A DNA stretch of 64,000 nt from Planctomycetota bacterium (GTDB lineage: Bacteria; Planctomycetota; UBA8742; UBA2392), in contig JABARW010000063.1 of NCBI GenBank assembly GCA_019186845.1, forward strand, positions 26,337 through 90,336. The letters run 5' to 3'. Position 1 is the stretch's first letter; the number at the start of each line of letters is the position of its first letter. Under the pieces are notes generated by a model that was given only the letters and a program-made list of their open reading frames with translations, searched no databases and was not told where the DNA came from. The position numbers were made by a program, and so were the translations under genes. Positions 1 through 64,000 of this stretch are shown here, piece by piece.

Positions 1-790
1 CGAGGCGGATCAGCACGCTGTCGTCGGCTTTCTGGTTGTAGCGCAGCACCAGCAGGGTGACGTCGTCTTCCTGAGGGGCCTGCCCGCGGAACGCCGCCAC
101 CTCGGCCTCCAGCCTCTCGGCCACTTCCCGGGCCGTGGCCTGGCTCAGCCGCTTGAGGGACTCGGCCAGGCGCTGCTCGGTGAATTCCTCGCGCGCGGCG
201 TTGGCCGTTTCACTCACGCCATCGGTGTAGAGCAGCATGACGTCGCCGGGCTCGACCTGAAGCGTTTCCTCAGTCAGGGAGCGCTGGAACATGTCGTGGG
301 CCGCCATGCCCAGCACCATGCCGCCCGGCGCGCTCTGCCTCAGGGCCTGGGTGTGGCCGTTGGTCACGAGCAGAGGGCAGTGGCCCGCCCGCGCGCAGGT
401 CAGCGTCTGTTCTTTGAGGTCGAGAATGGCAAAGAACAGGCTCACGAAAGTGCCCTGCGGCATCTCGGGCTTGATGGAGTTGTTCACCGCCAGCAGGGTT
501 TCCTTGGGCGACATGGCGCCCTGCCCGTGGATCTGCAGGGCCTTCTTGGCCGCGGCCATGATCAGCGCGGCTTCCACGCCGTGGCCGGAAACGTCTCCAA
601 TCACGATGCCCAGGCGATAACGCCCCACAACAAAGAGGTCGTAGAAGTCACCGCCCACGTGCTCACAGGGCTTGTACACGGCGGCGATTTCCAGGCCGGG
701 AATCTCGGGCAGCTTGGGCAGCATGGAAAGCTGCGCCTTGCGCGAGCGCTCGATGGAGACGGCGTCTGGGCTTTTGACGGTGTCGGACAT
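1..790 (-). CDS. PP2C/SpoIIE-family protein serine phosphatase (C-terminus lies beyond window start)
   Basis: Own minus-strand translation from ATG at 790..788: MSDTVKSPDAV..CEHVGGDFYDLF..IVIGDVSGHGVEAALIMA..LLYTDGVSE..QEDDVTLLVLRY, the SpoIIE/PPM motif order. The ORF is still open at position 1, so it is absent from the ORF track. Confidence 0.8.
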   Translation of the reverse strand, partial: MSDTVKSPDAVSIERSRKAQLSMLPKLPEIPGLEIAAVYKPCEHVGGDFYDLFVVGRYRLGIVIGDVSGHGVEAALIMAAAKKALQIHGQGAMSPKETLLAVNNSIKPEMPQGTFVSLFFAILDLKEQTLTCARAGHCPLLVTNGHTQALRQSAPGGMVLGMAAHDMFQRSLTEETLQVEPGDVMLLYTDGVSETANAAREEFTEQRLAESLKRLSQATAREVAERLEAEVAAFRGQAPQEDDVTLLVLRYNQKADDSVLIRL

Positions 791-930
791 GTCGGGGCGC
801 CGATTGTATAGGAGACCCGCCGGCTCCGAAAGCCGCGATTTCAGTCCCGTGGCGCGGCTGTTTTCGCCCGCGCCATGCGGTGGGCCTCCCGGAAAACGTA
901 ACGCGACCAGTGGTTCATGGGAGTCGAATG

Positions 931-995
931 CAGGGGCGACCCATGGGTCGCCCCTGCGGTGCACATGGCTAGGGGCGCAGCATGCTGCGCCCCTA
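931..995 (-). repeat. Two adjacent perfect GC-rich palindromes (possible terminator pair or REP-like element)
   Basis: CAGGGGCGACCCATGGGTCGCCCCTG (931-956) and TAGGGGCGCAGCATGCTGCGCCCCTA (970-995). They share AGGGGCG..CGCCCCT arms and lie just downstream of the minus-strand gene ending at 1025. No T-run follows. Confidence 0.35.
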
Positions 996-1024
996 CATTC
1001 AATGACTGCGAACCACCGGGGTGC

Positions 1025-2197
1025 CTACTTGGCCATAAGCTTCAGCATTTCGGCGCGAGCGGCGTCAATCTCAACCTGTTGGCTGTGGATGCGCGAGCTG
1101 GCTGCTTGAAGATTGGCAGACATCACCAAACCCTGCTGATCAGCCGTCCGCACTGTGTAGGGCGGCGATTGTCCTTGAAGTTCCAATACCTGTGCCGCGT
1201 AGGTGCGCAAACCGGTTGTCCAGTCTTCGCGATAACGTATGCCGCGCGTGAACTTGTTTTGGCGATCGCCATCATCAAAGGGCGAGTCCTCAATGTCCGG
1301 TCTTGCCCATGCGAACCAGGCTTCGCTGGGCCACTCCCGAGCCCAATCTGAAATCTGAATCCTGGACGCCAACTTGCCGTTTGCGGCGACCGGGAGAAGT
1401 GACTCGCAGTCCATGTTGAGCGACGTGAGTTCTTTCAACTGCGCCGCCGCGATCCGCCCGTCCTTGATCCATTGCAGAGCCAGGTTCAGTACCGCTGAAA
1501 AACCCGATGCCCGAGTGATGAGCTGAAGCTCGTACAGCGGCAGGCGCATGAGGGAACAAAGCCGCGCCATAGTCAACAATTGCCGCGCTGCAGAATCGCC
1601 GTTCCCAAGCAGCGCGTGCCCGTTGGCACGCCCGAGCATGACCCAAATGATTCGGAAGTGGACTCCCCCCCAAGACAGCGAATCGCCGCCGAGAAGGTCT
1701 CCATAGGTATCGCCATTGTGAATGACCTGCGCGATGACATCGCAACGCGAAATCTCTTCCAGCTCGGCAGACCATGCTTCCGTCGCCGCTAGAAACTGGC
1801 GCGTTTTCTCCGCATCGGGCGGGTCGCGCTTCAAGCCGGGCCACTCATTCATGGCCAGTACCTGTGAAACGCCCTTTGGGGTGAATTCCTCGGTGTCTTC
1901 GGCCGCCTCGTACGTTCCGGTCCCGATGGGTGGTGCGCTTTCAACCGCTTCCGCGACCCTTTTCAGGCGCTCGTAACCGTTGGTTCCCTTGACGCGGCCT
2001 TGTGTGAACTGGGCCGGCGTCATGCCGTTGAGCACGTTGTTGCGCGCAAATTCAACGGCATCCCGGAGTTCAGCGCGGGAGCTGGAAATCTGTGATTGAC
2101 GCCAAGCCTCCAGGCCCAGCAGCGCCATCAACACCAAGGACAAGGGAGTCGTCCAGCACGCGACTTGACGCCCACGATGTTTACCCACCGTACCCAT
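1025..2197 (-). CDS. Hypothetical protein with single N-terminal TM helix
   Basis: Track ORF 1025..2209 opens on TTG; first ATG is at 2197 (MGTVGKHRGR..). One hydrophobic helix (LSLVLMALLGLEAW) is followed by about 350 aa. No family motif recognised. Confidence 0.5.
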   Translation of the reverse strand: MGTVGKHRGRQVACWTTPLSLVLMALLGLEAWRQSQISSSRAELRDAVEFARNNVLNGMTPAQFTQGRVKGTNGYERLKRVAEAVESAPPIGTGTYEAAEDTEEFTPKGVSQVLAMNEWPGLKRDPPDAEKTRQFLAATEAWSAELEEISRCDVIAQVIHNGDTYGDLLGGDSLSWGGVHFRIIWVMLGRANGHALLGNGDSAARQLLTMARLCSLMRLPLYELQLITRASGFSAVLNLALQWIKDGRIAAAQLKELTSLNMDCESLLPVAANGKLASRIQISDWAREWPSEAWFAWARPDIEDSPFDDGDRQNKFTRGIRYREDWTTGLRTYAAQVLELQGQSPPYTVRTADQQGLVMSANLQAASSRIHSQQVEIDAARAEMLKLMAK

Positions 2198-2283
2198 GGC
2201 CTCAGTCAAACAGGGTCAGTCCAAGGCCTCCAGTCTTGGTGTCCTACAAACCTGCACTGCAGTTGGAGCGGCAGGACGGTCTG

Positions 2284-2838
2284 CTAGCGGCCGAAGTCGC
2301 GGCGGTTGAACAGGGCCTCGAACTCAAAGCCCGCCTTGGTCAAGGCTTCCTGGGCGCCTTCCATGCGGTCCACCAGGGCCATGATTTTCACGATGTTTGG
2401 CTTGTACTGCGTGCGCAGACCCTCAATGGCCTTGAGGGCGCTGCCGCCGGAGGTCACCACATCCTCCACCACCACCACCCGCGCCCCGTCGGCCAGGGCC
2501 GGGCCCTCCACCCAGCGCTGCATGCCGTGCCCCTTGGGCTCCTTACGAATGAGGAACCCGCTCAAAGGTGCGCCCTGCCGCGCGCTTTCCATGATGATGC
2601 CCGCCACCACGGGGTCAGCGCCCATGGTGGGCCCGCCCACGGCCACCACGTTCAAGGCCTTGATGCGCTCGTAAAAGAGGCGCGACATCAGCTCAAGCCC
2701 CCGGCCCGAAAGGGTCGTGAGCCGGCCATCAATGTAGAAGTCGCTCATCTTGCCGCTGGCCAGCTTTACGGGCCCTTCGGCGATGGTCTTGCCAATCAAT
2801 TGCCTGAGTTCTTCGCGGGCGGCTTTGAGGTCTGCCAT
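2284..2838 (-). CDS. pyrE: Orotate phosphoribosyltransferase
   Basis: 184 aa. PRPP-binding loop VVVVEDVVTSGGS and OPRTase-type pattern (SDFYIDGR..VGGPTMGADP). Confidence 0.9.
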   Translation of the reverse strand: MADLKAAREELRQLIGKTIAEGPVKLASGKMSDFYIDGRLTTLSGRGLELMSRLFYERIKALNVVAVGGPTMGADPVVAGIIMESARQGAPLSGFLIRKEPKGHGMQRWVEGPALADGARVVVVEDVVTSGGSALKAIEGLRTQYKPNIVKIMALVDRMEGAQEALTKAGFEFEALFNRRDFGR

Positions 2839-2924
2839 GTCTGCACCGTATCGGGGCGCTTGGGGCGGCGCGAAGGCACCCCCCGCAGCAGCGTGGGCCT
2901 TATAGCGAAATCCGGGGCATTGCG

Positions 2925-3881
2925 CTAACGGGCCGCTGAAAGTTCCGCCTCGCGTCGGCGGATCTCGGTCACGTCGGCGACCAGCTGGGCCTTGAGGGCT
3001 TCCAGGCCGGAAAAGCGGTGCTCGTCGCGCAGCTTGAAAAGGAACTCCACCTCGATCTCCCGCCCATAGAGGTCGCCGGAGAAGTCCAGCAAATGAACCT
3101 CAAGCAGGGGCATGCGGCGCATGGGGTCCACGGTGGGGCGGGTGCCGATGTTGGCCGCGCCCAGCCACTGCCGCCCGTCAAGATGGACGCGCACGCCGTA
3201 CACGCCCAGGGGCGGTGAGGCCAGGCCCAGCAGGGAGATGTTGGCCGTGGGAAAGCCCAGGGTGCGGCCCCGCTGGTCGCCGTGGACAACCTGGCCCACG
3301 ATGCTGTAGGCGCGGCCGAGCATCTTGCGCGCCCAGAGAAAATCGCCGTTCTGCACGTGCTGTCGAATGGCGCTGGAGCTCATGGCCTGGCCGGACACTT
3401 CCACGCGCTCGGCCTCGCGCACGTCCACACCGATGTCGCGGCCGATGTCGCGCAACAGCTCATAGCTGCCCTCGCCGTCCTTGCCGATGCGATTGTTGAA
3501 CCCGACCAGCATGGCACGCGCGTTGAGCCGGCCCCGCACGTACTGCTCCATGAACTCGCGGGCCGAGACCTTCTGCAGCTTTTCATCGAAGTGCAGCAGC
3601 AGCACGGCATCCACCCCGGCCTTGAGCAGCAGGCGCCGCTTGTGCTCGGGCGTGGTCAGGGCGGGCATGGGCTTGCCGGTCATGAATTCGCGCGGATGCA
3701 CGGAAAACGTCACCACCACGCAGGGCGCGCCCTCGCGCCGCGCCCACTCCACCAGCTCAGCCACCAGATACTGGTGGCCCAGGTGCAGGCCGTCAAAGCT
3801 GCCCACGGTGACCATGGGCCGCGCGCCCGCAATGGCCGCACCCAGCTTCGTGAATTCCTCAAATGATCGGAAGGTGTTCAT
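2925..3881 (-). CDS. ribF: Bifunctional riboflavin kinase / FAD synthetase
   Basis: 318 aa. N-terminal nucleotidyltransferase motif VTVGSFDGLHLGHQ plus C-terminal riboflavin kinase motifs GFPTANI..GVYGV..LEVHLLDF. Confidence 0.9.
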   Translation of the reverse strand: MNTFRSFEEFTKLGAAIAGARPMVTVGSFDGLHLGHQYLVAELVEWARREGAPCVVVTFSVHPREFMTGKPMPALTTPEHKRRLLLKAGVDAVLLLHFDEKLQKVSAREFMEQYVRGRLNARAMLVGFNNRIGKDGEGSYELLRDIGRDIGVDVREAERVEVSGQAMSSSAIRQHVQNGDFLWARKMLGRAYSIVGQVVHGDQRGRTLGFPTANISLLGLASPPLGVYGVRVHLDGRQWLGAANIGTRPTVDPMRRMPLLEVHLLDFSGDLYGREIEVEFLFKLRDEHRFSGLEALKAQLVADVTEIRRREAELSAAR

Positions 3882-3888
3882 CCGGCGG

Positions 3889-4551
3889 TCAGCGGCGGCC
3901 CTTGCCGAACTCCTCGCCCTTGTAGCCCTCGCCGGCGCCGCCGCGCGGCAAGGCCCAGCGCGAATAGCGCAGCACCCACTCCTGGGCGTCGTTGAAGCGG
4001 CGGTAGCGGGTTTTGTCGGCCTCGCTGGGATTGACGATGTACTGCTCGCGCGGACGCATCAGGTAACTGCAATCCACCTTGCCGCCACGGATGATCTCCA
4101 CGGCGATCATGCGGTCGGCGCGGCTGTCGGCCTTGACCTTCTTGACGGGGTCGCTGTTGCCGATGTTCACAGCCATGTTGCGCTCGAAGAACTGGACCTT
4201 GTCCTGAAGGATGACCAGCAGGTCGTGGGCATCAGCATTGGAAAGGTAGAACTCCTCGCGGGCCAGGCGAGAATCTGGCATGCCGCGGTAAAGCGAATGG
4301 GTGCGGTTGATCAGGGTGATGCGCACTTCCTTCTGGTCTTCGTTGCGTTCCACGCCCGAGGCGCCGCGCGCTCCGGGTTTGACGTAGTAGAAGATGCGCA
4401 CATCGCCGATGTTCTGGTCGGCCCACTCGATAGATTCGGTGTCCGACGCCGGGTCTGCGGCGCGCGGCCCGTCGCCGGGCTCAGTCGACGATGAACAGGC
4501 GCCGCAGAGCAGCGCCAGGGCGATCAGCACCAGCAGGGAGCGACAATGCAT
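3889..4551 (-). CDS. Hypothetical secreted or lipoprotein
   Basis: Track ORF opens on TTG at 4572. ATG at 4551 gives MHCRSLLVLIALALLCGACSSS, a signal peptide with Cys at the cleavage region. No recognised domain. Confidence 0.55.
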   Translation of the reverse strand: MHCRSLLVLIALALLCGACSSSTEPGDGPRAADPASDTESIEWADQNIGDVRIFYYVKPGARGASGVERNEDQKEVRITLINRTHSLYRGMPDSRLAREEFYLSNADAHDLLVILQDKVQFFERNMAVNIGNSDPVKKVKADSRADRMIAVEIIRGGKVDCSYLMRPREQYIVNPSEADKTRYRRFNDAQEWVLRYSRWALPRGGAGEGYKGEEFGKGRR

Positions 4552-4656
4552 GGCAGGCTCAAACCGGGGCAACCAGGGAGTGCCAGTGTGGCTTCAAAGC
4601 CCTCCGTGCGCAACCCGGGGAGCAGGCAAGCGACCGGCAGAGCCCGGCTTTGGCCG

Positions 4657-7089
4657 TCAGGGAGTTGGCAAGACAAGCCTGACGATGGATGTTTCAGGCA
4701 CTTCGACAATGGACGACCACCGGTCACCGGCCATGCCCGCCGGAACGCCTGCCTTCTCCAGCATCACGGTCACGAAGTAGCGACCGGGAGGCACGCCACA
4801 CAGGGTGGTAACGGGACCCTCGATTTCAACACGCCTTCCCAGCCCGACCGTGGCGTTCAAGCCGGGATCGCTTTCCGAAAACACCGCAGTTATCACGACA
4901 TAAACCCGGTCAGCCCGTTGCTTCAACCACTGCACATTTTGCTCTGAGACGGTGACTTCGAGGCTCGGCCCAAGACCGCACGAAACCAAGATGACCTCAA
5001 ATCGGGTGACAGCCGGCGACGGGTCTCGCACCCATGAAACCCGCGCGAAGGAACCATCGGCCATGATTCCGTACTGATCCGAAACAAGTCCCTCGATACC
5101 GGCCAGAGACAACTTCTGCGTTCGACCCTTGCGAACGTAAAGACACCCGAACACCTGGGCTCGCTCGAAGTCAGGGAAATTGGTTACGGTCCATGCCGTT
5201 GCCGAATCCAGCTTGGCCGGCAAAATGAAAACGTCTTCCGTTGACACAATTTCCACCCGGGTCAGGTTCGCAACTGCGATCGTGTGCATCGACGCAGTCC
5301 GAGGGTGATATGCTACCTCAGATGCAAGGAAGACCTCCCCCCAGGTCACGAACACCATATATAGTCCAGCGGTAGTAACAGTTGTGGAGAAAGCGCCGTG
5401 GGTCAACTCGCGCGCAACCGCAAAGTCGGCCGAGCCGCCGCCACCGCGTGCCATCGGAACTATGAGGAATGACACGGACACAGCCGCGGTCGGCGGGTCC
5501 GCGAACTCCAGCTTGACGGAAAGCGGACATGCTCCCATGCCGGAAACGCGTAATACAGTCAAGTCGGGCAAGGACGCGCAGGCCCCAAGCTCACGCCACC
5601 CATTGGCACTCGACTCCGCCACCTCATCGTAGAAAGTCGCGCTGCGGACACGCAGCGCGACTCGCCTCAGGCGTGGTACTTGCCCAAGACTTATTTCGCC
5701 GTTTTCATTGGCCATGGCGCGAGTCGAGAAAATGGTCACGACTTTTCCAGGGCCGCCAGCCGTCATCTCCAATTCAACCAGGTGAAATGGCGCGATGGTT
5801 CCCGAATCGCGCTCGATTCTCAGACATGCATCGGCGCTGCGCCGGTAGCTGGCCGCAGAAAGTACGATAGTCTGCTCGTCCGCGCCTGTGATCGCCGCGT
5901 CAGCGTAGGCCAGAACAGGCGCGCGTGCCCCCCCCGATAAAGTGAACGCGTATGAAGCATTAACGGATACGCCCGTCAGACTTACTCGAAAGGAATAGGC
6001 CAGTCCTCCAGCTTCGGAAATGGAACTTACATCCACCTTGGCCGCTTCAGACCAACGCGTCCGTGCATGGGGCGCGTCAAGCGCCACAATATCAAGAGTC
6101 AGATTCAAGCCGGTCTCGTCACGCTGTCCTGGAGTGGACGGCCCGGGCGCTTTCTTCCGGGCGCCGGCAGCTTGCAGTTGCCCTCGTACGCTCTCGGCAA
6201 ATGTCCCGGACTCCTCTTCCCAAATCTCTATGAGACAATCATAGGCGCGGGTCAATGCGAGGCGCAGGGCTTCCCCCGCCGCAGCGACTTTTCCGCGATG
6301 CGAAAATTCTGTAATTCGCCAGCGGGCACGACCTGACGTGGCTGCATACCTGGCCGACAGCGGCCACTGGGGAACCCACATCTCTGAGGCAACTTTCCCG
6401 CCCGACACGCCACTCAGGCGACGACTCCAGCGGCCAGCCCCCATGCTTAGAATCCTTGGCGCTTCGGGGTTTCGGTGTGGCCGTGCCTCCAAAAACACCT
6501 CGGACCAGTCCAGAGCACCTTGAGGTTGGCCCTCTATCGTAACCGGCACCTTCTGTACAACATGAAGCACTTCAGCCAGCACCTCTTTCTGCCCTGGCTC
6601 CCGGACCCACAGTTGTTCACCCTGAATCCGAAACTCGTTCACGGGAAACCATGCCTCGTTGGTCTCGTCTATCCGATACCAGAGGCCGGCTCTAAGATTG
6701 CGGCATAAAAGCCTGGCGCCTTCAATCGAACACGTCGTCATCGAGTCATCGGCCAGACAGGCCGCTTGAACAATGACCGTACCCTCGGCCATAGCCGAAA
6801 GCCACCGAAGGGGCACCCGAGTTGCCTCGACAACCGCAGCAGACCCGGCATCTGAATCAGGCTTCGACCCGGCAAGCGGGTTGGCGCGAGGCGCATGCGA
6901 AGGCTGCTCCGGAATGGCCCCGGATCCGCGAGTTGCTACGGCAGCCGGGCTGGCCCTTGACTGTATGAAATATTCCACGACGGCGTACGAAGTCGCGCCC
7001 ATGGCGGCACAAAGCACGATAACCCGGAGCCATCTCCTGCTCGAACCAGGCCCGTCGGGCGCATCAGATTTTGTGTTGGACTTCGCCAT
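4657..7089 (-). CDS. Large hypothetical membrane-anchored protein (about 810 aa)
   Basis: Track ORF 4657..7119. ATG at 7089 sits 1 nt after the stop of the upstream gene (7091-7093). N-terminal TM (WLRVIVLCAAMGATSYAVVEYF), then a long region with no motif I recognise. GC is visibly lower than the flanks. Confidence 0.5.
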   Translation of the reverse strand: MAKSNTKSDAPDGPGSSRRWLRVIVLCAAMGATSYAVVEYFIQSRASPAAVATRGSGAIPEQPSHAPRANPLAGSKPDSDAGSAAVVEATRVPLRWLSAMAEGTVIVQAACLADDSMTTCSIEGARLLCRNLRAGLWYRIDETNEAWFPVNEFRIQGEQLWVREPGQKEVLAEVLHVVQKVPVTIEGQPQGALDWSEVFLEARPHRNPEAPRILSMGAGRWSRRLSGVSGGKVASEMWVPQWPLSARYAATSGRARWRITEFSHRGKVAAAGEALRLALTRAYDCLIEIWEEESGTFAESVRGQLQAAGARKKAPGPSTPGQRDETGLNLTLDIVALDAPHARTRWSEAAKVDVSSISEAGGLAYSFRVSLTGVSVNASYAFTLSGGARAPVLAYADAAITGADEQTIVLSAASYRRSADACLRIERDSGTIAPFHLVELEMTAGGPGKVVTIFSTRAMANENGEISLGQVPRLRRVALRVRSATFYDEVAESSANGWRELGACASLPDLTVLRVSGMGACPLSVKLEFADPPTAAVSVSFLIVPMARGGGGSADFAVARELTHGAFSTTVTTAGLYMVFVTWGEVFLASEVAYHPRTASMHTIAVANLTRVEIVSTEDVFILPAKLDSATAWTVTNFPDFERAQVFGCLYVRKGRTQKLSLAGIEGLVSDQYGIMADGSFARVSWVRDPSPAVTRFEVILVSCGLGPSLEVTVSEQNVQWLKQRADRVYVVITAVFSESDPGLNATVGLGRRVEIEGPVTTLCGVPPGRYFVTVMLEKAGVPAGMAGDRWSSIVEVPETSIVRLVLPTP

Positions 7090-7090
7090 G

Positions 7091-8242
7091 TCAGGGCTTC
7101 GGAGTACCGGTGTCATCATCAGGCCCGTACTTCAGGCACGGGCAACCGATGCCGCCACTGTCACAATTCCGCGTCACGTGAACCTTCCACACAAACACAT
7201 AGCTTCCGTACTGAATCGCCAGCGAAGCGTCCGATTTGACCGAGGGGTTCGGGTCTGCTTCAGAGGAAAAAGCCCCGTCCGTCACAAGAAGCACAACGTC
7301 CGCGCTCTCGGTCGCCGGGTAACTACCGGTGTTGCCGCACCCCATTCGGATTGGCTGTGTCGTCGAGGAAAAATTTGCTTGAACACTGACGGTGAAATCA
7401 AAGTCCGTGGTCGAATCACCGTATGTGGACATTCCCCATTCGTTCTGCCCCAGATTGTTGGGCCCTACCTGCCCATACGTGTAATATCCCGAAAAGCTGG
7501 TTGGCGATGGAAACGCGGAGTTCGAGTTCCACTGACGCTGCTTATAGGTACCGCTATGGGGTGTGGAGTTACCACTGGATAACGAACCACAGGAGCCACC
7601 GTACCACACACCATTCTCATTGATCCAGCGGTCTAGATGGATAAATAGCTCGTGCTCTGATCCATCCAGATGGACGTCCTTGCTCCTGATCACCTTGGCT
7701 CCGACAGATACAGAGTCTGACGGCACAGTTGCCGTTTCCAAATAGTGATTCGGGTCGCCCGAATACCAGTGAAGGGCAATGCAGTGCCACGTGCGCTGAA
7801 TCAATTCAACGGACACCTCGCCTGCGCAGTCCGTGCAATCAAATATGATGTCGACATTCCGCGAACTCGACTCGGACCAATCGACACCAAGTGAGCCGGC
7901 GAAGCTCTCGGCCGGTGTTTGACCACCGCCGTATCTCCCACCGGCGTGCAGGTTATCCGCCATCACTACGCCTGCCGACAAATCTCCATCGACCAGTGGG
8001 TCAAACGAGTTGACCGTCACGTTAATTCCACCCAGGTTATCGTCCAAGATCACTTCGTAATCTGCGGGAACGTCAGGCGGCGTCCCGAGCGCCACTTTCA
8101 GGGTGCCCATTGTCTCGGAGTTGCAATCTGCTACACTTATTCCGTTGTTTCCGCCAAGTAGCTTCAGGCCCCGTATTCCGTGTACCACGGAGGGCGTGAC
8201 TGACAGAATCAAAATCAGCGCCACGAACAATTTTCTTACCAT
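7091..8242 (-). CDS. Hypothetical secreted protein (about 383 aa)
   Basis: Track ORF 7091..8368. Internal ATG at 8242 yields a classic signal peptide, MVRKLFVALILILSVTPSVVHG. Gly/Ser/Asp/Cys-rich with no recognised domain. Lower GC. Confidence 0.5.
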   Translation of the reverse strand: MVRKLFVALILILSVTPSVVHGIRGLKLLGGNNGISVADCNSETMGTLKVALGTPPDVPADYEVILDDNLGGINVTVNSFDPLVDGDLSAGVVMADNLHAGGRYGGGQTPAESFAGSLGVDWSESSSRNVDIIFDCTDCAGEVSVELIQRTWHCIALHWYSGDPNHYLETATVPSDSVSVGAKVIRSKDVHLDGSEHELFIHLDRWINENGVWYGGSCGSLSSGNSTPHSGTYKQRQWNSNSAFPSPTSFSGYYTYGQVGPNNLGQNEWGMSTYGDSTTDFDFTVSVQANFSSTTQPIRMGCGNTGSYPATESADVVLLVTDGAFSSEADPNPSVKSDASLAIQYGSYVFVWKVHVTRNCDSGGIGCPCLKYGPDDDTGTPKP

Positions 8243-8282
8243 CTCGCACTCCCCGGGAATAGTGATCGAATCTTCCGCCATC

Positions 8283-8627
8283 ATGCAAAACCGACTGAGA
8301 GGCATCCTGTTGCTCCGTGTCGCAATCGGCTTACTATTGGTTGCCCACGGTCTTGATAAGCTACTCAACTTCGAGAATTATGCAAGGAGATTCCCCTCAA
8401 TTGGAAACCTGTCACCCCAAACATGCCTACTGTTGACCATTCTGTCCCAACTGCCATGCGGGCTCTTGATCGCGGCGGGCATTCGAACGCGCTACGCTTG
8501 CCTCCCACCTTTACTGGTGCTGACGGTGGCCATCCTCCTGGTTCATCTTCCGCGCGGCATGGTGGATGGCGAGCTGGCATTGCTCTACGTCACGTGCTTG
8601 ATTGTGCTGGCAATGGTCAATGAATGA
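8283..8627 (+). CDS. Small polytopic membrane protein, DoxX-like (tentative)
   Basis: ATG 8283 gives MQNRLRGILLLRVAIGLLLVAHGLDKLLNF.. About 114 aa with 3-4 hydrophobic helices. The N-terminal R..GL.F..HG..K pattern is typical of the DoxX family. Confidence 0.55.
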   Translation: MQNRLRGILLLRVAIGLLLVAHGLDKLLNFENYARRFPSIGNLSPQTCLLLTILSQLPCGLLIAAGIRTRYACLPPLLVLTVAILLVHLPRGMVDGELALLYVTCLIVLAMVNE

Positions 8628-8676
8628 CGCTTGCGTTCCGCACAACCCGCACAGGGGCTTGACCCGGACGATGGCG

Positions 8677-9768
<1,092 letters not shown>

Positions 9769-9803
9769 GGCCTGATTCTACAAGCCGCGGAGGCAAAAGG
9801 GGC

Positions 9804-10952
9804 TTACACGCGGGCGGCCAGCGCGCTTTCAGCCATGGCGTAGAAGCGGGCAAAGAGGTGCAGCGAATCGTGGGGGCCGGGGCTGGCCTCGGGGTGATAC
9901 TGCACGCCGAATACGGGCAGCACTTTGTGGCGGATGCCGCTGACGGTGTTGTCGTTGATGTTCAGGTGCGTGACCTCGACGTCTTCGGGCAGGCTCTGGG
10001 GGTCGGTGGCAAAGCCGTGGTTCTGGCTGGTGATTTCAACGCGGCCGGTTGCCAGCTCCTTGACGGGATGATTGGCCGCATGATGCCCGAACTTGAGCTT
10101 ATAGGTCTTTCCGCCCATGGCCCAGGTGAGCAACTGGTGCCCAAGGCAGATACCGAAAATCGGCAGCTTGCGCGCGATGAGCCCCTTCACGACGGAGATT
10201 TCGTGGGGCAGCGCGGCGGGATCTCCGGGCCCGTTGGAAAGGAAGGCGGCTTGGGGATTCCAGGCGAGAATCTCCTCCAGCCTGGCCCGGGCGGGGAACA
10301 CCCGCACCTCAAAGCCCGCCTGAACCAGGCAGCGAAGGATGTTGGACTTTGCGCCGTAATCGATGGCGGCGCAGCGGATGCGCGGGCCCTCGCGACGGGG
10401 CAAGTTGAGCTTGTCGGCAAACTCACTCTCAAAACCCGCCGTGAAGTCGTAGGCGCGGGCGCAGGAAACTTCCTTGACGAGGTCCTGGCCTTCCATTTCC
10501 GGGCTTTGCAGCACTTCGTCGAGCAGTTTCTCGGCGTTGGACTCCGGGGCAATCACGCCGCGCATGGCGCCGTGGGTACGCAGGTGCAGCGTGAGCGCAC
10601 GGGTGTCCAGGCCGTCAATGGCGGGCACGCCCATGGCCTCCAGGAAATCGTTGAGGGAACGCTCGCTACGGAAATTGCTGGTGACACCGGATAGCTCGCG
10701 AATCACAAAGCCGCTGAGCCAGAGTTTCTCGCACTCGTTGTCTTCGGAGTTGATGCCGTAGTTGCCGATCTGGGCGGCCGTCATCACGACAATCTGGCCC
10801 GCGTAACTGGGGTCGCTCAGGACTTCCTGATAGCCCGTCAGGGCCGTGTTGAAGACCACCTCGCCAAAGCCTTTTCTCGGCGCGCCGAACAAACGGCCCT
10901 TGAATGCCCTTCCATCTTCCAGCAGCAGCACTCCGGCCTGGCGTTTACGCAT
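9804..10952 (-). CDS. carA: Carbamoyl-phosphate synthase small (glutamine amidotransferase) subunit
   Basis: CPSase small-subunit N-domain (LLLEDGRAFKG..NTALTGYQEVLSDPSY) plus class-I GATase (PIFGICLGHQLL..VQYHPEASPGPHD). Start moved to ATG 10952 (MRKRQAGV..). Confidence 0.9.
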   Translation of the reverse strand: MRKRQAGVLLLEDGRAFKGRLFGAPRKGFGEVVFNTALTGYQEVLSDPSYAGQIVVMTAAQIGNYGINSEDNECEKLWLSGFVIRELSGVTSNFRSERSLNDFLEAMGVPAIDGLDTRALTLHLRTHGAMRGVIAPESNAEKLLDEVLQSPEMEGQDLVKEVSCARAYDFTAGFESEFADKLNLPRREGPRIRCAAIDYGAKSNILRCLVQAGFEVRVFPARARLEEILAWNPQAAFLSNGPGDPAALPHEISVVKGLIARKLPIFGICLGHQLLTWAMGGKTYKLKFGHHAANHPVKELATGRVEITSQNHGFATDPQSLPEDVEVTHLNINDNTVSGIRHKVLPVFGVQYHPEASPGPHDSLHLFARFYAMAESALAARV

Positions 10953-11113
10953 GGCGCTCCAGTGGGTTGTGTCCGGCGCGCAGTGTAACGAGGGCCGGCT
11001 CCCGGGCAACGCTGTGGAAATCGCGTCAGCTGCCGACACCAGGCCCCTGACACTCCGAACTTGCCTCGGGGCACAAACGGGGTAGGATTACGCCATACTT
11101 TGCCGGACAGAGT

Positions 11114-11845
11114 ATGCCGACCGTACCCCGTCACATCGCCATCATCATGGATGGAAACGGCCGCTGGGCCCAATCCCGCGGCATGATGCGCATTCGCGGC
11201 CATGAAGCCGGGGTGGACTCCGTTCGCGCCATCACTGAAGAGTGCGCCAGGCTCAAGGTCGGGCAGCTCACCGTCTATGCTTTCTCCGCCGAGAACTGGA
11301 AGCGTCCCCGCCTTGAGATCGAACTGCTGATGCAGTTGCTCAAGCGCTTTCTCGTGGCTGAGCGCGACACGCTGATGAACAACGACGTGCGCCTCACCGC
11401 CATCGGGCGCCTCGACGCCTTGCCCAAGTATGTTCTGCGCGAGTACGAACTCACGCGCAAGCTGACAGAGAACAACAAGGGCACCAACCTTTGCCTGGCT
11501 TTGAACTACGGCGGTCGCAACGAAATTGTGGATGCCATGCAGGCCCTGGCGCGTGAAGTGGCCCAGGGGCGCCTCAAGCCTGAGCAGTTGGACGAGGCCC
11601 TGATCCAGGCACGCCTCTATCAGCCCAACATGCCCGAACCGGACCTTGTCATCCGTACCGGCGGCGAAATGCGCATCTCCAACTTTCTGCTCTGGCAGAT
11701 CAGCTACAGCGAACTCTACGTAACCGAAACGCTCTGGCCGGACTTCCGCGCCGAGCACCTCCATGCGGCCATCACCAACTTCAACGCCCGCGAGCGCCGC
11801 TTCGGCGGCCTGGTGGACCGCCTCAAGCCCGCCAACGCCGGCTAG
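11114..11845 (+). CDS. uppS: Undecaprenyl-diphosphate synthase (cis-prenyltransferase)
   Basis: HIAIIMDGNGRWA near the N-terminus and RTGGEMRISNFLLWQISYSELY near the C-terminus. Confidence 0.92.
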   Translation: MPTVPRHIAIIMDGNGRWAQSRGMMRIRGHEAGVDSVRAITEECARLKVGQLTVYAFSAENWKRPRLEIELLMQLLKRFLVAERDTLMNNDVRLTAIGRLDALPKYVLREYELTRKLTENNKGTNLCLALNYGGRNEIVDAMQALAREVAQGRLKPEQLDEALIQARLYQPNMPEPDLVIRTGGEMRISNFLLWQISYSELYVTETLWPDFRAEHLHAAITNFNARERRFGGLVDRLKPANAG

Positions 11846-11859
11846 GACTTCTCTCGACC

Positions 11860-12459
11860 TCAAATCAGCTGCAACGCGCGCTTGACCAGGTCTTCCGTCG
11901 CCGCACCTTCCTTCAGCGCTTTGAAGGCTTCATCCACGGCCTGCTCGCTCTGGCCGCGCGGATAGCCCAGGGCCAGCAGTGCCAGCACGGCGTCGGCAGC
12001 AGCCCCCGCCCGAGTAGACGCCGCCTTGCGTGGAGCCTCAGCCGACTGCACAAGGCCCGCCACCTTGTCCTTCAGCTCAATGACCAGGCGTTCGGCGCGC
12101 TTGGGCCCGATACCCTTGAGGCGCTTGAGGGTAGCCAGGTCCCCCAAGGCAATGGCATTGATCAGCTCGTCGGGGCTGGCCGCGCACAGCATCTGCAAAG
12201 CCGTGGAGGGCCCTACGCCCTGGACGAGGAGCAGCGCCTCAAACAACTCGCGCTCGCGTTCCGTGGCGAAGCCGTAAAGGCGCTCTTCGCCCTGTTCGGC
12301 GTTGATGGTGTGGTGGAGCAGCAGCCGCGCTTCCTGGCCGGGCTTGAGCTTGCCGCTGGTGGAAAGGGGGACCAGCACGCGATAGCCAATGCCCCCGGCC
12401 TCGACGATGGCCAGACCGGGAAAGGCGGAAATCACGCTGCCGCGGATGTACTCAAACAT
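11860..12459 (-). CDS. ruvA: Holliday junction branch-migration complex subunit RuvA
   Basis: ATG 12459 gives MFEYIRGSV..GIGYRV. Two helix-hairpin-helix motifs (LLLVQGVGPSTAL, LKRLKGIGPKRAERL). Confidence 0.9.
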   Translation of the reverse strand: MFEYIRGSVISAFPGLAIVEAGGIGYRVLVPLSTSGKLKPGQEARLLLHHTINAEQGEERLYGFATERERELFEALLLVQGVGPSTALQMLCAASPDELINAIALGDLATLKRLKGIGPKRAERLVIELKDKVAGLVQSAEAPRKAASTRAGAAADAVLALLALGYPRGQSEQAVDEAFKALKEGAATEDLVKRALQLI

Positions 12460-12590
12460 GGGTCGACTTCCTGCCGGGTTTGGCGCAGAGCCTATCGCCC
12501 GCAGCGCGGCAGGAAACACCCAAATTCGCGGGAACTCGCGGCAAGCCCTTGGCGTTTCATGGGCGAACCCCAGTCTTCCCCGGAGTAGAC

Positions 12591-13604
12591 ATGCGTTTGA
12601 ATCGCTATGCCGCCGTCGGCGCCCTGGTGCTTGCGGCCGGCGCCTTTACCTTACTTGCGATGCAGGGCGGCGTGACCCGCGCCTGCGAACACCCGCCCAG
12701 GGAGTTCAAGTACCCCATCAAGGCCGGCGCCCAGCGCGGCCTGATCATGTTCGCCGGCGGGCGCCAGCACATGGTGATTGCGCCCAGCTACTCAATTGAG
12801 GATGTGCCGGCGGAAAAGATCAAGAACGACGCCATCGAGGGATTCACCAGCCTGGCCTGGGTCATACCCGTGCCTGCGCTGCCGGATACCTACGAAGAGG
12901 CCAGCGCCAAGCTGTTTGCAAGTCTCGAAGAGTTCACCAGGCCCCACGAAGCCGTCGGCAAGAACAGTCAGCGCGACGACAACGACGAGAAGAGCGAGGA
13001 AGAAGGCGCGCAGTTCTTTGAGCCCGTCAAGGCCGGGGCCTACGCCATCCAGCCCATCAAGGCCAGCGGCGACAAGGGCAGCCTGGAGCTGAACACCTGG
13101 CTGGACGAGAACGGCTTTGGGAAGATCAAGGAAGACCTGCTGAAGTATTACAACGAGAACAACTTCTACTGGCTGGCCATCAAGCTTTCCGCGGAAAAGG
13201 GCCTCCCCGTCGAGGGCGCGCTCAAGCCCCTGCACATCGGCATGTTCTGCACCCGGCCGACCTACCCCCTGAAGATCCGGGCGGGCATGGGCGCCTTCGA
13301 CCTCGAACTCTACCTGATCACTCGGGACGAAGTAGACCTCGAAAAGTCCAAGGGCTTTGGCCTGCACACCATCGAACAGGCCGATAGCGCATTCCTCCAG
13401 AGCAATCGCAAGACGACCTTCGACGTCCTGCCTTCGGAGGTGCGTGATCTGGTCAAGAATGTGGCGGAGGACAAGCCCCGCATCGGCCAGTTGCGCCAGG
13501 GCGAGATCTATTGTTACCGCTTCATGGGCAGCGAGCTGGACGCCGGCAAGCTGACCGCTGAGCTGACCTTCGAATTCAAGGCATCCGGGGACAAGCGCAA
13601 GTAG
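12591..13604 (+). CDS. Secreted DUF2330-like protein, paralog 1
   Basis: ATG 12591 gives a signal peptide (MRLNRYAAVGALVLAAGAFTLLA) and a Cys right after it (RACEHP). AQRGLIMF..MVIAPSY..SLAWVIPVPALP pattern as I remember for DUF2330. Family assignment not verified. Confidence 0.55.
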   Translation: MRLNRYAAVGALVLAAGAFTLLAMQGGVTRACEHPPREFKYPIKAGAQRGLIMFAGGRQHMVIAPSYSIEDVPAEKIKNDAIEGFTSLAWVIPVPALPDTYEEASAKLFASLEEFTRPHEAVGKNSQRDDNDEKSEEEGAQFFEPVKAGAYAIQPIKASGDKGSLELNTWLDENGFGKIKEDLLKYYNENNFYWLAIKLSAEKGLPVEGALKPLHIGMFCTRPTYPLKIRAGMGAFDLELYLITRDEVDLEKSKGFGLHTIEQADSAFLQSNRKTTFDVLPSEVRDLVKNVAEDKPRIGQLRQGEIYCYRFMGSELDAGKLTAELTFEFKASGDKRK

Positions 13605-13629
13605 CGCCCCAGATCAAGGAGACATCGAC

Positions 13630-14658
13630 ATGCTGCTGAAGACCCTGAGTTACTCGGCCCTGTGCGCGGGCCTGTTCGTGGGCGGCTTGAGCCTGTTTGC
13701 GCCCGCCACGGAAGCCTGCATCCACCCCGCCAAGACCTTCGAGTATCCCCTGCGCGCAGGCGCCCAGAGGGGCATCATCTTCTTCCACGACGGTCGCGAG
13801 GAACTGATCCTGCGACCCAGTTATCAGGTGGAGGTGGACAAATCCAAGATCCGCGAAGACGGCACCCTGCCCGGCCTGTCCACCCTGGCCTGGATCGTGC
13901 CCCTGCCCAGCCTGCCCGACCGCTACACCGAGGCCGACGACAGCCTGGTCACCGACCTTCAGAAGTTCGCCGCCGTCGAAACCGAACGACAGTGGCGCGG
14001 CGGTGCCGCCAAGGGGGCGGACCGCAAAAACCCCAGCCCGGCTGAGGATGGGGCCGAATTCCACGAGGAGGTCAAGGTGGGCAACTACACGATTCAGCCC
14101 ATCAAGGCCAGCGGTGAAAAGGGCGGCATTGAACTGAACGCCTGGCTCGACGAAAACGGCTTTGGCAAGGTCGCTGATGCGACGCTGAAGCACTACCTCG
14201 ACAAGGGCTACTACTGGCTGGCTGTCAAGCTGCACAAGAGCGAGGGCCTGCCCGCCAACGGCACCGTCAAGCCCCTGCAGATCAGCTTCGCTACAGACAA
14301 GCCTGTCTATCCGCTCAAGATAAACGCCGGCCGGGGCACCATTGACCTGGAGATGTGGCTGTTCATCAAGCAGAAGCTGGACGTCAAGTGCCTGGACGCC
14401 TACGGCCTCTGGCTGGCCGAAACTGAGCCCACCATGGGCGACGGCGCCGTCCAGAAGAACCGCGAAACCGCCTTTGACAAGCTGCCGGAGAGCGCAAGAA
14501 AGGCTCTGGAGGGCGCCATGGAACAGCAGAAGTCCCTCAGACCCCTCAAGGAAGGCCCGCTCTACTGCTACCGCGTCTTCGGACAGAATCTGGATCAAGG
14601 GGGCAAGCTCTCCAAACTTGACAAGGATCTTGAGTTCCGCTTCGAAGCAGCCAAGTAA
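13630..14658 (+). CDS. Secreted DUF2330-like protein, paralog 2
   Basis: AGGAG RBS before ATG 13630. Signal peptide, then EACIHP..AQRGIIFF..LILRPSY..TLAWIVPLPSLP. Colinear with the upstream gene at roughly 40% identity by eye. Confidence 0.55.
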   Translation: MLLKTLSYSALCAGLFVGGLSLFAPATEACIHPAKTFEYPLRAGAQRGIIFFHDGREELILRPSYQVEVDKSKIREDGTLPGLSTLAWIVPLPSLPDRYTEADDSLVTDLQKFAAVETERQWRGGAAKGADRKNPSPAEDGAEFHEEVKVGNYTIQPIKASGEKGGIELNAWLDENGFGKVADATLKHYLDKGYYWLAVKLHKSEGLPANGTVKPLQISFATDKPVYPLKINAGRGTIDLEMWLFIKQKLDVKCLDAYGLWLAETEPTMGDGAVQKNRETAFDKLPESARKALEGAMEQQKSLRPLKEGPLYCYRVFGQNLDQGGKLSKLDKDLEFRFEAAK

Positions 14659-14664
14659 CCTTCA

Positions 14665-14688
14665 AGGGGGCCCGGCAACGGGCCCCCT
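14665..14688 (+). terminator. GC-rich hairpin after DUF2330-like gene 2 (weak terminator candidate)
   Basis: AGGGGGCCCG-GCAA-CGGGCCCCCT, a 10-bp stem with a GNRA loop, 7 nt after the stop. No clear T-run. Confidence 0.35.
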
Positions 14689-14758
14689 GGGCTTGCCTTG
14701 CCCCATGCTGGCAAGGCGTGGCTGCGTTGCTACCATTCGCGCCCGACGCGTTGGGAGT

Positions 14759-14835
<77 letters not shown>

Positions 14836-14963
14836 ACGGGTCCCGATGGTGAACGCGGCAAACGCAGCGATGCCTGTTCGGCCCTTTGGGCCGGCCGCTG
14901 CGCTTACGCGCGGCTTGTGTGCCGCGCTGCTCCGCTTCGCCAACGCGCCACTGGCGCGTTGGC

Positions 14964-15004
14964 GGGTTCGAGTCCCAGCCGACCTACCAACGGGTCCTGA
15001 TGGT
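14964..15004 (+). repeat. Direct repeat of the tRNA-Lys 3' end plus 15 nt of flank (copy 2 of 14810-14850)
   Basis: GGGTTCGAGTCCCAGCCGACCTACCAACGGGTCC[C/T]GATGGT occurs at 14810-14850 and 14964-15004 (40/41 identical). Copy 2 lacks D and anticodon arms. Confidence 0.85.
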
Positions 15005-15078
15005 AGACGCCAAGAAGCGTGGCAACGCCTGTTCGTCCCTTCAGGCCGGTCGCTATATTGGAAATTCAGGAGCCTCTC

Positions 15079-15198
15079 ATGCTTGCAGCTCTCGACCACA
15101 ACGACATCATGGGCCTCATCACCTTTGCGGCCTCCGCTTCTCTCTGGGCCTTTGTCATCGGCCTGGCGCTCTGGTCCCAGTTCGCGCAGGAGCATTGA
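15079..15198 (+). CDS. Possible 39-aa small membrane protein
   Basis: AGGAG 7 nt upstream of ATG 15079. MLAALDHNDIMGLITFAASASLWAFVIGLALWSQFAQEH with one hydrophobic helix. Below the ORF-track size cutoff. No homology evidence. Confidence 0.25.
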   Translation: MLAALDHNDIMGLITFAASASLWAFVIGLALWSQFAQEH

Positions 15199-15287
15199 CC
15201 TCTTGGGCCGCGCAGGCCCGCCGGCGCTCTGCGCAGCCCCCGTGGATGCCCCAAGCGCCGCACAGGCCCCGGACCGGGCATTGAGCC

Positions 15288-17069
15288 ATGGCTGAAGAAC
15301 GCATCGAACCTGCCTCCCGCCGGCAGAACTCCGCCTCCACGACGCTGGCCATTCACTACACGGTGCGCATGCCGCACCCGGCCAGCCACAATTTCGAGGT
15401 GGAGATCGCGGTCAGCGGCGCGCCGGGTGAGGTGACTCTGGCGTTGCCCGCCTGGACTCCCGGCAGCTACAAGATCCGCGACTTTGCCAAGAACGTATCT
15501 AGTTTCCGCGCGCTAGATTCCCGCGGCGCCCTTGAAGTACGCCAGCTTGACAAGCAGCGCTGGCGCATCGCCCCGGGTCATCAGGGCCGCTTCAAGGCCA
15601 GCTTCACGCTCTACGCTGACGAGTTTTCCGTCCGCACCCCGCACCTCGATGACATGCACGGGTTCTTCCTCGGAACGAACCTGCTGCCCTACATCGAACG
15701 CGAAACGGGCTTTCCGGCCGCGGCCAGGCACAGCGTCACCGTGGTGCCGCCCCGGGGCTGGAAGGTGGCCACCGGGCTCAAACCCGTGAAGGGTAAGGCC
15801 TTCACCTATCTCGCCGAGGACTACGACATCCTGGGCGACTCCATCTTTGAGATCGGCACCCACGAACTGCACAGCTTCAAGGCCTTTGGCGTGCGCCACG
15901 ACGTCGCCATCGTGGGCTGGGGCAACTACAACGCCCGCCAGATGGTGGCTGACATCAAGAAACTCTGCGAGACCGAGCCCCGGCTGTTTGGCGGCGTCCC
16001 GTACGACTACTACCTTTTTGTGATTCACTGTTTCCCCGATGCCGGGGGCGGGCTGGAGCACCTCAACTCCTGCGTCTGCGGCTGGCCCAGCTTCAAATTC
16101 AAACCTCGCGAGGAATACGACAACTTCCTGCGCCTGGTAGCTCACGAGTACTTTCATGTCTGGAACGTCAAGCGCATCCGGCCCGCCATCCTGGGCCCCT
16201 TTGACTATTCGCGCGAGCAGCACACCCGCGCGCTGTGGGTCATGGAAGGGCTGACGCAGTACTACGAGAAACTCTGGTGCGCTCGCGCCGGCCTGCTGGG
16301 CGACGAAGCCCTGCTCAACAGCTACGCCGAGAACATCGACCGTGAAGACAACCGCCCGGGCCGCAAAGTCATGTCCCTGGAGGAGTCGAGCTGGCTGGCC
16401 TGGACCAAGCTTTATCAGGCCGACGAAAACTTCATCAACAGCGGCGTGAGCTACTACTCCCGGGGCTCCCAGGTGGGCTTTGTGCTTGATGCGCACCTGC
16501 GCGCCCTGACGGAGGGCGAAGGATCCCTCGATGATGTCATGAAGGCCGCCATGGACCGCTATGGCTGGCCCAAGCCCGGCTTTGCCGAGGGCGAGTTCGA
16601 GAAACTCTGCGCCGAGGTGGCGGGCCAATCCCTGGACGACTTCTTCGACGCCCACGTGCGCGGTACCTCTGAACTCGATTACCGCGAGGCCCTGCAGGTC
16701 TACGGTCTGGAGTTCAAGCACGACAAAGACGGGCACACACCCTGGCTTGGCCTGACCCACGGCACCAAAGACGGCGCCTTTCAGGTGCGGACTGTGGAGG
16801 CGGGCAGCCCCGCCATGGCCGCGGGCCTGCAGGTCCGCGATGAATTGCTGGCCCTCAACGGACATAAGGTCACCGCCAAGGACTTTGACGACCGTCTCAA
16901 GGACTGCCGCAAGGGCGACAAGATCAGCCTGGCCCTGTTCAGGCGCGGCAGGCTCGTCGAGGCACACCTGACCGTGGCTGAACGGCCCGCGGGCAAGCTC
17001 AAGCTGGTCCGGGTGGCCAAGCCCACGGCGCTTCAAGACAAGAACTTCCGTCGCTGGTTGTGGAAGTAA
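15288..17069 (+). CDS. M61-family (glycyl) aminopeptidase with C-terminal PDZ domain
   Basis: Zn motif in LVAHEYFHVWNVKRIRP, downstream WVMEGLTQYY, and a PDZ-like GAFQVRTVEAGSPAMAAGLQVRDELLALNG. Confidence 0.85.
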   Translation: MAEERIEPASRRQNSASTTLAIHYTVRMPHPASHNFEVEIAVSGAPGEVTLALPAWTPGSYKIRDFAKNVSSFRALDSRGALEVRQLDKQRWRIAPGHQGRFKASFTLYADEFSVRTPHLDDMHGFFLGTNLLPYIERETGFPAAARHSVTVVPPRGWKVATGLKPVKGKAFTYLAEDYDILGDSIFEIGTHELHSFKAFGVRHDVAIVGWGNYNARQMVADIKKLCETEPRLFGGVPYDYYLFVIHCFPDAGGGLEHLNSCVCGWPSFKFKPREEYDNFLRLVAHEYFHVWNVKRIRPAILGPFDYSREQHTRALWVMEGLTQYYEKLWCARAGLLGDEALLNSYAENIDREDNRPGRKVMSLEESSWLAWTKLYQADENFINSGVSYYSRGSQVGFVLDAHLRALTEGEGSLDDVMKAAMDRYGWPKPGFAEGEFEKLCAEVAGQSLDDFFDAHVRGTSELDYREALQVYGLEFKHDKDGHTPWLGLTHGTKDGAFQVRTVEAGSPAMAAGLQVRDELLALNGHKVTAKDFDDRLKDCRKGDKISLALFRRGRLVEAHLTVAERPAGKLKLVRVAKPTALQDKNFRRWLWK

Positions 17070-17102
17070 CCGGCGTCGAGGCCTTCCCCAAGCGGTGAAC
17101 CC

Positions 17103-17531
17103 ATGACCAGGAAACCCGTCCGACTGCCCAGCGCCGAACAGATCAAGGGCTATCGCCGGCGACAGCGTGTGGCCCTGCAACAGCAGGACATCACGGACGA
17201 AATGCGCAGCGCCAGCTTCTGGCGGGGTGCCCGGGGGCGCGACGAGGTACTGGCCCGCCACGTGCAACGGATCTCCCACAATGTCAGCCAGGCCCTGCGC
17301 AAGAGGCCGGGGGAATCGGCCGAGCTGGAAGAGGCCCTGACCATGCTTTCGGACCAGCTGGCCTCCCAGGCGCTGCTGATTCAGACCCTGCTTTGCTACC
17401 TCGAGGACACCCCGGACTTCGACCAGGCCAAGTTCCGCGAGATCATGCTCAACCTGGACGCGGCCGACGGCGAGGTGGATGGCAGGCTCGGCGGACGCAA
17501 GGCGGCTTCGCGGCGCCCAAATCGCCCTTGA
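17103..17531 (+). CDS. Hypothetical protein (142 aa)
   Basis: ATG-started ORF 34 nt after the M61 gene. Codon bias looks native. No motif recognised. Confidence 0.4.
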   Translation: MTRKPVRLPSAEQIKGYRRRQRVALQQQDITDEMRSASFWRGARGRDEVLARHVQRISHNVSQALRKRPGESAELEEALTMLSDQLASQALLIQTLLCYLEDTPDFDQAKFREIMLNLDAADGEVDGRLGGRKAASRRPNRP

Positions 17532-17624
17532 CGCCGCCGCCAAGTGGGCTAACCTTCACATTCCCTCTGAAGAACCCCTATGGCTGCCGCGCTTGACCGC
17601 GGTCCATACGTTGCGGGGAAACAT

Positions 17625-17837
17625 ATGCGCAAGCTGTTGCTCCTGGCCATCATCGCGATCGGTACGTCGTTCACCACGGGCTGCTTCTCGTTCGTGGACT
17701 GGCAGCACAACCTCAACCACCTGCGTGCGTGGAACGAGGACCTCGATCGTATGCATCGCACGATTGACCGGTACATCTTCAACTACGACTACGACGACCC
17801 GAGCCGCGACATCCGTTACGAGTCGCCCAACACTTAG
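17625..17837 (+). CDS. Small putative lipoprotein (70 aa)
   Basis: ATG 17625 gives MRKLLLLAIIAIGTSFTTGCFSF, a signal peptide with Cys. The rest is polar and Asp/Tyr-rich. Confidence 0.4.
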   Translation: MRKLLLLAIIAIGTSFTTGCFSFVDWQHNLNHLRAWNEDLDRMHRTIDRYIFNYDYDDPSRDIRYESPNT

Positions 17838-17933
17838 GCTTGGTCTCTATGCCGCTTCGCGACGCCTCAGGCGTCGCGTAAGTGTTTGGAGAGGCCCCCA
17901 CCGGCACGGCCCCCTTTCTCCCTGAGGTTCACC

Positions 17934-18368
17934 ATGAACATCGCCGTCAAACGCCTGCCCAGCGCCGAAGGCTTGCCCCTGCCCGCCTACGCCACGGAAA
18001 TGGCGGCCGGCGCCGACGTTTGCGCCGCCGAAGAACACAACTTGGCCCCCGGCGCCTGGGTGGCCGTGGGTACGGGGCTGGCCTTTGAAATACCCGCCGG
18101 GCTGGAAATCCAGGTCCGGCCTCGCTCGGGCCTGGCCGCGCGCCAGGGCGTGACGGTGCTCAACGCCCCCGGCACCATTGACGCCGACTATCGCGGCGAA
18201 CTGCGCGTCCTGCTCATCAATCATGGGCGCGAGCCCTTCATCATCACGCGCGGCATGCGTATTGCGCAGATAGTCGTGGCCCCGGTGGCTCGCGCCGCAT
18301 TCAGCGAAACCCAGCGCCTGAGTGAAACAGCGCGCGGCGAGGGCGGTTTTGGCTCCACGGGGCGCTGA
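17934..18368 (+). CDS. dut: dUTP diphosphatase
   Basis: ATG 17934. AGADV.., [24 protein letters not shown] and a C-terminal [10 protein letters not shown] motif. Confidence 0.9.
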
Positions 18369-18387
18369 AGGTGTTGCGCGAAAGTTG

Positions 18388-18419
18388 CGGGGGCCGCTGG
18401 CGCGTCGGCCCCGTTTTTT
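18388..18419 (+). terminator. Rho-independent terminator after dut
   Basis: CGGGGGCCG..CGGCCCCG stem followed by TTTTTT (18414-18419). Confidence 0.6.
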
Positions 18420-18504
18420 CGTATTGTGCGGTTGCGCCGCGAAGGGCCGCACGGTCTTTGAGCCGTGAAAGGCGCAATTCATCCAACCAACAACAGGAGT
18501 CCGT

Positions 18505-19113
18505 ATGAGGTGGCTCAGGACATGGGGGTGGCAGGCGGCCGCACTGCTGCTGCTGGCGGCGCTGGCGCTGTCTTTCGCGTCAACACCCGCCGAGGGTAAA
18601 GAAGTCTACTGCGCCCAGCAGGAAGGCGGCGCCGATGCGGTGCTGACTGACAAGGCCACGCCCTTCGGCAAGCTGGTCAAGCGCCTGAAGCTGAATGACG
18701 TGCTTGAGGTGCTGGACGAATCGAGCAGCAAGACGCACATCCGGGTACGCTCGGGCGGCGTCGAGGGCTGGGTCAAGCGCTCGGCCATTTCAACCGCGCG
18801 CACGGAACAGGGGGGCGATTCGGTGTCTTCGGGCACAGATTCCTCCAAGGCCGGCGCCGCAGCCAAAGGCCTGAACAAGGAAATCGAGAATGAAGTCTCG
18901 GCCAGCGACCCCAAGTACCGCGAGGCCATGGGCAAGGTGGACACCCTGGAAATCGCCGTCCATGAACAGATTGGCGGCGGCAACCAGGTGATTGTGACGC
19001 GCAAGACCGCCAAGGGCGACGAAACCGAGAACGTGCCCAAGGACAGCGAGAAGATGCGCAATTCGTACAGCGGTTTTGGCACTGAAGGCGGACTTCTCAA
19101 ACTCAACCCCTAA
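18505..19113 (+). CDS. Secreted protein with SH3b-like domain
   Basis: AGGAG RBS and a signal peptide (AAALLLLAALALSFAS). GKLVKRLKLNDVLEVLDESSSKTHIRVRSGGVEGWVKRSAI resembles a bacterial SH3 domain. Confidence 0.5.
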   Translation: MRWLRTWGWQAAALLLLAALALSFASTPAEGKEVYCAQQEGGADAVLTDKATPFGKLVKRLKLNDVLEVLDESSSKTHIRVRSGGVEGWVKRSAISTARTEQGGDSVSSGTDSSKAGAAAKGLNKEIENEVSASDPKYREAMGKVDTLEIAVHEQIGGGNQVIVTRKTAKGDETENVPKDSEKMRNSYSGFGTEGGLLKLNP

Positions 19114-19122
19114 GAGGCGAAC

Positions 19123-20133
19123 ATGAAAACGAACAAGCGGATGATTGCGCTGGTGCTCGCCCTTTCGGCGCTGAGCCTGACTTCGTGCGCGGCCATGCAG
19201 GCTCTGGCGCGGGGCGACGTGGGCGGAGCCATAGTCGAGGCGGGCAAGACGGTGGGCGAGATCGCGGCGGCCGCCATTGAGGACTGCGCCAACGGCAAGG
19301 TTTCCCAGGAATACACAGCGGAGCAGGAGTATTACATCGGGCGGGGCGTTTCAGGCGCCATCATGGTGCGCTATCCCGCCACGGAAGCGAACAGCGACCC
19401 TCGTCGGCGCCAGCTTGCCTACCTGAACCAGATGGCCGGCTACATCGAGGCCATGAGTTACGGCGTTGACCGCAAGAATCTCGGCGGCTATGTGGACCGC
19501 AGCGAGGAGGAGTGGGAGCGCCAGAGCCGCTTTGCCCTGTACAAGGGCGTGCGCGTGGGCCTGCTGGAAAGCAAGGAAGTCATGGCCTATGCCACTCCCG
19601 GCGGCTTCATCTGGATTTCGCAGGGTGCTGTCAACATGTGCCAGAACGAGGATGAACTGGCCGCCATCATCGCCCACGAAATGGGCCATATCGTGATGAA
19701 CCACGGCATGGACGCCTACCGCAAGGCGACCGAAGGCAAAATCACGGACAGCAAGGCGTTCCAGGCCTTCTCCAAGGAGATGGGCCCCGTGGTCGGGAAC
19801 TTCGCCGAGATGGTAGGCGGCTTTGCCGACAATCTGATCGAGAGCGGCTACAACAAGGACCAGGAATACGAGGCCGACAATTTCGGCACCAGGGCCCTGG
19901 CCGCGGCGGGCTATGACCCCAACGCCATGTCGCGCATGCTGGAGCGGGTGGAGGCCTACGAGAAGTCGCACAAGGACAACGACAAGTTCCTCAGCAACCA
20001 TCCCAACCCGGAAAGCCGCATCGAGAAGGTCAAAGACCTGATCAAGAACCCCAAGAATAACCTGAAGGCGCCGGCCGGCGATCCCGGCCGCACCACGCGC
20101 GAGAAGCGCTTCAAGGAAGTCTGGGGCCGGTAG
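19123..20133 (+). CDS. M48-family zinc metalloprotease, lipoprotein
   Basis: Lipobox LSLTSC. HEXXH in AIIAHEMGHIVMNHG. Downstream EYEADNFG. Lies 9 nt after the SH3b-like gene. Confidence 0.8.
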   Translation: MKTNKRMIALVLALSALSLTSCAAMQALARGDVGGAIVEAGKTVGEIAAAAIEDCANGKVSQEYTAEQEYYIGRGVSGAIMVRYPATEANSDPRRRQLAYLNQMAGYIEAMSYGVDRKNLGGYVDRSEEEWERQSRFALYKGVRVGLLESKEVMAYATPGGFIWISQGAVNMCQNEDELAAIIAHEMGHIVMNHGMDAYRKATEGKITDSKAFQAFSKEMGPVVGNFAEMVGGFADNLIESGYNKDQEYEADNFGTRALAAAGYDPNAMSRMLERVEAYEKSHKDNDKFLSNHPNPESRIEKVKDLIKNPKNNLKAPAGDPGRTTREKRFKEVWGR

Positions 20134-20144
20134 CACGTGCCGAA

Positions 20145-20179
20145 ACAAAAAACACCCGGCCCTCAGGCCGGGTGTTTTC
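20145..20179. terminator. Bidirectional rho-independent terminator between convergent M48 and trxA genes
   Basis: AAAAAACACCCGGCC-CTCA-GGCCGGGTGTTTT. 10-bp stem flanked by an A-run and a T-run. Confidence 0.6.
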
Positions 20180-20191
20180 ATGGGTTCAGCT

Positions 20192-20521
20192 TCAGGAAGC
20201 CAGCTTGCTCAGGCGCTGGCGCAGGGTGCCTTCGGGCAGCAGGCCCGGGTGCTGGTCTACGACTTTGCCGTCCTTGAAGAAAACCAGTGTGGGCACTGCC
20301 ATGACGCCGAACATGCCGGCGAGGTCCGGGTTTTCGTCGATGTCCACCTTGCCGATGGCGACCTTGCCCTTGAACTCCGTGGCCAGCTTGTCCACGATCG
20401 GCGAGAGCACCTGGCAGGGGCCGCACCAGGTCGCGCTGAAGTCGATCACGGCCGCCTTGGATTTCTTGAAGCTCTCAAAATTGTCATTCGTAACGTGTAC
20501 CACGTCGGCCGAAGCTGCCAT
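20192..20521 (-). CDS. trxA: Thioredoxin
   Basis: WCGPC active site. ATG at 20521 (MAASADVVHVTNDNF..) is preceded by GGGAGA and gives a typical 109-aa Trx. The track start at 20548 is less likely. Confidence 0.9.
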   Translation of the reverse strand: MAASADVVHVTNDNFESFKKSKAAVIDFSATWCGPCQVLSPIVDKLATEFKGKVAIGKVDIDENPDLAGMFGVMAVPTLVFFKDGKVVDQHPGLLPEGTLRQRLSKLAS

Positions 20522-20787
20522 GTCAGTCTCCCATTTCAGGCCGTCCATTCGGCCTCATCCCAAGAACGGCGCGAGCTTAAGAAATATTCCTTGGGCAAAA
20601 AGGGGCAAGCGCTGCGCATTGATTCCCACCGGGGTTGTTGCGATACTCAACCCTCCGATGGCGCCCCTTCCTTTCGCTGCGGGAAAGTCCCGTCGGATGT
20701 TGCGTAACCATAGGTCTGCGCGCGCCACAAGGCGTGTGCCGACAAGCCCCTGTGTGCTGTGCCGGGCACTGACCGGCAATCGGGAAC

Positions 20788-23649
20788 ATGCCGCGTCTGT
20801 TGATTGAAAAAGGGCCGGACCGAGGCAAAAGCCTGACGCTGAAGTTGGGCGACCAGGCCGTCGTGGGGCGCGACGCCCAGGCCAACCTTCAGCTGTCCGA
20901 CGTCATGTGCTCGCGCAAGCACTTCCTGATCGCGAGCAAGGGCAGCGTGTACGGCCTCAAGGACCTGGGTTCGGCCAACGGCACCCAGGTCAACGGCAAA
21001 ACCGCCGACGGCCCCGTCAAGCTGGCCCACGGCGACATGATCCAGTGCGGCGAGACCCTGCTTTCCTGGCTGGCCGACGAGTCAGACGCCAGGCAGGGCG
21101 GCCTGATCGGCCAGCAGATCGGCGGCTACCGCATCGAGATGCGCCTGGGCCGCGGCGCCATGGGCACCGTCTACAAGGCCATCCAGCTCTCGCTGGGCCG
21201 CATTGTCGCGCTCAAGGTGCTCTCGCCTGACCTGGTCAAAGACGCCAAATTCTGCGAGATGTTCCTCAAGGAAGCCCGGGCCGCGGGCGGCCTCAACCAT
21301 CCCAACATCATCCAGGTCTATGACGTCGGCGAGGAAAAGGGTCAGTACTACTTCTCCATGGAATTCGCCGCCAAGGGCAGCGTGCTGGATCTGCTCAACA
21401 GCGCCAAGCGCATCGAACTGCTGCGCGCCGTGGTCATTATCAAGGACGCCTGCCGCGCCCTGGACTACGCCGAGCGCAAGGGCCTGGTGCACCGCGACAT
21501 CAAGCCCGACAACCTGATGGTGATGGACGACGAAATCGTCAAGCTGGGCGACCTGGGACTGGCCATGAGCGCGCAGGAACTGCAGGGCGAGCAGGCCGGC
21601 GTTTTCGGCACGCCGCACTACATTGCGCCTGAACAGGCCATGGGCAAGCCCATTGACCACCGGGCCGACATCTACGCCCTGGGCGCGTCGTTCTATCGCA
21701 TCCTAACGGGCCAGACCCTGTTTACGGGCCAGACTGTCAAGGAAATCCTCAAGAAGCAGGTGCGCGACCCTCACCCGCCCGTCACGACACACCTGCCCGA
21801 TTGCCCGCCGGCCATCGTCACCATCATCGACAAGATGCTGGCCAAGAACCCGGCCGAGCGCTACCAGCACGCCAGCGATGTGCTCAACGACCTCGAAAAC
21901 TGGCAGTCCCTGGCCAGCAAGAAGGGAGGCGTGCAGCCCGCAGCCTTTGCCAAGGCGGTCAAGGCCCCCGGCGCCGAACTTCAGGAACAGATGGTGGCCT
22001 CCGCCCAGCGCCGCAACCTGGCCCTTGCAGCCATTGCCGCCGTCGTGGGGGTGGCGGCGCTCTCCATCATGGTCTGGGTGTTCTTTTTCAGTGACAGCCC
22101 CACGCCCAACACCAACGTGGCCGAGGCCAACAATACGCCGGCCAACCTGCCCCCCGCCAATTCCGGCAATGGCGGCGGCACGACCGCTCAGCTCACGCCC
22201 GAGCAGGAAAGCGCCAACCGCAAGCTCCAGCAGGCCATCGGCGCGGCACAGCTCTCCAGCAACAAGGGCGATCACGCCGCCGCCATTGCCATTCTTGAGA
22301 AGGCCCTCAAGGACAACGCCCTGGCGACAGAAAGCGCCCAGGCGGAAGCGCGCAAGTACCTTGAGCAGGTCAAGCTCAAGGCCGAGCAGGAAGGCCAGTC
22401 CGAACAGGCCATGCGCGAGGAGTGGTCTGAAACGCAACGGCACAAGGCGGCCAAAATCGAGGAGTACAAGTACAAGGCGGCTGACGACATCCTGCGCGGC
22501 TTCATTGAAAAGCACGCCGAAGTCCAGCACCCCGGCAAGAAAAAAATCTGGGACGACGCCGACGCCTACTGGCGCGCCCAATTCTGGGAGGATGTCAAGC
22601 GCCACATCGCCGCTTTGCGCCAATGGGTGGTCAAGCAGAGCGAGCAGGCCATCCTCGAGCAGGACCTGGAAAAGCGCCTCGCGATCTTCGAGGCCGCACA
22701 GTCAAAGGCACAAGGCGCCTTTGACGCCTGCGACCACGAAGACTCGCGCAAAGAGCTCAAAAAAATCCTCGATTCGGTCACGACCAACCTGGACATCGTC
22801 AAGCGCAGTATCTCCGATGAAAAGCGGCGCGTGATCGAACAGGCACTGGCCGAGTGCGAGCAGGCCGTGACTGATCTCTGCACCTCCGTGGGCAACGACA
22901 TCCAGCGCGGCGACTTCCGCTCGGCCATGTCGCGCGTGGACAACTACGAGAAGTCCGACAAGAACTGGAACCAGTACAAAGCAGACCCCCGATTTGCAGG
23001 CGTGGGCGAAGTCCTGCGCCGCCGCCGCGAGCAGACGCGCCATGAGCTGGAGGCCCTGCGCGCCTTGGGCGCGGGCGGCCGCGGTGCCCTGACTTCGGCC
23101 CCCAAACAGGCGGAACTGCTCAAACAAAAGCCCTGGCCCAAGGCCGCCGCCGACCTTTTCGGCTCCAAGGATGCGCGCTTCCGCATGGACGTCCAGGACG
23201 CCGCCGGCGACCGCCAGTTTACGCTCACGGTCTTCGTGGGCTCGAACAAGAGTGAATGGAGCGCGGGCGACTTCGCACCCAGCGGCAGCCGCAGCGCCGC
23301 CGGCCTGGCCGCGGCCATCACGCATCTCGCGCTCAACGACGACACCCTGCGCGCGGCATTGCTCCAGCCGGGCAGCGTCAAGGGCGACCCCCCGCTCGTG
23401 GCGGGGCTCTGGGCCTGGCTGGCGGAACTGGGCCACACCTATGAGATTTTCGCGCTGATGGACAGTTGCTATGCCCAGGCGCCGGTCGCCGACCCCGGGC
23501 GTGCCGTGTTCCGCGAATACATGGCTTACGCGCTCAAGGTACAGGCCCGCGACGAGTTGAATCGCGGCAACACCGCGCGCAGCGAGGATCTGATCCAGCG
23601 CCTGAATTCCGACGAGTTCGCGGGCACGCGTGCCCGCACCGCGAAGTAG
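20788..23649 (+). CDS. FHA-domain Ser/Thr protein kinase with TM helix and long helical C-terminal region
   Basis: N-terminal FHA (VVGRD..SRKHF..LKDLGSANGTQVNG). Hanks kinase (GRGAMGTVYKA..VALK..HRDIKPDNLM..DLGLA..GTPHYIAPE). TM (LALAAIAAVVGVAALSIMVWVFFF). About 500 aa helical tail. Confidence 0.85.
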   Translation: MPRLLIEKGPDRGKSLTLKLGDQAVVGRDAQANLQLSDVMCSRKHFLIASKGSVYGLKDLGSANGTQVNGKTADGPVKLAHGDMIQCGETLLSWLADESDARQGGLIGQQIGGYRIEMRLGRGAMGTVYKAIQLSLGRIVALKVLSPDLVKDAKFCEMFLKEARAAGGLNHPNIIQVYDVGEEKGQYYFSMEFAAKGSVLDLLNSAKRIELLRAVVIIKDACRALDYAERKGLVHRDIKPDNLMVMDDEIVKLGDLGLAMSAQELQGEQAGVFGTPHYIAPEQAMGKPIDHRADIYALGASFYRILTGQTLFTGQTVKEILKKQVRDPHPPVTTHLPDCPPAIVTIIDKMLAKNPAERYQHASDVLNDLENWQSLASKKGGVQPAAFAKAVKAPGAELQEQMVASAQRRNLALAAIAAVVGVAALSIMVWVFFFSDSPTPNTNVAEANNTPANLPPANSGNGGGTTAQLTPEQESANRKLQQAIGAAQLSSNKGDHAAAIAILEKALKDNALATESAQAEARKYLEQVKLKAEQEGQSEQAMREEWSETQRHKAAKIEEYKYKAADDILRGFIEKHAEVQHPGKKKIWDDADAYWRAQFWEDVKRHIAALRQWVVKQSEQAILEQDLEKRLAIFEAAQSKAQGAFDACDHEDSRKELKKILDSVTTNLDIVKRSISDEKRRVIEQALAECEQAVTDLCTSVGNDIQRGDFRSAMSRVDNYEKSDKNWNQYKADPRFAGVGEVLRRRREQTRHELEALRALGAGGRGALTSAPKQAELLKQKPWPKAAADLFGSKDARFRMDVQDAAGDRQFTLTVFVGSNKSEWSAGDFAPSGSRSAAGLAAAITHLALNDDTLRAALLQPGSVKGDPPLVAGLWAWLAELGHTYEIFALMDSCYAQAPVADPGRAVFREYMAYALKVQARDELNRGNTARSEDLIQRLNSDEFAGTRARTAK

Positions 23650-23697
23650 GCTCTATCAAGAGTTGTTCCGGCGGACTCCGCCGAGCAGGTAGGAAAC

Positions 23698-25074
23698 GTG
23701 GCCATCACTGACTTTCTGGTGTTCAGTTGCATCCTCACGCTGAACGCGTTTTTCTGCGCTTCCGAGACCGCCCTGACGGGCGCCTCGGAGGCCGCCGCGC
23801 GCTCCAGGGCTGACTCCGGCTCGCGCCGCGGCAAGCTGCTGCTCAAGCTGCTGGCCGACCGGCCCCGCGTGGTGACAGCGCTGCTGATCGGCCAGAACAT
23901 TGCCGGGGCAGTCCTGGCCGTTTACTCCTCCCGCGTCATCGATGACACCTTGGGGGCGCAGCTCTCTCCCGTCTTGTCGGCGTTGCTGGCGGTGGCCGTT
24001 TCGATCCTTCTGCTGCTGGTCTTTGGCGAGGTCATCCCCAAGACCCTGGCCGTGCGCTTTGCGACACCCTGGGCCCTGTTTTTCTCCGGGCCTGTGTTCC
24101 TCACGACGCTCGTTTTCTGGCCCGTGACTGCCGTGCTGGCCGTGGCCAGCACCGGGATCCTGCGCCTGGTGGGCAAGCATGAAGAAGGCGCCACGGTCAG
24201 CGTGGATGAAATCCAGACCATCGCCAAGATGGGTCAGGAAATGGGCGTGATTGACTCCATGGAAATGGAGATCGTGCAGAAAGCCAGCGTGCTCAACGAA
24301 ACCAAGGTGCGCGACATCATGGTGCCGCGCACCGACATCCATGCCATCCCCGCGAGACTGAACCTGGCCGAGCTGCGCCAGGCCTTCAAACGCGACCTGT
24401 TCTCGCGCACCCCCGTCTACCTGGGGGACCTCGACGACATCATCGGCGTGCTCAACTTCAAGGAACTCCTGCGCCTGACCCCGCAGGATGAGGCCCGCTT
24501 CAAGCTGCAGGACTATCTGCACCCCGCCCTCTTCGTTCCCGAAGCCATGAGCGTGGGCGTGCTCCTGACCAAAATGCGCGAGCGCCGCACGCACATGGCC
24601 ATCGTCATTGATGAATACGGCGGCACTTCAGGCCTGGTCACGTTTGAAGACATCGTCGAGGTGCTGGTGGGCCGTGTGGAGGACGAATACGACGTCACGG
24701 CCAAGCTGATTGAACGACGCGAAAACGGCCTGTGGGAGGTGGACGGCCGCCTGACCCTCGAGGAGCTGGAGGAGACCCTCGGGGTGAGCCTGGGCGAATC
24801 CGAGAAGGAAGGGGTCACCACGGCTGCGGGCCTGGCCCTGAAGGCCTTCGGAAAAATACCGGCGGAAGGCGACGCCACGACGTTCAATAAGCTCAGCCTC
24901 AAGGTGACGCGCATGCGCGACCAGCGGGTGCGTCGCCTCGAGCTGCGCTGCATCGAGGAATGTCCGGCGGAGACGGAGGGCCGCATCGAGGTCAGCGACC
25001 ACCCCCTTTCCGACGAATCAGCTATCATGCCACTGCCGCGGCCCCAGCCGCCTACGTCAGGAAGTCAGCCATGA
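23698..25074 (+). CDS. CNNM/DUF21-CBS-CorC family membrane protein (hemolysin/TlyC-type annotation)
   Basis: GTG start. N-terminal DUF21 TM domain (FFCASETALT..LLIGQN). CBS pair (VRDIMVPRTDI.., RTHMAIVIDEYGGTSGLVTFEDIVE). CorC_HlyC C-terminus. Confidence 0.85.
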   Translation: MAITDFLVFSCILTLNAFFCASETALTGASEAAARSRADSGSRRGKLLLKLLADRPRVVTALLIGQNIAGAVLAVYSSRVIDDTLGAQLSPVLSALLAVAVSILLLLVFGEVIPKTLAVRFATPWALFFSGPVFLTTLVFWPVTAVLAVASTGILRLVGKHEEGATVSVDEIQTIAKMGQEMGVIDSMEMEIVQKASVLNETKVRDIMVPRTDIHAIPARLNLAELRQAFKRDLFSRTPVYLGDLDDIIGVLNFKELLRLTPQDEARFKLQDYLHPALFVPEAMSVGVLLTKMRERRTHMAIVIDEYGGTSGLVTFEDIVEVLVGRVEDEYDVTAKLIERRENGLWEVDGRLTLEELEETLGVSLGESEKEGVTTAAGLALKAFGKIPAEGDATTFNKLSLKVTRMRDQRVRRLELRCIEECPAETEGRIEVSDHPLSDESAIMPLPRPQPPTSGSQP

Positions 25075-26675
25075 AGTTCACCGCACTCGCCCTGCTGCTG
25101 GTCACCGGTTTGGCCGCCCAGCTCCAGGCCCAGGGTGGGCCGCAACTGCCCGCCAACTCCAACCAGGCCTCGCCCTCCAAGGAAAGCTTCCTGCTCGAGC
25201 CCCCGGGGCTGGCCACGGGCGCCAAAGATGCCTACTTGCGCCTGGTGTCCAATTCTCCCGCCGGTTTTGCCAGCAGCAGTTCCAAACAGCCTGAAATCCG
25301 CCTGGGGGAAGGTGTCAAGCTGGTCACGGGGAGCTTCCGACTGCTCAGTCCCAATGAGGCGGAATGCCGCGTCGATGTGGACGCTGACGCCATGGGCACG
25401 GTCGAAGTCAGCCTGGTTTTCTATTCCGTCAACGGCACTTCCGTGCTGAGCACGCAGCGCGCCACCCTGGGCCTGCTGGGTCCCACAAAGATTTCCGGCA
25501 TTGACATCTCCGTGGAAAGTGTGGCCCTGGTGCGCGTCAACGTGAGCGAGGCACAGGCCGCGGGCGTCGTCGTACTCAGCGGGCCAGTCAATGGCGCGCT
25601 CACGCTGGTGGCCCCCACCGGCTGCCGCTTTTCGCGCGCCCCGCTGGCCACCACGACCAAGGGCACCATCAACACGCCCGGCCTGGCCGAGGGCAACACA
25701 CAGTTCACATTTGGCGTCGGCAACGCCGCCGGAGAGGCGGCCGTCGTTCGCATCACCGAAATCCTCTACGACACCTCGACCTTCACGCTCACAGGCGGCG
25801 CCTTGGGCGCGCTCAACTGCGAACTGCGCGGCGGCGCCCTTTCCGGCCAGAGCACCCTGGTGGCCAACGCCTACACCGCGCTGATCACCATCGCCGGAAC
25901 CAATGACAACACGGACACCCAGCCCGCGCCAGGCGGCCAGAACAGCAACTCCACCAGCACGCCCGAGGGCGCGCCCGTGACCACCACCGTACCCGGCGAC
26001 AGCACTTCCGGCGGCACGGGCCGCTCACGTGATTCCGAGCGCGCCCCGCGCCAGGGCAACCAGCGCGACACCTCGTCGCCCGCCCGCAGCTCCCCTCCCA
26101 CCTCCGGTCCCACCCCCCAGGGTGGCGGCTCAAGCACCCCTCCCCCCCGGGCGCCCGAAGTGCGCAGCGATGTGCCTCCGCCGCCCCCGCGCAGCGAGGC
26201 GCCGGCGCCGCCGCGCGCCGTGCCTGCGGGCTCGGGCGCTTCGAGCGCAGGCGGTGACGGCGGGGCACGCTGGGTCAATGACCCCAAGCCTGCCGCGCCA
26301 GCGGAAGCCCCGGATGCCGCGCCCAAGATGGTTCTGATCACCACGCCGGGTCTTTACTTCTGCGACAAGGACTTTGGGCCCGTGGACATGGTGGTGCTGA
26401 ATTCGCTGGTCTCAGACCGCGCTGCGGCACGCGTCTGGATCGTGGTCAAGCTCGAGAAGGACAAGAACCCCGACGCCATCGAGACCATCGACGTCACCCT
26501 GCGCGTCAGCGGGACCGTGCGCCAGCTCAAGCTGACCGAGACGGGCAAGAACACGGGCGAGTTCCGCTGCGACAAGGCCGGGGTGCTGCTGGTCAGCGAC
26601 GAAAACCCGGAAAGCAATCCCGCCGAGAAGCCGGTCAGTGAACCCAAGGCGCGTCCCAGCGGTCTGGCCCGCTGA
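25071..26675 (+). CDS. Hypothetical secreted protein with Pro/Ser-rich linker
   Basis: ATG 25071 overlaps the CNNM stop (ATGA). Signal peptide MKFTALALLLVTGLAAQLQAQG. Central low-complexity P/S/G-rich stretch. No recognised domain. Confidence 0.5.
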   Translation: MKFTALALLLVTGLAAQLQAQGGPQLPANSNQASPSKESFLLEPPGLATGAKDAYLRLVSNSPAGFASSSSKQPEIRLGEGVKLVTGSFRLLSPNEAECRVDVDADAMGTVEVSLVFYSVNGTSVLSTQRATLGLLGPTKISGIDISVESVALVRVNVSEAQAAGVVVLSGPVNGALTLVAPTGCRFSRAPLATTTKGTINTPGLAEGNTQFTFGVGNAAGEAAVVRITEILYDTSTFTLTGGALGALNCELRGGALSGQSTLVANAYTALITIAGTNDNTDTQPAPGGQNSNSTSTPEGAPVTTTVPGDSTSGGTGRSRDSERAPRQGNQRDTSSPARSSPPTSGPTPQGGGSSTPPPRAPEVRSDVPPPPPRSEAPAPPRAVPAGSGASSAGGDGGARWVNDPKPAAPAEAPDAAPKMVLITTPGLYFCDKDFGPVDMVVLNSLVSDRAAARVWIVVKLEKDKNPDAIETIDVTLRVSGTVRQLKLTETGKNTGEFRCDKAGVLLVSDENPESNPAEKPVSEPKARPSGLAR

Positions 26676-26690
26676 TACCCGTCAGCAATG

Positions 26691-26718
26691 CAAAGGGCGC
26701 CCCGAGGGGCGCCCTTTG
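26691..26718. terminator. Hairpin between convergent genes (bidirectional terminator candidate)
   Basis: CAAAGGGCGCCC-CGAG-GGGCGCCCTTTG, a 12-bp perfect stem. Confidence 0.5.
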
Positions 26719-26735
26719 TACTGTTTGAAGCCGCG

Positions 26736-29700
26736 TCAGGCGCAGAGCCTGCGGCGCATTGCAACGGCCAGCGCGCAGACCAGGCCTGCCAGAACCAGCC
26801 AGGAGCTGCCCTGGCCGGTGGTGCAGCCGGCTTCTTCCTCTTCCTCTTCCAGCACGGTGATAGCCAGGGTGTGAGGCACAGAGCAATCCTGGCCGCCGTT
26901 GGCAACGCCGCCATCGTCCATCAGCACCAGGCTGATCTGGGCGCTGCCTTTGGCCCCGCGCCGCACGGTGAAGCTCAGGGTACCGTCCTGGGCCACCGCG
27001 GGCTGAACGTCAAAGAGGCCGGGGTTATCGTTGGCGAGCACGGCAAAGCCCAGCACCTGGGAGGCTTCGTTGGCGGCCCCGCTGTGCATGCCCTGGGCCC
27101 ATCCGCTGAGGCTGATTGCGCCGGCGTTGTTCTTCACCTGCACGTTGGCGCCGGGCGTGAAGACCGGGGCATCGTTGACCTCCAGCACGGCGATCTTGAA
27201 GTGCTGGGTGGGCGAGGCCAGGCTGGCTGGATTGACACCGTAGGTGACTTCTTCGAGCACCACCTCGAAGTACGCCACGCCATGAGCATCGGGCAGCAGG
27301 GTGAAGGTGAGATCGCCGGTGAAGACATCGATGGAGGGCGCCACGGCGAAGAGCTGCACGTTGTTGAGCTGTGAGACCACGAACTGGATGTTCTGAACTC
27401 CGTTGCCCGGGCCGCTGGAGATGCTGGTGGCCCAGCCGCTGAGGGTCACCGCCAAGCTGTCCTCCAGGACAGTTACGTCGGCGCCCTTGACGAAGCTTGG
27501 CGCATCATTGACGGGATTGATGACGATTTCGAACTGCTGGCCCGCGGACGTGTCCTGGCCGCCGTTGGCCGTACCGCCGTCATCGTAAAGCTCCACACTA
27601 AGCTTGGCGCTGCCCCAGGCGTTGGCCGCGGGCTCGAACTCCAGCGTGCCGTTGGCAAGGATCTGGATGTAGGCAAACAGCGAGGGATTGTTGGAGGAAA
27701 TCTTGAAGCCCACGGTTTGGCCGGACTCGTTGGCCGGACCGGCGCTGATGTTCGTGGCCCAGCCGGAGAATGACTGGGGACCGCAGTCCTCCTGCAGAAT
27801 GATGTCTGCACCCTTGCTGAAAGACGGCGCGTCGTTGATCTCGCTGATCCGGATGCGCAGCGTATACGCGGCCGAGGTGTCGGCCCCGCCGTTGGCGGTG
27901 CCGCCGTCGTCCTGAAGCTGGACCGTCACGTCGCACGCCCCATAAGCGTTTGGCGCGGCCTGGAAGGTCAGATCTCCCTGGGCATTGATGATCACGCCAC
28001 CTGTGAACAGCGAGGGATCCGACATGGAAACCACCACAAACGTGAGCATCTGGCCCGACTCGCCTGCACCCGCATCGATGCCCTGAGCCCAGCCCGTAAC
28101 CGTGACCACGCCCGCGTCCTCATTCACACTCACGTCCTGGCCCGGGGTGAAATAGGGCGCATCATTCACAGGCTGAATCACGATCGACACCGTCGCGGCC
28201 GAGGTGTTCCCCGACGGGTCCTGCACTTCATAGTCAAAGCTGTCGGTGCCGAAGAAGTCCGCGTCGGGCATGTAGTCAAAGCTGCCGTCGGCCTTGAGGA
28301 CCAGCGTGCCGTGCGAGGGGGCCGTCTTCATGGTGATTGCAAGGCTGTCGCCGTCGGCGTCATAGTCATTGGCCAGCACACCCTGCACGCCTGAACTCAA
28401 GGGCTGGTCTTCGTTGCTGGTGTAGTGATCAGCCACGGCCACCGGGGCATCGTTGACGTTGAGAATGTCCAGGATGACCGCCACGACTGCGCTGTCGGCG
28501 CTGCCGTCATTCAGCTTGTAGCTGAAGCTGTCAGTGCCAAAGAAGTCAGCGTCGGGCATGTAGTCGAAGCTGCCGTTGGGCTGAAGCGTCAGAGTGCCGT
28601 GACTGGGACCGCTGACCAGGACCACCGTGAAAGGGTCGCCATCAACGTCGTAGTCGTTGACAGTCACTCCGCCGCCGTTGATGTGCAACAGAGTGTCTTC
28701 CGTACCCTGATGCATGTCTGACACGGCCACGGGGGCGTCATTGACCGGATTCACCGTCAGGCTGACCATGACGACGTTGCCGTAGACCGTGCCGTCATAG
28801 GCGCGATAGCTGAAGGCGTCGGCGCCGTGATAGTCCGGGTCAGGCGTGTAGCTGAAGCTGCCGTCGGCGTTGAGCGTCAGCGAGCCTTGGGCCGGGCCGC
28901 TGACGAGCTGCACCGTCAGGGTGTCGCCGTCAACGTCAGAGTCGTTGGCCAGAAGGCCGGGCGCCGCGACGTTCAGAGGGGTGTCTTCGTTTGTCACGTG
29001 GACGTCCGCCACCGAGATCGGGGCATCATTGGCCGCCGTCACGGTGAGCGTGACGTTCACAGTGTTGCCCGCCTGGTAGCTATCATGGGCGCGATAGCTG
29101 AAAGAGTCGGCGCCGCTGTAGTCCGGGTCAGGAATGTAGCTGAAGCTGCCGTCGGCGTTGAGCGTCAGCGAACCGTGGGCCGGACCGCTGACAAGCTGCG
29201 CCGTCAGGGGGTCGCTGTCGCCGTCGCTGTCGTTGGACAACACGCCGGGCGCGGCAACGGAAAGCGTGCCGTCCTCGCTGACGCTGTGGCTGTCGGCCAC
29301 GGTCACAGGCGCGGAGTTGGGCGTGCCCTCGATGGAGAAGAGCCAGGTGTAGCCGCCCATGATGGACCAGGAGGCGCCGCCATCGGTGGAGAACGCCCAC
29401 AGTGCCGTGCCGATATTGGAGTGGTGGTTGCCGATGCTGCTGCCCGCCGCAGCCGACATCACGTACCAGTATTGCGTGGAGCTGCTGAGGTAGGCGGGCG
29501 ACATGGCGACGTTGACATAGCCGCTGCCCGAGACCGTCGCACTGCCGGAGGAAATCAGCGCACCGGGCTGGCCGCCGTTATTGGCGCGGATGGCCAGGTT
29601 GATGGTGCCGCTGCCACTGAGACTGGCAGAAATCTGCGTGATGATACCGCTTTGCGTGGGCGTGATGCGCTCAGCGTAGTGCCAGGTGTCAGAGGGTCCG

Positions 29701-29867
29701 CCGGTGCCGTAGTGCGTGCCGGCCGTGCTGTCATAGAGCGTCGCGGCACAGAGCGCGGGCGAGAGCGCCATCAGGGCCGCCAGGCAAAGCAGGCGCGGGG
29801 CCCAGCCTGCGGGCGGCCGCGCCGGGGCGCGACGGTAGCAGCACGAAACATCGGGATGAGAAGACAT
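26736..29867 (-). CDS. Large repeat-containing surface adhesin (cadherin-like / tandem ~95-aa Ig-like repeats) with Cys-containing C-terminal sorting-type tail
   Basis: ATG 29867 is preceded by GGAGGA. Signal peptide (APRLLCLAALMALSPALCAA). Eight NDAP-delimited repeats. Tail EEEEEEAGCTTGQGSSWLVLAGLVCALAVAMRRRLCA. Confidence 0.8.
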   Translation of the reverse strand: MSSHPDVSCCYRRAPARPPAGWAPRLLCLAALMALSPALCAATLYDSTAGTHYGTGGPSDTWHYAERITPTQSGIITQISASLSGSGTINLAIRANNGGQPGALISSGSATVSGSGYVNVAMSPAYLSSSTQYWYVMSAAAGSSIGNHHSNIGTALWAFSTDGGASWSIMGGYTWLFSIEGTPNSAPVTVADSHSVSEDGTLSVAAPGVLSNDSDGDSDPLTAQLVSGPAHGSLTLNADGSFSYIPDPDYSGADSFSYRAHDSYQAGNTVNVTLTVTAANDAPISVADVHVTNEDTPLNVAAPGLLANDSDVDGDTLTVQLVSGPAQGSLTLNADGSFSYTPDPDYHGADAFSYRAYDGTVYGNVVMVSLTVNPVNDAPVAVSDMHQGTEDTLLHINGGGVTVNDYDVDGDPFTVVLVSGPSHGTLTLQPNGSFDYMPDADFFGTDSFSYKLNDGSADSAVVAVILDILNVNDAPVAVADHYTSNEDQPLSSGVQGVLANDYDADGDSLAITMKTAPSHGTLVLKADGSFDYMPDADFFGTDSFDYEVQDPSGNTSAATVSIVIQPVNDAPYFTPGQDVSVNEDAGVVTVTGWAQGIDAGAGESGQMLTFVVVSMSDPSLFTGGVIINAQGDLTFQAAPNAYGACDVTVQLQDDGGTANGGADTSAAYTLRIRISEINDAPSFSKGADIILQEDCGPQSFSGWATNISAGPANESGQTVGFKISSNNPSLFAYIQILANGTLEFEPAANAWGSAKLSVELYDDGGTANGGQDTSAGQQFEIVINPVNDAPSFVKGADVTVLEDSLAVTLSGWATSISSGPGNGVQNIQFVVSQLNNVQLFAVAPSIDVFTGDLTFTLLPDAHGVAYFEVVLEEVTYGVNPASLASPTQHFKIAVLEVNDAPVFTPGANVQVKNNAGAISLSGWAQGMHSGAANEASQVLGFAVLANDNPGLFDVQPAVAQDGTLSFTVRRGAKGSAQISLVLMDDGGVANGGQDCSVPHTLAITVLEEEEEEAGCTTGQGSSWLVLAGLVCALAVAMRRRLCA
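26850..29318 (-). repeat. Intragenic tandem domain repeats of the adhesin (4 x ~95 aa type A, then 4 x ~110 aa type B)
   Basis: Type A: N[SD]AP..VAD..EDT.L.V..PG.LANDSD.DGD.LT..LVSGP..G.LTLNADGSF.Y.PD.D..G.D.F.Y. Type B: NDAP.F..G..V.V.ED......SGWA..I..G..NE..Q...F.V..N....F......I...G.L.F......G.A...V.L.DDGG.ANGG.D.S. Confidence 0.8.
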
Positions 29868-30094
29868 GGTTCCTCCATTCAGCAGTAAGGCCGCCCGCAG
29901 TCCGGTGGCGCCGCAAGGCGCGCGTGATCTCGAAGGCACGCGCGGCGGGAAGCGCGCGTGTCGGAGAGCAACGTACACCGAACATCAAAAACCGAAAAAC
30001 CAGAGAGTTTGAACAAGCGCAAGGTTTGCGTTTTTTCAGCGTGCCGGGACGTCGAGAATTTGCTTTGCTAATAAGACTGCGTCTCATTCTCATT

Positions 30095-30454
30095 ATGCCA
30101 GCCCCAAAGGACCACGTCATGATCCCAGACTTCCATCCGCCCCTGGATGCCTGCGTTGTCGTCGCGCCGGACGGCTATGATTGCTGGCGCGAACGCGTTC
30201 AGCGCTTCGCCCAGCGCTGGCTCGATAACCCCATGAGCGAGCTGGTATTCAAGCGCGGCCGCGCCGTGGCAGTACGCTGCGCGATACGGCGCAGCGTACT
30301 GCGCGGGGCACGCAACATTGCCGTCATCGAGCTGTGCGTGACGCGTGAGGGCGAACCCGCCGTGGCGGGCTGCTTTCCGCTCTGCCGCCACATGATCGAG
30401 CGCATCGCCGGGCCGGAGCTCAAGTGGGCGGCCGGCCAGCGGACAGGGCACTGA
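30095..30454 (+). CDS. Hypothetical protein (119 aa), weak call
   Basis: ATG 30095 (MPAPKDHVMIPDF..). By hand count GC3 is about 81% versus GC1 about 72%, which favours this strand over the overlapping minus ORF 30068..30451. No motif. Confidence 0.3.
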   Translation: MPAPKDHVMIPDFHPPLDACVVVAPDGYDCWRERVQRFAQRWLDNPMSELVFKRGRAVAVRCAIRRSVLRGARNIAVIELCVTREGEPAVAGCFPLCRHMIERIAGPELKWAAGQRTGH

Positions 30455-30460
30455 CGAAGC

Positions 30461-31384
30461 TCAGGCCTTGCCCGCACTGCCCAGCAGGCGGATCTTTTCC
30501 TTGATGACCTCGCGCACGGCGTCGCGCGCGGGGCCCAGCAGCTTGCGGGGGTCGAACTCGCCGGGCTTCTCGGCCAACAGCCGCCGCAGCACGGCGGTCC
30601 ACTTCAGGCGCAGATCGGTGTCGATGTTGACCTTGTTGATGCCGCGCAAGATGGCCTCGCGGTAAGAGGGTTCATCCAGACCGTGGGCGTCTTCGAGATG
30701 GCCGCCGTAGCGGTTGATGTCGGCGACGCTGGCGGGGTCCACACTGGAAGCGCCATGGAGCACCAGGGCGATGCCCACCCTGCGTTTGATGGCGCTGATG
30801 CGCTCGAAGTCGATGACGGGCCGGCCCTTGAACTTGTAGGCGCCGTGGCTGGTACCCACGGCGACGGCCAGGGCGTCACAGCCGCTTTCGCGCACAAAGC
30901 GGGCGGCATCGTCTGGGTCCGTCAGGAAAGCCTCGCGCTCGCTGACCTTGACGTGATCCTCGATACCGCCCAGGCGCCCCAGCTCGGCTTCCACGGTCAC
31001 GCCCATCAATCTTGCACGCTGGACAACTTCACGGCTGATGCGGATGTTCTCCTCAAGGGGCGCGTGCGAGGCGTCAATCATCACGCTGGTATAGCCGTGC
31101 TTCATGCACAGCTCGGCCTGAGCGAGATCTTCGCCATGGTCCAGGTGCAGGGCCACCGGCACCGGGGCGCGGTCTGCCACGCTGCGCACCATGGCCACGA
31201 GTGTTTCGATACCCGCATATTTGATGGCACTCGACGAGGTGGCCAGGATGACCGGGGCATTGAGTTCTACGGCCGCCCCCACGGCAGCCTGCACGAACTC
31301 CAGGTTGCTGACGTTGAACTGGCCAATCGCGTAGTTTTCGCGATTGGCCCTCTCGTACATGCGTGAAAGATATTCAAGCGGCAT
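30461..31384 (-). CDS. fba: Class II fructose/ketose-bisphosphate aldolase
   Basis: 307 aa. YAIGQFNVSNLE.., HLDHG, GYTSVMID.S, ELG..GG.ED, AVAVGTSHGAYK, LVLHGASS. Confidence 0.88.
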   Translation of the reverse strand: MPLEYLSRMYERANRENYAIGQFNVSNLEFVQAAVGAAVELNAPVILATSSSAIKYAGIETLVAMVRSVADRAPVPVALHLDHGEDLAQAELCMKHGYTSVMIDASHAPLEENIRISREVVQRARLMGVTVEAELGRLGGIEDHVKVSEREAFLTDPDDAARFVRESGCDALAVAVGTSHGAYKFKGRPVIDFERISAIKRRVGIALVLHGASSVDPASVADINRYGGHLEDAHGLDEPSYREAILRGINKVNIDTDLRLKWTAVLRRLLAEKPGEFDPRKLLGPARDAVREVIKEKIRLLGSAGKA

Positions 31385-31446
31385 GGCCCCATGATCGGAG
31401 CGCGCGGCGGCAATTCAATGCAAAGCCGGAACAAGATGGGAAAGCG

Positions 31447-31914
31447 CTACAGGAAAAGGCCCGCCAGCGTCGAGGGCACGTTGGCGACAAAGGCCACCGC
31501 AAAGCCATAGAAGAGGGCGGGGGCGGGCGCGCGGCAGCCCTCTTTGCCCCAGCGCATGATGGCCAGGGCCACGAGCAATCCCTCGATCGCGACCACGCAG
31601 GACTCGGCAATCACCAGCCATGTGATGTAGACGGGGTCCATTCCTGCGGGCACCAGCGGCGCCAGATAACTCGGGTCAGGCTCGAACCAGGGGAAGTAGT
31701 ACCAGAGCAGAGGGTGCGTCACCAGATTGACGAAGAGCGCGAGCGGAAGGGGAATCCACCAGCGCCGGCAGACCCAGCAGAGCAACAGAAAGTAAATCGG
31801 CCCCTCGATGCTCTGGGTGTGCCAGTGGGCGCGCCACCACAGATCCAGGGGGTTGTAGTCGTTGAGCACCCAAGGAGCGAGCCACTCGGGCACCATGACG
31901 GGGTACTCGCTCAT
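31447..31914 (-). CDS. Hypothetical polytopic membrane protein (155 aa, Trp/Pro-rich)
   Basis: ATG 31914 overlaps the stop of the upstream gene (ATGA at 31911-31914). About 4 hydrophobic helices. No recognised family. Confidence 0.5.
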   Translation of the reverse strand: MSEYPVMVPEWLAPWVLNDYNPLDLWWRAHWHTQSIEGPIYFLLLCWVCRRWWIPLPLALFVNLVTHPLLWYYFPWFEPDPSYLAPLVPAGMDPVYITWLVIAESCVVAIEGLLVALAIMRWGKEGCRAPAPALFYGFAVAFVANVPSTLAGLFL

Positions 31915-32885
31915 GGCGCGGGCCTCGCGCCACTGACAGCGAAGTAGGAAAGAAACGCCAGCTCCAGCCAGCCGTGAAACAGCACGATGGTGAGATAACC
32001 CCAGTTGGCCATGGAGGCGTTCTCAAGTGAAAGGGCAGGCCAGGCCCCGCTGAAGTCCACAAAGGCATAGGCGGGAACGGCCAGCACGCCCACCACAATC
32101 AGCAGCAGACCGGTCACTCCAAAGTCAGAGCGGAGCGATTTCAGGTCCTGGACGAAGGTCGTGGGCGGAGCCGTTTCATGCAGTTCCTGCGGCATGAGGC
32201 GCAACCAAACGGTGTAGTGCATGGCTTGGGCGAAGATGTATGTCTGCACCACGCGAAGCGCCATGGCATCCGGCAGGCCGGGCGCCAGCGCCATGGCCCA
32301 ACCCTCGGCCTCAAACCCCCACACAGGGGCAGCCCAACCCGCGAAGCTCGCCGTGATGCCATCCAGAACGCCGGCCATGATGGCCAAGCAGCAGGCAAGG
32401 AAAAACAGACTGGCCAAGGCTGCCTTGAACCCACCCCCTGCCCGCACTGCAAACAGAAGCCAGATGCCTACTGCTATAAAATTGTGCAGGTGCGCCAGGG
32501 CCAGGCCCGACTCCCTTGGCCAGTACAGGGCCGCGCTGCCAATGGCCGCCACCGCCGCGCCCGTCACCAGGCGCCGCCAGAGTCTTCCCGGCGCGGCAAC
32601 CACCCCGAGCATCACAGCCGCAACGCCAAAGGACACCTCGGCCAAGGCATGGCGCGGCATGTCAAACATCACGGAAACTCTCAGGGCAGTCTGGGCCAGC
32701 AGAGGAATCAGCAGCAAGGCCACAAACCAGCGACGCAGGGCAATGGGCGGCCGCACCAACAGATAGCGAATGTCTCCTACTATATGAGGGGCGCCCAGAA
32801 GGATGGGAGCGAGCAATAGCATCCAGAGGGGAGCCACAGCCGTAATAGCCAAAGCCACGGACATTGAGGCAATAGCCAGGATCAT
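31911..32885 (-). CDS. Hypothetical polytopic membrane protein with four His-containing TM motifs
   Basis: Track ORF opens on TTG at 33002; first ATG is at 32885 (MILAIASMSVALAI..). About 8 helices. Motifs LGAPHIVGD, LAHLHNF, QAMHYTVW, VLFHGWLE. Start uncertain (32885-33002). Confidence 0.5.
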   Translation of the reverse strand: MILAIASMSVALAITAVAPLWMLLLAPILLGAPHIVGDIRYLLVRPPIALRRWFVALLLIPLLAQTALRVSVMFDMPRHALAEVSFGVAAVMLGVVAAPGRLWRRLVTGAAVAAIGSAALYWPRESGLALAHLHNFIAVGIWLLFAVRAGGGFKAALASLFFLACCLAIMAGVLDGITASFAGWAAPVWGFEAEGWAMALAPGLPDAMALRVVQTYIFAQAMHYTVWLRLMPQELHETAPPTTFVQDLKSLRSDFGVTGLLLIVVGVLAVPAYAFVDFSGAWPALSLENASMANWGYLTIVLFHGWLELAFLSYFAVSGARPAP

Positions 32886-32988
32886 CAGCCGCGTGTGGCG
32901 GTCGTGAATGCAGTGGCGCCCCAAGGAGGTCTTGGCGGATATGCGCCAGAACTCCCGCCGAACGGAGTCAGCGAGGTTGACAGGTAGG

Positions 32989-33183
32989 CTAAGCCCGGCC
33001 AAGGCGCCACCTCCAGAAGATGCGCAGCCCCAGCAATGCTGCTGTAACTAGAGCCACGGCGGCCAGCGTGAAATTACTTTCGTCACCAGTTGTGCAATTG
33101 CCCTTGCGCGGAGGCACATCGGCAAGGGCTACCGTGCATTGCACGGCCAGCATCATCATTGCCAGCAAGAGTCGAAAGATCAT
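32989..33183 (-). CDS. 64-aa mini-protein: signal peptide directly followed by CTTG-TM-Arg C-terminal tail
   Basis: ATG 33183 (track ORF opens on TTG 33204). MIFRLLLAMMMLAVQCTVALA|DVPPRKGNCTTGDESNFTLAAVALVTAALLGLRIFWRWRLGRA. The tail is colinear with the adhesin tail at 26739-26831. Confidence 0.5.
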   Translation of the reverse strand: MIFRLLLAMMMLAVQCTVALADVPPRKGNCTTGDESNFTLAAVALVTAALLGLRIFWRWRLGRA

Positions 33184-33542
33184 CCGCAAGTTCCTCGCAG
33201 GCAAGTGGACGAAAAAGAAGATGGAGCGGTTCCGGCTGACCTGGGTGGGTTTAGATGTCGGGAAGTCAGGCGTTTGGGAACCAAAGGGTGCCGCTGGTAT
33301 GAAGCATTGTGTTTCGTTTTGGTTCCAAAACCAGCATTACCGGGTCATGGTTTTGTGTTACGGCCCGGTGGCGACGGAAATAAAACTGCGTGGTTCGAAT
33401 CTGTAAGTATCTATTTTATAATGTTTTGCGACGACACACTGGGGCGGTAACCGGCGCGGGCATCAAGAAATTTCAGTTTGGCACGGACAACGCTTATGCT
33501 TCGGCGCACTGTAAACAAGTCCACCAACTTCGGGAGATAGAG

Positions 33543-34364
33543 ATGCATAGGTTTCTACTGGGAGTCGCGGCTCTGGCGATCGCCTTCTGCGCGAACGCGC
33601 TGAGCGCTCAGGCTGCGGCCAACCCGCAGCTTTCCAGCGACGACACCGCCAAGACGGACACCCATGACCGTCCGGTGGGTGGCGTCAAGATGAAGCTGCC
33701 GGCGCCTGCCGTTGCGCCTCCGACGCAGCCCACACCTCCTCCTCCGCCCCCGGCCCCGACGCCGGTTCCGCCCCCGGAGGATGATGACATTCCCCCGACG
33801 GAGACGCCTCCGGCTCCTCCGCCGCCGGAAGATCCCCCGACCTACTATGACGAGCCTGTGCAGGGCAAGTTCGCCTTCCTGCTCGACTCCTCGGGTTCCA
33901 TGTACGGCTCGCGCATTGCGTCCGTCCGCCAGGAGACGGTGGCCGTCATCCAGCAGCTCACGGAAGACGACGAGTTTGACTGCAACACCTACGGCGGTCA
34001 GCACCCCTCGCCCTGGTACACCGTGTTCCTCTGGGGCTCCCTGCAGCCCGCGACGGACGGCAACAAGAGCGCGGCCATTGCCTGGGTCAACGGCCCTGCC
34101 ACGAACCCCGGCGGCGGCACACCGACCTATGAGAACCTGCAGCGCTCCTGCCAGGTTTACCCCGCCGACCTCGACAAGATGTTCCTGCTGACGGACGGCT
34201 ATCCCAACAGCGGCCCCGGCCCGATTCTCTCGGCCTTCCCCGGCTGGTGGTCGAAGTTCACCGACTGCACCCTGGTCTGCATCTGCATCGGTGGCGTCGG
34301 TTCAGCGCAGCAGTTCATGCAGCAACTGGCGGCCCTGGCTGGCGGCACCTACATCCAGCGGTAG
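33543..34364 (+). CDS. Secreted vWA-domain protein with Pro-rich linker, copy 1
   Basis: ATG 33543 (MHRFLLGVAALAIAFCANALSAQA signal peptide). PPTQPTPPPPPPAPTPVPPPEDDD linker. MIDAS DSSGS in FAFLLDSSGSMYG, later TPTY and LLTDG. Confidence 0.75.
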   Translation: MHRFLLGVAALAIAFCANALSAQAAANPQLSSDDTAKTDTHDRPVGGVKMKLPAPAVAPPTQPTPPPPPPAPTPVPPPEDDDIPPTETPPAPPPPEDPPTYYDEPVQGKFAFLLDSSGSMYGSRIASVRQETVAVIQQLTEDDEFDCNTYGGQHPSPWYTVFLWGSLQPATDGNKSAAIAWVNGPATNPGGGTPTYENLQRSCQVYPADLDKMFLLTDGYPNSGPGPILSAFPGWWSKFTDCTLVCICIGGVGSAQQFMQQLAALAGGTYIQR

Positions 34365-34385
34365 ACACGCCAAAGATTGAAGGAA

Positions 34386-34420
34386 CTTGGGGGAGCGCAT
34401 GCTCCCCCAAGTTCGTTTTT
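34386..34420 (+). terminator. Rho-independent terminator after vWA copy 1
   Basis: CTTGGGGGAGC-GCAT-GCTCCCCCAAG followed by TTCGTTTTT. Confidence 0.65.
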
Positions 34421-34904
34421 CCCAGCCGCGCCAAGCCTGCATGGCGTTGCGGAGGCGAGAGGGGGCCCTGGCACTTCTCGGTGCAGAGAACCACCAACTG
34501 CCCCCCATCCAGTTTCTCCAAATAACTACGCAGTCAAGCCTTATGGCACTGTGCGAGGGGAGCCACGGCCCGAGCCATTGGCCGCGACGTCCAAGCCCCT
34601 ACACTGTCATGCGGGAATCATTGCGAGACTTGCAGCCCTTTTTGGTTACCTGACAGGCCCCGATTGTGACTGCATTGGGTTCCCAATTGGTGCCGTAACA
34701 GCCTGAAATGCCAAAACCAATTGGTTACCAAATGGTCTCAGGCGGGGAACCTTCCGGGAACAAGCGTCTCAACTCCTTGTAAATAAAGCCTTTACGGCTG
34801 TTACACTCCAGGGGGCCTCGGTTGCCGCACATTGCCTGAATTCTGGCACGGCGGGTGCAATAGATTCCTGCGTCCCGATCCCAATTTCCTGACCAGGAGC
34901 AGAG

Positions 34905-35732
34905 ATGAACAGGTTCTTCCTCGGTGTTGTGGCTCTCGCCTTGGCGTTCTGCGCCAACGCCCTGAGCGCTCAGGCCGCAGCCAACCCTGAGCTGTCCAGT
35001 GATGACACCACCAAAACGGACACCCATGACCGTCCGGTGGGTGGCGTGAAGATGAAGCTGCCGGCGCCTGCTGTGCAGCCGCCCACGCAGCCCACGCCTC
35101 CTCCTCCGCCCCCGGCCCCGACGCCGGTTCCGCCCCCGGAGGATGACGACATTCCCCCGACGGAGACGCCTCCGGCTCCTCCGCCGCCGGAAGATCCCCC
35201 GACCTACTATGACGAGCCTGTGCAGGGCAAGTTCGCCTTCCTGCTCGACGCCTCGGGTTCCATGTACGGCTCGCGCGTTGCCTCTGTCCGCCAGGAGACG
35301 GTGGCTGTGATCCAGCAGCTCACGGAAGACGACGAGTTTGACTGCAATGCCTACGGCGGGCAGCACCCCTCGCCCTGGTACACCGTGTTCCTCTGGGGCT
35401 CTCTGCAGCCCGCGACGGACGGCAACAAGAGCGCGGCCATTGCCTGGGTCAACGGTCCTGCCACGAACCCCGGCGGCATGACCCCCACCTATGCCTGCCT
35501 GCAGCGCTCCTGCCAGGTCTACCCCGCCGACCTCGACAAGATGTTCCTGCTGACGGATGGCTATCCGAACATCACCGGCGACGCCTCGGCCATTCTGGGC
35601 GCCTTCCCCGGCTGGTGGTCGAAGTTCAGCGACTGCACCCTGGTCTGCATCTGCATCGGTGGTGTGGCATCGGCCCAGACCTTCATGCAGCAACTGGCGG
35701 CTTTGGCCGGCGGCACCTACATCCAGCGATAA
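34905..35732 (+). CDS. Secreted vWA-domain protein with Pro-rich linker, copy 2
   Basis: MNRFFLGVVALALAFCANALSAQA... Roughly 90% aa identity to copy 1. MIDAS DASGS. Differences cluster at GYPN[ITGDASAILG]AFPGWW. Confidence 0.75.
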   Translation: MNRFFLGVVALALAFCANALSAQAAANPELSSDDTTKTDTHDRPVGGVKMKLPAPAVQPPTQPTPPPPPPAPTPVPPPEDDDIPPTETPPAPPPPEDPPTYYDEPVQGKFAFLLDASGSMYGSRVASVRQETVAVIQQLTEDDEFDCNAYGGQHPSPWYTVFLWGSLQPATDGNKSAAIAWVNGPATNPGGMTPTYACLQRSCQVYPADLDKMFLLTDGYPNITGDASAILGAFPGWWSKFSDCTLVCICIGGVASAQTFMQQLAALAGGTYIQR

Positions 35733-35772
35733 ACGGGACCTTGTGAGGCACCCCGTACTTGGAGGAAAACCG

Positions 35773-35838
35773 GAGAGCGCAAGCTCTCCGGTTTCGATTT
35801 GCGCAGCCACCAGAGAGCGCAAGCTCTCCGGTTTCGAT
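35773..35838 (+). repeat. Perfect 26-nt direct repeat, each copy carrying a GCAA-loop hairpin (tandem terminator-like structures)
   Basis: GAGAGCGCAAGCTCTCCGGTTTCGAT at 35773-35798 and 35813-35838. First hairpin AAACCGGAGAGC-GCAA-GCTCTCCGGTTT (35767-35794). Confidence 0.7.
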
Positions 35839-35923
35839 GGTGCAGCACCCACTTACGTCAAGGCCGCGCTTCCCAGCCGGACGTTCAAGGCTAAAGTAAG
35901 CCGCACCTGCGCAAGAGACTGAC

Positions 35924-38167
35924 ATGGCACTGAACCGGCCCGGCGACAACAAGCCAACACCCGAAGCCGTCCTGCGCGAGATTGCCACCAAGAAGATTGA
36001 GGCGGAGCGGGTACGCAACGCGGAGCTGGCCCAGGAGAACCTGCGCCTTCGCAACCTGGCCGCCGAGCTGCAGCAGAAGCTTTCCCTGCTCAATGCCGAG
36101 GTCGCCAGCGCCCAGCGCACCACGCGCAAGGAACTGGAAGACTACCAGCGCAAGGCCATCGCCGAGATCGACCAGCTCAAGCACCACCATGCCCTGATGG
36201 TGGACCAGCTCAAGGATACCCACCGGCGCCAGGTCGAAGAACTCAAGCACAACCACCAGCGCGAACTCAGCCAGTACCAGAGCAAACAGCAGCGCGTGCT
36301 CTCCAAGGTTGAGCAGGAGCAGGAACTGGAAAGCCGCCGGGTGGCCGAGCTGTCCGAAGAACTGACCGCCGAGAAGGCCGAGCGGGCCCGCCTTGAAGAA
36401 AGGCTGCGCCGCCTCGAAAGCGCCACCAAGCGCAGCGCGGCACGCTTTGGACAGATCACGGGTTTTGAGGTCGCCACTCCCGAAGATGTGTTCAACGTGC
36501 TGCTGGAACTGGCGCCTGACGCCGCGGTGCAGCTCCTGCGCCGCACGGTGAAGGACCTGCGCGCCGCGGCCTCGGCCGTGGAGCGGGCCTTTGCCCAGGC
36601 CGTGAAGGAAGACACGGGCAAGAAGCAGCTTCAGGAAGCAGGCGAGAAGCTGGGCGACGCCATGGCCATGCCGGACACGTCCGACCTTCCGCCGGCCGCG
36701 GCCGAAGCGGTGGAGGAGGCCTTCTCTCTCATCGCTGAAGAAGTCAGCGCCCGGGTCAAGGGCAAGCACTACAGCGTGCTGATCGGCGCGCTGGCCCAGG
36801 AGGCGGCCCGCACGCTGCGCGACGACCGCCAGGACCTCCAGGCGCTCCAGCGTCTCGTCGAAATCGCGGAGGGCACCGAACTGGCCACGGCCGCGCGCCT
36901 GCTGCTCAAGGGCGCAACCTCCCATCAGCAGGCCATGAAAGCCGCCGAGCTGGTGCAGGCCGAGCTCAAGGAGCTCAAGCAGGAATTGCGTGAGCATTCC
37001 GCCAAGGCCAAGAAGCTGGTGGCCGTGGCCGAGAGCGGGCTAGCCGGCGAGTGGGCCGTATCGGCGCTGCAGGCCATGGCCGAACTTCAGCCCCTGCCCC
37101 CGGCCGACCCCGAGGCCTCCAAGCGCAAGTTCTATTCGCGCGTGCTGGAGAGCGCCAAGCTCATCAGCGACCGCATCGACAGCGCCATGAACCTGGGAGC
37201 GGAGGCCGAAGCGGCCCTGCGCGAATCCGACGAAGCCGCCACCCTGCTGGAGGGGCTGGTGGCGGGGCTCCATGAACTGCTCAGCGCCGTGCGCCGCGAG
37301 GTCATGAGCAAGATCCGCGGCGAGGAAGACCAGCGCCTGAAGCTGAAGGCCGAGCGCGCCGCCCTCGAAGCCCTGGGCAAGCGCGGTCAGCGGCTGGCCC
37401 AGGTCTTCGACGAGCAGTTGCGCGCCCTGGACACGATTTTGGGTCAGTGGCGCGCGACCTACACGGCATACTCGGCCATCTCGCGCGACGTCGAGCGAAT
37501 CGTGGCGGGCATCGAGGGCCAGATGCTGGACCTCAATCAACCCCTCGAGAGCGAGCCCGGCAAGCGGCTGTACGGCATCGTGCATGATCTGTCAGAGCAC
37601 CTGGCGGAGTACCGTGCCATCTCGGTCATGCGCCAGCGCATCTTCTATCACCTGCAGAACGCCCGGCAGCGGCCCATCGAGCTCAAGAACGTGCGAGACG
37701 CGGCGCACCGGGTTTTCATCGCTTTGGGCGAGCCCTCGCCCACGGATGCGCAACGAAGCTGGCAGCTGTGCATGGCAAGGCTGTATGACATCTGGGCGTC
37801 TTTGGAGCTGGTTCGCGGCGGCAGCCACAGCGATCTGGCCGTATGCGCCGAGCGCATCGAACCCCTGTTCGAGGCCACCATGGTCTGGGCCTCGAGCACC
37901 CACGTGGAGCAGTGCACGGACAACGAGCAGAATGAGCTGATGCTGACGCTGGCCTACCTGCGGCGGCTCAAGAAGGACGTGCTGGGCATCCATGACCGCA
38001 CCACGAGTAAGGTCGAGCGCAGCGAAGTCGCCGTGGACCAGTTCGAGCACCGCCTCGACGAAATGCCGTTCCCCGACGAATGGGACGTCGTAATGAGGCG
38101 TCTGGCGGGCCGCAAGGGCCCCGCCGGCGACCTGGACGAAACCCAGCGCGAGCCTCCCCGGCGCTGA
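35924..38167 (+). CDS. Hypothetical 747-aa coiled-coil protein
   Basis: Long E/Q/L/A/R-rich heptad-like sequence (KKIEAERVRNAELAQENLRLRNLAAELQQKLSLLN..). No TM or signal peptide. No enzymatic motif recognised. Confidence 0.55.
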   Translation: MALNRPGDNKPTPEAVLREIATKKIEAERVRNAELAQENLRLRNLAAELQQKLSLLNAEVASAQRTTRKELEDYQRKAIAEIDQLKHHHALMVDQLKDTHRRQVEELKHNHQRELSQYQSKQQRVLSKVEQEQELESRRVAELSEELTAEKAERARLEERLRRLESATKRSAARFGQITGFEVATPEDVFNVLLELAPDAAVQLLRRTVKDLRAAASAVERAFAQAVKEDTGKKQLQEAGEKLGDAMAMPDTSDLPPAAAEAVEEAFSLIAEEVSARVKGKHYSVLIGALAQEAARTLRDDRQDLQALQRLVEIAEGTELATAARLLLKGATSHQQAMKAAELVQAELKELKQELREHSAKAKKLVAVAESGLAGEWAVSALQAMAELQPLPPADPEASKRKFYSRVLESAKLISDRIDSAMNLGAEAEAALRESDEAATLLEGLVAGLHELLSAVRREVMSKIRGEEDQRLKLKAERAALEALGKRGQRLAQVFDEQLRALDTILGQWRATYTAYSAISRDVERIVAGIEGQMLDLNQPLESEPGKRLYGIVHDLSEHLAEYRAISVMRQRIFYHLQNARQRPIELKNVRDAAHRVFIALGEPSPTDAQRSWQLCMARLYDIWASLELVRGGSHSDLAVCAERIEPLFEATMVWASSTHVEQCTDNEQNELMLTLAYLRRLKKDVLGIHDRTTSKVERSEVAVDQFEHRLDEMPFPDEWDVVMRRLAGRKGPAGDLDETQREPPRR

Positions 38168-38380
38168 CTTGCCCGCGAGACGAAACCCACAGTGCGGGCT
38201 TGAGACCCTTCAAGGCCAAAGCTTCTCTGCCGTTGAACCTGCGCGCCCCGCCAATATGATGTTTGCCCTGCGTTGCGAGCCTTGGAGGCCGCAACCATTT
38301 GCGCTGGTCTGCGCCCCACGAGGGCGATGAGAACTGACGACACTGGCCAAGGACCAGCAGGACCCCGAAGGATCCCGAAG

Positions 38381-40273
38381 ATGAGCACAGCAACGGCAGC
38401 ACCGCCCGCCCAGCAGACGCGTGTGATCAACGATTTCAGCTTCCATGTGGCCACGGCCAACGGCTCGGGCTCGCAGACCGCGAACATGGTTCTGCTCCGC
38501 GGCCTTTTCAAAATGGGAATTCCGGTCAGCGGCAAGAACCTGTTTCCCAGCAACATCCAGGGCCTGCCCACCTGGTTCACCATCCGCGTGAACAAGGACG
38601 GCTGGATCGGCCGCGCCACGACGCCGGACATCATCATCTGCATGAACCCGGAAAGCGCGATCGAGGACGTGGAGACCGCGCGCAAGGGCGCCGTGCTGAT
38701 CTACGACGACAGCCTGGGGCTTTCCAAGATGCGCCCGGACTGCATCCACTATCCCGTTCCTTTCAAGAAGCTGGTGGTGGACGCCTGTCCCGACCTCAAG
38801 CTGCGCAAGCTGGTCATCAACATGCTGTACGTCGGCGTGTGCAGCGCTCTGTTCAACATCGCGGAAGACAAGCTGATGTCCGCTCTGTCCGCCCAGCTCA
38901 AGACCAAACCCAAGGCGGTCAAGGTCAACGAGCCGGCGATTACCCTGGGCCGCAAGTGGGCGCTGGAGAACATCAAGAAGGTGGACCCCTTCTGGTGCGA
39001 GCCCCTGAACAAGAACGGCGGCAAGATCATCATTGAGGGTAACGCCGCCACGGCCCTGGGCCTGATGTTCAACGGCTGCACCGTCGCTTCGTGGTATCCC
39101 ATCACGCCCTCCTCGAGCCTGTGTGAATCGCTCGAGGATTACATGCGCGACTACCGCGTGAACCCTGACGGCAAACGCACGTTTGCCGTCATCCAGGCCG
39201 AAGATGAGATCGCGGCCGTCGGCATGCTGGCGGGCGCCGGGTGGGCCGGCGCGCGGTGCTTCACCAGCACCAGCGGCCCCGGCATCTCGCTCATGAACGA
39301 GATCATCGGCCTGGGCTACTTCGCCGAGATTCCCTTCGTGATCTGCAACGTGGCCCGCACCGGCCCCTCCACGGGCCTGCCCACTCGCACCATGCAGGGC
39401 GACATTCTCAACGTCATTTACGCCTCGCACGGCGACACCAAGCATGTCGTGATCTTCCCCAGCAACCCCAAGGAAGCCTTCGAGTTCGCGGGCGTAGCGC
39501 TGGACCTGGCCGAACAGCTTCAGACCCCGGTTTTCATCAATTCGGACCTCGACCTGGGCATGAATTACTGGATGAGCGACCGCTTCGACTACCCGACGGG
39601 GCCCGTCAAGCGCGGCAAGGTATTGCACAAGGCCGACCTCGAGAAGCTGAAGGGCCAGTGGGCCCGCTACCGTGACGTGGACGGAGACGGGATTGGTTAT
39701 CGCACGCTGCCCGGCACCGACCACCCCAATGCCGCCTACTTCACGCGCGGCACCGGCCACACGGAAATGGCCACGTACAGCGAAAAGGCCACGGACTGGA
39801 AGAAGAACATGGACCGTCTCACCCGCAAGTTCGAGACGGCCAAGACCCTCGTGCCCAAGCCGGTGATCGACGGCTACACCAACCGCGTCGGCATTCTTTA
39901 CTTCGGCACGACCGAATCGGCCGTGCGCGAGGCTGCCAGTCTGCTGGAGAAGCAGCACGGCCACAAAGTGGACCTCTGCCGTGTGCGCGCCTTCCCCTTC
40001 AGCCGCGAGGTGGAGGACTTCCTGGCGACGCACGAGCGCGTGTATGTCGTGGAAATGAACCGCGACGCGCAGATGGCGATGGTCATCCGCGCCGAGTTGC
40101 CGCGCTTTGCCATGACGCTGCGCAGTATTCTGCACTACGACGGCCTGCCCCTGACGGCGGGCGTGGTGGTGGAGCAGTTCCTGGCGCAGCACAAGGACGA
40201 ACCCAATCCGACAAAGATTGCCCAGTCGGCGTCGCACGCGACGGCGGCCCTGGGCACGAAAGGCAGGGACTAA
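38381..40273 (+). CDS. korA: 2-oxoacid:ferredoxin (acceptor) oxidoreductase alpha subunit (fused gamma-alpha type)
   Basis: ATG 38381. ANGSGSQTAN..GKNLFPSNIQG (gamma-like), then GNAATALG..ASWYPITPSS..QAEDEIAA..TSGPG.SLM.E. Substrate specificity not determinable. Confidence 0.85.
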   Translation: MSTATAAPPAQQTRVINDFSFHVATANGSGSQTANMVLLRGLFKMGIPVSGKNLFPSNIQGLPTWFTIRVNKDGWIGRATTPDIIICMNPESAIEDVETARKGAVLIYDDSLGLSKMRPDCIHYPVPFKKLVVDACPDLKLRKLVINMLYVGVCSALFNIAEDKLMSALSAQLKTKPKAVKVNEPAITLGRKWALENIKKVDPFWCEPLNKNGGKIIIEGNAATALGLMFNGCTVASWYPITPSSSLCESLEDYMRDYRVNPDGKRTFAVIQAEDEIAAVGMLAGAGWAGARCFTSTSGPGISLMNEIIGLGYFAEIPFVICNVARTGPSTGLPTRTMQGDILNVIYASHGDTKHVVIFPSNPKEAFEFAGVALDLAEQLQTPVFINSDLDLGMNYWMSDRFDYPTGPVKRGKVLHKADLEKLKGQWARYRDVDGDGIGYRTLPGTDHPNAAYFTRGTGHTEMATYSEKATDWKKNMDRLTRKFETAKTLVPKPVIDGYTNRVGILYFGTTESAVREAASLLEKQHGHKVDLCRVRAFPFSREVEDFLATHERVYVVEMNRDAQMAMVIRAELPRFAMTLRSILHYDGLPLTAGVVVEQFLAQHKDEPNPTKIAQSASHATAALGTKGRD

Positions 40274-40275
40274 TC

Positions 40276-41337
40276 ATGGCAGGAACCACTGAAACCGCTC
40301 CTCCGGCGGAATCCAAGCAGCCGCAGGTCAACCGCATCGGCCTGGCCAAGAAGGACTACGGCGGCCTGAAGAGCACCCTGTGCATCGGCTGCGGCCACGA
40401 CTTGATCACGGCCCGCATCATTGACGCCTGCTACAACCTCGGCATCCGTCCTGAACAGGTGGCCAAGCTCTCGGGCATCGGCTGCTCATCCAAGACGCCG
40501 GCCTACTTCCTCAACCGCGCCCACGGCTTCAACGCCGTGCACGGCCGCATGCCCGCCATCGCCACGGGGGCGCAGGTCGCCAACAAGCACCTCAAGCTGA
40601 TTGCAGTCTCGGGCGACGGCGACAGCGCCAACATCGGCATGGGTCACTTCGTGCACGTCATGCGGCGCAACCTGAACCTGACCTACATCGTTGAGAACAA
40701 CGGCGTGTACGGCCTGACCAAGGGCCAGTTCAGCGCGACGGCCGACAAGGGCAGCAAGCAGAAGTCGGGCAACGTCAACCCCAACGACCCCATCGACCTC
40801 TGCGAGATGGCCTTCATGCTGGGCTGCGGCTTTGTGGCACGTCTGTTCGCGGGCAACACCAAGCAGATGACCAGCGTGATAGAGGCCGCTCTGGCCTATC
40901 AGGGCCTGGCCCTGCTGGACATCATCAGCCCCTGCGTGACCTTCAACAACCACGAAGGCAGCACCAAGAGCTTCCCCTACGCCAAGGCCAACGAAGAACC
41001 CCTGCACGACATCGGCTTTGTGCCGGCCTACGATCCCACCTACATGGAAATGGATCACGGCGAGGAACGCGAGATTACCCTCTCCGATGGCTCGCACATC
41101 ACGCTCAAGGCACTGGCGCGGGACTTTGACCCCACCGATCGCAAGGCAGCCGCCCTGCAGATCATGGAGGCCAAGAACACCAACAAGATCCTCACGGGTC
41201 TGATCTACGTGAATCCCAAGGCCGAGCTTTACACCGAGCAGCTGGGCCTCATTGACACGCCGCTGGCCCTGTTGACGGAGAAGGAGACCCGTCCGCCGGA
41301 AGGCGTCCTCAAGCAGATTATGGACGACCTGGCCTGA
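40276..41337 (+). CDS. korB: 2-oxoacid:ferredoxin oxidoreductase beta subunit (TPP-binding)
   Basis: CIGCGH.., SGIGCSS, GDGD...IG..H, ENNGVYGLTKGQ. Starts 2 nt after the alpha subunit. Confidence 0.9.
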   Translation: MAGTTETAPPAESKQPQVNRIGLAKKDYGGLKSTLCIGCGHDLITARIIDACYNLGIRPEQVAKLSGIGCSSKTPAYFLNRAHGFNAVHGRMPAIATGAQVANKHLKLIAVSGDGDSANIGMGHFVHVMRRNLNLTYIVENNGVYGLTKGQFSATADKGSKQKSGNVNPNDPIDLCEMAFMLGCGFVARLFAGNTKQMTSVIEAALAYQGLALLDIISPCVTFNNHEGSTKSFPYAKANEEPLHDIGFVPAYDPTYMEMDHGEEREITLSDGSHITLKALARDFDPTDRKAAALQIMEAKNTNKILTGLIYVNPKAELYTEQLGLIDTPLALLTEKETRPPEGVLKQIMDDLA

Positions 41338-41360
41338 ACGCGGCCAAGCCCCAGGGCAAC

Positions 41361-41395
41361 GAAGCCCCGCGATTTCGCGGGGCTTCCTTTTTCTG
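41361..41395 (+). terminator. Rho-independent terminator after korB
   Basis: GAAGCCCCGCG-ATTT-CGCGGGGCTTC followed by CTTTTTCTG. Confidence 0.65.
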
Positions 41396-41427
41396 TTCGC
41401 AATGCAGGGAAAAGCCTGCCGCGCCGG

Positions 41428-41913
41428 CTACAGCCCGGCGTCGTCCAGGGCCTTGAGCACCTGGGCGGCGTGGCTTGATGCCGTCACCCGTTCAATCACC
41501 GCGCGGATCACTCCCTGCCGGTCTAGAATGAAAGTGACCCGTGCGGGGGCCAGGAAGCCGTAAACGCCATAAAGCCTGGCCACCCGCTTCTCCGTGTCAC
41601 ACAGCAGGGTCATGGGCAGATGCAGCTTGTCACTGAAGCGCCGCATGGTGGCCGGGTCGCTGTAGCTGATGCCAAGAACGTGAGCGCGTCGCGCGAGCTC
41701 TGAATCGGCATCGCGCAGCGAGCACATCTGCGCGGTGCAAACGGGGGTATTGGCCCGCGGGAAGAACGCGAGCACCAAGGGCCTCTCACCCAGCAGTTCC
41801 TTCAGCGATACGGGTTTTCCCGCCGCGTCAGGCAGGGTGAAGTCCGGCGCGACATCGCCCACGCGCGCCCCCGGCTGCGGGTGATAGCCGCCCAACCCCG
41901 GAAACTTGAACAC
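41428..41913 (-). CDS. Peroxiredoxin, AhpC/TSA (Bcp-like) family, Cys-type
   Basis: GTG start at 41913, 1 nt after the upstream stop. VGDVAPDFTLPD..LVLAFFPRANTPVCTAQMC. Confidence 0.8.
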   Translation of the reverse strand: MFKFPGLGGYHPQPGARVGDVAPDFTLPDAAGKPVSLKELLGERPLVLAFFPRANTPVCTAQMCSLRDADSELARRAHVLGISYSDPATMRRFSDKLHLPMTLLCDTEKRVARLYGVYGFLAPARVTFILDRQGVIRAVIERVTASSHAAQVLKALDDAGL

Positions 41914-41914
41914 G

Positions 41915-42379
41915 TCAGCCTTTCTGGGCCGTCAGCGCCTCGAGCACCGCCCGGGCATGGCCATCGACCTTGACGTTAGACCAGATGCGGGCCAGCTTGC
42001 CCTTGGGGTCAATCAGGAACGTGCTGCGCACTATACCCATGTAGGTTTTGCCGTAGTTCTGCTTTTCGGCCCAAACGCCATAGGCTTGGGCCACTTTGTG
42101 GTCCTCGTCGGCCAGCAGGCGCACGCCGAGCTGGTGCTTTTCCTCGAACTTCTTCTGCTTGGCGCAGGAATCCGGGCTGATGCCCAGCACTACCGCGCCC
42201 GCCTTGACAAACTCCTTCACCTGACCGGTGAAGTCGATGGCCTCCCTCGTTCAGCCCGGCGTGTCCGCCTTGGGGTAAAAGAAGAACACCACCCACTTGC
42301 CGGCGCAGTCCGCCAGCCTGATTTCCTTGCCGTCCTGATCCTTCAAGGCAAAGGCCGGCGCCTTGTCTCCCTCTTTCAT
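41915..42379 (-). CDS. bcp: Bcp/PrxQ peroxiredoxin with in-frame UGA (probable selenocysteine) at the peroxidatic position, 154 codons
   Basis: ATG 42379: MKEGDKAPAFALKDQDGKEIRLADCAGKWVVFFFYPKADTPG-TGA(42253..42251)-TREAIDFTGQVKEFVKAGAVVLGISPD.., in frame to the stop at 41915-41917. Aligns with E. coli Bcp FYPKAMTPGCT. The track reports only the 101-aa C-terminal part. Confidence 0.6.
42215..42233 (-). promoter_or_regulatory. SECIS-like hairpin 17 nt downstream of the in-frame UGA
   Basis: mRNA sense: UGA-N17-CUUCACC-GGUCA-GGUGAAG. 7-bp perfect stem with a G/U-containing apical loop starting GGUC. Confidence 0.45.
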
Positions 42380-42408
42380 GGCATCCTCTCTGTTGCCCCC
42401 GTTGGCCC

Positions 42409-44574
42409 GTGACTATAGCTTGCCCCACCATGCCTGAAGTTTCGCCCGAGGCAACAGTCAAACCCAGCGGCTACATGCGCCTGCCGCTACGCCTGCGCCG
42501 CCTCATCGCCGACGCGCTGGCCCTGGGCGCCTTTAGCTGCGCCTGGGTCGCCGTGTTCAGCGCCTCCGACATCGCCGGCCTCTGGCTGCGGCGCCCCGCG
42601 CTGCTGGGTCTGGCGCTGGTGCTGATCGTCAATTGGCTGGCATGGCGGCGGCTCCCGCGGCACCTCGGCCGCATCACACGCCAGGGTCTCTTTGTTTCCG
42701 GCGCCGGTCTGGGTCTGCTGTGCATGACCTTTCATCTCGCGGGAGGCGTGAACACCCTGGCGGGTCTGGCCGGCCTGCTGGCCTGCATGGCTTTGCGCAA
42801 CAGCTACGACGATCCGGACCTCGCCGCCGAAGCCGCGCTGCGGGCCGCCCGCAGCGGCGATCTGCGCGGCCCGGTGACGGTGATACGGGACAACATCGAG
42901 AACCTGGCCCTGAGCCTGGTGGTCGTGGTGCTGGTGTGGCACTTCTGCCTTGAGGCCTTCCGCATTCCCACGGGTTCCATGCTGCCGACATTGTACGGCG
43001 ATCCTGTGTGGGGCGACCGCGTGCTGGTGGACAAGTTCATCTATGAGTTCCGCGACCCCGAGCGCTGGGAGCCTACCGTCTTCCGCTATCCGTTGAGGCG
43101 CACGGACCCTTACGTCAAGCGCATCATCGGCATGCCGGGCGAGCAGGTGCTGATCGCCCAGGGAGACATCTACCTGCGGCGCCACCCCGGCGCGGAAGTG
43201 GAGTTGCTGCAGAAGACCCCCGCGGCCCGCGAAGTACTCTGGTACCCCGTCACGGGGCCAGTCACCGAGAAAGGTCAGTTCCTGAAGTGGTTCGCTCGCG
43301 AAGGCGAGGCCGACTTCGACAGCGGTGCCATCAAGCTGGGCAAGGGCGCCGTCGTGACTTTCCCCAAGGGCGACGACGGCAAGCCGGGCGACGTGCGCGA
43401 TCATGATCCCAGCGGCGAGGGCTTCTCCCCTGAAATCGGCTACAACCGGCGCGTTGTGGGAGATCTGCGTACGCGCGGCGCCATCGCGTTCACCGATCGA
43501 TTCTGGGCCGAAATCACACTGGTGCGCGACACCGAGAGTTACGTGCTGCGCCTGTCTTCGCCCGCTGAGGACCACTACCGCTATGTGGACGTGGCCCTGA
43601 CCCACCGCAGCACGGCACCCGGTACGATGGAAACGGGCCTTGACCTCGGTGACATGAAGCGCGTGGACATTCCCGGCGGCAGCACCAGCCGCAAAACCCT
43701 GAGCTTTGACCTGAGCCTGGCCGACGGCCAGCTCAGTGTGACGCTTTGGGGCAACCAGTCCCTCTGGGGCTCCCCCGAGTCCTGGACCCGGGCCGTGAGG
43801 GTCGGCTCGCCCATGCTGGACCTGCTGCGCGCCCAACCCAAGGACAGGCCTTTGAGCGAGGTGGCCCAGGCCCTCACGGAGCCGACCCCACGCCGGGGGC
43901 GCGTCTCCTTCAGCGGCGGCGCCCTGAGCGATGCGGAGTCAGGCCACAGCCCCCAGCTCATCGTGCACGGCATCGAGCGCGACGTCTATTACCTCGGGCG
44001 CATCCTCGACACCGAAGTCGGAGGCAAAACCGAACAGCGGGAGCTTCCCTTCGGCTTCAATCTGGGGCCCGACGAATACCTGGTGCTCGGCGACAACTCG
44101 CCCGGCTCCAAAGACAGCCGCTTCTGGACCGCCATCGACCTCGTGACCCAGGACGGTACTCTATTCACAGGTGGCGTGGACGACGAAGGCCAAATCATCG
44201 CCTCCCTGCTCAACAGTTTTGATGCCGGGGAACAGCTGGTGTTCAAGGATGCCGCCTCGGGCCGGACCGCCCCCTGCAGCGCGCTGCGTTCGCTTACACG
44301 CGTGGCCCGGTTCAGCCACAAAGAGCGTGGCAGCCAGATGCCCACGGACGCCGAGATTCTGAAGAACACCCTGGAAGGCCTCAAACGCGCCGCCCAAAAG
44401 CAGAACCTGACGCGGCTGCACTTCATTACGGAAGGGGGCGGCGTCGTGTACGTGCCGGTGGACGAAATCCGGGAGATTCGTGTGCGGGCCGTGGCGGGTG
44501 TCAAGCGGGAGCTGTTTGTGGGCAAGCCCTTTGCTGTGTTTCTTTGGCCCCATCGCATGAAGCTGATTCAATGA
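42409..44574 (+). CDS. lepB: Atypically large signal peptidase I (S26) with N-terminal polytopic domain and long insertions
   Basis: Catalytic Ser box FRIPTGSMLPTL, Lys box YVKRIIGMPGE, box E LVLGDNSPGSKDSRFW about 340 aa later. About 170 aa of TM helices precede the catalytic domain. Start (GTG 42409, ATG 42430 or 42475) uncertain. Confidence 0.75.
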   Translation: MTIACPTMPEVSPEATVKPSGYMRLPLRLRRLIADALALGAFSCAWVAVFSASDIAGLWLRRPALLGLALVLIVNWLAWRRLPRHLGRITRQGLFVSGAGLGLLCMTFHLAGGVNTLAGLAGLLACMALRNSYDDPDLAAEAALRAARSGDLRGPVTVIRDNIENLALSLVVVVLVWHFCLEAFRIPTGSMLPTLYGDPVWGDRVLVDKFIYEFRDPERWEPTVFRYPLRRTDPYVKRIIGMPGEQVLIAQGDIYLRRHPGAEVELLQKTPAAREVLWYPVTGPVTEKGQFLKWFAREGEADFDSGAIKLGKGAVVTFPKGDDGKPGDVRDHDPSGEGFSPEIGYNRRVVGDLRTRGAIAFTDRFWAEITLVRDTESYVLRLSSPAEDHYRYVDVALTHRSTAPGTMETGLDLGDMKRVDIPGGSTSRKTLSFDLSLADGQLSVTLWGNQSLWGSPESWTRAVRVGSPMLDLLRAQPKDRPLSEVAQALTEPTPRRGRVSFSGGALSDAESGHSPQLIVHGIERDVYYLGRILDTEVGGKTEQRELPFGFNLGPDEYLVLGDNSPGSKDSRFWTAIDLVTQDGTLFTGGVDDEGQIIASLLNSFDAGEQLVFKDAASGRTAPCSALRSLTRVARFSHKERGSQMPTDAEILKNTLEGLKRAAQKQNLTRLHFITEGGGVVYVPVDEIREIRVRAVAGVKRELFVGKPFAVFLWPHRMKLIQ

Positions 44575-44741
44575 GGCTTTGTTTGTAAGCGGTGTCTTGG
44601 GGCGTCCACATGATGGGGCTTCCCCCGCAACCTTTCCCGACTCGAAGTGTGTTACTGGCGTCGCTTGCGGCCCGCGGGGGTCTTGCGTAGACTCCCGTTC
44701 TCCCTGTGTGCGCGTAGAAGCGGCAGTACGGTTGCTATTTC

Positions 44742-47700
44742 ATGCCCAGACTGGTCTTCAAAAAGGGCGAGCAGGCGCCGGTAGAGATGGCCGGCCCCAC
44801 AGTGCTTGGACGCTCGAGCGACCAGGCCCAGATCGCCATCAAGGACAACCGCCTTTCGCGGGCCCATTGCCGTTTTGAGCCCCGGGAAGACGGCCAATGG
44901 GCCATTGTGGACCTTGGCAGCCAGAATGGCACCTTCCTCAATGGCCGTCGCGTGCGCGAAAGCGTAGTCCGCCCCGGCGACGTCGTTACGATCGGACAGT
45001 GCGACATTCTGTTTGAGGCTACAGGCGGCCCCAGCGGCAGCGACCTGATGGCCGGGGTGGCCAGCACTCGCATCAACGCCACGCCCGCGGGCGGTCCGGC
45101 CATGGAGCCGGCCGAGGACAACCCTAACTCCACACGCACGGTGGTTGCTCCAGCGGCCCTGGCGCTGATTCAGGGCACGCTCAAGGACAAGATTTTCCCG
45201 CTGCTCAAGGACGAATTCGTCATTGGCCGCAAGGCCCCCTCCGACCTGATTCTGGAGGGAGACACCAAGGCCTCGGGCCAGCACGCAAAGATCACCCGCA
45301 AGGACGCCACCACCTGGGTCATCGAAGACCTCAAGAGCACCAACGGCGTGACCGTGAACGGCCACAAAGTGACGGAAGCCGTGGTGCTCAAGAATGGCGC
45401 CAAGATCATTGTTGGCCTTCAGACGTTTCAATTCACGCTGCAGGGCAAGCCGCCGGAAACCACGGGCGTCACGGCGCCCATGAGCGCCAAAGAAGTCCAA
45501 CAGAAGCTGGCCAAGGCCCAGGCGGCTGAGGCGGCCCCGCCGATGGACCTGGGCGACCCGTCCATCGGCGAGAAGAGCGAAACGCTGGACCGTCAGGCCC
45601 TGAACGTCGACGTCAAGGGCGGCGGAGGCGGCGGCCTCATTTTCTCGATTCTTGAAGTTGTACTGGCCCTGGCTGTGGTCGGCATGGTTCTGGGCGGCGG
45701 CTACATGCTGCTTCAGGAGAGTCCCGAGACCGTGGGCGGCGGTGGCACGACCAGCGAATCCCGCGATGGCGGGCTTTTGCAGGCCGCCAATTCGTCCATG
45801 GACAAACTTGACGCCGCCGGCATGCCCGAAGGCTGGAGTTTTGATCCCGTGGGCGGAGACTCCGTCTCCATGACCGAGGCCAGCCGCGGCGGCGCCCAGG
45901 CAGTGCAGCTGACGCGCTTCAACGCAAGCAATTCCATCTCCTATCTGTTCAGCGCTCCCATTGAGGTCAAGGGCATCGGCCTCAAGGCCAGTGTCTTTGC
46001 GGTCAACAGCGAACTCTCGGCCGGGCGCACGGGCACCGCCCTGCTTTCGCTCTTCTGGTACAAGGATTTCCGCGATCCCGCCATCGCCCGCACCCCTCTG
46101 GCTGCGGCCACCAACCTCACCACCTGGACGGAACTCAAGGGCGCATCGGCGGTGCCCCAGGGCGCCAAGTATGTGCGCCTGGCCCTGGGCATCACCGGAA
46201 AGTCCGGCAGCGTCGTATTTGACGACGCCCTGCTTCAGGATGACTCCACAGCGCCCGCAGCGGCCAAAGCCGCCAGCGTCGAGTTGAAGAACCGCCTGCG
46301 CTGGACCCTCGACGAAAACGGAGTGATCTCGCTGCTGGACCGCAGCGTGGTGCTGCTGCGCAACGGTGTGGTCATGCTGCATCAGGCCGACGGCCGCGCC
46401 GATCCCCTGGACCCTCGCCTCCTGCTGCTGGCGCCCCCTGCCGTCATCTCCGGAGAGTCGGGCATCAGCGTGAAGTACCAGTACTTTGACCCCATTGCGG
46501 AAAAGCCCGTCGAGCTGCGCATTGAACTGGGCGAGAATGCCTCACAGGCCACCCTGAACGCCTTGTTCAGCCCTGGCGGCGCTGACAAGGCCGCTTCCCG
46601 CCTGGCCCTGAGTTTCGTGGCCACGCCCGCCTTCGTGCCCAGCGAACTGGTGCGCCTGGAGGGTGAGCGCGTGGCAGACTACCGCCGTGAGATGCCTGAG
46701 GAAGGCCAGCGCATCAACCTTTCCACGGCCCTGGCTGCGGACACCGGCACGGGCAATCGCCTGGAAGCCCTGAACTCGACTTCGCCCCTGTTTGAAGCCC
46801 GGGCCGGCTCGGGCGGACGTGAGCTGTTCTTCCAGGGGCCTGCCACTGTGCAACTGGGTTTCTCGCTGGGCGGCGGCCGCGAAGAACTGGCGCAGCTGGC
46901 GGCCCTGGCTTCCGCCCTTCAGACGGGCGAGACCCAGCTGGACAGGCTGGCCCGCGCCCTGACAATTTTCCGCACCTATCCCTACAACCAGCGCGAGCTG
47001 ACTATCGCCGGCCAGGCCTGCGACAGCGCAGCAACGCACTACAAGCTGCGGCACCTCGAGTTGCGCGACGGCATCAATGTGCCCGACCTGCGCCGCAACG
47101 AGGGGCTCTACATCGCCGCCATGGACGAGTGCATCAGCGTGGCCGAGCAATTGCGCGCCCGCCAGCCTGAATGGGCCGATCAGTTCCTGCCGCTGTTGCG
47201 CGGCCTTGAAACCCCCAGCATGAGCGACGTGACGCAGCGCGCGGCGCGCCAGGCCCGCGGCGCGCTGGAAGACCTGCTGCGCAGTGCCGACGATTTCGAG
47301 GCCCTTTCGCGCGTGGCCAAGCGCGCCCGCTTCTGGCTGCGCGTCTCTATTGAGCAGCGCGACAGCGGCAACCTGCTCGCCAGCGCCCAGGATTTTCTGG
47401 AAAGCGGCCTTTCAACCCAGGGGCGCATCAAGCTGCGCACCATCGTTGAAAGTTACCCGCGCTGCCTCAATGGCATCTCGGCCAAGTCGCTCATGGTCGA
47501 ACAGGCGGAAGCCGTCTATGCCGAGGCGCTCCAGCGCCGTGCCGAGGGCCTCAATCAGATTGCCGGCGCCCTGCGCCAGCGCTGCAAGGAGTACCTGGAC
47601 CTGGTGGAAGCCAACCTGCTGACAAGCCCCCGCGTGCTCACCACTGAAGAGCGCGGCTGGCTGACCCGTCCCGACGAGGGCTCCGCTTCGGACCCCCGCA

Positions 47701-47768
47701 ACTGGCTGGAATTGGAAAACAAGATTGCGGACCGCATCAAGCTGCTGAGGGAGAAGCTGGCCAAGTAG
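44742..47768 (+). CDS. Twin-FHA membrane protein with extracytoplasmic jelly-roll-like and helical domains (1008 aa)
   Basis: FHA1 (VLGRS..SRAHCRF..IVDLGSQNGTFLNG). FHA2 (VIGRK..SGQHAKI..IEDLKSTNGVTVNG). TM (LIFSILEVVLALAVVGMVLGGGYMLL). Then a CBM4/9-like beta region ending GSVVFDDALLQDD. Confidence 0.7.
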   Translation: MPRLVFKKGEQAPVEMAGPTVLGRSSDQAQIAIKDNRLSRAHCRFEPREDGQWAIVDLGSQNGTFLNGRRVRESVVRPGDVVTIGQCDILFEATGGPSGSDLMAGVASTRINATPAGGPAMEPAEDNPNSTRTVVAPAALALIQGTLKDKIFPLLKDEFVIGRKAPSDLILEGDTKASGQHAKITRKDATTWVIEDLKSTNGVTVNGHKVTEAVVLKNGAKIIVGLQTFQFTLQGKPPETTGVTAPMSAKEVQQKLAKAQAAEAAPPMDLGDPSIGEKSETLDRQALNVDVKGGGGGGLIFSILEVVLALAVVGMVLGGGYMLLQESPETVGGGGTTSESRDGGLLQAANSSMDKLDAAGMPEGWSFDPVGGDSVSMTEASRGGAQAVQLTRFNASNSISYLFSAPIEVKGIGLKASVFAVNSELSAGRTGTALLSLFWYKDFRDPAIARTPLAAATNLTTWTELKGASAVPQGAKYVRLALGITGKSGSVVFDDALLQDDSTAPAAAKAASVELKNRLRWTLDENGVISLLDRSVVLLRNGVVMLHQADGRADPLDPRLLLLAPPAVISGESGISVKYQYFDPIAEKPVELRIELGENASQATLNALFSPGGADKAASRLALSFVATPAFVPSELVRLEGERVADYRREMPEEGQRINLSTALAADTGTGNRLEALNSTSPLFEARAGSGGRELFFQGPATVQLGFSLGGGREELAQLAALASALQTGETQLDRLARALTIFRTYPYNQRELTIAGQACDSAATHYKLRHLELRDGINVPDLRRNEGLYIAAMDECISVAEQLRARQPEWADQFLPLLRGLETPSMSDVTQRAARQARGALEDLLRSADDFEALSRVAKRARFWLRVSIEQRDSGNLLASAQDFLESGLSTQGRIKLRTIVESYPRCLNGISAKSLMVEQAEAVYAEALQRRAEGLNQIAGALRQRCKEYLDLVEANLLTSPRVLTTEERGWLTRPDEGSASDPRNWLELENKIADRIKLLREKLAK

Positions 47769-47784
47769 CCGCGCGAGGAGAGGC

Positions 47785-49443
47785 ATGCCGTACGGTATCG
47801 ACATCGGGTCGTCGCTCACCATGCTCGTGAATCTCACGGGCAAGGGAAGTGCCATGAAGCTGCAGAAGGCCATGGTGCTCCCCGGCGTGAAGATTGACAC
47901 CGAACTCAAGCCGGAAAGTTACGCCTCCCACGCCCTGGGCACGACCTGGCGCGGCCTGAGCTCTCTGGGCGTCCGGGCGGGCAGGCCCGTCTCGCTCATT
48001 CCGGGCCGCGACATCGTGTATCGGACGCTGGCCGTCAGCGGGCCGGATTCCCGCGTGATCCAGTCCATGGTGCGCCTGGAAGCCGACGAGATTTCAGGCG
48101 GCAGCGGCGGCATTCTGGGCGACTTTATGATGGGTGCCGCGCCGGATGGCTCGCCCGTGGCGCTGATCGGGCTGGCACGAGACGCGGTGGTCGACCATTA
48201 CGCATCCTGCCTGCTCAAGATGGGCGTGGACCCCACACTGCTCGTGCCGGGCTGCGCGGCGCTGTTTTCCGCCTATCAGCTCGCCGGGGACGTAACGTTT
48301 GAGGGTGTTTACCTGCTGGCGAACATCGGCGATGAAGTCACGGACGTCATCATGGTCAAGGAGGGCAACCTGCTGTTTGCCCGCACGGTGGCCATTGGCG
48401 TGTCCGATTTCATAGACCGCCTCGCGCCCGAGTACGGCGGAGACCGTGACAGCATCCGCCAGATCCTGTTCCGGGACATCGACCTGCGGCCCAGCGTCGC
48501 CGCCGAGAACATCGCCGCAGACCGCGGCGTCGAAGCCGGCCAGGAAGTGGCATCGCGCCTGTTTCAGCAGATTGGCGGCGTGATCATGCTGGCCAAGGGC
48601 GCCCACGGCGACCCCAAGCTGGACGCTTCACGCATTGCCCTGTGCGGACCCGGCGCCGCGGTGCCGGGCCTGCGCGAGCTGATGATGCACCGCACGCGCA
48701 AGACGGTCGAAGTTTTTGACCCGCTCAACGGCGTTTCACTCGACGGCCTCGACGACGCCAGCAAGGAAACCGCCGAGATTTATCGGCCGGCCCTTGCCCT
48801 GGCCGTGGGCCTGGCCCGCATCGGCAACGAGAAGGACAGCAAGTACCTGAACTTCGTGCCGGGCTCCGTGCGTAAGCGGCGCGAATTCCTGAACAAGAGC
48901 CTGTTCCTTTATCTGGCGGCGGCCGTGGTGCTGGCCGTGATGCTGCCGGCCTATGCCCTGACCCAGAAGGCCGCGGCGGACGTGGAGAAAGGCGCGCGCG
49001 AACTGCAGGGCGAAGTGGGCCGCTATGCCAGCGCCTCGGGCCAGCTGCCGGCACGGACTGATGCCCTGGAAGAGGCCCAGCGGCGCTCAAAAGTGTCCCT
49101 GGACGCCATTGCTCCGGGTCATACTGCGACGGAGCTGCTCGTGGCCTTTGCGGAAAAACGGCCCGAGACTGTTCAGATCCGCAAGGTCATTCTCGAACCC
49201 GGCAAGAAGGCCCAGGCCGAGAAGGGCGCTGAGAAGCCTCGCGTCGTATTCGAGTTCTTCGTTGAAAGGCGCGGCACATCCGACCCCGCCCAGGTCGTCA
49301 TCGAGCTTCAGGGCCTGCTGAAGAAGCTGCCCGGCGTGGCGGATGTCCAGCAGAAGGGCGAGGCCAAGCAGAACACCCAGGTTCAGGGTCTGGACGTGGT
49401 GTTTGCCGTGGAACTGAAGATTGAAGAGGAGGTGCGCCCGTGA
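47785..49443 (+). CDS. PilM-like actin-fold ATPase fused to TM plus PilN-like domain (GspL-like architecture)
   Basis: GAGGAG RBS. YGIDIGSSLTMLV.., LLANIGDEVTDVIMV..FARTVAIGVSDF, IALCGPGAAVPGL. TM FLYLAAAVVLAVMLPAYAL. About 170-aa C-terminal domain. Confidence 0.65.
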   Translation: MPYGIDIGSSLTMLVNLTGKGSAMKLQKAMVLPGVKIDTELKPESYASHALGTTWRGLSSLGVRAGRPVSLIPGRDIVYRTLAVSGPDSRVIQSMVRLEADEISGGSGGILGDFMMGAAPDGSPVALIGLARDAVVDHYASCLLKMGVDPTLLVPGCAALFSAYQLAGDVTFEGVYLLANIGDEVTDVIMVKEGNLLFARTVAIGVSDFIDRLAPEYGGDRDSIRQILFRDIDLRPSVAAENIAADRGVEAGQEVASRLFQQIGGVIMLAKGAHGDPKLDASRIALCGPGAAVPGLRELMMHRTRKTVEVFDPLNGVSLDGLDDASKETAEIYRPALALAVGLARIGNEKDSKYLNFVPGSVRKRREFLNKSLFLYLAAAVVLAVMLPAYALTQKAAADVEKGARELQGEVGRYASASGQLPARTDALEEAQRRSKVSLDAIAPGHTATELLVAFAEKRPETVQIRKVILEPGKKAQAEKGAEKPRVVFEFFVERRGTSDPAQVVIELQGLLKKLPGVADVQQKGEAKQNTQVQGLDVVFAVELKIEEEVRP

Positions 49444-50375
49444 ACTTCCTCAAGCTCCATGCACGGTTTCTGGTTGCCCTGGTGCTGCTCATGGGCCTGG
49501 TGGGGTTTGGCTATTCCCAGGTCAATGAAATGGCCGACAACGTGGCCCGCAAGCAGACCTCCCTGACATCGAGCCTCAAGACGCACTACAAGCGCATCTT
49601 CGACGACGCCAAGTCCGCCGGCGGCAATCCCGCCAACGTGCAGGGACTGGTGCTGGGCGAGAAAACCCAGCGCGTGCAGGAACTGGAAGAGCGCCGCAAC
49701 AGCCTGCTGACCTTCCGGCCGGACCCCGCCTTCACGTTGGCGGCGGTCAAGGGCGGTCCGGAAGGCGTAAGCGACGCCGACAAGGTGAACTACTTCTATG
49801 CCGTGCGCCTCGACCTGAAGAAGGAACTGGTGCGCGCGCGCTACTTCAAGCCGGACCTGGATGCGGACAACGCCCTGGGCTTCTCTACGCCCAAAGAAGG
49901 CGTGAAGGCCGAGCAGGTTGCGGAGTTCCTGTTCAAGATGGACATGGCGCGCGAAGTCGCCCGCTGCGTCGAGCGGTCCGGCACCCAGGTGCTGGAAAGC
50001 CTCAAGTTTGAGGACGCCCGCGGTATCGAGCTGCTGGCCCAGCGAGGCCTGCCTGTCCAGAAGGTCCAGAGCGAAGCCCCCTACCTCGAGGCGCGCACCC
50101 TGAACTTCAACGTACGCGGCACCGAGCGCGCCATCTACAACCTGCTGATCGAGCTGCAGCGGCCCGTGAAAGGTGACCTGCGCGAACGCTATCTGGCCGT
50201 GGAGAATTTCACGCTTTCCAAGCCCGACCTGCTGGACCCTGCCGACGACCTGGTCTCGGCCTCCTTCATGGTCGTGGCCTATCGCGTGAACAAGGATGGC
50301 GCTGTGCCCGGCGGCAAGCGGCAGGCGGAGACAACGACGACAGCCCCCGTCAGCGGCGGCGGGCGTTACAGGTAA
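49440..50375 (+). CDS. Bitopic membrane protein, PilO/GspM-like by position and architecture
   Basis: GTG start overlaps the upstream stop (GTGA). N-terminal TM FLVALVLLMGLVGFGY, then coiled coil, then a mixed alpha/beta region. No sequence motif recognised. Confidence 0.4.
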   Translation: MNFLKLHARFLVALVLLMGLVGFGYSQVNEMADNVARKQTSLTSSLKTHYKRIFDDAKSAGGNPANVQGLVLGEKTQRVQELEERRNSLLTFRPDPAFTLAAVKGGPEGVSDADKVNYFYAVRLDLKKELVRARYFKPDLDADNALGFSTPKEGVKAEQVAEFLFKMDMAREVARCVERSGTQVLESLKFEDARGIELLAQRGLPVQKVQSEAPYLEARTLNFNVRGTERAIYNLLIELQRPVKGDLRERYLAVENFTLSKPDLLDPADDLVSASFMVVAYRVNKDGAVPGGKRQAETTTTAPVSGGGRYR

Positions 50376-50379
50376 GGCC

Positions 50380-50880
50380 ATGAACGACATCATCCAGAAA
50401 CTCGGTGAGCACAAGGAAAAGCTGCTGTTCGGCTTTGTCGTGCTGGTGGCCCTGCTCGTGGCCCTCAAGGCGCCCCTGGGCGGCGCAGGGGTGGAGAGCA
50501 TCAACAGCACCCAGCGCCAGGGCGCCATTTCCGCGGCCGGCCTCGACCAGGCCAAGGCCGACCAGATTCTCAAGCAGGTGAAGTCGCCCGAGCCGCCCAA
50601 GTCCCTGCCGCTTGATGAAAAGGCCATCGTGCGCCGCTTCTACGATGACCGCGCCGCCTTCAAGCCCGCCAAGGGCTCGGCCTTCGTGCGCGGCACGGAA
50701 TCGCTGGAGCGCCTGCCGGCGCTTTCCGTCAGCTTTCCCGGCTTTCCGCGCCTGCCGGATTATGACCTGATTGCGGGGCCCACCCCCGAAGCCGCCCGCC
50801 AGCGCGCGTACGTGCCGCGCGACACGCGCCCCGTGGCCCTCACGCGCAAGGAGACCAGCGAGTTCGGGGGTGACAAGTGA
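50380..50880 (+). CDS. Small bitopic membrane protein (166 aa)
   Basis: ATG 50380, 4 nt after the upstream stop. TM LLFGFVVLVALLVAL. No motif. Confidence 0.4.
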   Translation: MNDIIQKLGEHKEKLLFGFVVLVALLVALKAPLGGAGVESINSTQRQGAISAAGLDQAKADQILKQVKSPEPPKSLPLDEKAIVRRFYDDRAAFKPAKGSAFVRGTESLERLPALSVSFPGFPRLPDYDLIAGPTPEAARQRAYVPRDTRPVALTRKETSEFGGDK

Positions 50881-53822
50881 CCCGCTTGCTGCCCTGGCTT
50901 GTGCTGCTGCCGCTCCTGGCGCCCGCCCTGTTCGGTCAGGCCCCGCTGCCGGACGCCACGCTGGAAAAACCCCGCACCAACCTGGTGATCCGCGTGCAGG
51001 GGGCGACGCGCGACTGGGAGGTCATGCCCCTGGCCATCAAGAAGGGCGGCACCACGATTGCCAGCACGGCCAATGATTTCCGGCTCGAACGAGACAAGTG
51101 GGAGCGCACAGGCGCGCCCAAGCGCTACCGTCTCGACAAGTGGCGCAAGGTGTTCAATGACTTCACGGATACGGCACCCCAGGCCCAGGGTGCCTTCTTC
51201 GAGTTTCAGGCCCGCGCGCCGCGCACGCCCACCCTGGCCGGCGTGGTCGAGGAGCGCACGTCCGGCCGCAGCACCTATTTCCGCGTGCCGTGTGACAAAG
51301 TGAAGGTCCTTGGCTATCCCCAGACCTGGGTCAACATCTACGAAGACTACGTCGGGCAATTCGAAGGCGATCAGCGTCGCCTGGCCGTCAAGGCCTGGGA
51401 GGAGGCCAATCGCTCCCTGATTGAAAACGCCGACCAGGTGGCCTCCGGCTTCTCCGCCGAAGAGCGCAATGATTTCGCCGAGTTCTACCAGAAGCAGTTC
51501 GTCTACGTCCGCGACCGCAACCCGCAGCTGGCCTCGATTTACCAGGAGCTGGCCGAGTACCACCGCCAGCGCGGCAACCTCGACGCCGAACTCTCCACCT
51601 ACCTCGACGGCATCGAGAACAAGGTGCCCTCGCCTCAGATGGAGGAATTCAACCTCAACGTGGGGCGCATCTTCGTGACGCGCCTGCTGCTGCACCGTCA
51701 GGCCCTGCCCTATCTCCAGGCCGCGCGGGCATTCTCCGAGGCCCGCGTGCTGGCCGCGCGCTGCCACATCGAGCTCGGAGAACTGGACCAGGCCCGCGAG
51801 ATGCTCAAGAGCCTGTTGGCCGCTATTGCGTCCAGCGCCGCGGACCTCGTGCTGGAGCTGACGCCTGAGAACGAGACCGGCCGCGCCAACCTGCTGCTGG
51901 CGCGCGTCGAGTTCAGTGAGGCCAATTACGCCGGGGCCGAGGCCACCATCAAGCTGATTCCTCAGGCCTCCACGAGCTGGCAGGAGGGGCAGCTGCTGTT
52001 TGCCGCCATGCTTACACAGCGGGGCCTGCGCGACGACTTCCAGAAAGTCAAAGAGACGCTGGACCCCCTGCCGAAGATGGCCGAGGCCAAGCGTCTGACC
52101 AGCACCAAATCTACGGACCCCAACCTGATCTATCCCTACGACCCCGCCATGTGCGAGGCGCTGGTGCTGTATGCCCAGACGGACGCCCAGTTCCGCCAGC
52201 CCATCGAGACCGGAGACAAGCCCCCGGTCAAGCCCAGCGACGCCGTGCTGCGCATGCTGGAAGTGGCCAAGGCCACGGACCCCCTCTCCGCCGAGCCCTA
52301 TCTGGCCGAGGGCCGTCTCAAGCAGCGGCTGGGGGATTTCCCCGGGGCGCTGGAGGCCTACATGGCGGGACTGGTGATTGACCCGGGCAACGTGCGCCTG
52401 AACTACGCCGTCGCCGCGCTTCGCTACAAGGCGGGCGTGGTGAGCGAGGCCAAAGACCTGGCGTCACGCTGCCTGCGGCAGAACCCCAAGTTCCACCCGG
52501 CCCTGGTTCTGCTGGGCGAAATTGCCCTGTCCGACCTTGATCGCCTGCGCGACGACCTGATGCAGCGTCGCGCCGCGGGCGAAAAGGTGGCCTTCGAAAG
52601 CGAGCTGCTTGGCCCTTTGAAGGAAGCAACAGCCTTCTTCCAGGGCGCGCTGGAAGTCCAGCCCGCGCAGCCGGAAGTCAAGTTGACGCTGGCCTCGCTC
52701 TACCTGCAACTGGCAGACATCACCCCGGCCACCATGAACGTGAAAGCCGACGCCGATGACGTGCGGCGCGCCTACCTGGTCAAGGCCCGGGACCTGGCGG
52801 GAGAGCTCATGGCCGCCGTGCGCAAACTGGGCGAACGATCCAGCGTGGACGAACAGGCCACGGCCTCCGAAATCGCGGCCACACCCACGCCCGCCTGCTT
52901 CAACGTTTACGCGGCAGCCTGCTACGCCATGGGCGAGTACGCCCAGGCGCGAAGCGCACTGGAAGAGCACCTAGCCATTCTGCGCGGCCCCAACGCCCGC
53001 AAGCACTTCGCCAGCAATCGCGTGCTCAGTGATTACCGCAACTCCGAGCATGTGAAGTACGCCGAGCGCTGGCTGGCGGCCATTCGTGCCAACGAGCGCC
53101 AGTACGTCGAGCGCGAAGAGTTCTCCGGCGAGTTCAAACCTGATTTCTACGGGCAATGGAACATCGTCAACGCGCCCAAGCCGGACCTTTCTTTTATGAA
53201 ATCGACCGGCGCCGGCATCAAGGACGGCAAGCTCACCATCGGGCTGGCGGGCCAGAAAGAGGCCTTCGTCGTCAGCCGGCTGTCCGTGCCCAAGAACTAT
53301 GCCACGCTGACCCGCTTTTCCGCCCGCTTTGACAAGCGCGGCGAGCAGTTGTTCCACCGCGGCGTATCGCTGACCAAGCTTTCATCCAATACGGGCAAGC
53401 CCGGTCTGGCGCCCGTCAATTGTGTGATGCTGGGCATCGACCCCCAGGGGCAGGTGTTCTGGCAGGTGCGTCGCTTCAAGCTCGACGACCAGGCCCGCCA
53501 GGAAGAGGTCGTGGCCGGAGACCTGATTGATGTGCGCCGCTACAACGGCCCCCTCGACAAGGACGCTCCCCTCACGCTGGCCCTGGTGCGGCGCCTCTCC
53601 ACAGACCGCAGCAACATTGTGTTCGTGGCGGTCATCAACGGTTACGAAGTGGAGTTGACCCTGCCCGAGGGCCTCGACGACGTGCGCCGCAACGACCTCG
53701 AAGACAAGTCGCTCCAGATCGATTGCGGCTTCTTTGTCTGGGCTCTCTCCGATGTCGCGGGCGAGTTCAGCGTGGACAGCGCCCAGTTCGTCTTCGACAG
53801 CGGCCTGGGCAAGCCGGAGTAA
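50877..53822 (+). CDS. Secreted TPR-repeat protein with C-terminal beta-sandwich-like domain (981 aa)
   Basis: GTG start overlaps the upstream stop. Signal peptide LLPWLVLLPLLAPALFGQA. Multiple TPR-like helical pairs (e.g. AEGRLKQRLGDFPGALEAYMAGLVIDPGN). About 230-aa C-terminal beta-rich region. Confidence 0.6.
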   Translation: MTRLLPWLVLLPLLAPALFGQAPLPDATLEKPRTNLVIRVQGATRDWEVMPLAIKKGGTTIASTANDFRLERDKWERTGAPKRYRLDKWRKVFNDFTDTAPQAQGAFFEFQARAPRTPTLAGVVEERTSGRSTYFRVPCDKVKVLGYPQTWVNIYEDYVGQFEGDQRRLAVKAWEEANRSLIENADQVASGFSAEERNDFAEFYQKQFVYVRDRNPQLASIYQELAEYHRQRGNLDAELSTYLDGIENKVPSPQMEEFNLNVGRIFVTRLLLHRQALPYLQAARAFSEARVLAARCHIELGELDQAREMLKSLLAAIASSAADLVLELTPENETGRANLLLARVEFSEANYAGAEATIKLIPQASTSWQEGQLLFAAMLTQRGLRDDFQKVKETLDPLPKMAEAKRLTSTKSTDPNLIYPYDPAMCEALVLYAQTDAQFRQPIETGDKPPVKPSDAVLRMLEVAKATDPLSAEPYLAEGRLKQRLGDFPGALEAYMAGLVIDPGNVRLNYAVAALRYKAGVVSEAKDLASRCLRQNPKFHPALVLLGEIALSDLDRLRDDLMQRRAAGEKVAFESELLGPLKEATAFFQGALEVQPAQPEVKLTLASLYLQLADITPATMNVKADADDVRRAYLVKARDLAGELMAAVRKLGERSSVDEQATASEIAATPTPACFNVYAAACYAMGEYAQARSALEEHLAILRGPNARKHFASNRVLSDYRNSEHVKYAERWLAAIRANERQYVEREEFSGEFKPDFYGQWNIVNAPKPDLSFMKSTGAGIKDGKLTIGLAGQKEAFVVSRLSVPKNYATLTRFSARFDKRGEQLFHRGVSLTKLSSNTGKPGLAPVNCVMLGIDPQGQVFWQVRRFKLDDQARQEEVVAGDLIDVRRYNGPLDKDAPLTLALVRRLSTDRSNIVFVAVINGYEVELTLPEGLDDVRRNDLEDKSLQIDCGFFVWALSDVAGEFSVDSAQFVFDSGLGKPE

Positions 53823-53825
53823 GCC

Positions 53826-54506
53826 ATGGTCGCCAGGCGCGGCTTCACCCTGATTGAACTCATGATCGTGATCGCGATTATCGTCGTGATTGCGGGCGTG
53901 CTCGTGGCCAGCTTCGGCGGCGTATTCAGCAAGCGTGATGACGCCGTGGCCAAGACCACGATCGAGACTCTGAGCTCCAACATCCAGAGCTTCCAGGGTC
54001 GCTGGCACAGCTACCCGCCGGGCAGCGTGGAGGCGCTTTCGGTCATGGCGCGCTCGGCCATTCCGGTGGCCGATCCCAATGAAGTCAACTGCGGCATCGA
54101 GGCGCTGGTGCTGGCCTTGCGGTCAAGGAAGAACGGCGGGGCCTACCTCTCCGCCGATCTTTTCGCCAACGACGAATACCGCAAGAATACCGATGCCGAC
54201 ACGCTCATGGACGACCCCTTCGACATCGACGGTTCACGGGACCTGTTCGAGATCGTCGATCCCTGGGGCACGCCCTATGTCTATGTGAACATGAACGAGC
54301 TGCGCAACGGCAAGGTCAAGCAGAGCATTCAGCTTGAGGACGGCACGGTGGTTGAACTCAACCTCACCGAGATGCAGGAGAAGCTCAAGCACCCCACCAC
54401 CGGCCAGTACCCGACAGGCTACGCCATCTGGAGCTTCGGCGCGGACAAGAAGAACGATTACGGACGCGGTGACGACGTCACCAGCTGGCCCAAGTACAGC
54501 GACTAG
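53826..54506 (+). CDS. Type II secretion / type IV filament major pseudopilin (GspG-like)
   Basis: Prepilin cleavage/methylation motif RRG|FTLIELMIVIAIIVVIAGVL (Glu at +5). C-terminal SFGADKKNDYGRGDDVTSW resembles the GspG signature. Confidence 0.75.
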   Translation: MVARRGFTLIELMIVIAIIVVIAGVLVASFGGVFSKRDDAVAKTTIETLSSNIQSFQGRWHSYPPGSVEALSVMARSAIPVADPNEVNCGIEALVLALRSRKNGGAYLSADLFANDEYRKNTDADTLMDDPFDIDGSRDLFEIVDPWGTPYVYVNMNELRNGKVKQSIQLEDGTVVELNLTEMQEKLKHPTTGQYPTGYAIWSFGADKKNDYGRGDDVTSWPKYSD

Positions 54507-54513
54507 CCCGGTC

Positions 54514-55110
54514 TCACGCAGACGCGGGGTCTTTCCATTCGCCGCGCAGGGCGGCATAGCAAACGGTGTCCCGGCGGCTGCCGTCGGGGTCCACGCTGTG
54601 CGAGCGCAGCACGCCCTCCTTGAGCATCCCGGCCTTCTCCGCCACGCGCTGACTGGCACCATTGGCGCCGCTGCAGCGCCAGGCCAGCCTCAGCCAGGGC
54701 CACTCGCCAAAGCCCCAGGCCAGCAGCGCGCGCAGCACGGCGCTGCCCAGGCCGCGGTAGGCCGCGTCGCCGCGAATCCACATGCCGATCTCGGCGTTGC
54801 GCAACTCCAGGCCGCCTTCGCGCAGGTGAAAGCCGGTGCCGCCCAGCAGGCGAGACTCATCCGGCGCCCAGATGCCCAGCACGAACTCCGTGGAGCTGAG
54901 GTATCTGCCTGCGAAGTCGCGGCAGCGCCCCTCGCTTTCCTCGACGCTCTGGTGGGGCTTGGCCCAGGGCATGAAGGTTTTGAGATGCGCATAGGAGGCG
55001 TTCACAGCCTCGGCCAGTCTTTCGCCGTCTCCGGGCCTGTAGGCGCGCACGACAAAGTCAGCGCGGGCCAGGCGCTGCGGTGCCGCGAGATAGTTCAGCG
55101 ACTCGCCCAT
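54514..55110 (-). CDS. GNAT-family N-acetyltransferase (RimJ/RimL-like)
   Basis: 198 aa. AEIGMWIRGDAAYRGLGSAVLRALLAWGF acetyl-CoA-binding motif A pattern. N..S.RV.EK.G. Confidence 0.75.
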   Translation of the reverse strand: MGESLNYLAAPQRLARADFVVRAYRPGDGERLAEAVNASYAHLKTFMPWAKPHQSVEESEGRCRDFAGRYLSSTEFVLGIWAPDESRLLGGTGFHLREGGLELRNAEIGMWIRGDAAYRGLGSAVLRALLAWGFGEWPWLRLAWRCSGANGASQRVAEKAGMLKEGVLRSHSVDPDGSRRDTVCYAALRGEWKDPASA

Positions 55111-55112
55111 GG

Positions 55113-56270
55113 TTACCAGGTGTCCGGGTCAAACAGCTTCTTGTACTGTTCCAGCGCGTAACGGTCCGTCATGCCGGCGATGTAGTCGCAGACCACGCGG
55201 TGGCGGTTCTCGCCCTGCTCGATGCGCCGGTGGAAGCCGCCCGGCAGCAGAAAGGGCTCCTCCACATAGCGCTCGAACATCTCCTTCATGAACCGCGTGC
55301 CCTTCTCCATGCTGCGCATGACGCGGCGGTGCTTGTAGAAGCGACCATGCAGCATGCGCTTGAGTTCGATGACCTGCTTCTTCATGGGCGCACTGAACTC
55401 AATCACGGGCGGCCCATTGTAGCCCAGCACGTCGTCGATGCATGAAAATCCGGCCTGGGCAATGCGGCTTGCCGAGTAAGCCAGCAGGTCGCTGATCTGA
55501 TAGTCCTTGAGGCGGCGGACAATCTGGTAGCGCAGCAGATCTTCTTCGTCCTGCCCCACGGCCTGGGCTGCTTCGCGCTCGGCGCGGGCGAACAGCTCGC
55601 TCTCCCGCGCCGCCTCGCGCGTCAACAGGCCGGAGTAGAGGCCGTCGTCGACGTCATGGGCGTTGTAACTGATTTCGTCGGCGAAGTTGGCGACCTGCGC
55701 CTCCAGAGATGGAGATTCGCGCTCGACCAGTCCCTTGAACAGGGGCTTGTCATAGTCCGTCCGGTGCTTCATCAGGCCGTAGCGCACTTCATGGGTCAGG
55801 TTCAGACCCTTGAAGGCCGGCAGGTAGCTTCGCTCGAGTTCGTCCACGATGCGCAGGCTCTGGCCGTTGTGCTCATAGCCGCCGTGTTCGCGCATGAGTT
55901 CGCGCATGGCGTGTTCGCCGGCATGCCCAAAGCAGGTGTGCCCCAGATCGTGGGCCAGGCTCACGGCCTCACAGACATCCTCGTTGAGGCGCAGGGCCCG
56001 GGCAATGGTGCGGGCGGCCTGAGCGACTTCCAGCGTGTGGGTCAGGCGCGTGCGGAAGTGGTCGCCTTCCCAGTTCAGGAAGACCTGCGTCTTGTACTCG
56101 AGGCGGCGAAAGGCCGCACAGTGGATCACGCGATCCCGGTCGCGTTGAAAGCAGGTGCGATAGGCATGCTCGGCCTCGTTGACGCGACGCCCGCGCGATT
56201 TCGACGCGCGCAGCGCCCAGGGCGCCAGGGCCTGGTCTTCGGCAGCCTCAATCTGCTTGCGGTCATGCAT
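55113..56270 (-). CDS. dgt: dGTPase-like HD-domain deoxynucleoside triphosphate triphosphohydrolase
   Basis: FQRDRDRVIHCAAFRRL..KTQV, RLTHTLEVAQ, SLAHDLGHTCFGHAGE, C-terminal CDYIAGMTD.YA. Confidence 0.85.
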   Translation of the reverse strand: MHDRKQIEAAEDQALAPWALRASKSRGRRVNEAEHAYRTCFQRDRDRVIHCAAFRRLEYKTQVFLNWEGDHFRTRLTHTLEVAQAARTIARALRLNEDVCEAVSLAHDLGHTCFGHAGEHAMRELMREHGGYEHNGQSLRIVDELERSYLPAFKGLNLTHEVRYGLMKHRTDYDKPLFKGLVERESPSLEAQVANFADEISYNAHDVDDGLYSGLLTREAARESELFARAEREAAQAVGQDEEDLLRYQIVRRLKDYQISDLLAYSASRIAQAGFSCIDDVLGYNGPPVIEFSAPMKKQVIELKRMLHGRFYKHRRVMRSMEKGTRFMKEMFERYVEEPFLLPGGFHRRIEQGENRHRVVCDYIAGMTDRYALEQYKKLFDPDTW

Positions 56271-56315
56271 GACCTTCCCGTATTACAAGGCACGGCGACG
56301 GCAACAAGGGCCCTC

Positions 56316-57371
56316 ATGCGCGTCCTCATTCTCGGTGGTACAGCATTCATCGGCGCGGCAGCGGCGCGCCGGCTTCACGCCCTGGGGCACGAAGTCATGG
56401 TGTTCCATCGCGGCAAAACGCGAAGCCCTCTTCCGCCCGAGATACGCCACGTGCTGGGCGACCGGCACGACTGGAACAGGCACGCCGGGGAGCTGGCAGC
56501 CCTGAAGCCCGATGTACTTCTCGACATGCTGGCCATGACCGCCCAGGATGCCCGCGACGCGGTGGCGACCTTTGCTGGCGTGGCGCGCCGCGCCGTGGTG
56601 ATTTCAAGTTGCGACGTGTATCGCGCCTTTGGCGTGCTCAACGGCAGCGAAAGCGGCGCGCCGGACCCCCTGCCCCTGACCGAGAAGTCGCCCCTGCGCG
56701 AAAGGCTCTACCCCTACCGCGGCAGCAAGCCCAGGCCCGAAGACCACCCCCAGCGCTGGATGGACCACTACGACAAGATACTCGTCGAGCGCGCCTACCA
56801 CGAAGACAGGCGACTGCCCGCCACCGTGCTGCGCCTGCCCATGGTTTACGGGGAGCGCGACCGCCAGCACCGCATGTTCCCCTACCTCAAGCGCATGGCC
56901 GACGGCCGCCCCGGCATCCTGCTTCAGGACAGCGTGGCCCCCTGGCGCGGCTGCCGCGGCTACGTCGAAAACGTGGCCGAGGCCATCGCGCTGTGCGTCG
57001 TTCACCCCGCCGCCGCCGGCAAGACCTATCACGTGGCCGACCGCGACTCGCCCGCCGAACGCGACTGGGTCAAGGCCATTGGGCGCGCCATGGGCTGGGT
57101 TGGCCGCGTGTACGAACTGCCTGAAGAAGAGCTGCCCATGGATCTGCAGGCGGGCGTGAACCCTGCCCAGGAACTGGTGCTTGACTCCAGCCGCATCCGC
57201 AAGGAGCTGGGCTACAGTGAAAGCGTGCCCTTCGAAGAGGCTGTGCGTCGCACGGCGGCCTGGGAGCGCAACAACTACCCCGAGGCTTTTGACGCCGCGC
57301 GCTTCAATTACCCGGAAGAGAACGACGTGTTGGCGCGCATCATCAAGCGCGAGCGTGACAACAACGCCTGA
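56316..57371 (+). CDS. NAD-dependent epimerase/dehydratase (extended SDR) family protein
   Basis: ATG 56316: MRVLILGGTAFIGAAAARRL Rossmann motif. The 220-codon upstream extension of track ORF 55656.. is antisense to dgt. Confidence 0.8.
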   Translation: MRVLILGGTAFIGAAAARRLHALGHEVMVFHRGKTRSPLPPEIRHVLGDRHDWNRHAGELAALKPDVLLDMLAMTAQDARDAVATFAGVARRAVVISSCDVYRAFGVLNGSESGAPDPLPLTEKSPLRERLYPYRGSKPRPEDHPQRWMDHYDKILVERAYHEDRRLPATVLRLPMVYGERDRQHRMFPYLKRMADGRPGILLQDSVAPWRGCRGYVENVAEAIALCVVHPAAAGKTYHVADRDSPAERDWVKAIGRAMGWVGRVYELPEEELPMDLQAGVNPAQELVLDSSRIRKELGYSESVPFEEAVRRTAAWERNNYPEAFDAARFNYPEENDVLARIIKRERDNNA

Positions 57372-57400
57372 GGAGCCGATCTCGTCAGGCCTGGCGTCGC

Positions 57401-59218
57401 CTATTCTTCGTTGCTGACCTGCAGGATGCTCAAGAAGGCGCTCTGGGGCACCTCAACGCCGCCGATCATCTTCATGCGGGCCTTGCCGCGCTTCTGCTTT
57501 TCCAGAAGTTTGCGTTTGCGGCTGACGTCGCCGCCGTAGCACTTGGCCAGCACGTCTTTTCTCAGCGCGCTGATTTTTTCGCCGGCGATGATCTTGCCGC
57601 CGATGGCGGCCTGTAGCGAAATCACGAACAACTGGCGGGGGATTTCTTCACGCAGCTTCACCAGCACCTTGCGCCCGCGGGTCTCGGCGAACTGGCGATG
57701 AACAATCATGCTCAGGGCGTCCACGTCTTCGCCAGCCACCAGAATGCGCAGCTTCACGAGGTCGCCCGGCTCAAAGCCGATGATTTCGTAGTCCATTGTG
57801 CCGTAGCCGCGCGTGATGGACTTCAGGCGGTCGAAGTAATCGAAGATGATCTCGGCCAGCGGAACGCGGTAAGTGAGCATGACTCGGTCGGCGCCGAGAT
57901 GCTCCTGGTTCTCGTAGATGCCGCGGCGCTCGATCGTCAGCTTCATGATGTCGCCGATGCAGTCCGTCGGAGCGATCACGTTGAGGCGCGCAACAGGTTC
58001 GCGGATTTCCTGAATCTTGGTGATCTCGGGCATGTCGGCCGCGCTGTCCACGCGAATGACGCTGCCGTCGGTTTGCAGCACTTCGTAGCTCACGTTGGGC
58101 GCGGTCTGCACGAGGTCAAGGCCTGATTCGCGCTCCAGGCGTTCCTGCACGATGTCCATGTGCAACAGGCCCAGATAGCCGCAGCGGAAGCCCGTGCCGA
58201 GCGCACCGCTGTTCTCGGGCGCGTAGGTGAACGCGCTGTCGCTGAGCGAGAGTCTGGCCAGGCCCTTGCGCAGGGCGTCAAAGTCCGCCGCGTTCACGGG
58301 GTAAATACCCGCATACACCATGGGCTGGGGCTTCTTGTAGCCGGGCAACGCCTCCACCTGCTCCAGATTGGAGGACAGGGTGATGGTATCGCCGATGCCG
58401 ACATCCTGAATCGTTTTGATGCCGCACATGACATAGCCGACGCAGCCGGTGTCGAGGCGGTCCTGCTTGATGAATTGCCCCAGGCGCACAACGCCGACCT
58501 CGAGCACTTCAAACTGCGACTTCGTGGCCTTCAGCGCGATCTTCTGGCGCGACTCAATGAATCCGTCGCGCACGCGCACGTACATTACGACCCCGCGGTA
58601 ATCGTCGTATACCGCGTCAAAGATCAGAGCCTTGAGCGGCGCATCCGGGTTGCCGCTGGGCTGTGGAATGCGGTCCACGGCGGCCTGAATGATGTCCTCG
58701 ACGCCGAAGCCCGTCTTGCCCGAGCACTTGATGACTTCCTCGGCCTTGAGCCCGAAGACCTGCTCAAGTTCCTTGACTGTTTCCTCAAAGCGCGAAGCCT
58801 GCATGTCCACCTTGTTCGCGCAGGGAATCACGTGCAGGTCGGCACCCATGGCCAGGTACATGTTGGCCACGGTCTGCGCCTGGATGCCCTGCGTCGTGTC
58901 CACGAGCAAGAGCGCTCCCTCGCAAGCGGCCAGCGCGCGGCTGACCTCATAGCCGAAGTCAACGTGGCCGGGCGTATCAATCAGGTTGAACAGGTACTTC
59001 TCGCCGCGCACGACCATGGGAAGCGCTACGGCCTTGGCCTTGATGGTGATGCCGCGCTCGCGCTCGAGATCCATGGAATCCATGGTCTGCTCGCGGATTT
59101 TGCGCTGATCGACGGCGGTGCTTGCCTGAAGCAGACGGTCGGCCAAGGTCGACTTGCCGTGGTCGATGTGGGCGATGATGCTGAAGTTTCGGATGCGGGA
59201 CTGGTCGTACTCGGGCAC
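57401..59218 (-). CDS. lepA: Translation elongation factor 4
   Basis: GTG start. IRNFSIIAHIDHGKSTLADRLL, DTPGHVDF, NKVD, C-terminal LepA-specific region ..KRKLLEKQKRGK.RM...G.V..P..AF. Confidence 0.95.
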   Translation of the reverse strand: MPEYDQSRIRNFSIIAHIDHGKSTLADRLLQASTAVDQRKIREQTMDSMDLERERGITIKAKAVALPMVVRGEKYLFNLIDTPGHVDFGYEVSRALAACEGALLLVDTTQGIQAQTVANMYLAMGADLHVIPCANKVDMQASRFEETVKELEQVFGLKAEEVIKCSGKTGFGVEDIIQAAVDRIPQPSGNPDAPLKALIFDAVYDDYRGVVMYVRVRDGFIESRQKIALKATKSQFEVLEVGVVRLGQFIKQDRLDTGCVGYVMCGIKTIQDVGIGDTITLSSNLEQVEALPGYKKPQPMVYAGIYPVNAADFDALRKGLARLSLSDSAFTYAPENSGALGTGFRCGYLGLLHMDIVQERLERESGLDLVQTAPNVSYEVLQTDGSVIRVDSAADMPEITKIQEIREPVARLNVIAPTDCIGDIMKLTIERRGIYENQEHLGADRVMLTYRVPLAEIIFDYFDRLKSITRGYGTMDYEIIGFEPGDLVKLRILVAGEDVDALSMIVHRQFAETRGRKVLVKLREEIPRQLFVISLQAAIGGKIIAGEKISALRKDVLAKCYGGDVSRKRKLLEKQKRGKARMKMIGGVEVPQSAFLSILQVSNEE

Positions 59219-59325
59219 GCTGCGGGCTTTCTGAACTCGTCAAAGGCTGCGCCACTGGCGCTCAAACACGCGCGGATGATAGCGCCAATTGGCCCGGGCG
59301 AAAGCGGGCTGGGCCAAAAGCCGGC

Positions 59326-61716
59326 CTAGCTGATGGGGTAGCCGTCTTCCTTGAGGCGGGGCTTGAGGTCTTCCAGGGTCTTCTTGAACACGTCAGCCGC
59401 GCCCGCGAGGGTAACGTTGTCATAGCGGCCGGGATGGCTGGCCTTGAGCTTCTCGACAAGTATCAGGGCCACAAAATCGCGCCCTTCGCTGGTTGCGGGC
59501 GTGGCCAGCAACTGCTCGACAGCCGCGCAGACGAACATGTCCGACAGCACCCCCTGGGCGCAGCCCCGCAGATCTTCCCGTTGCTTGTCGCTGGGAGCAG
59601 CGCCCAGGGCCGCGTCGATGCGCCGTGCATAGAGGGCTGTCACAGCCGCTCGCAAGGATTGGAAATAAGTCTTGTACTCCGCGCTTTCGCGCGTGGCTGA
59701 AGAAAGCAGGGGCTCTATGGCGCGCGTCAGGCGGCCGACGCGCTCGGGTTCCAGCTCAATGCGCGGCTGCAGCGACTTGACCAGCAGGGTTCCCCGCGGC
59801 GCGGGCAGAAAGCGCAGAACATCGAGCACATCGTTGTCACTGTACGGCTGGGCCAGCAGCTCCTGAATCAGGGCCACCTGCTCGTCGAGGCTGCGCGCGG
59901 CGCGCGCCAGGAGCCGGCGGGCGGCAGCCCGCTGGGTGGTGGCGGGAGCGTCAGGGGGCGTGGTCGTGGTGTCAGCCGACGCGCCGGCGCGCTCCAGAAG
60001 GTCCTTGCGCAGGGCGGCCAGCACTTCTTCCGGCGCGCTGCCCAGTTCGGTGTAAACACTGAGCAGGGTGATCAGAAGGCCCTGTCCGTTGGAATCCTGG
60101 GAGAGCTGGTCGTACAGAGCACGCAGCTTGCCCACCAGGGGGTCGGCGCTGAGACGCTTGATGAGCTGCTCACGCGCGGCCAGGACCCCCAGAGACTCGC
60201 GTACTGCCGTCAGGGCACTGGAAGAGGCAGCCGGGGCCCGAAGGGAGATCGCCTGGGCAACGTCAAGCAAGGCCTCCACGCAATCCGAAGTGTCGGCGGC
60301 GCGCACGCGAGCCACGGCCGTGAGTGAAACGGAGGCCTGCTGCGCCAGACTCGCGAAGCGGTCCCGCTCGCTGACTGAAAGCTCCTGCCTGAACTTGGCC
60401 TCGACCGCACGCAGCAGATTGGTGAACGCGGCCAGCACCGCGGTGCGAGCCTCGGGAGAAGTCTGGGGTTCAAACACATTCTGGGCCTGCTGGATCAGTT
60501 CATGCAGCAGGGTGTTGCCCGCGGAATCCAGCAGAAGGATTTCAGCCTGGAACAGCGCGGCCAGGCGCAGAGCAGCGCGCGAACCCTTGAGCGCGCGCAC
60601 GAGTTCAAGCCTCAGGGCAGGAGTCAGCCCGTTGGCCTCCAGGGCCTTGTCCACGTACTCAAAGCCCATGGCAGGGCGGGCCGAGAGCGCCTTGGCGCAA
60701 GCCACGCGCAGGGCTTCGCTGCGTGCGGAATCCAGCAGAAGGGCTCCCAGTTCTTCAACAGCCGGCCGGGCTTCTTCGTCGGTGGCGAGCTTGGCCAGCA
60801 GTTCTCCCAGCAGCTCCGCGGCGCGCAGCCTGACGCGCTGGAACTCGGACGTTTTCAGGTGCTTGAGCAGTGCTGACACGCTGCCCTTCTGCGCATTCAT
60901 CTGCTCAAGGGTGACCGCGACGAGCTTCTCTTCGAGTTCCTTGCGCTCGGCTTCACTCTTGCGCAAGGCAGCGTCGAGACGATTGGCAATCTCTTCGACC
61001 AGAGTTTCTTCGCTCTTCTGGCCCAGATACTCCCGCCACAGGGCCGCGTCATCGCCCAGGTCCAGCAGCGTGATGTCGCGCAGGGCCCGCGCCGCCGTGG
61101 CCCTCAGGTCACTGCTCTTGGATTCCAGCGCCGCCACCAGCGGCGCCACGAGTTTCGCGCGGCCGGCCACTCCCCCGATGCCCTGGCGCGCAAATCCCGC
61201 TGCCGCCAGCGCCAGCAGGGCATCGTCGCCCTTGAGCATGGCCTGCATCGCCGCGATCACGCCCTCGGCGTCGTAGGCGCCCAGCACTTCCCGCGCCGGC
61301 TTGGACACGGCATCCACCGGGTCATTGGCGGCCACCACCAGCAGCGGCAAGAACGCCACATGACGCACGGGCGCACTCTCGCGCAGGTAGGCCACCAGTT
61401 CGGTGTGTACCGCTTCGGGCTTGCGGTTCTTCAGGACCTCCACGAGCGGCAGCGGGTCGACCTTGAGTTCGGCAGCGCGGACCAGCACGGCATCAATGGC
61501 TTTGCGACGCGCGTCTTTGTCCGAGGCGGCGTTGAGGGCCTTGACCTGCTCAACAAAGGGGTCGCCCTCGGCCTGGAGTTCCACGCTGGGCGGCCTCTCC
61601 TGCGCGGGTGGAGCGTCGGCGCCGAGGGTGACTTGCGCTTGAGCGTCATTGACGCAAGCGGAAAGAACGAGCGCGCACAACGCCCCGCAAACCCAGGTTT
61701 TGAGGGTCCAGTTCAT
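59326..61716 (-). CDS. Secreted all-alpha HEAT/ARM-like repeat protein
   Basis: ATG 61716 gives the signal peptide MNWTLKTWVCGALCALVLSACVNDAQAQ. About 770 aa of Leu/Ala-rich helical repeats. No catalytic motif. Confidence 0.5.
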   Translation of the reverse strand: MNWTLKTWVCGALCALVLSACVNDAQAQVTLGADAPPAQERPPSVELQAEGDPFVEQVKALNAASDKDARRKAIDAVLVRAAELKVDPLPLVEVLKNRKPEAVHTELVAYLRESAPVRHVAFLPLLVVAANDPVDAVSKPAREVLGAYDAEGVIAAMQAMLKGDDALLALAAAGFARQGIGGVAGRAKLVAPLVAALESKSSDLRATAARALRDITLLDLGDDAALWREYLGQKSEETLVEEIANRLDAALRKSEAERKELEEKLVAVTLEQMNAQKGSVSALLKHLKTSEFQRVRLRAAELLGELLAKLATDEEARPAVEELGALLLDSARSEALRVACAKALSARPAMGFEYVDKALEANGLTPALRLELVRALKGSRAALRLAALFQAEILLLDSAGNTLLHELIQQAQNVFEPQTSPEARTAVLAAFTNLLRAVEAKFRQELSVSERDRFASLAQQASVSLTAVARVRAADTSDCVEALLDVAQAISLRAPAASSSALTAVRESLGVLAAREQLIKRLSADPLVGKLRALYDQLSQDSNGQGLLITLLSVYTELGSAPEEVLAALRKDLLERAGASADTTTTPPDAPATTQRAAARRLLARAARSLDEQVALIQELLAQPYSDNDVLDVLRFLPAPRGTLLVKSLQPRIELEPERVGRLTRAIEPLLSSATRESAEYKTYFQSLRAAVTALYARRIDAALGAAPSDKQREDLRGCAQGVLSDMFVCAAVEQLLATPATSEGRDFVALILVEKLKASHPGRYDNVTLAGAADVFKKTLEDLKPRLKEDGYPIS

Positions 61717-61880
61717 GTTCAGGTTATTTTGTTTCGCCTCGTCCAACGCCTTGGCCCATCCATTAAACGTGATTTGCGGGCAAGATGCGAACCAAAGTTC
61801 TGGCAAGCTTTCAGCGGCCTTACCCTGCCAGAGAACGGGCAGTCCGGGCCGCAATGGCCTGCCCTTGCTAGATTGCCTCT

Positions 61881-62372
61881 ATGCCCACTGTGACCGCCTT
61901 CATCGCCCTCGGTTCCAACATGGGCCAACGCGAGCAGAACCTGACGCGGGCCCTGGACTACCTGCGGCGCGTCGAGGGCGTTCAGGTAATCAAGGTTTCC
62001 TCCATGGTTGAGACCGCACCCGTGAACTGCCCCCCCGGCAGCGGGCCCTTCCTCAATGCCGTGGCCAAACTTGAAACCACTCTAAACGCCCGCGCTCTCC
62101 TTGATGCCCTGCTGGCCGTCGAACTCAAACTGGGCCGCGATCGCAGCCAGCCCAACGCGCCCCGCACCATCGACCTCGATCTGCTTCTCTATGGCCAGGA
62201 AATCCTCGACGAGCCCGGACTACAGGTGCCCCATCCCCGCATGCACGAACGCTTCTTTGTGCTCTGGCCCCTGCTCCAGATTGACTCCCGCGTGAAGGAC
62301 CCCCGCAGCGGCGAACCCTTTGCCGACGCCTATGACCGCCTGCCGGACAGGCGCGGCATGGCCTTGCCTTGA
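61881..62372 (+). CDS. folK: 2-amino-4-hydroxy-6-hydroxymethyldihydropteridine diphosphokinase
   Basis: AFIALGSNMG..; RTIDLDLLLYG; L.VPHPRMHERFFVL.PL. Confidence 0.88.
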   Translation: MPTVTAFIALGSNMGQREQNLTRALDYLRRVEGVQVIKVSSMVETAPVNCPPGSGPFLNAVAKLETTLNARALLDALLAVELKLGRDRSQPNAPRTIDLDLLLYGQEILDEPGLQVPHPRMHERFFVLWPLLQIDSRVKDPRSGEPFADAYDRLPDRRGMALP

Positions 62373-62421
62373 CGCCGGTCGCTGGTTCGACAATGGGCGG
62401 CGCCCCTTGCACAATGTCAGG

Positions 62422-63981
62422 GTGAACGCCGAAACCGCCTACCTGTTCAGGCACGCGCTGCTGCGCGATGCGGCCTACCAGCTTCAATTGCCCGCGGACC
62501 GGGCGCGGCTGCACGCCCTCGCGTTCGAGATCTTTGAAGGGCTGCTGGGTGGCCGGCCCCCTTGGCCGAACTTCAAGATCGCGGCGCCCGGCGAGCGGCG
62601 TTTGTTGCCCGCCGACGCGTTTGCGGCGGAACTGGCCGACCACGCGGAGCAGGCAGCTCAGGTCGAAGACTCCGCCCGACTGCATGAGGCTCGCTCTCTC
62701 TACCTGGCCAGAGCTTCCCTGTTCGAGTCCGCCCGCTGGAGGCCCGCTGAAGCGGGACGCCTGGCCCAGAAGGCTTCCGCACTGTGCGAGGGCAGGAGGC
62801 AGTCAGAAATGCTGACGGAGGCTGTCGGATGCCTGCTGGATGCCGGTCTGCTGAGCGAGGCCGAAGGCGTATCGAGGCGGCTATTGGAGCTGGAGTTCAC
62901 GCGACAGGATGCCGCGCTGCATGCCGGCGCCCTGAATCTCATGGCCAAAGTACTGGACGCCATGGGCCAACACCATTCCGCGCTGCCCCTGGCCGAAGAG
63001 GCGTTGCGCATCAGTGAATCTGCGGGGGATCCCCAGAGAATCGTACGCGAATTGAGCAACCTTTCAGGCACGCTGCTGTATTCCCGGATGCTGGATCGCG
63101 CGGAAGCTGTGACAATGCGCTGCATCAAGATGATGAAGACGCATGGCATGTCGCAGGAACTGGGAGTAGCTCTCGGCGCATTGGCCAACTGCTATCAGAT
63201 GTCCGGCCGCTACGACGACTCCCTGGCGACATACCGGGAGGCGGTGGCCGCTTTGCGGAAAGCAGGCAACAAGAGGTCCGAAGGCGTGACCCTCACGAAC
63301 ATGGGAGCGCTTCTGTTTGCCATGGACTGCTTGGCCGAAGCGACGGGAGTTCTCGCTGCGGCCCTCAGCCTCCACCGGCAGGTCGGCAACCGACGCTCCG
63401 AGGGCATCTGCCTGGGCAACTATGGGAATGTTCTCTTCGACCAACGCCAATACGACAAAGCGCTGGAGACCTACTCCCTGTCACTGAGCATTCACCGGGA
63501 AGTGGGCAACCGTCGCTCCGAAGGCCTGGTGCTCGGGTCCCTCGGTAACTCCTGGCTGCAGCTGGGCAAACCGGAAGAGGCAGAGCGCTGTCTTATGGAG
63601 GCCCTCACCATCCATCGCGAGTTGCGCAACCGGCGCTCTGAAGGCATCACGCTGGGAGATCTGGCGGAGGTCTATCTGACAACGCACAGGTATTCCGAGG
63701 GTGCCAGCCTGCTGGAACAGGCGCTGGCGGCCGACCGCGAGGTCCAGAACCGCCTTCACGAGGGTCGGCACCTTTGCCGCATGGGGCTGATGCACCTGCG
63801 GCAGGGGCAGCGCGAGCCCGCCGCCGAAACGTGGCGCCGGGGCATCCTTTTGGTGCGCTCGCACGGGGGGCCGGCCGAAGTCGCAAGGCAGGTGTCTGAC
63901 CTGGAATCCCTGTGCCGCGAAGCGGGCCTTGAACTCCTTCCCCTGCCTGCTGAGCTTGCCCCCGGGGAAAGGCGGCCCTAA
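62422..63981 (+). CDS. TPR-repeat protein (8-9 TPR_12-like units with recurring NRRSEG motif)
   Basis: In-frame GTG 62422 just past folK. YLFRHALLRDAAYQL..R..LH, then units of about 40 aa: ..A..IHRE.GNRRSEG..LG.LG... The track start at 62320 overlaps folK. Confidence 0.65.
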   Translation: MNAETAYLFRHALLRDAAYQLQLPADRARLHALAFEIFEGLLGGRPPWPNFKIAAPGERRLLPADAFAAELADHAEQAAQVEDSARLHEARSLYLARASLFESARWRPAEAGRLAQKASALCEGRRQSEMLTEAVGCLLDAGLLSEAEGVSRRLLELEFTRQDAALHAGALNLMAKVLDAMGQHHSALPLAEEALRISESAGDPQRIVRELSNLSGTLLYSRMLDRAEAVTMRCIKMMKTHGMSQELGVALGALANCYQMSGRYDDSLATYREAVAALRKAGNKRSEGVTLTNMGALLFAMDCLAEATGVLAAALSLHRQVGNRRSEGICLGNYGNVLFDQRQYDKALETYSLSLSIHREVGNRRSEGLVLGSLGNSWLQLGKPEEAERCLMEALTIHRELRNRRSEGITLGDLAEVYLTTHRYSEGASLLEQALAADREVQNRLHEGRHLCRMGLMHLRQGQREPAAETWRRGILLVRSHGGPAEVARQVSDLESLCREAGLELLPLPAELAPGERRP

Positions 63982-64000
63982 CATCGCCGGCCTGCACTGG

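Follow-up and report, generated by a model that had tools for sequence, protein, structure and literature searches.

Within the window analyzed here, a stretch of 64,000 nucleotides from a Planctomycetota bacterium (assembly GCA_019186845.1, contig JABARW010000063.1), six genes form one operon. It likely encodes the inner-membrane and periplasmic assembly platform, together with the major fibre subunit, of a type IV filament machine that is specific to Planctomycetota and of the type II secretion system (T2SS) kind. The operon represents a split form of T2SS-like machine that has not been described before and is probably gated by Ser/Thr phosphorylation. A preliminary description of the sequence had proposed a non-canonical T2SS/type IV pilus-like module, and this proposal is supported: most of its assignments are borne out by profile and fold searches, and synteny agrees with it. 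Public records name the genes merely as PilM, TPR protein, or hypothetical.

An ORF check of the window located all six genes on one strand (Table 1). The successive junctions from g1 to g6 measure 16, -4, +4, -4, and +3 nt; the two overlaps are GTGA sequences, located at 49440 (g2/g3) and 50877 (g4/g5). The start of g4 was set according to the N-termini of its orthologues; the longest ORF would begin at 50296. Upstream, an S26 peptidase gene is separated from the operon by 167 nt, and the downstream neighbour (54514-55110) lies on the opposite strand. Profile searches for T2SSE, T2SSF, secretin, and Peptidase_A24 gave zero matches on the operon's contig, and every match in the genome was on other contigs. 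The six plus-strand genes of the preliminary description, with their coordinates and junctions, were thus borne out by the ORFs and overlaps, and the secretin, GspE/PilB ATPase, GspF/PilC, and prepilin peptidase that it had reported as missing from the operon are missing from the whole contig. Its domain calls also held in profile searches, which recovered two FHA domains, PilM_2, TPR repeats, and N_methyl together with T2SSG.

Table 1. Genes of the operon, in window positions
Gene	Position	Strand	Product
g1	44742..47768	+	1008 aa, bitopic, two FHA domains
g2	47785..49443	+	552 aa, PilM actin-fold + TM + periplasmic domain
g3	49440..50375	+	311 aa, bitopic, PilO/GspM-class
g4	50380..50880	+	166 aa, bitopic, Pro-rich
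g5	50877..53822	+	981 aa, secreted, TPR + all-beta C-terminus
g6	53826..54506	+	226 aa, prepilin-type, GspG-like

The FHA domains of g1 are cytoplasmic (aa ~20-90 and ~140-230; 121 bits in total against Pfam FHA, PF00498, over two stretches) and are followed by a TM helix (~aa 298-325). The periplasmic part consists of a CBM22-like beta-jelly-roll domain at ~aa 345-500 and a further unassigned region of ~500 aa. Profile positions 348-493 matched C. thermocellum xylanase Xyn10B in its CBM22 module (2wys/2w5f, E 8e-6). Among 13 orthologues, the pThr-binding residues of FHA 1 (G23/R24/S39/H42/N62) and FHA 2 (G162/R163/S178/H181/N201) are invariant or nearly so; the double-FHA membrane protein described previously is confirmed, and both of its FHA domains retain the residues for pThr binding (Arg, Ser, His, and Asn). 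Paralogues of g1 are found on two further contigs of the same genome (C24 and C56), and the genome contains 34 Ser/Thr kinase matches, some of them beside filament-machine genes. With its cytoplasmic FHA region, single TM helix, large periplasmic domain, and position at the head of a machine operon, g1 resembles T3SS SctD/YscD, T6SS TagH/Fha1, and Myxococcus xanthus GltG, and partial NCBIfam matches to GltG and TagH were obtained. However, g1 differs from these proteins in having two FHA domains with intact pThr-binding residues and in being associated with a platform of the pilus/T2SS class. The periplasmic part of g1 also opens with the jelly roll, whereas SctD has ring-building motifs. Identity of g1 with T3SS SctD/YscD is not supported, given this periplasmic start, the pilus/T2SS-class neighbours, and a match to PF16697 (Yop-YscD_cpl) that runs through the FHA-like cytoplasmic domain only.

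In g2, a cytoplasmic PilM-like actin-fold domain (aa 4-344) is joined by one TM helix (~aa 368-390) to a periplasmic domain of about 160-170 aa, an architecture that is GspL-like. The protein matched PF11104 (PilM_2) at 33.9 bits, above the cut-off of 27, and M. xanthus PilM (PDB 3jc8, chain M) with an E value of 2.9e-7; its score against TIGR01175 (PilM) was 73.6 bits, below the cut-off of 133. The equivalog model of the Amuc_1101 family (NF045709) aligned with aa 282-450 only, at 57.9 bits against a cut-off of 650, and in NCBIfam the GspM model NF040576 weakly matched the TM region (E 0.008). The PilM_2 and 3jc8 matches, together with the TM helix and periplasmic domain, agree with the previous reading of g2 as PilM/GspL-like. 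In the more specific proposal of a PilM-PilN fusion, the PilM half stands, and PilN homology of the other half is not supported by hhalign, which gave no significant match of the periplasmic part to PilN or to g3.

The third protein, g3, has a TM helix at its N-terminus, followed by a long coiled coil and a ferredoxin-like alpha-beta core, and ends in a basic, conserved tail (PRxFR/GRYR). No sequence-level match was found in Pfam, NCBIfam, or the PDB, and a search of 1.84 billion representative proteins returned only 29 clusters at E<1e-3. When the AlphaFold2 model (pLDDT 79) was searched with Foldseek, the ten top PDB matches were all Amuc_1100 (E 2e-7 to 1e-6, TMt 0.58-0.66, 9-11% identity), followed by PilO (3jc8_O, E 1.8e-4; 2rjz, E 8e-4), which upholds at the fold level the previous assignment of g3 as PilO/GspM-like.

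The small protein g4 has a TM helix at its N-terminus and a Pro-rich periplasmic tail, and profile searches found no family match for it. A separate g4 gene is kept in position in nine of the loci compared and is not found in four others, in which the large protein at the g5 position has a TM helix at its start and then, as judged by eye only, a Pro-rich segment resembling that of g4; the score of a g4 HMM against these four proteins was below significance. In some lineages, g4 is seemingly fused to g5; it is likely the membrane tether of g5. The latter has a signal peptide, and its AlphaFold2 model (pLDDT 87) shows a beta domain near the N-terminus (aa 33-146), followed by a TPR-like alpha-solenoid (aa 150-741) and, at the C-terminus, an all-beta domain (aa 742-975). 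Pfam matches were to TPR_19, TPR_14, and related repeats, and the model retrieved only TPR superhelices with Foldseek. The ORF, signal peptide, and repeats of the secreted 981-aa TPR protein described previously were all found; its "beta-sandwich C-terminus" is all-beta in the model, but profile searches gave no PDB or Pfam match that would place this domain in a fold class.

The last protein, g6, combines the prepilin leader MVARRG↓FTLIE (N_methyl, 29.4 bits) with a GspG-like globular core bearing two insertions. The core match is weak for Pfam T2SSG (22.7 bits, cut-off 21) and below the cut-off for TIGR01710 GspG (42.5 against 88.85 bits), and in the PDB, the g6 profile aligned with pilins and GspG at their N-terminal helices. 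Among 10 orthologues, D145, W147, P150, Y153, S203, G205, D207, D216, and D217 are invariant, and the GspG-type core motifs D-x-W-G-x-P-x-x-Y and S-x-G-x-D...DD are conserved. The preliminary description of g6 as a GspG-like pseudopilin agrees with the leader and, weakly, with the core.

The FHA-PilM pair (g1-g2) is adjacent in 25 of the 37 Planctomycetota genomes sampled, and the gene order of the operon recurs both in relatives within its family and in more distant families of Planctomycetota, with flanking genes that differ. The arrangement is not due to chance; scattering of the genes in relatives, which would have argued against a functional unit, was not observed. The pilin gene holds the same position throughout the phylum, and at least six of the lineages sampled have another, larger pilin-like gene directly 3' of g6. 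Some lineages have related g2-g3 modules without an FHA gene, and g1 is thus not obligatory for the class. The operon is among the few gene orders retained phylum-wide in Planctomycetota.

The genome encodes three GspE-type and two PilT-type ATPases, three GspF proteins, four secretins, and a single prepilin peptidase, and it has three PilM-type modules. One of these, on contig C54, has a canonical PilM of 416 aa (184 bits against TIGR01175, above the cut-off), and a 228-aa bitopic protein is encoded next to it by a separate gene at the place of PilN. A cluster of pilin and minor-pilin genes lies upstream, and the locus probably continues into the secretin on C88. Another, on C89/C80, consists of a PilM-type fusion, a bitopic partner, and an adjacent secretin, without a pilin; its PilM-type protein scored 204 bits against the Amuc_1101 family (g2, 58 bits), and this type was found in all 61 Planctomycetota genomes sampled, in each case at a locus apart from the operon. 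These two modules already account for two systems, and the third module is the FHA operon. A further cluster of pilin-like genes is located on C44.

Candidates for the missing ATPase, platform, and secretin genes were found elsewhere in the genome. The GspF encoded on C70 defines a type that tracks the g2 type across 60 genomes: both were present in 45, g2 only in 5, GspF only in 2, and neither in 8 (Fisher p = 1.9e-5; p = 0.002 with one genome per family), where types are defined by identity thresholds, kinship is ignored, and 7 genomes are discordant. One genome, which is 82% complete, has the GspE type of C1 and neither the g2 type nor this GspF type. Of 18 loci with the C70-type GspF that were sampled in other genomes, 11 have it within a secretin-GspE-GspF cluster, the secretin being of the type found on C41. 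This cluster has no L-, M-, or G-type parts, which are exactly those that the operon supplies, and in the loci examined the two were never side by side. Judged from sequence, the cluster is likely the missing core of the operon, and the best candidate partners in trans are those encoded on C1 (GspE), C70 (GspF), and C41 (secretin).

From these likenesses, we infer how the machine may be assembled. As a GspL counterpart, g2 would dock a GspE-type ATPase through its actin-fold domain in the cytoplasm and connect it through the membrane to the periplasm, where g3 would be its GspM/PilO-type partner. g6 would be cleaved by the sole prepilin peptidase and then polymerized into a (pseudo)pilus. Anchored to the inner membrane by g4, g5 could span the wide planctomycete periplasm toward an outer-membrane channel. 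As an added bitopic subunit, g1 may read phospho-threonine marks of Ser/Thr kinases with its FHA domains and place its CBM-like domain in the periplasm, and it probably scaffolds or gates the assembly. The motor, platform protein, and channel would be encoded in trans, corresponding to the one secretin-GspE-GspF cluster of other planctomycete lineages.

Among known systems, the T2SS shares with the operon the GspL layout of g2, the GspM/PilO fold class of g3, and the prepilin leader and GspG-type core motifs of g6, and its secretin, GspE, and GspF are the parts that related lineages hold in the cluster whose GspF co-occurs with the operon. In contrast, the Pfam T2SSL, T2SSM, PilN, and PilO models matched none of the six proteins, so that membership of g2 and g3 in the GspL and GspM families is not supported by profiles. 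The scores of g2 for PilM and of g6 for GspG, which lie below the trusted cut-offs of NCBIfam, also speak against the T2SS-like reading. Furthermore, the operon has no GspC carrying HR/PDZ domains and no minor pseudopilin (GspH-I-J-K) gene, its machine is split over several loci, and it has two added subunits, the double-FHA/CBM-like bitopic protein and the TPR/all-beta protein of ~1000 aa. With the PilM-PilN-PilO alignment subcomplex of type IVa pili (M. xanthus, 3jc8; Pseudomonas aeruginosa, 2rjz), the operon shares the PilM fold of g2 detected by sequence (PF11104, 3jc8_M), the PilO-like fold of g3, and a pilin whose signal peptide is of class III. However, the PilM domain of g2 is fused to a TM/periplasmic part instead of binding a separate PilN, g3 is PilO-like at the fold level only, and PilP and PilQ are absent in cis. 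The operon might instead merely supply the PilMNO alignment complex of an ordinary type IVa pilus, in line with the PilM_2 match of g2 and its annotation in relatives as "pilus assembly protein PilM". This reading is disfavoured and has hardly any chance of being right, as the canonical PilM/PilN set is already present on C54. A role outside filaments is very improbable. In that reading, these bacteria, which lack FtsZ, would use an FtsA/PilM-like actin protein and its FHA and TPR partners to organize their envelope or their division by budding, and the pilin-like gene would be co-opted or incidental. PilM is a member of the FtsA/actin family, the PilM-type paralogues gave weak FtsA matches, FHA and TPR proteins are frequent in division and morphogenesis, and ATPase, platform, and secretin genes are absent in cis; however, the phylum-wide position of the pilin gene, the second pilin-like gene next to it in some lineages, the PilO/Amuc_1100 fold of g3, and the co-occurrence with a GspF type all speak against such a role.

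The operon also recalls the Akkermansia muciniphila locus Amuc_1098-1102 (MUL2), which encodes the PilM-like Amuc_1101, Amuc_1100, and the pilin-like Amuc_1102 and is described without FHA or TPR genes (PMC13174399). Both belong to the PVC superphylum and have a PilM-like fusion followed by bitopic proteins and a pilin-like gene; the top structural matches of g3 are Amuc_1100 crystal structures, at the fold level only and with no sequence similarity, g2 in part matches the Amuc_1101 family, and g1 has a CBM-like domain. Nevertheless, we regard it as unlikely that the operon is the planctomycete orthologue of this locus, with the same job in the attachment or uptake of complex glycans. The C89/C80 module, which is universal in the sample, fits the Amuc_1101 family far better, although both its PilM-type protein and g2 are far under the equivalog cut-off, and it has an adjacent secretin, as does Akkermansia (Amuc_1098), whereas the operon has none; its layout resembles the Akkermansia locus more than that of the operon does. 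It is quite improbable that the operon and C89/C80 are halves of one machine, the former providing the fibre, FHA gate, and TPR bridge and the latter the channel and a second PilM-like ring. Their contents are complementary (a pilin without a secretin and a secretin without a pilin), both loci are widespread, and the numbers of GspE and GspF proteins leave room for sharing. However, the loci are never adjacent, even in near-complete genomes, each has its own PilM fusion and bitopic partner, as would be expected of separate platforms, four genomes have the C89 type without the FHA operon, and the operon-linked GspF clusters with another secretin type.

The preferred reading, a split T2SS-like machine, unites a secretion/pilus platform, a phospho-threonine reader, and glycan-module-like periplasmic parts; the operon also includes, in g3, a structural cousin of Amuc_1100, a much-studied Akkermansia surface protein. 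Its new elements are the three separate PilM-type systems in one genome, the finding that the closer Akkermansia counterpart is C89/C80 and not the FHA operon, and the one secretin-GspE-GspF core that tracks the operon; together, they allow a seemingly incomplete cluster to be read as a split machine gated by kinases, a model that can be tested. Planctomycetota take up whole polysaccharides. They also carry fibres and press-stud-like envelope complexes, the genes for which are unknown (PMC5394234). It is conceivable, but decidedly unlikely, that the operon and the dispersed core build one of the envelope-spanning crateriform complexes of Planctomycetota and their glycan-binding fibres. Polysaccharide would then be captured by the g6 polymer together with g5 and the CBM-like domain of g1 and be fed into the enlarged periplasm, Ser/Thr kinases would switch the machine on via the FHA domains, and the other crateriform type would be a product of the universal Amuc_1101-type module. 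If true, this would give a molecular identity to structures known by microscopy only (PMC5394234).

The FHA operon is a real, conserved, and so far undescribed form of a known kind of machine, whose function we infer. In its working it resembles the inner-membrane platform of T2SS and T4P machines. By sequence, however, its proteins fell outside the GspL, GspM, PilN, and PilO families and outside the Amuc_1101 equivalog, whereas the PilM (Pfam) and FHA families and the prepilin motif were all recovered. The operon was not described in the literature searched, in which neither the double-FHA/CBM-like subunit nor the TPR/beta-sandwich protein had a counterpart in these machines; the description of MUL2, the pilus-like cluster of Akkermansia muciniphila, likewise contains neither (PMC13174399). 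Public annotations name the proteins "pilus assembly protein PilM", "tetratricopeptide repeat protein", or "hypothetical". The genes behind two kinds of structure in Planctomycetes, fibres that bind dextran and crateriform complexes that span the envelope, are not known, and these structures are an attractive but unproven target for the operon (PMC5394234).

ORF mapping bore out the six plus-strand genes of the preliminary description, with junctions of 16, -4, +4, -4, and +3 nt, two of which are GTGA stop/start overlaps. The start of g4 was set at 50380 rather than at 50296, where a longer ORF would begin, because the orthologues open with the same MxxIIxKLxEHKEKLLFGF. An S26 peptidase gene lies upstream of the operon across a gap of 167 nt, and the downstream neighbour is convergent on the minus strand. 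A promoter/terminator scan of the operon gave nothing better than chance.

Genes of the FHA operon (g1 to g6) and filament-machine and signalling genes of the same genome (C-numbers are contigs)
Feature	Location	Strand	Length (aa)	Description
Operon	window 44742-54506	+		six ORFs
g1		+	1008	two FHA domains, TM helix near residue 300, periplasmic region
g2		+	552	PilM domain, TM helix, periplasmic domain of ~160 residues (GspL architecture)
g3		+	311	TM helix, coiled coil, ferredoxin-like core (AlphaFold2 model)
g4		+	166	small bitopic, Pro-rich
g5		+	981	signal peptide, N-terminal beta domain, long TPR-type solenoid, C-terminal all-beta domain (model, pLDDT 87)
g6		+	226	prepilin leader G|FTLIE, weak but conserved GspG-type core
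FHA-kinase fusion	window 20788-23649	+	953	N-terminal FHA and Hanks-type Ser/Thr kinase domain; 21 kb upstream of operon
GspE-type ATPases, three	C1, C2, C38			third at C38:2844-4772
PilT-like ATPases, two	own genome			
GspF-type platform proteins, three	C70, C47, C78			first at C70:1386-3128(-)
Secretins, four	C88, C41, C80, C45			
Prepilin peptidase, one	C29			
Canonical PilM	C54		416	above TIGR01175 cut-off; beside 228-aa bitopic gene in PilN position, downstream of pilin cluster
Second PilM fusion	C89:2-1930	-	640+	at contig start; Amuc_1101 family model 204 bits
C89/C80 locus	C89:2-1930 and C80:2384-13917	-		PilM fusion, 344-aa bitopic, 649-aa EF-hand bitopic, 901-aa secretin, TPR proteins of 1340 and 456 aa
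Membrane Ser/Thr kinase	C70:3142-6153	+	1003	divergent from C70 GspF
Ser/Thr kinase	C38:253-1749	-		divergent from C38 GspE
g1 paralogue	C24:18290-21025	-	911	two FHA domains, TM helix, periplasmic domain
g1 paralogue	C56:8753-9697	+	314	two FHA domains, C-terminal TM helix only
Pilin-like run	C44:18770-22652	-		four or five genes

The g2 protein served as query against 60 relatives, and 37 loci were retrieved, in 25 of which an FHA gene lies immediately 5' of the PilM-fusion gene. The conservation of gene order, put forward earlier as a check on the operon, was confirmed: the complete succession of FHA, PilM-fusion, PilO-like, small bitopic, large TPR, and pilin genes is kept in loci of the same family and order (L041-L047) and recurs, with variations, in many further families of the phylum. 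Among these variations are an upstream gene for an additional, soluble FHA protein, another pilin-like gene (440-580 aa) following the first, and g2-g3 modules that lack the FHA gene. The flanks differ in every locus, so the limits of the unit coincide with those of the six genes. In one of the loci (L045, G021:C2, ~12339-15881 in operon orientation), a 154-aa ORF whose N-terminus by eye resembles an IS200/Y1-type transposase lies between g4 and g5, and the g5 orthologue is broken into ORFs of 473 and 552 aa, which points to mobile-element disruption or an assembly error.

The g2 protein met the PilM_2 cut-off in Pfam and matched Myxococcus xanthus PilM in the PDB search. Its description as a GspL-like PilM-PilN fusion held for the PilM domain, TM helix, and periplasmic part, but the PilN likeness was not supported, as comparison of the periplasmic part by hhalign with the PilN of the genome and with g3 was not significant. 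For g3, the proposed PilO/GspM-like character stood in the fold but not in the sequence. Akkermansia Amuc_1100 accounted for all of the ten top PDB matches of the AlphaFold2 model (22 homologues, pLDDT 79), and PilO from M. xanthus and Pseudomonas aeruginosa came next, whereas the sequence gave no family match, and neither the single sequence nor the 22-sequence profile found anything real in the PDB; a RecA match was discarded, since it comes from a concatemer chain. As far as the model goes, the likeness of g3 to Amuc_1100 is kinship at the fold level inside the PilO class. Only 29 clusters of g3 were present among 1.84 billion representatives, and all records matched by a family-level g3 alignment were Planctomycetota MAGs; no named cultured species came up when a diverse alignment of g2 was the query. 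Judged from its sequence, g3 is narrow in range and fast-evolving. At the C-terminus of g3 (window 50330-50375) and of its orthologues, a disordered linker leads into a short tail that is conserved and basic (PRKFR, PRTFR, GRYR, or PRRRR) and could be a docking peptide.

A separate g4 gene is missing from four distant loci, in which the large next protein by eye opens with a TM helix and a Pro-rich stretch like that of g4, suggesting that g4 tethers g5; the g4 HMM gave no significant match to the large protein of those loci. The "beta-sandwich C-terminus" ascribed to g5 was recovered as an all-beta domain in the model. Foldseek with the whole model returned TPR proteins only and left the beta domains unclassified, and the profile of the C-terminal domain had no match in either the PDB or Pfam. 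When segments of g1, g2, g4, and g5 were run separately against Pfam at E<=10, none yielded a usable domain. The leader of g6 and its weak but conserved GspG-type core fit the assignment as a GspG-like pseudopilin.

The operon was said to lack a secretin, ATPase, platform protein, and prepilin peptidase, and no match to any of these was found in it or elsewhere on its contig, C11. Inspection of relatives over 20 kb loci likewise showed no gene for an ATPase, platform protein, or secretin next to the operon, apart from one PilT-like gene ~6 kb upstream in genome G055. The suggested whole-genome search located candidates for the absent ATPase, platform, and secretin genes, and the single prepilin peptidase gene, on other contigs of the assembly (3.7 Mb, 89 contigs, about 88% complete). 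Profiles built from operon orthologues detected two more PilM-type genes. The locus of the canonical PilM on C54 probably runs on into the C88 secretin. The first bases of C89 match C80 about 130 nt inside the end of C80, and the two contigs therefore join. Because the C89 protein scored 204 bits against 58 bits for g2 with the Amuc_1101 family model, and because of its gene layout, the C89/C80 locus, not the FHA operon, is nearest to Akkermansia Amuc_1098-1101. Neither hhalign nor hmmsearch gave a significant match between g3 and the 344-aa protein of C80. The C89 PilM type was present in 61/61 sampled Planctomycetota genomes and was never beside the FHA operon, which is a third, paralogous PilM-type system of the genome. 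The gene counts are consistent with three separate systems, as GspE-type ATPases, platform proteins, and PilM modules each number three.

Orthologues of the C70 platform protein (at least 45% identity over the core) occur in 45 of the 50 genomes with a g2-type module and in 2 of the 10 without one (Fisher p 1.9e-5, or 0.002 at one genome per family, with kinship ignored). Loci of this type were examined in 18 other genomes, of which 14 do not belong to the family of the window. In 11 of these loci the gene ends a secretin-GspE-GspF cluster, whose secretin and ATPase have their closest counterparts in the C41 secretin and C1 GspE of this genome. Within the family of the window, the genes of the cluster are scattered and the GspF gene adjoins a PilT-like gene. 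The components missing from this three-gene core, of L, M, and G type, are exactly those that the FHA operon supplies, and from this complementarity and the co-occurrence we infer a partnership, although the two were never adjacent in the loci examined. Genome G017 is without g2 and the C70-type GspF; this co-loss was dropped as evidence of a functional unit, as the genome retains the C1-type GspE and is only 82% complete. The C70 GspF bears an N-terminal extension of ~235 aa with extra hydrophobic segments, conserved in the family (matches begin near residue 30) and mostly gone outside it, where residues ~30-80 alone align.

In g1, the two FHA domains scored 121 bits (Pfam), and the canonical Arg, Ser, His, and Asn that bind phospho-threonine are kept in both among 13 orthologues. 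The start of the periplasmic region resembles the CBM22 module of a clostridial xylanase (profile match, E 8e-6), and no domain was assigned to the final ~500 residues. FHA proteins have a precedent in kinase-gated assembly, namely Fha1/TagH of the T6SS. By this analogy and with the binding residues intact in both domains, it is plausible that a kinase would gate an assembly step through g1. The FHA-kinase fusion in the window is a possible source of the pThr marks that g1 would read. The genome holds 34 Hanks-type kinase matches, among them one immediately divergent from the C70 GspF gene, one ~1 kb from the C38 GspE, and one directly upstream of the T4a pilin cluster. In four relatives (G005, G011, G013, and G014), a PilT-like ATPase takes the place of the kinase beside the C70-type GspF. 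The N-terminus of the C38 kinase carries a helical motif (KQGILNKDQV...) typical of GspE N-terminal domains. Of the two g1 paralogues, neither of which adjoins pilus or secretion genes, that on C24 aligns to g1 well beyond the TM helix. The run of pilin-like genes on C44 includes a prepilin of 379 aa as well as a GspG-like g6 paralogue (E 1.6e-16 against the g6 profile), and is possibly a minor-pseudopilin set.
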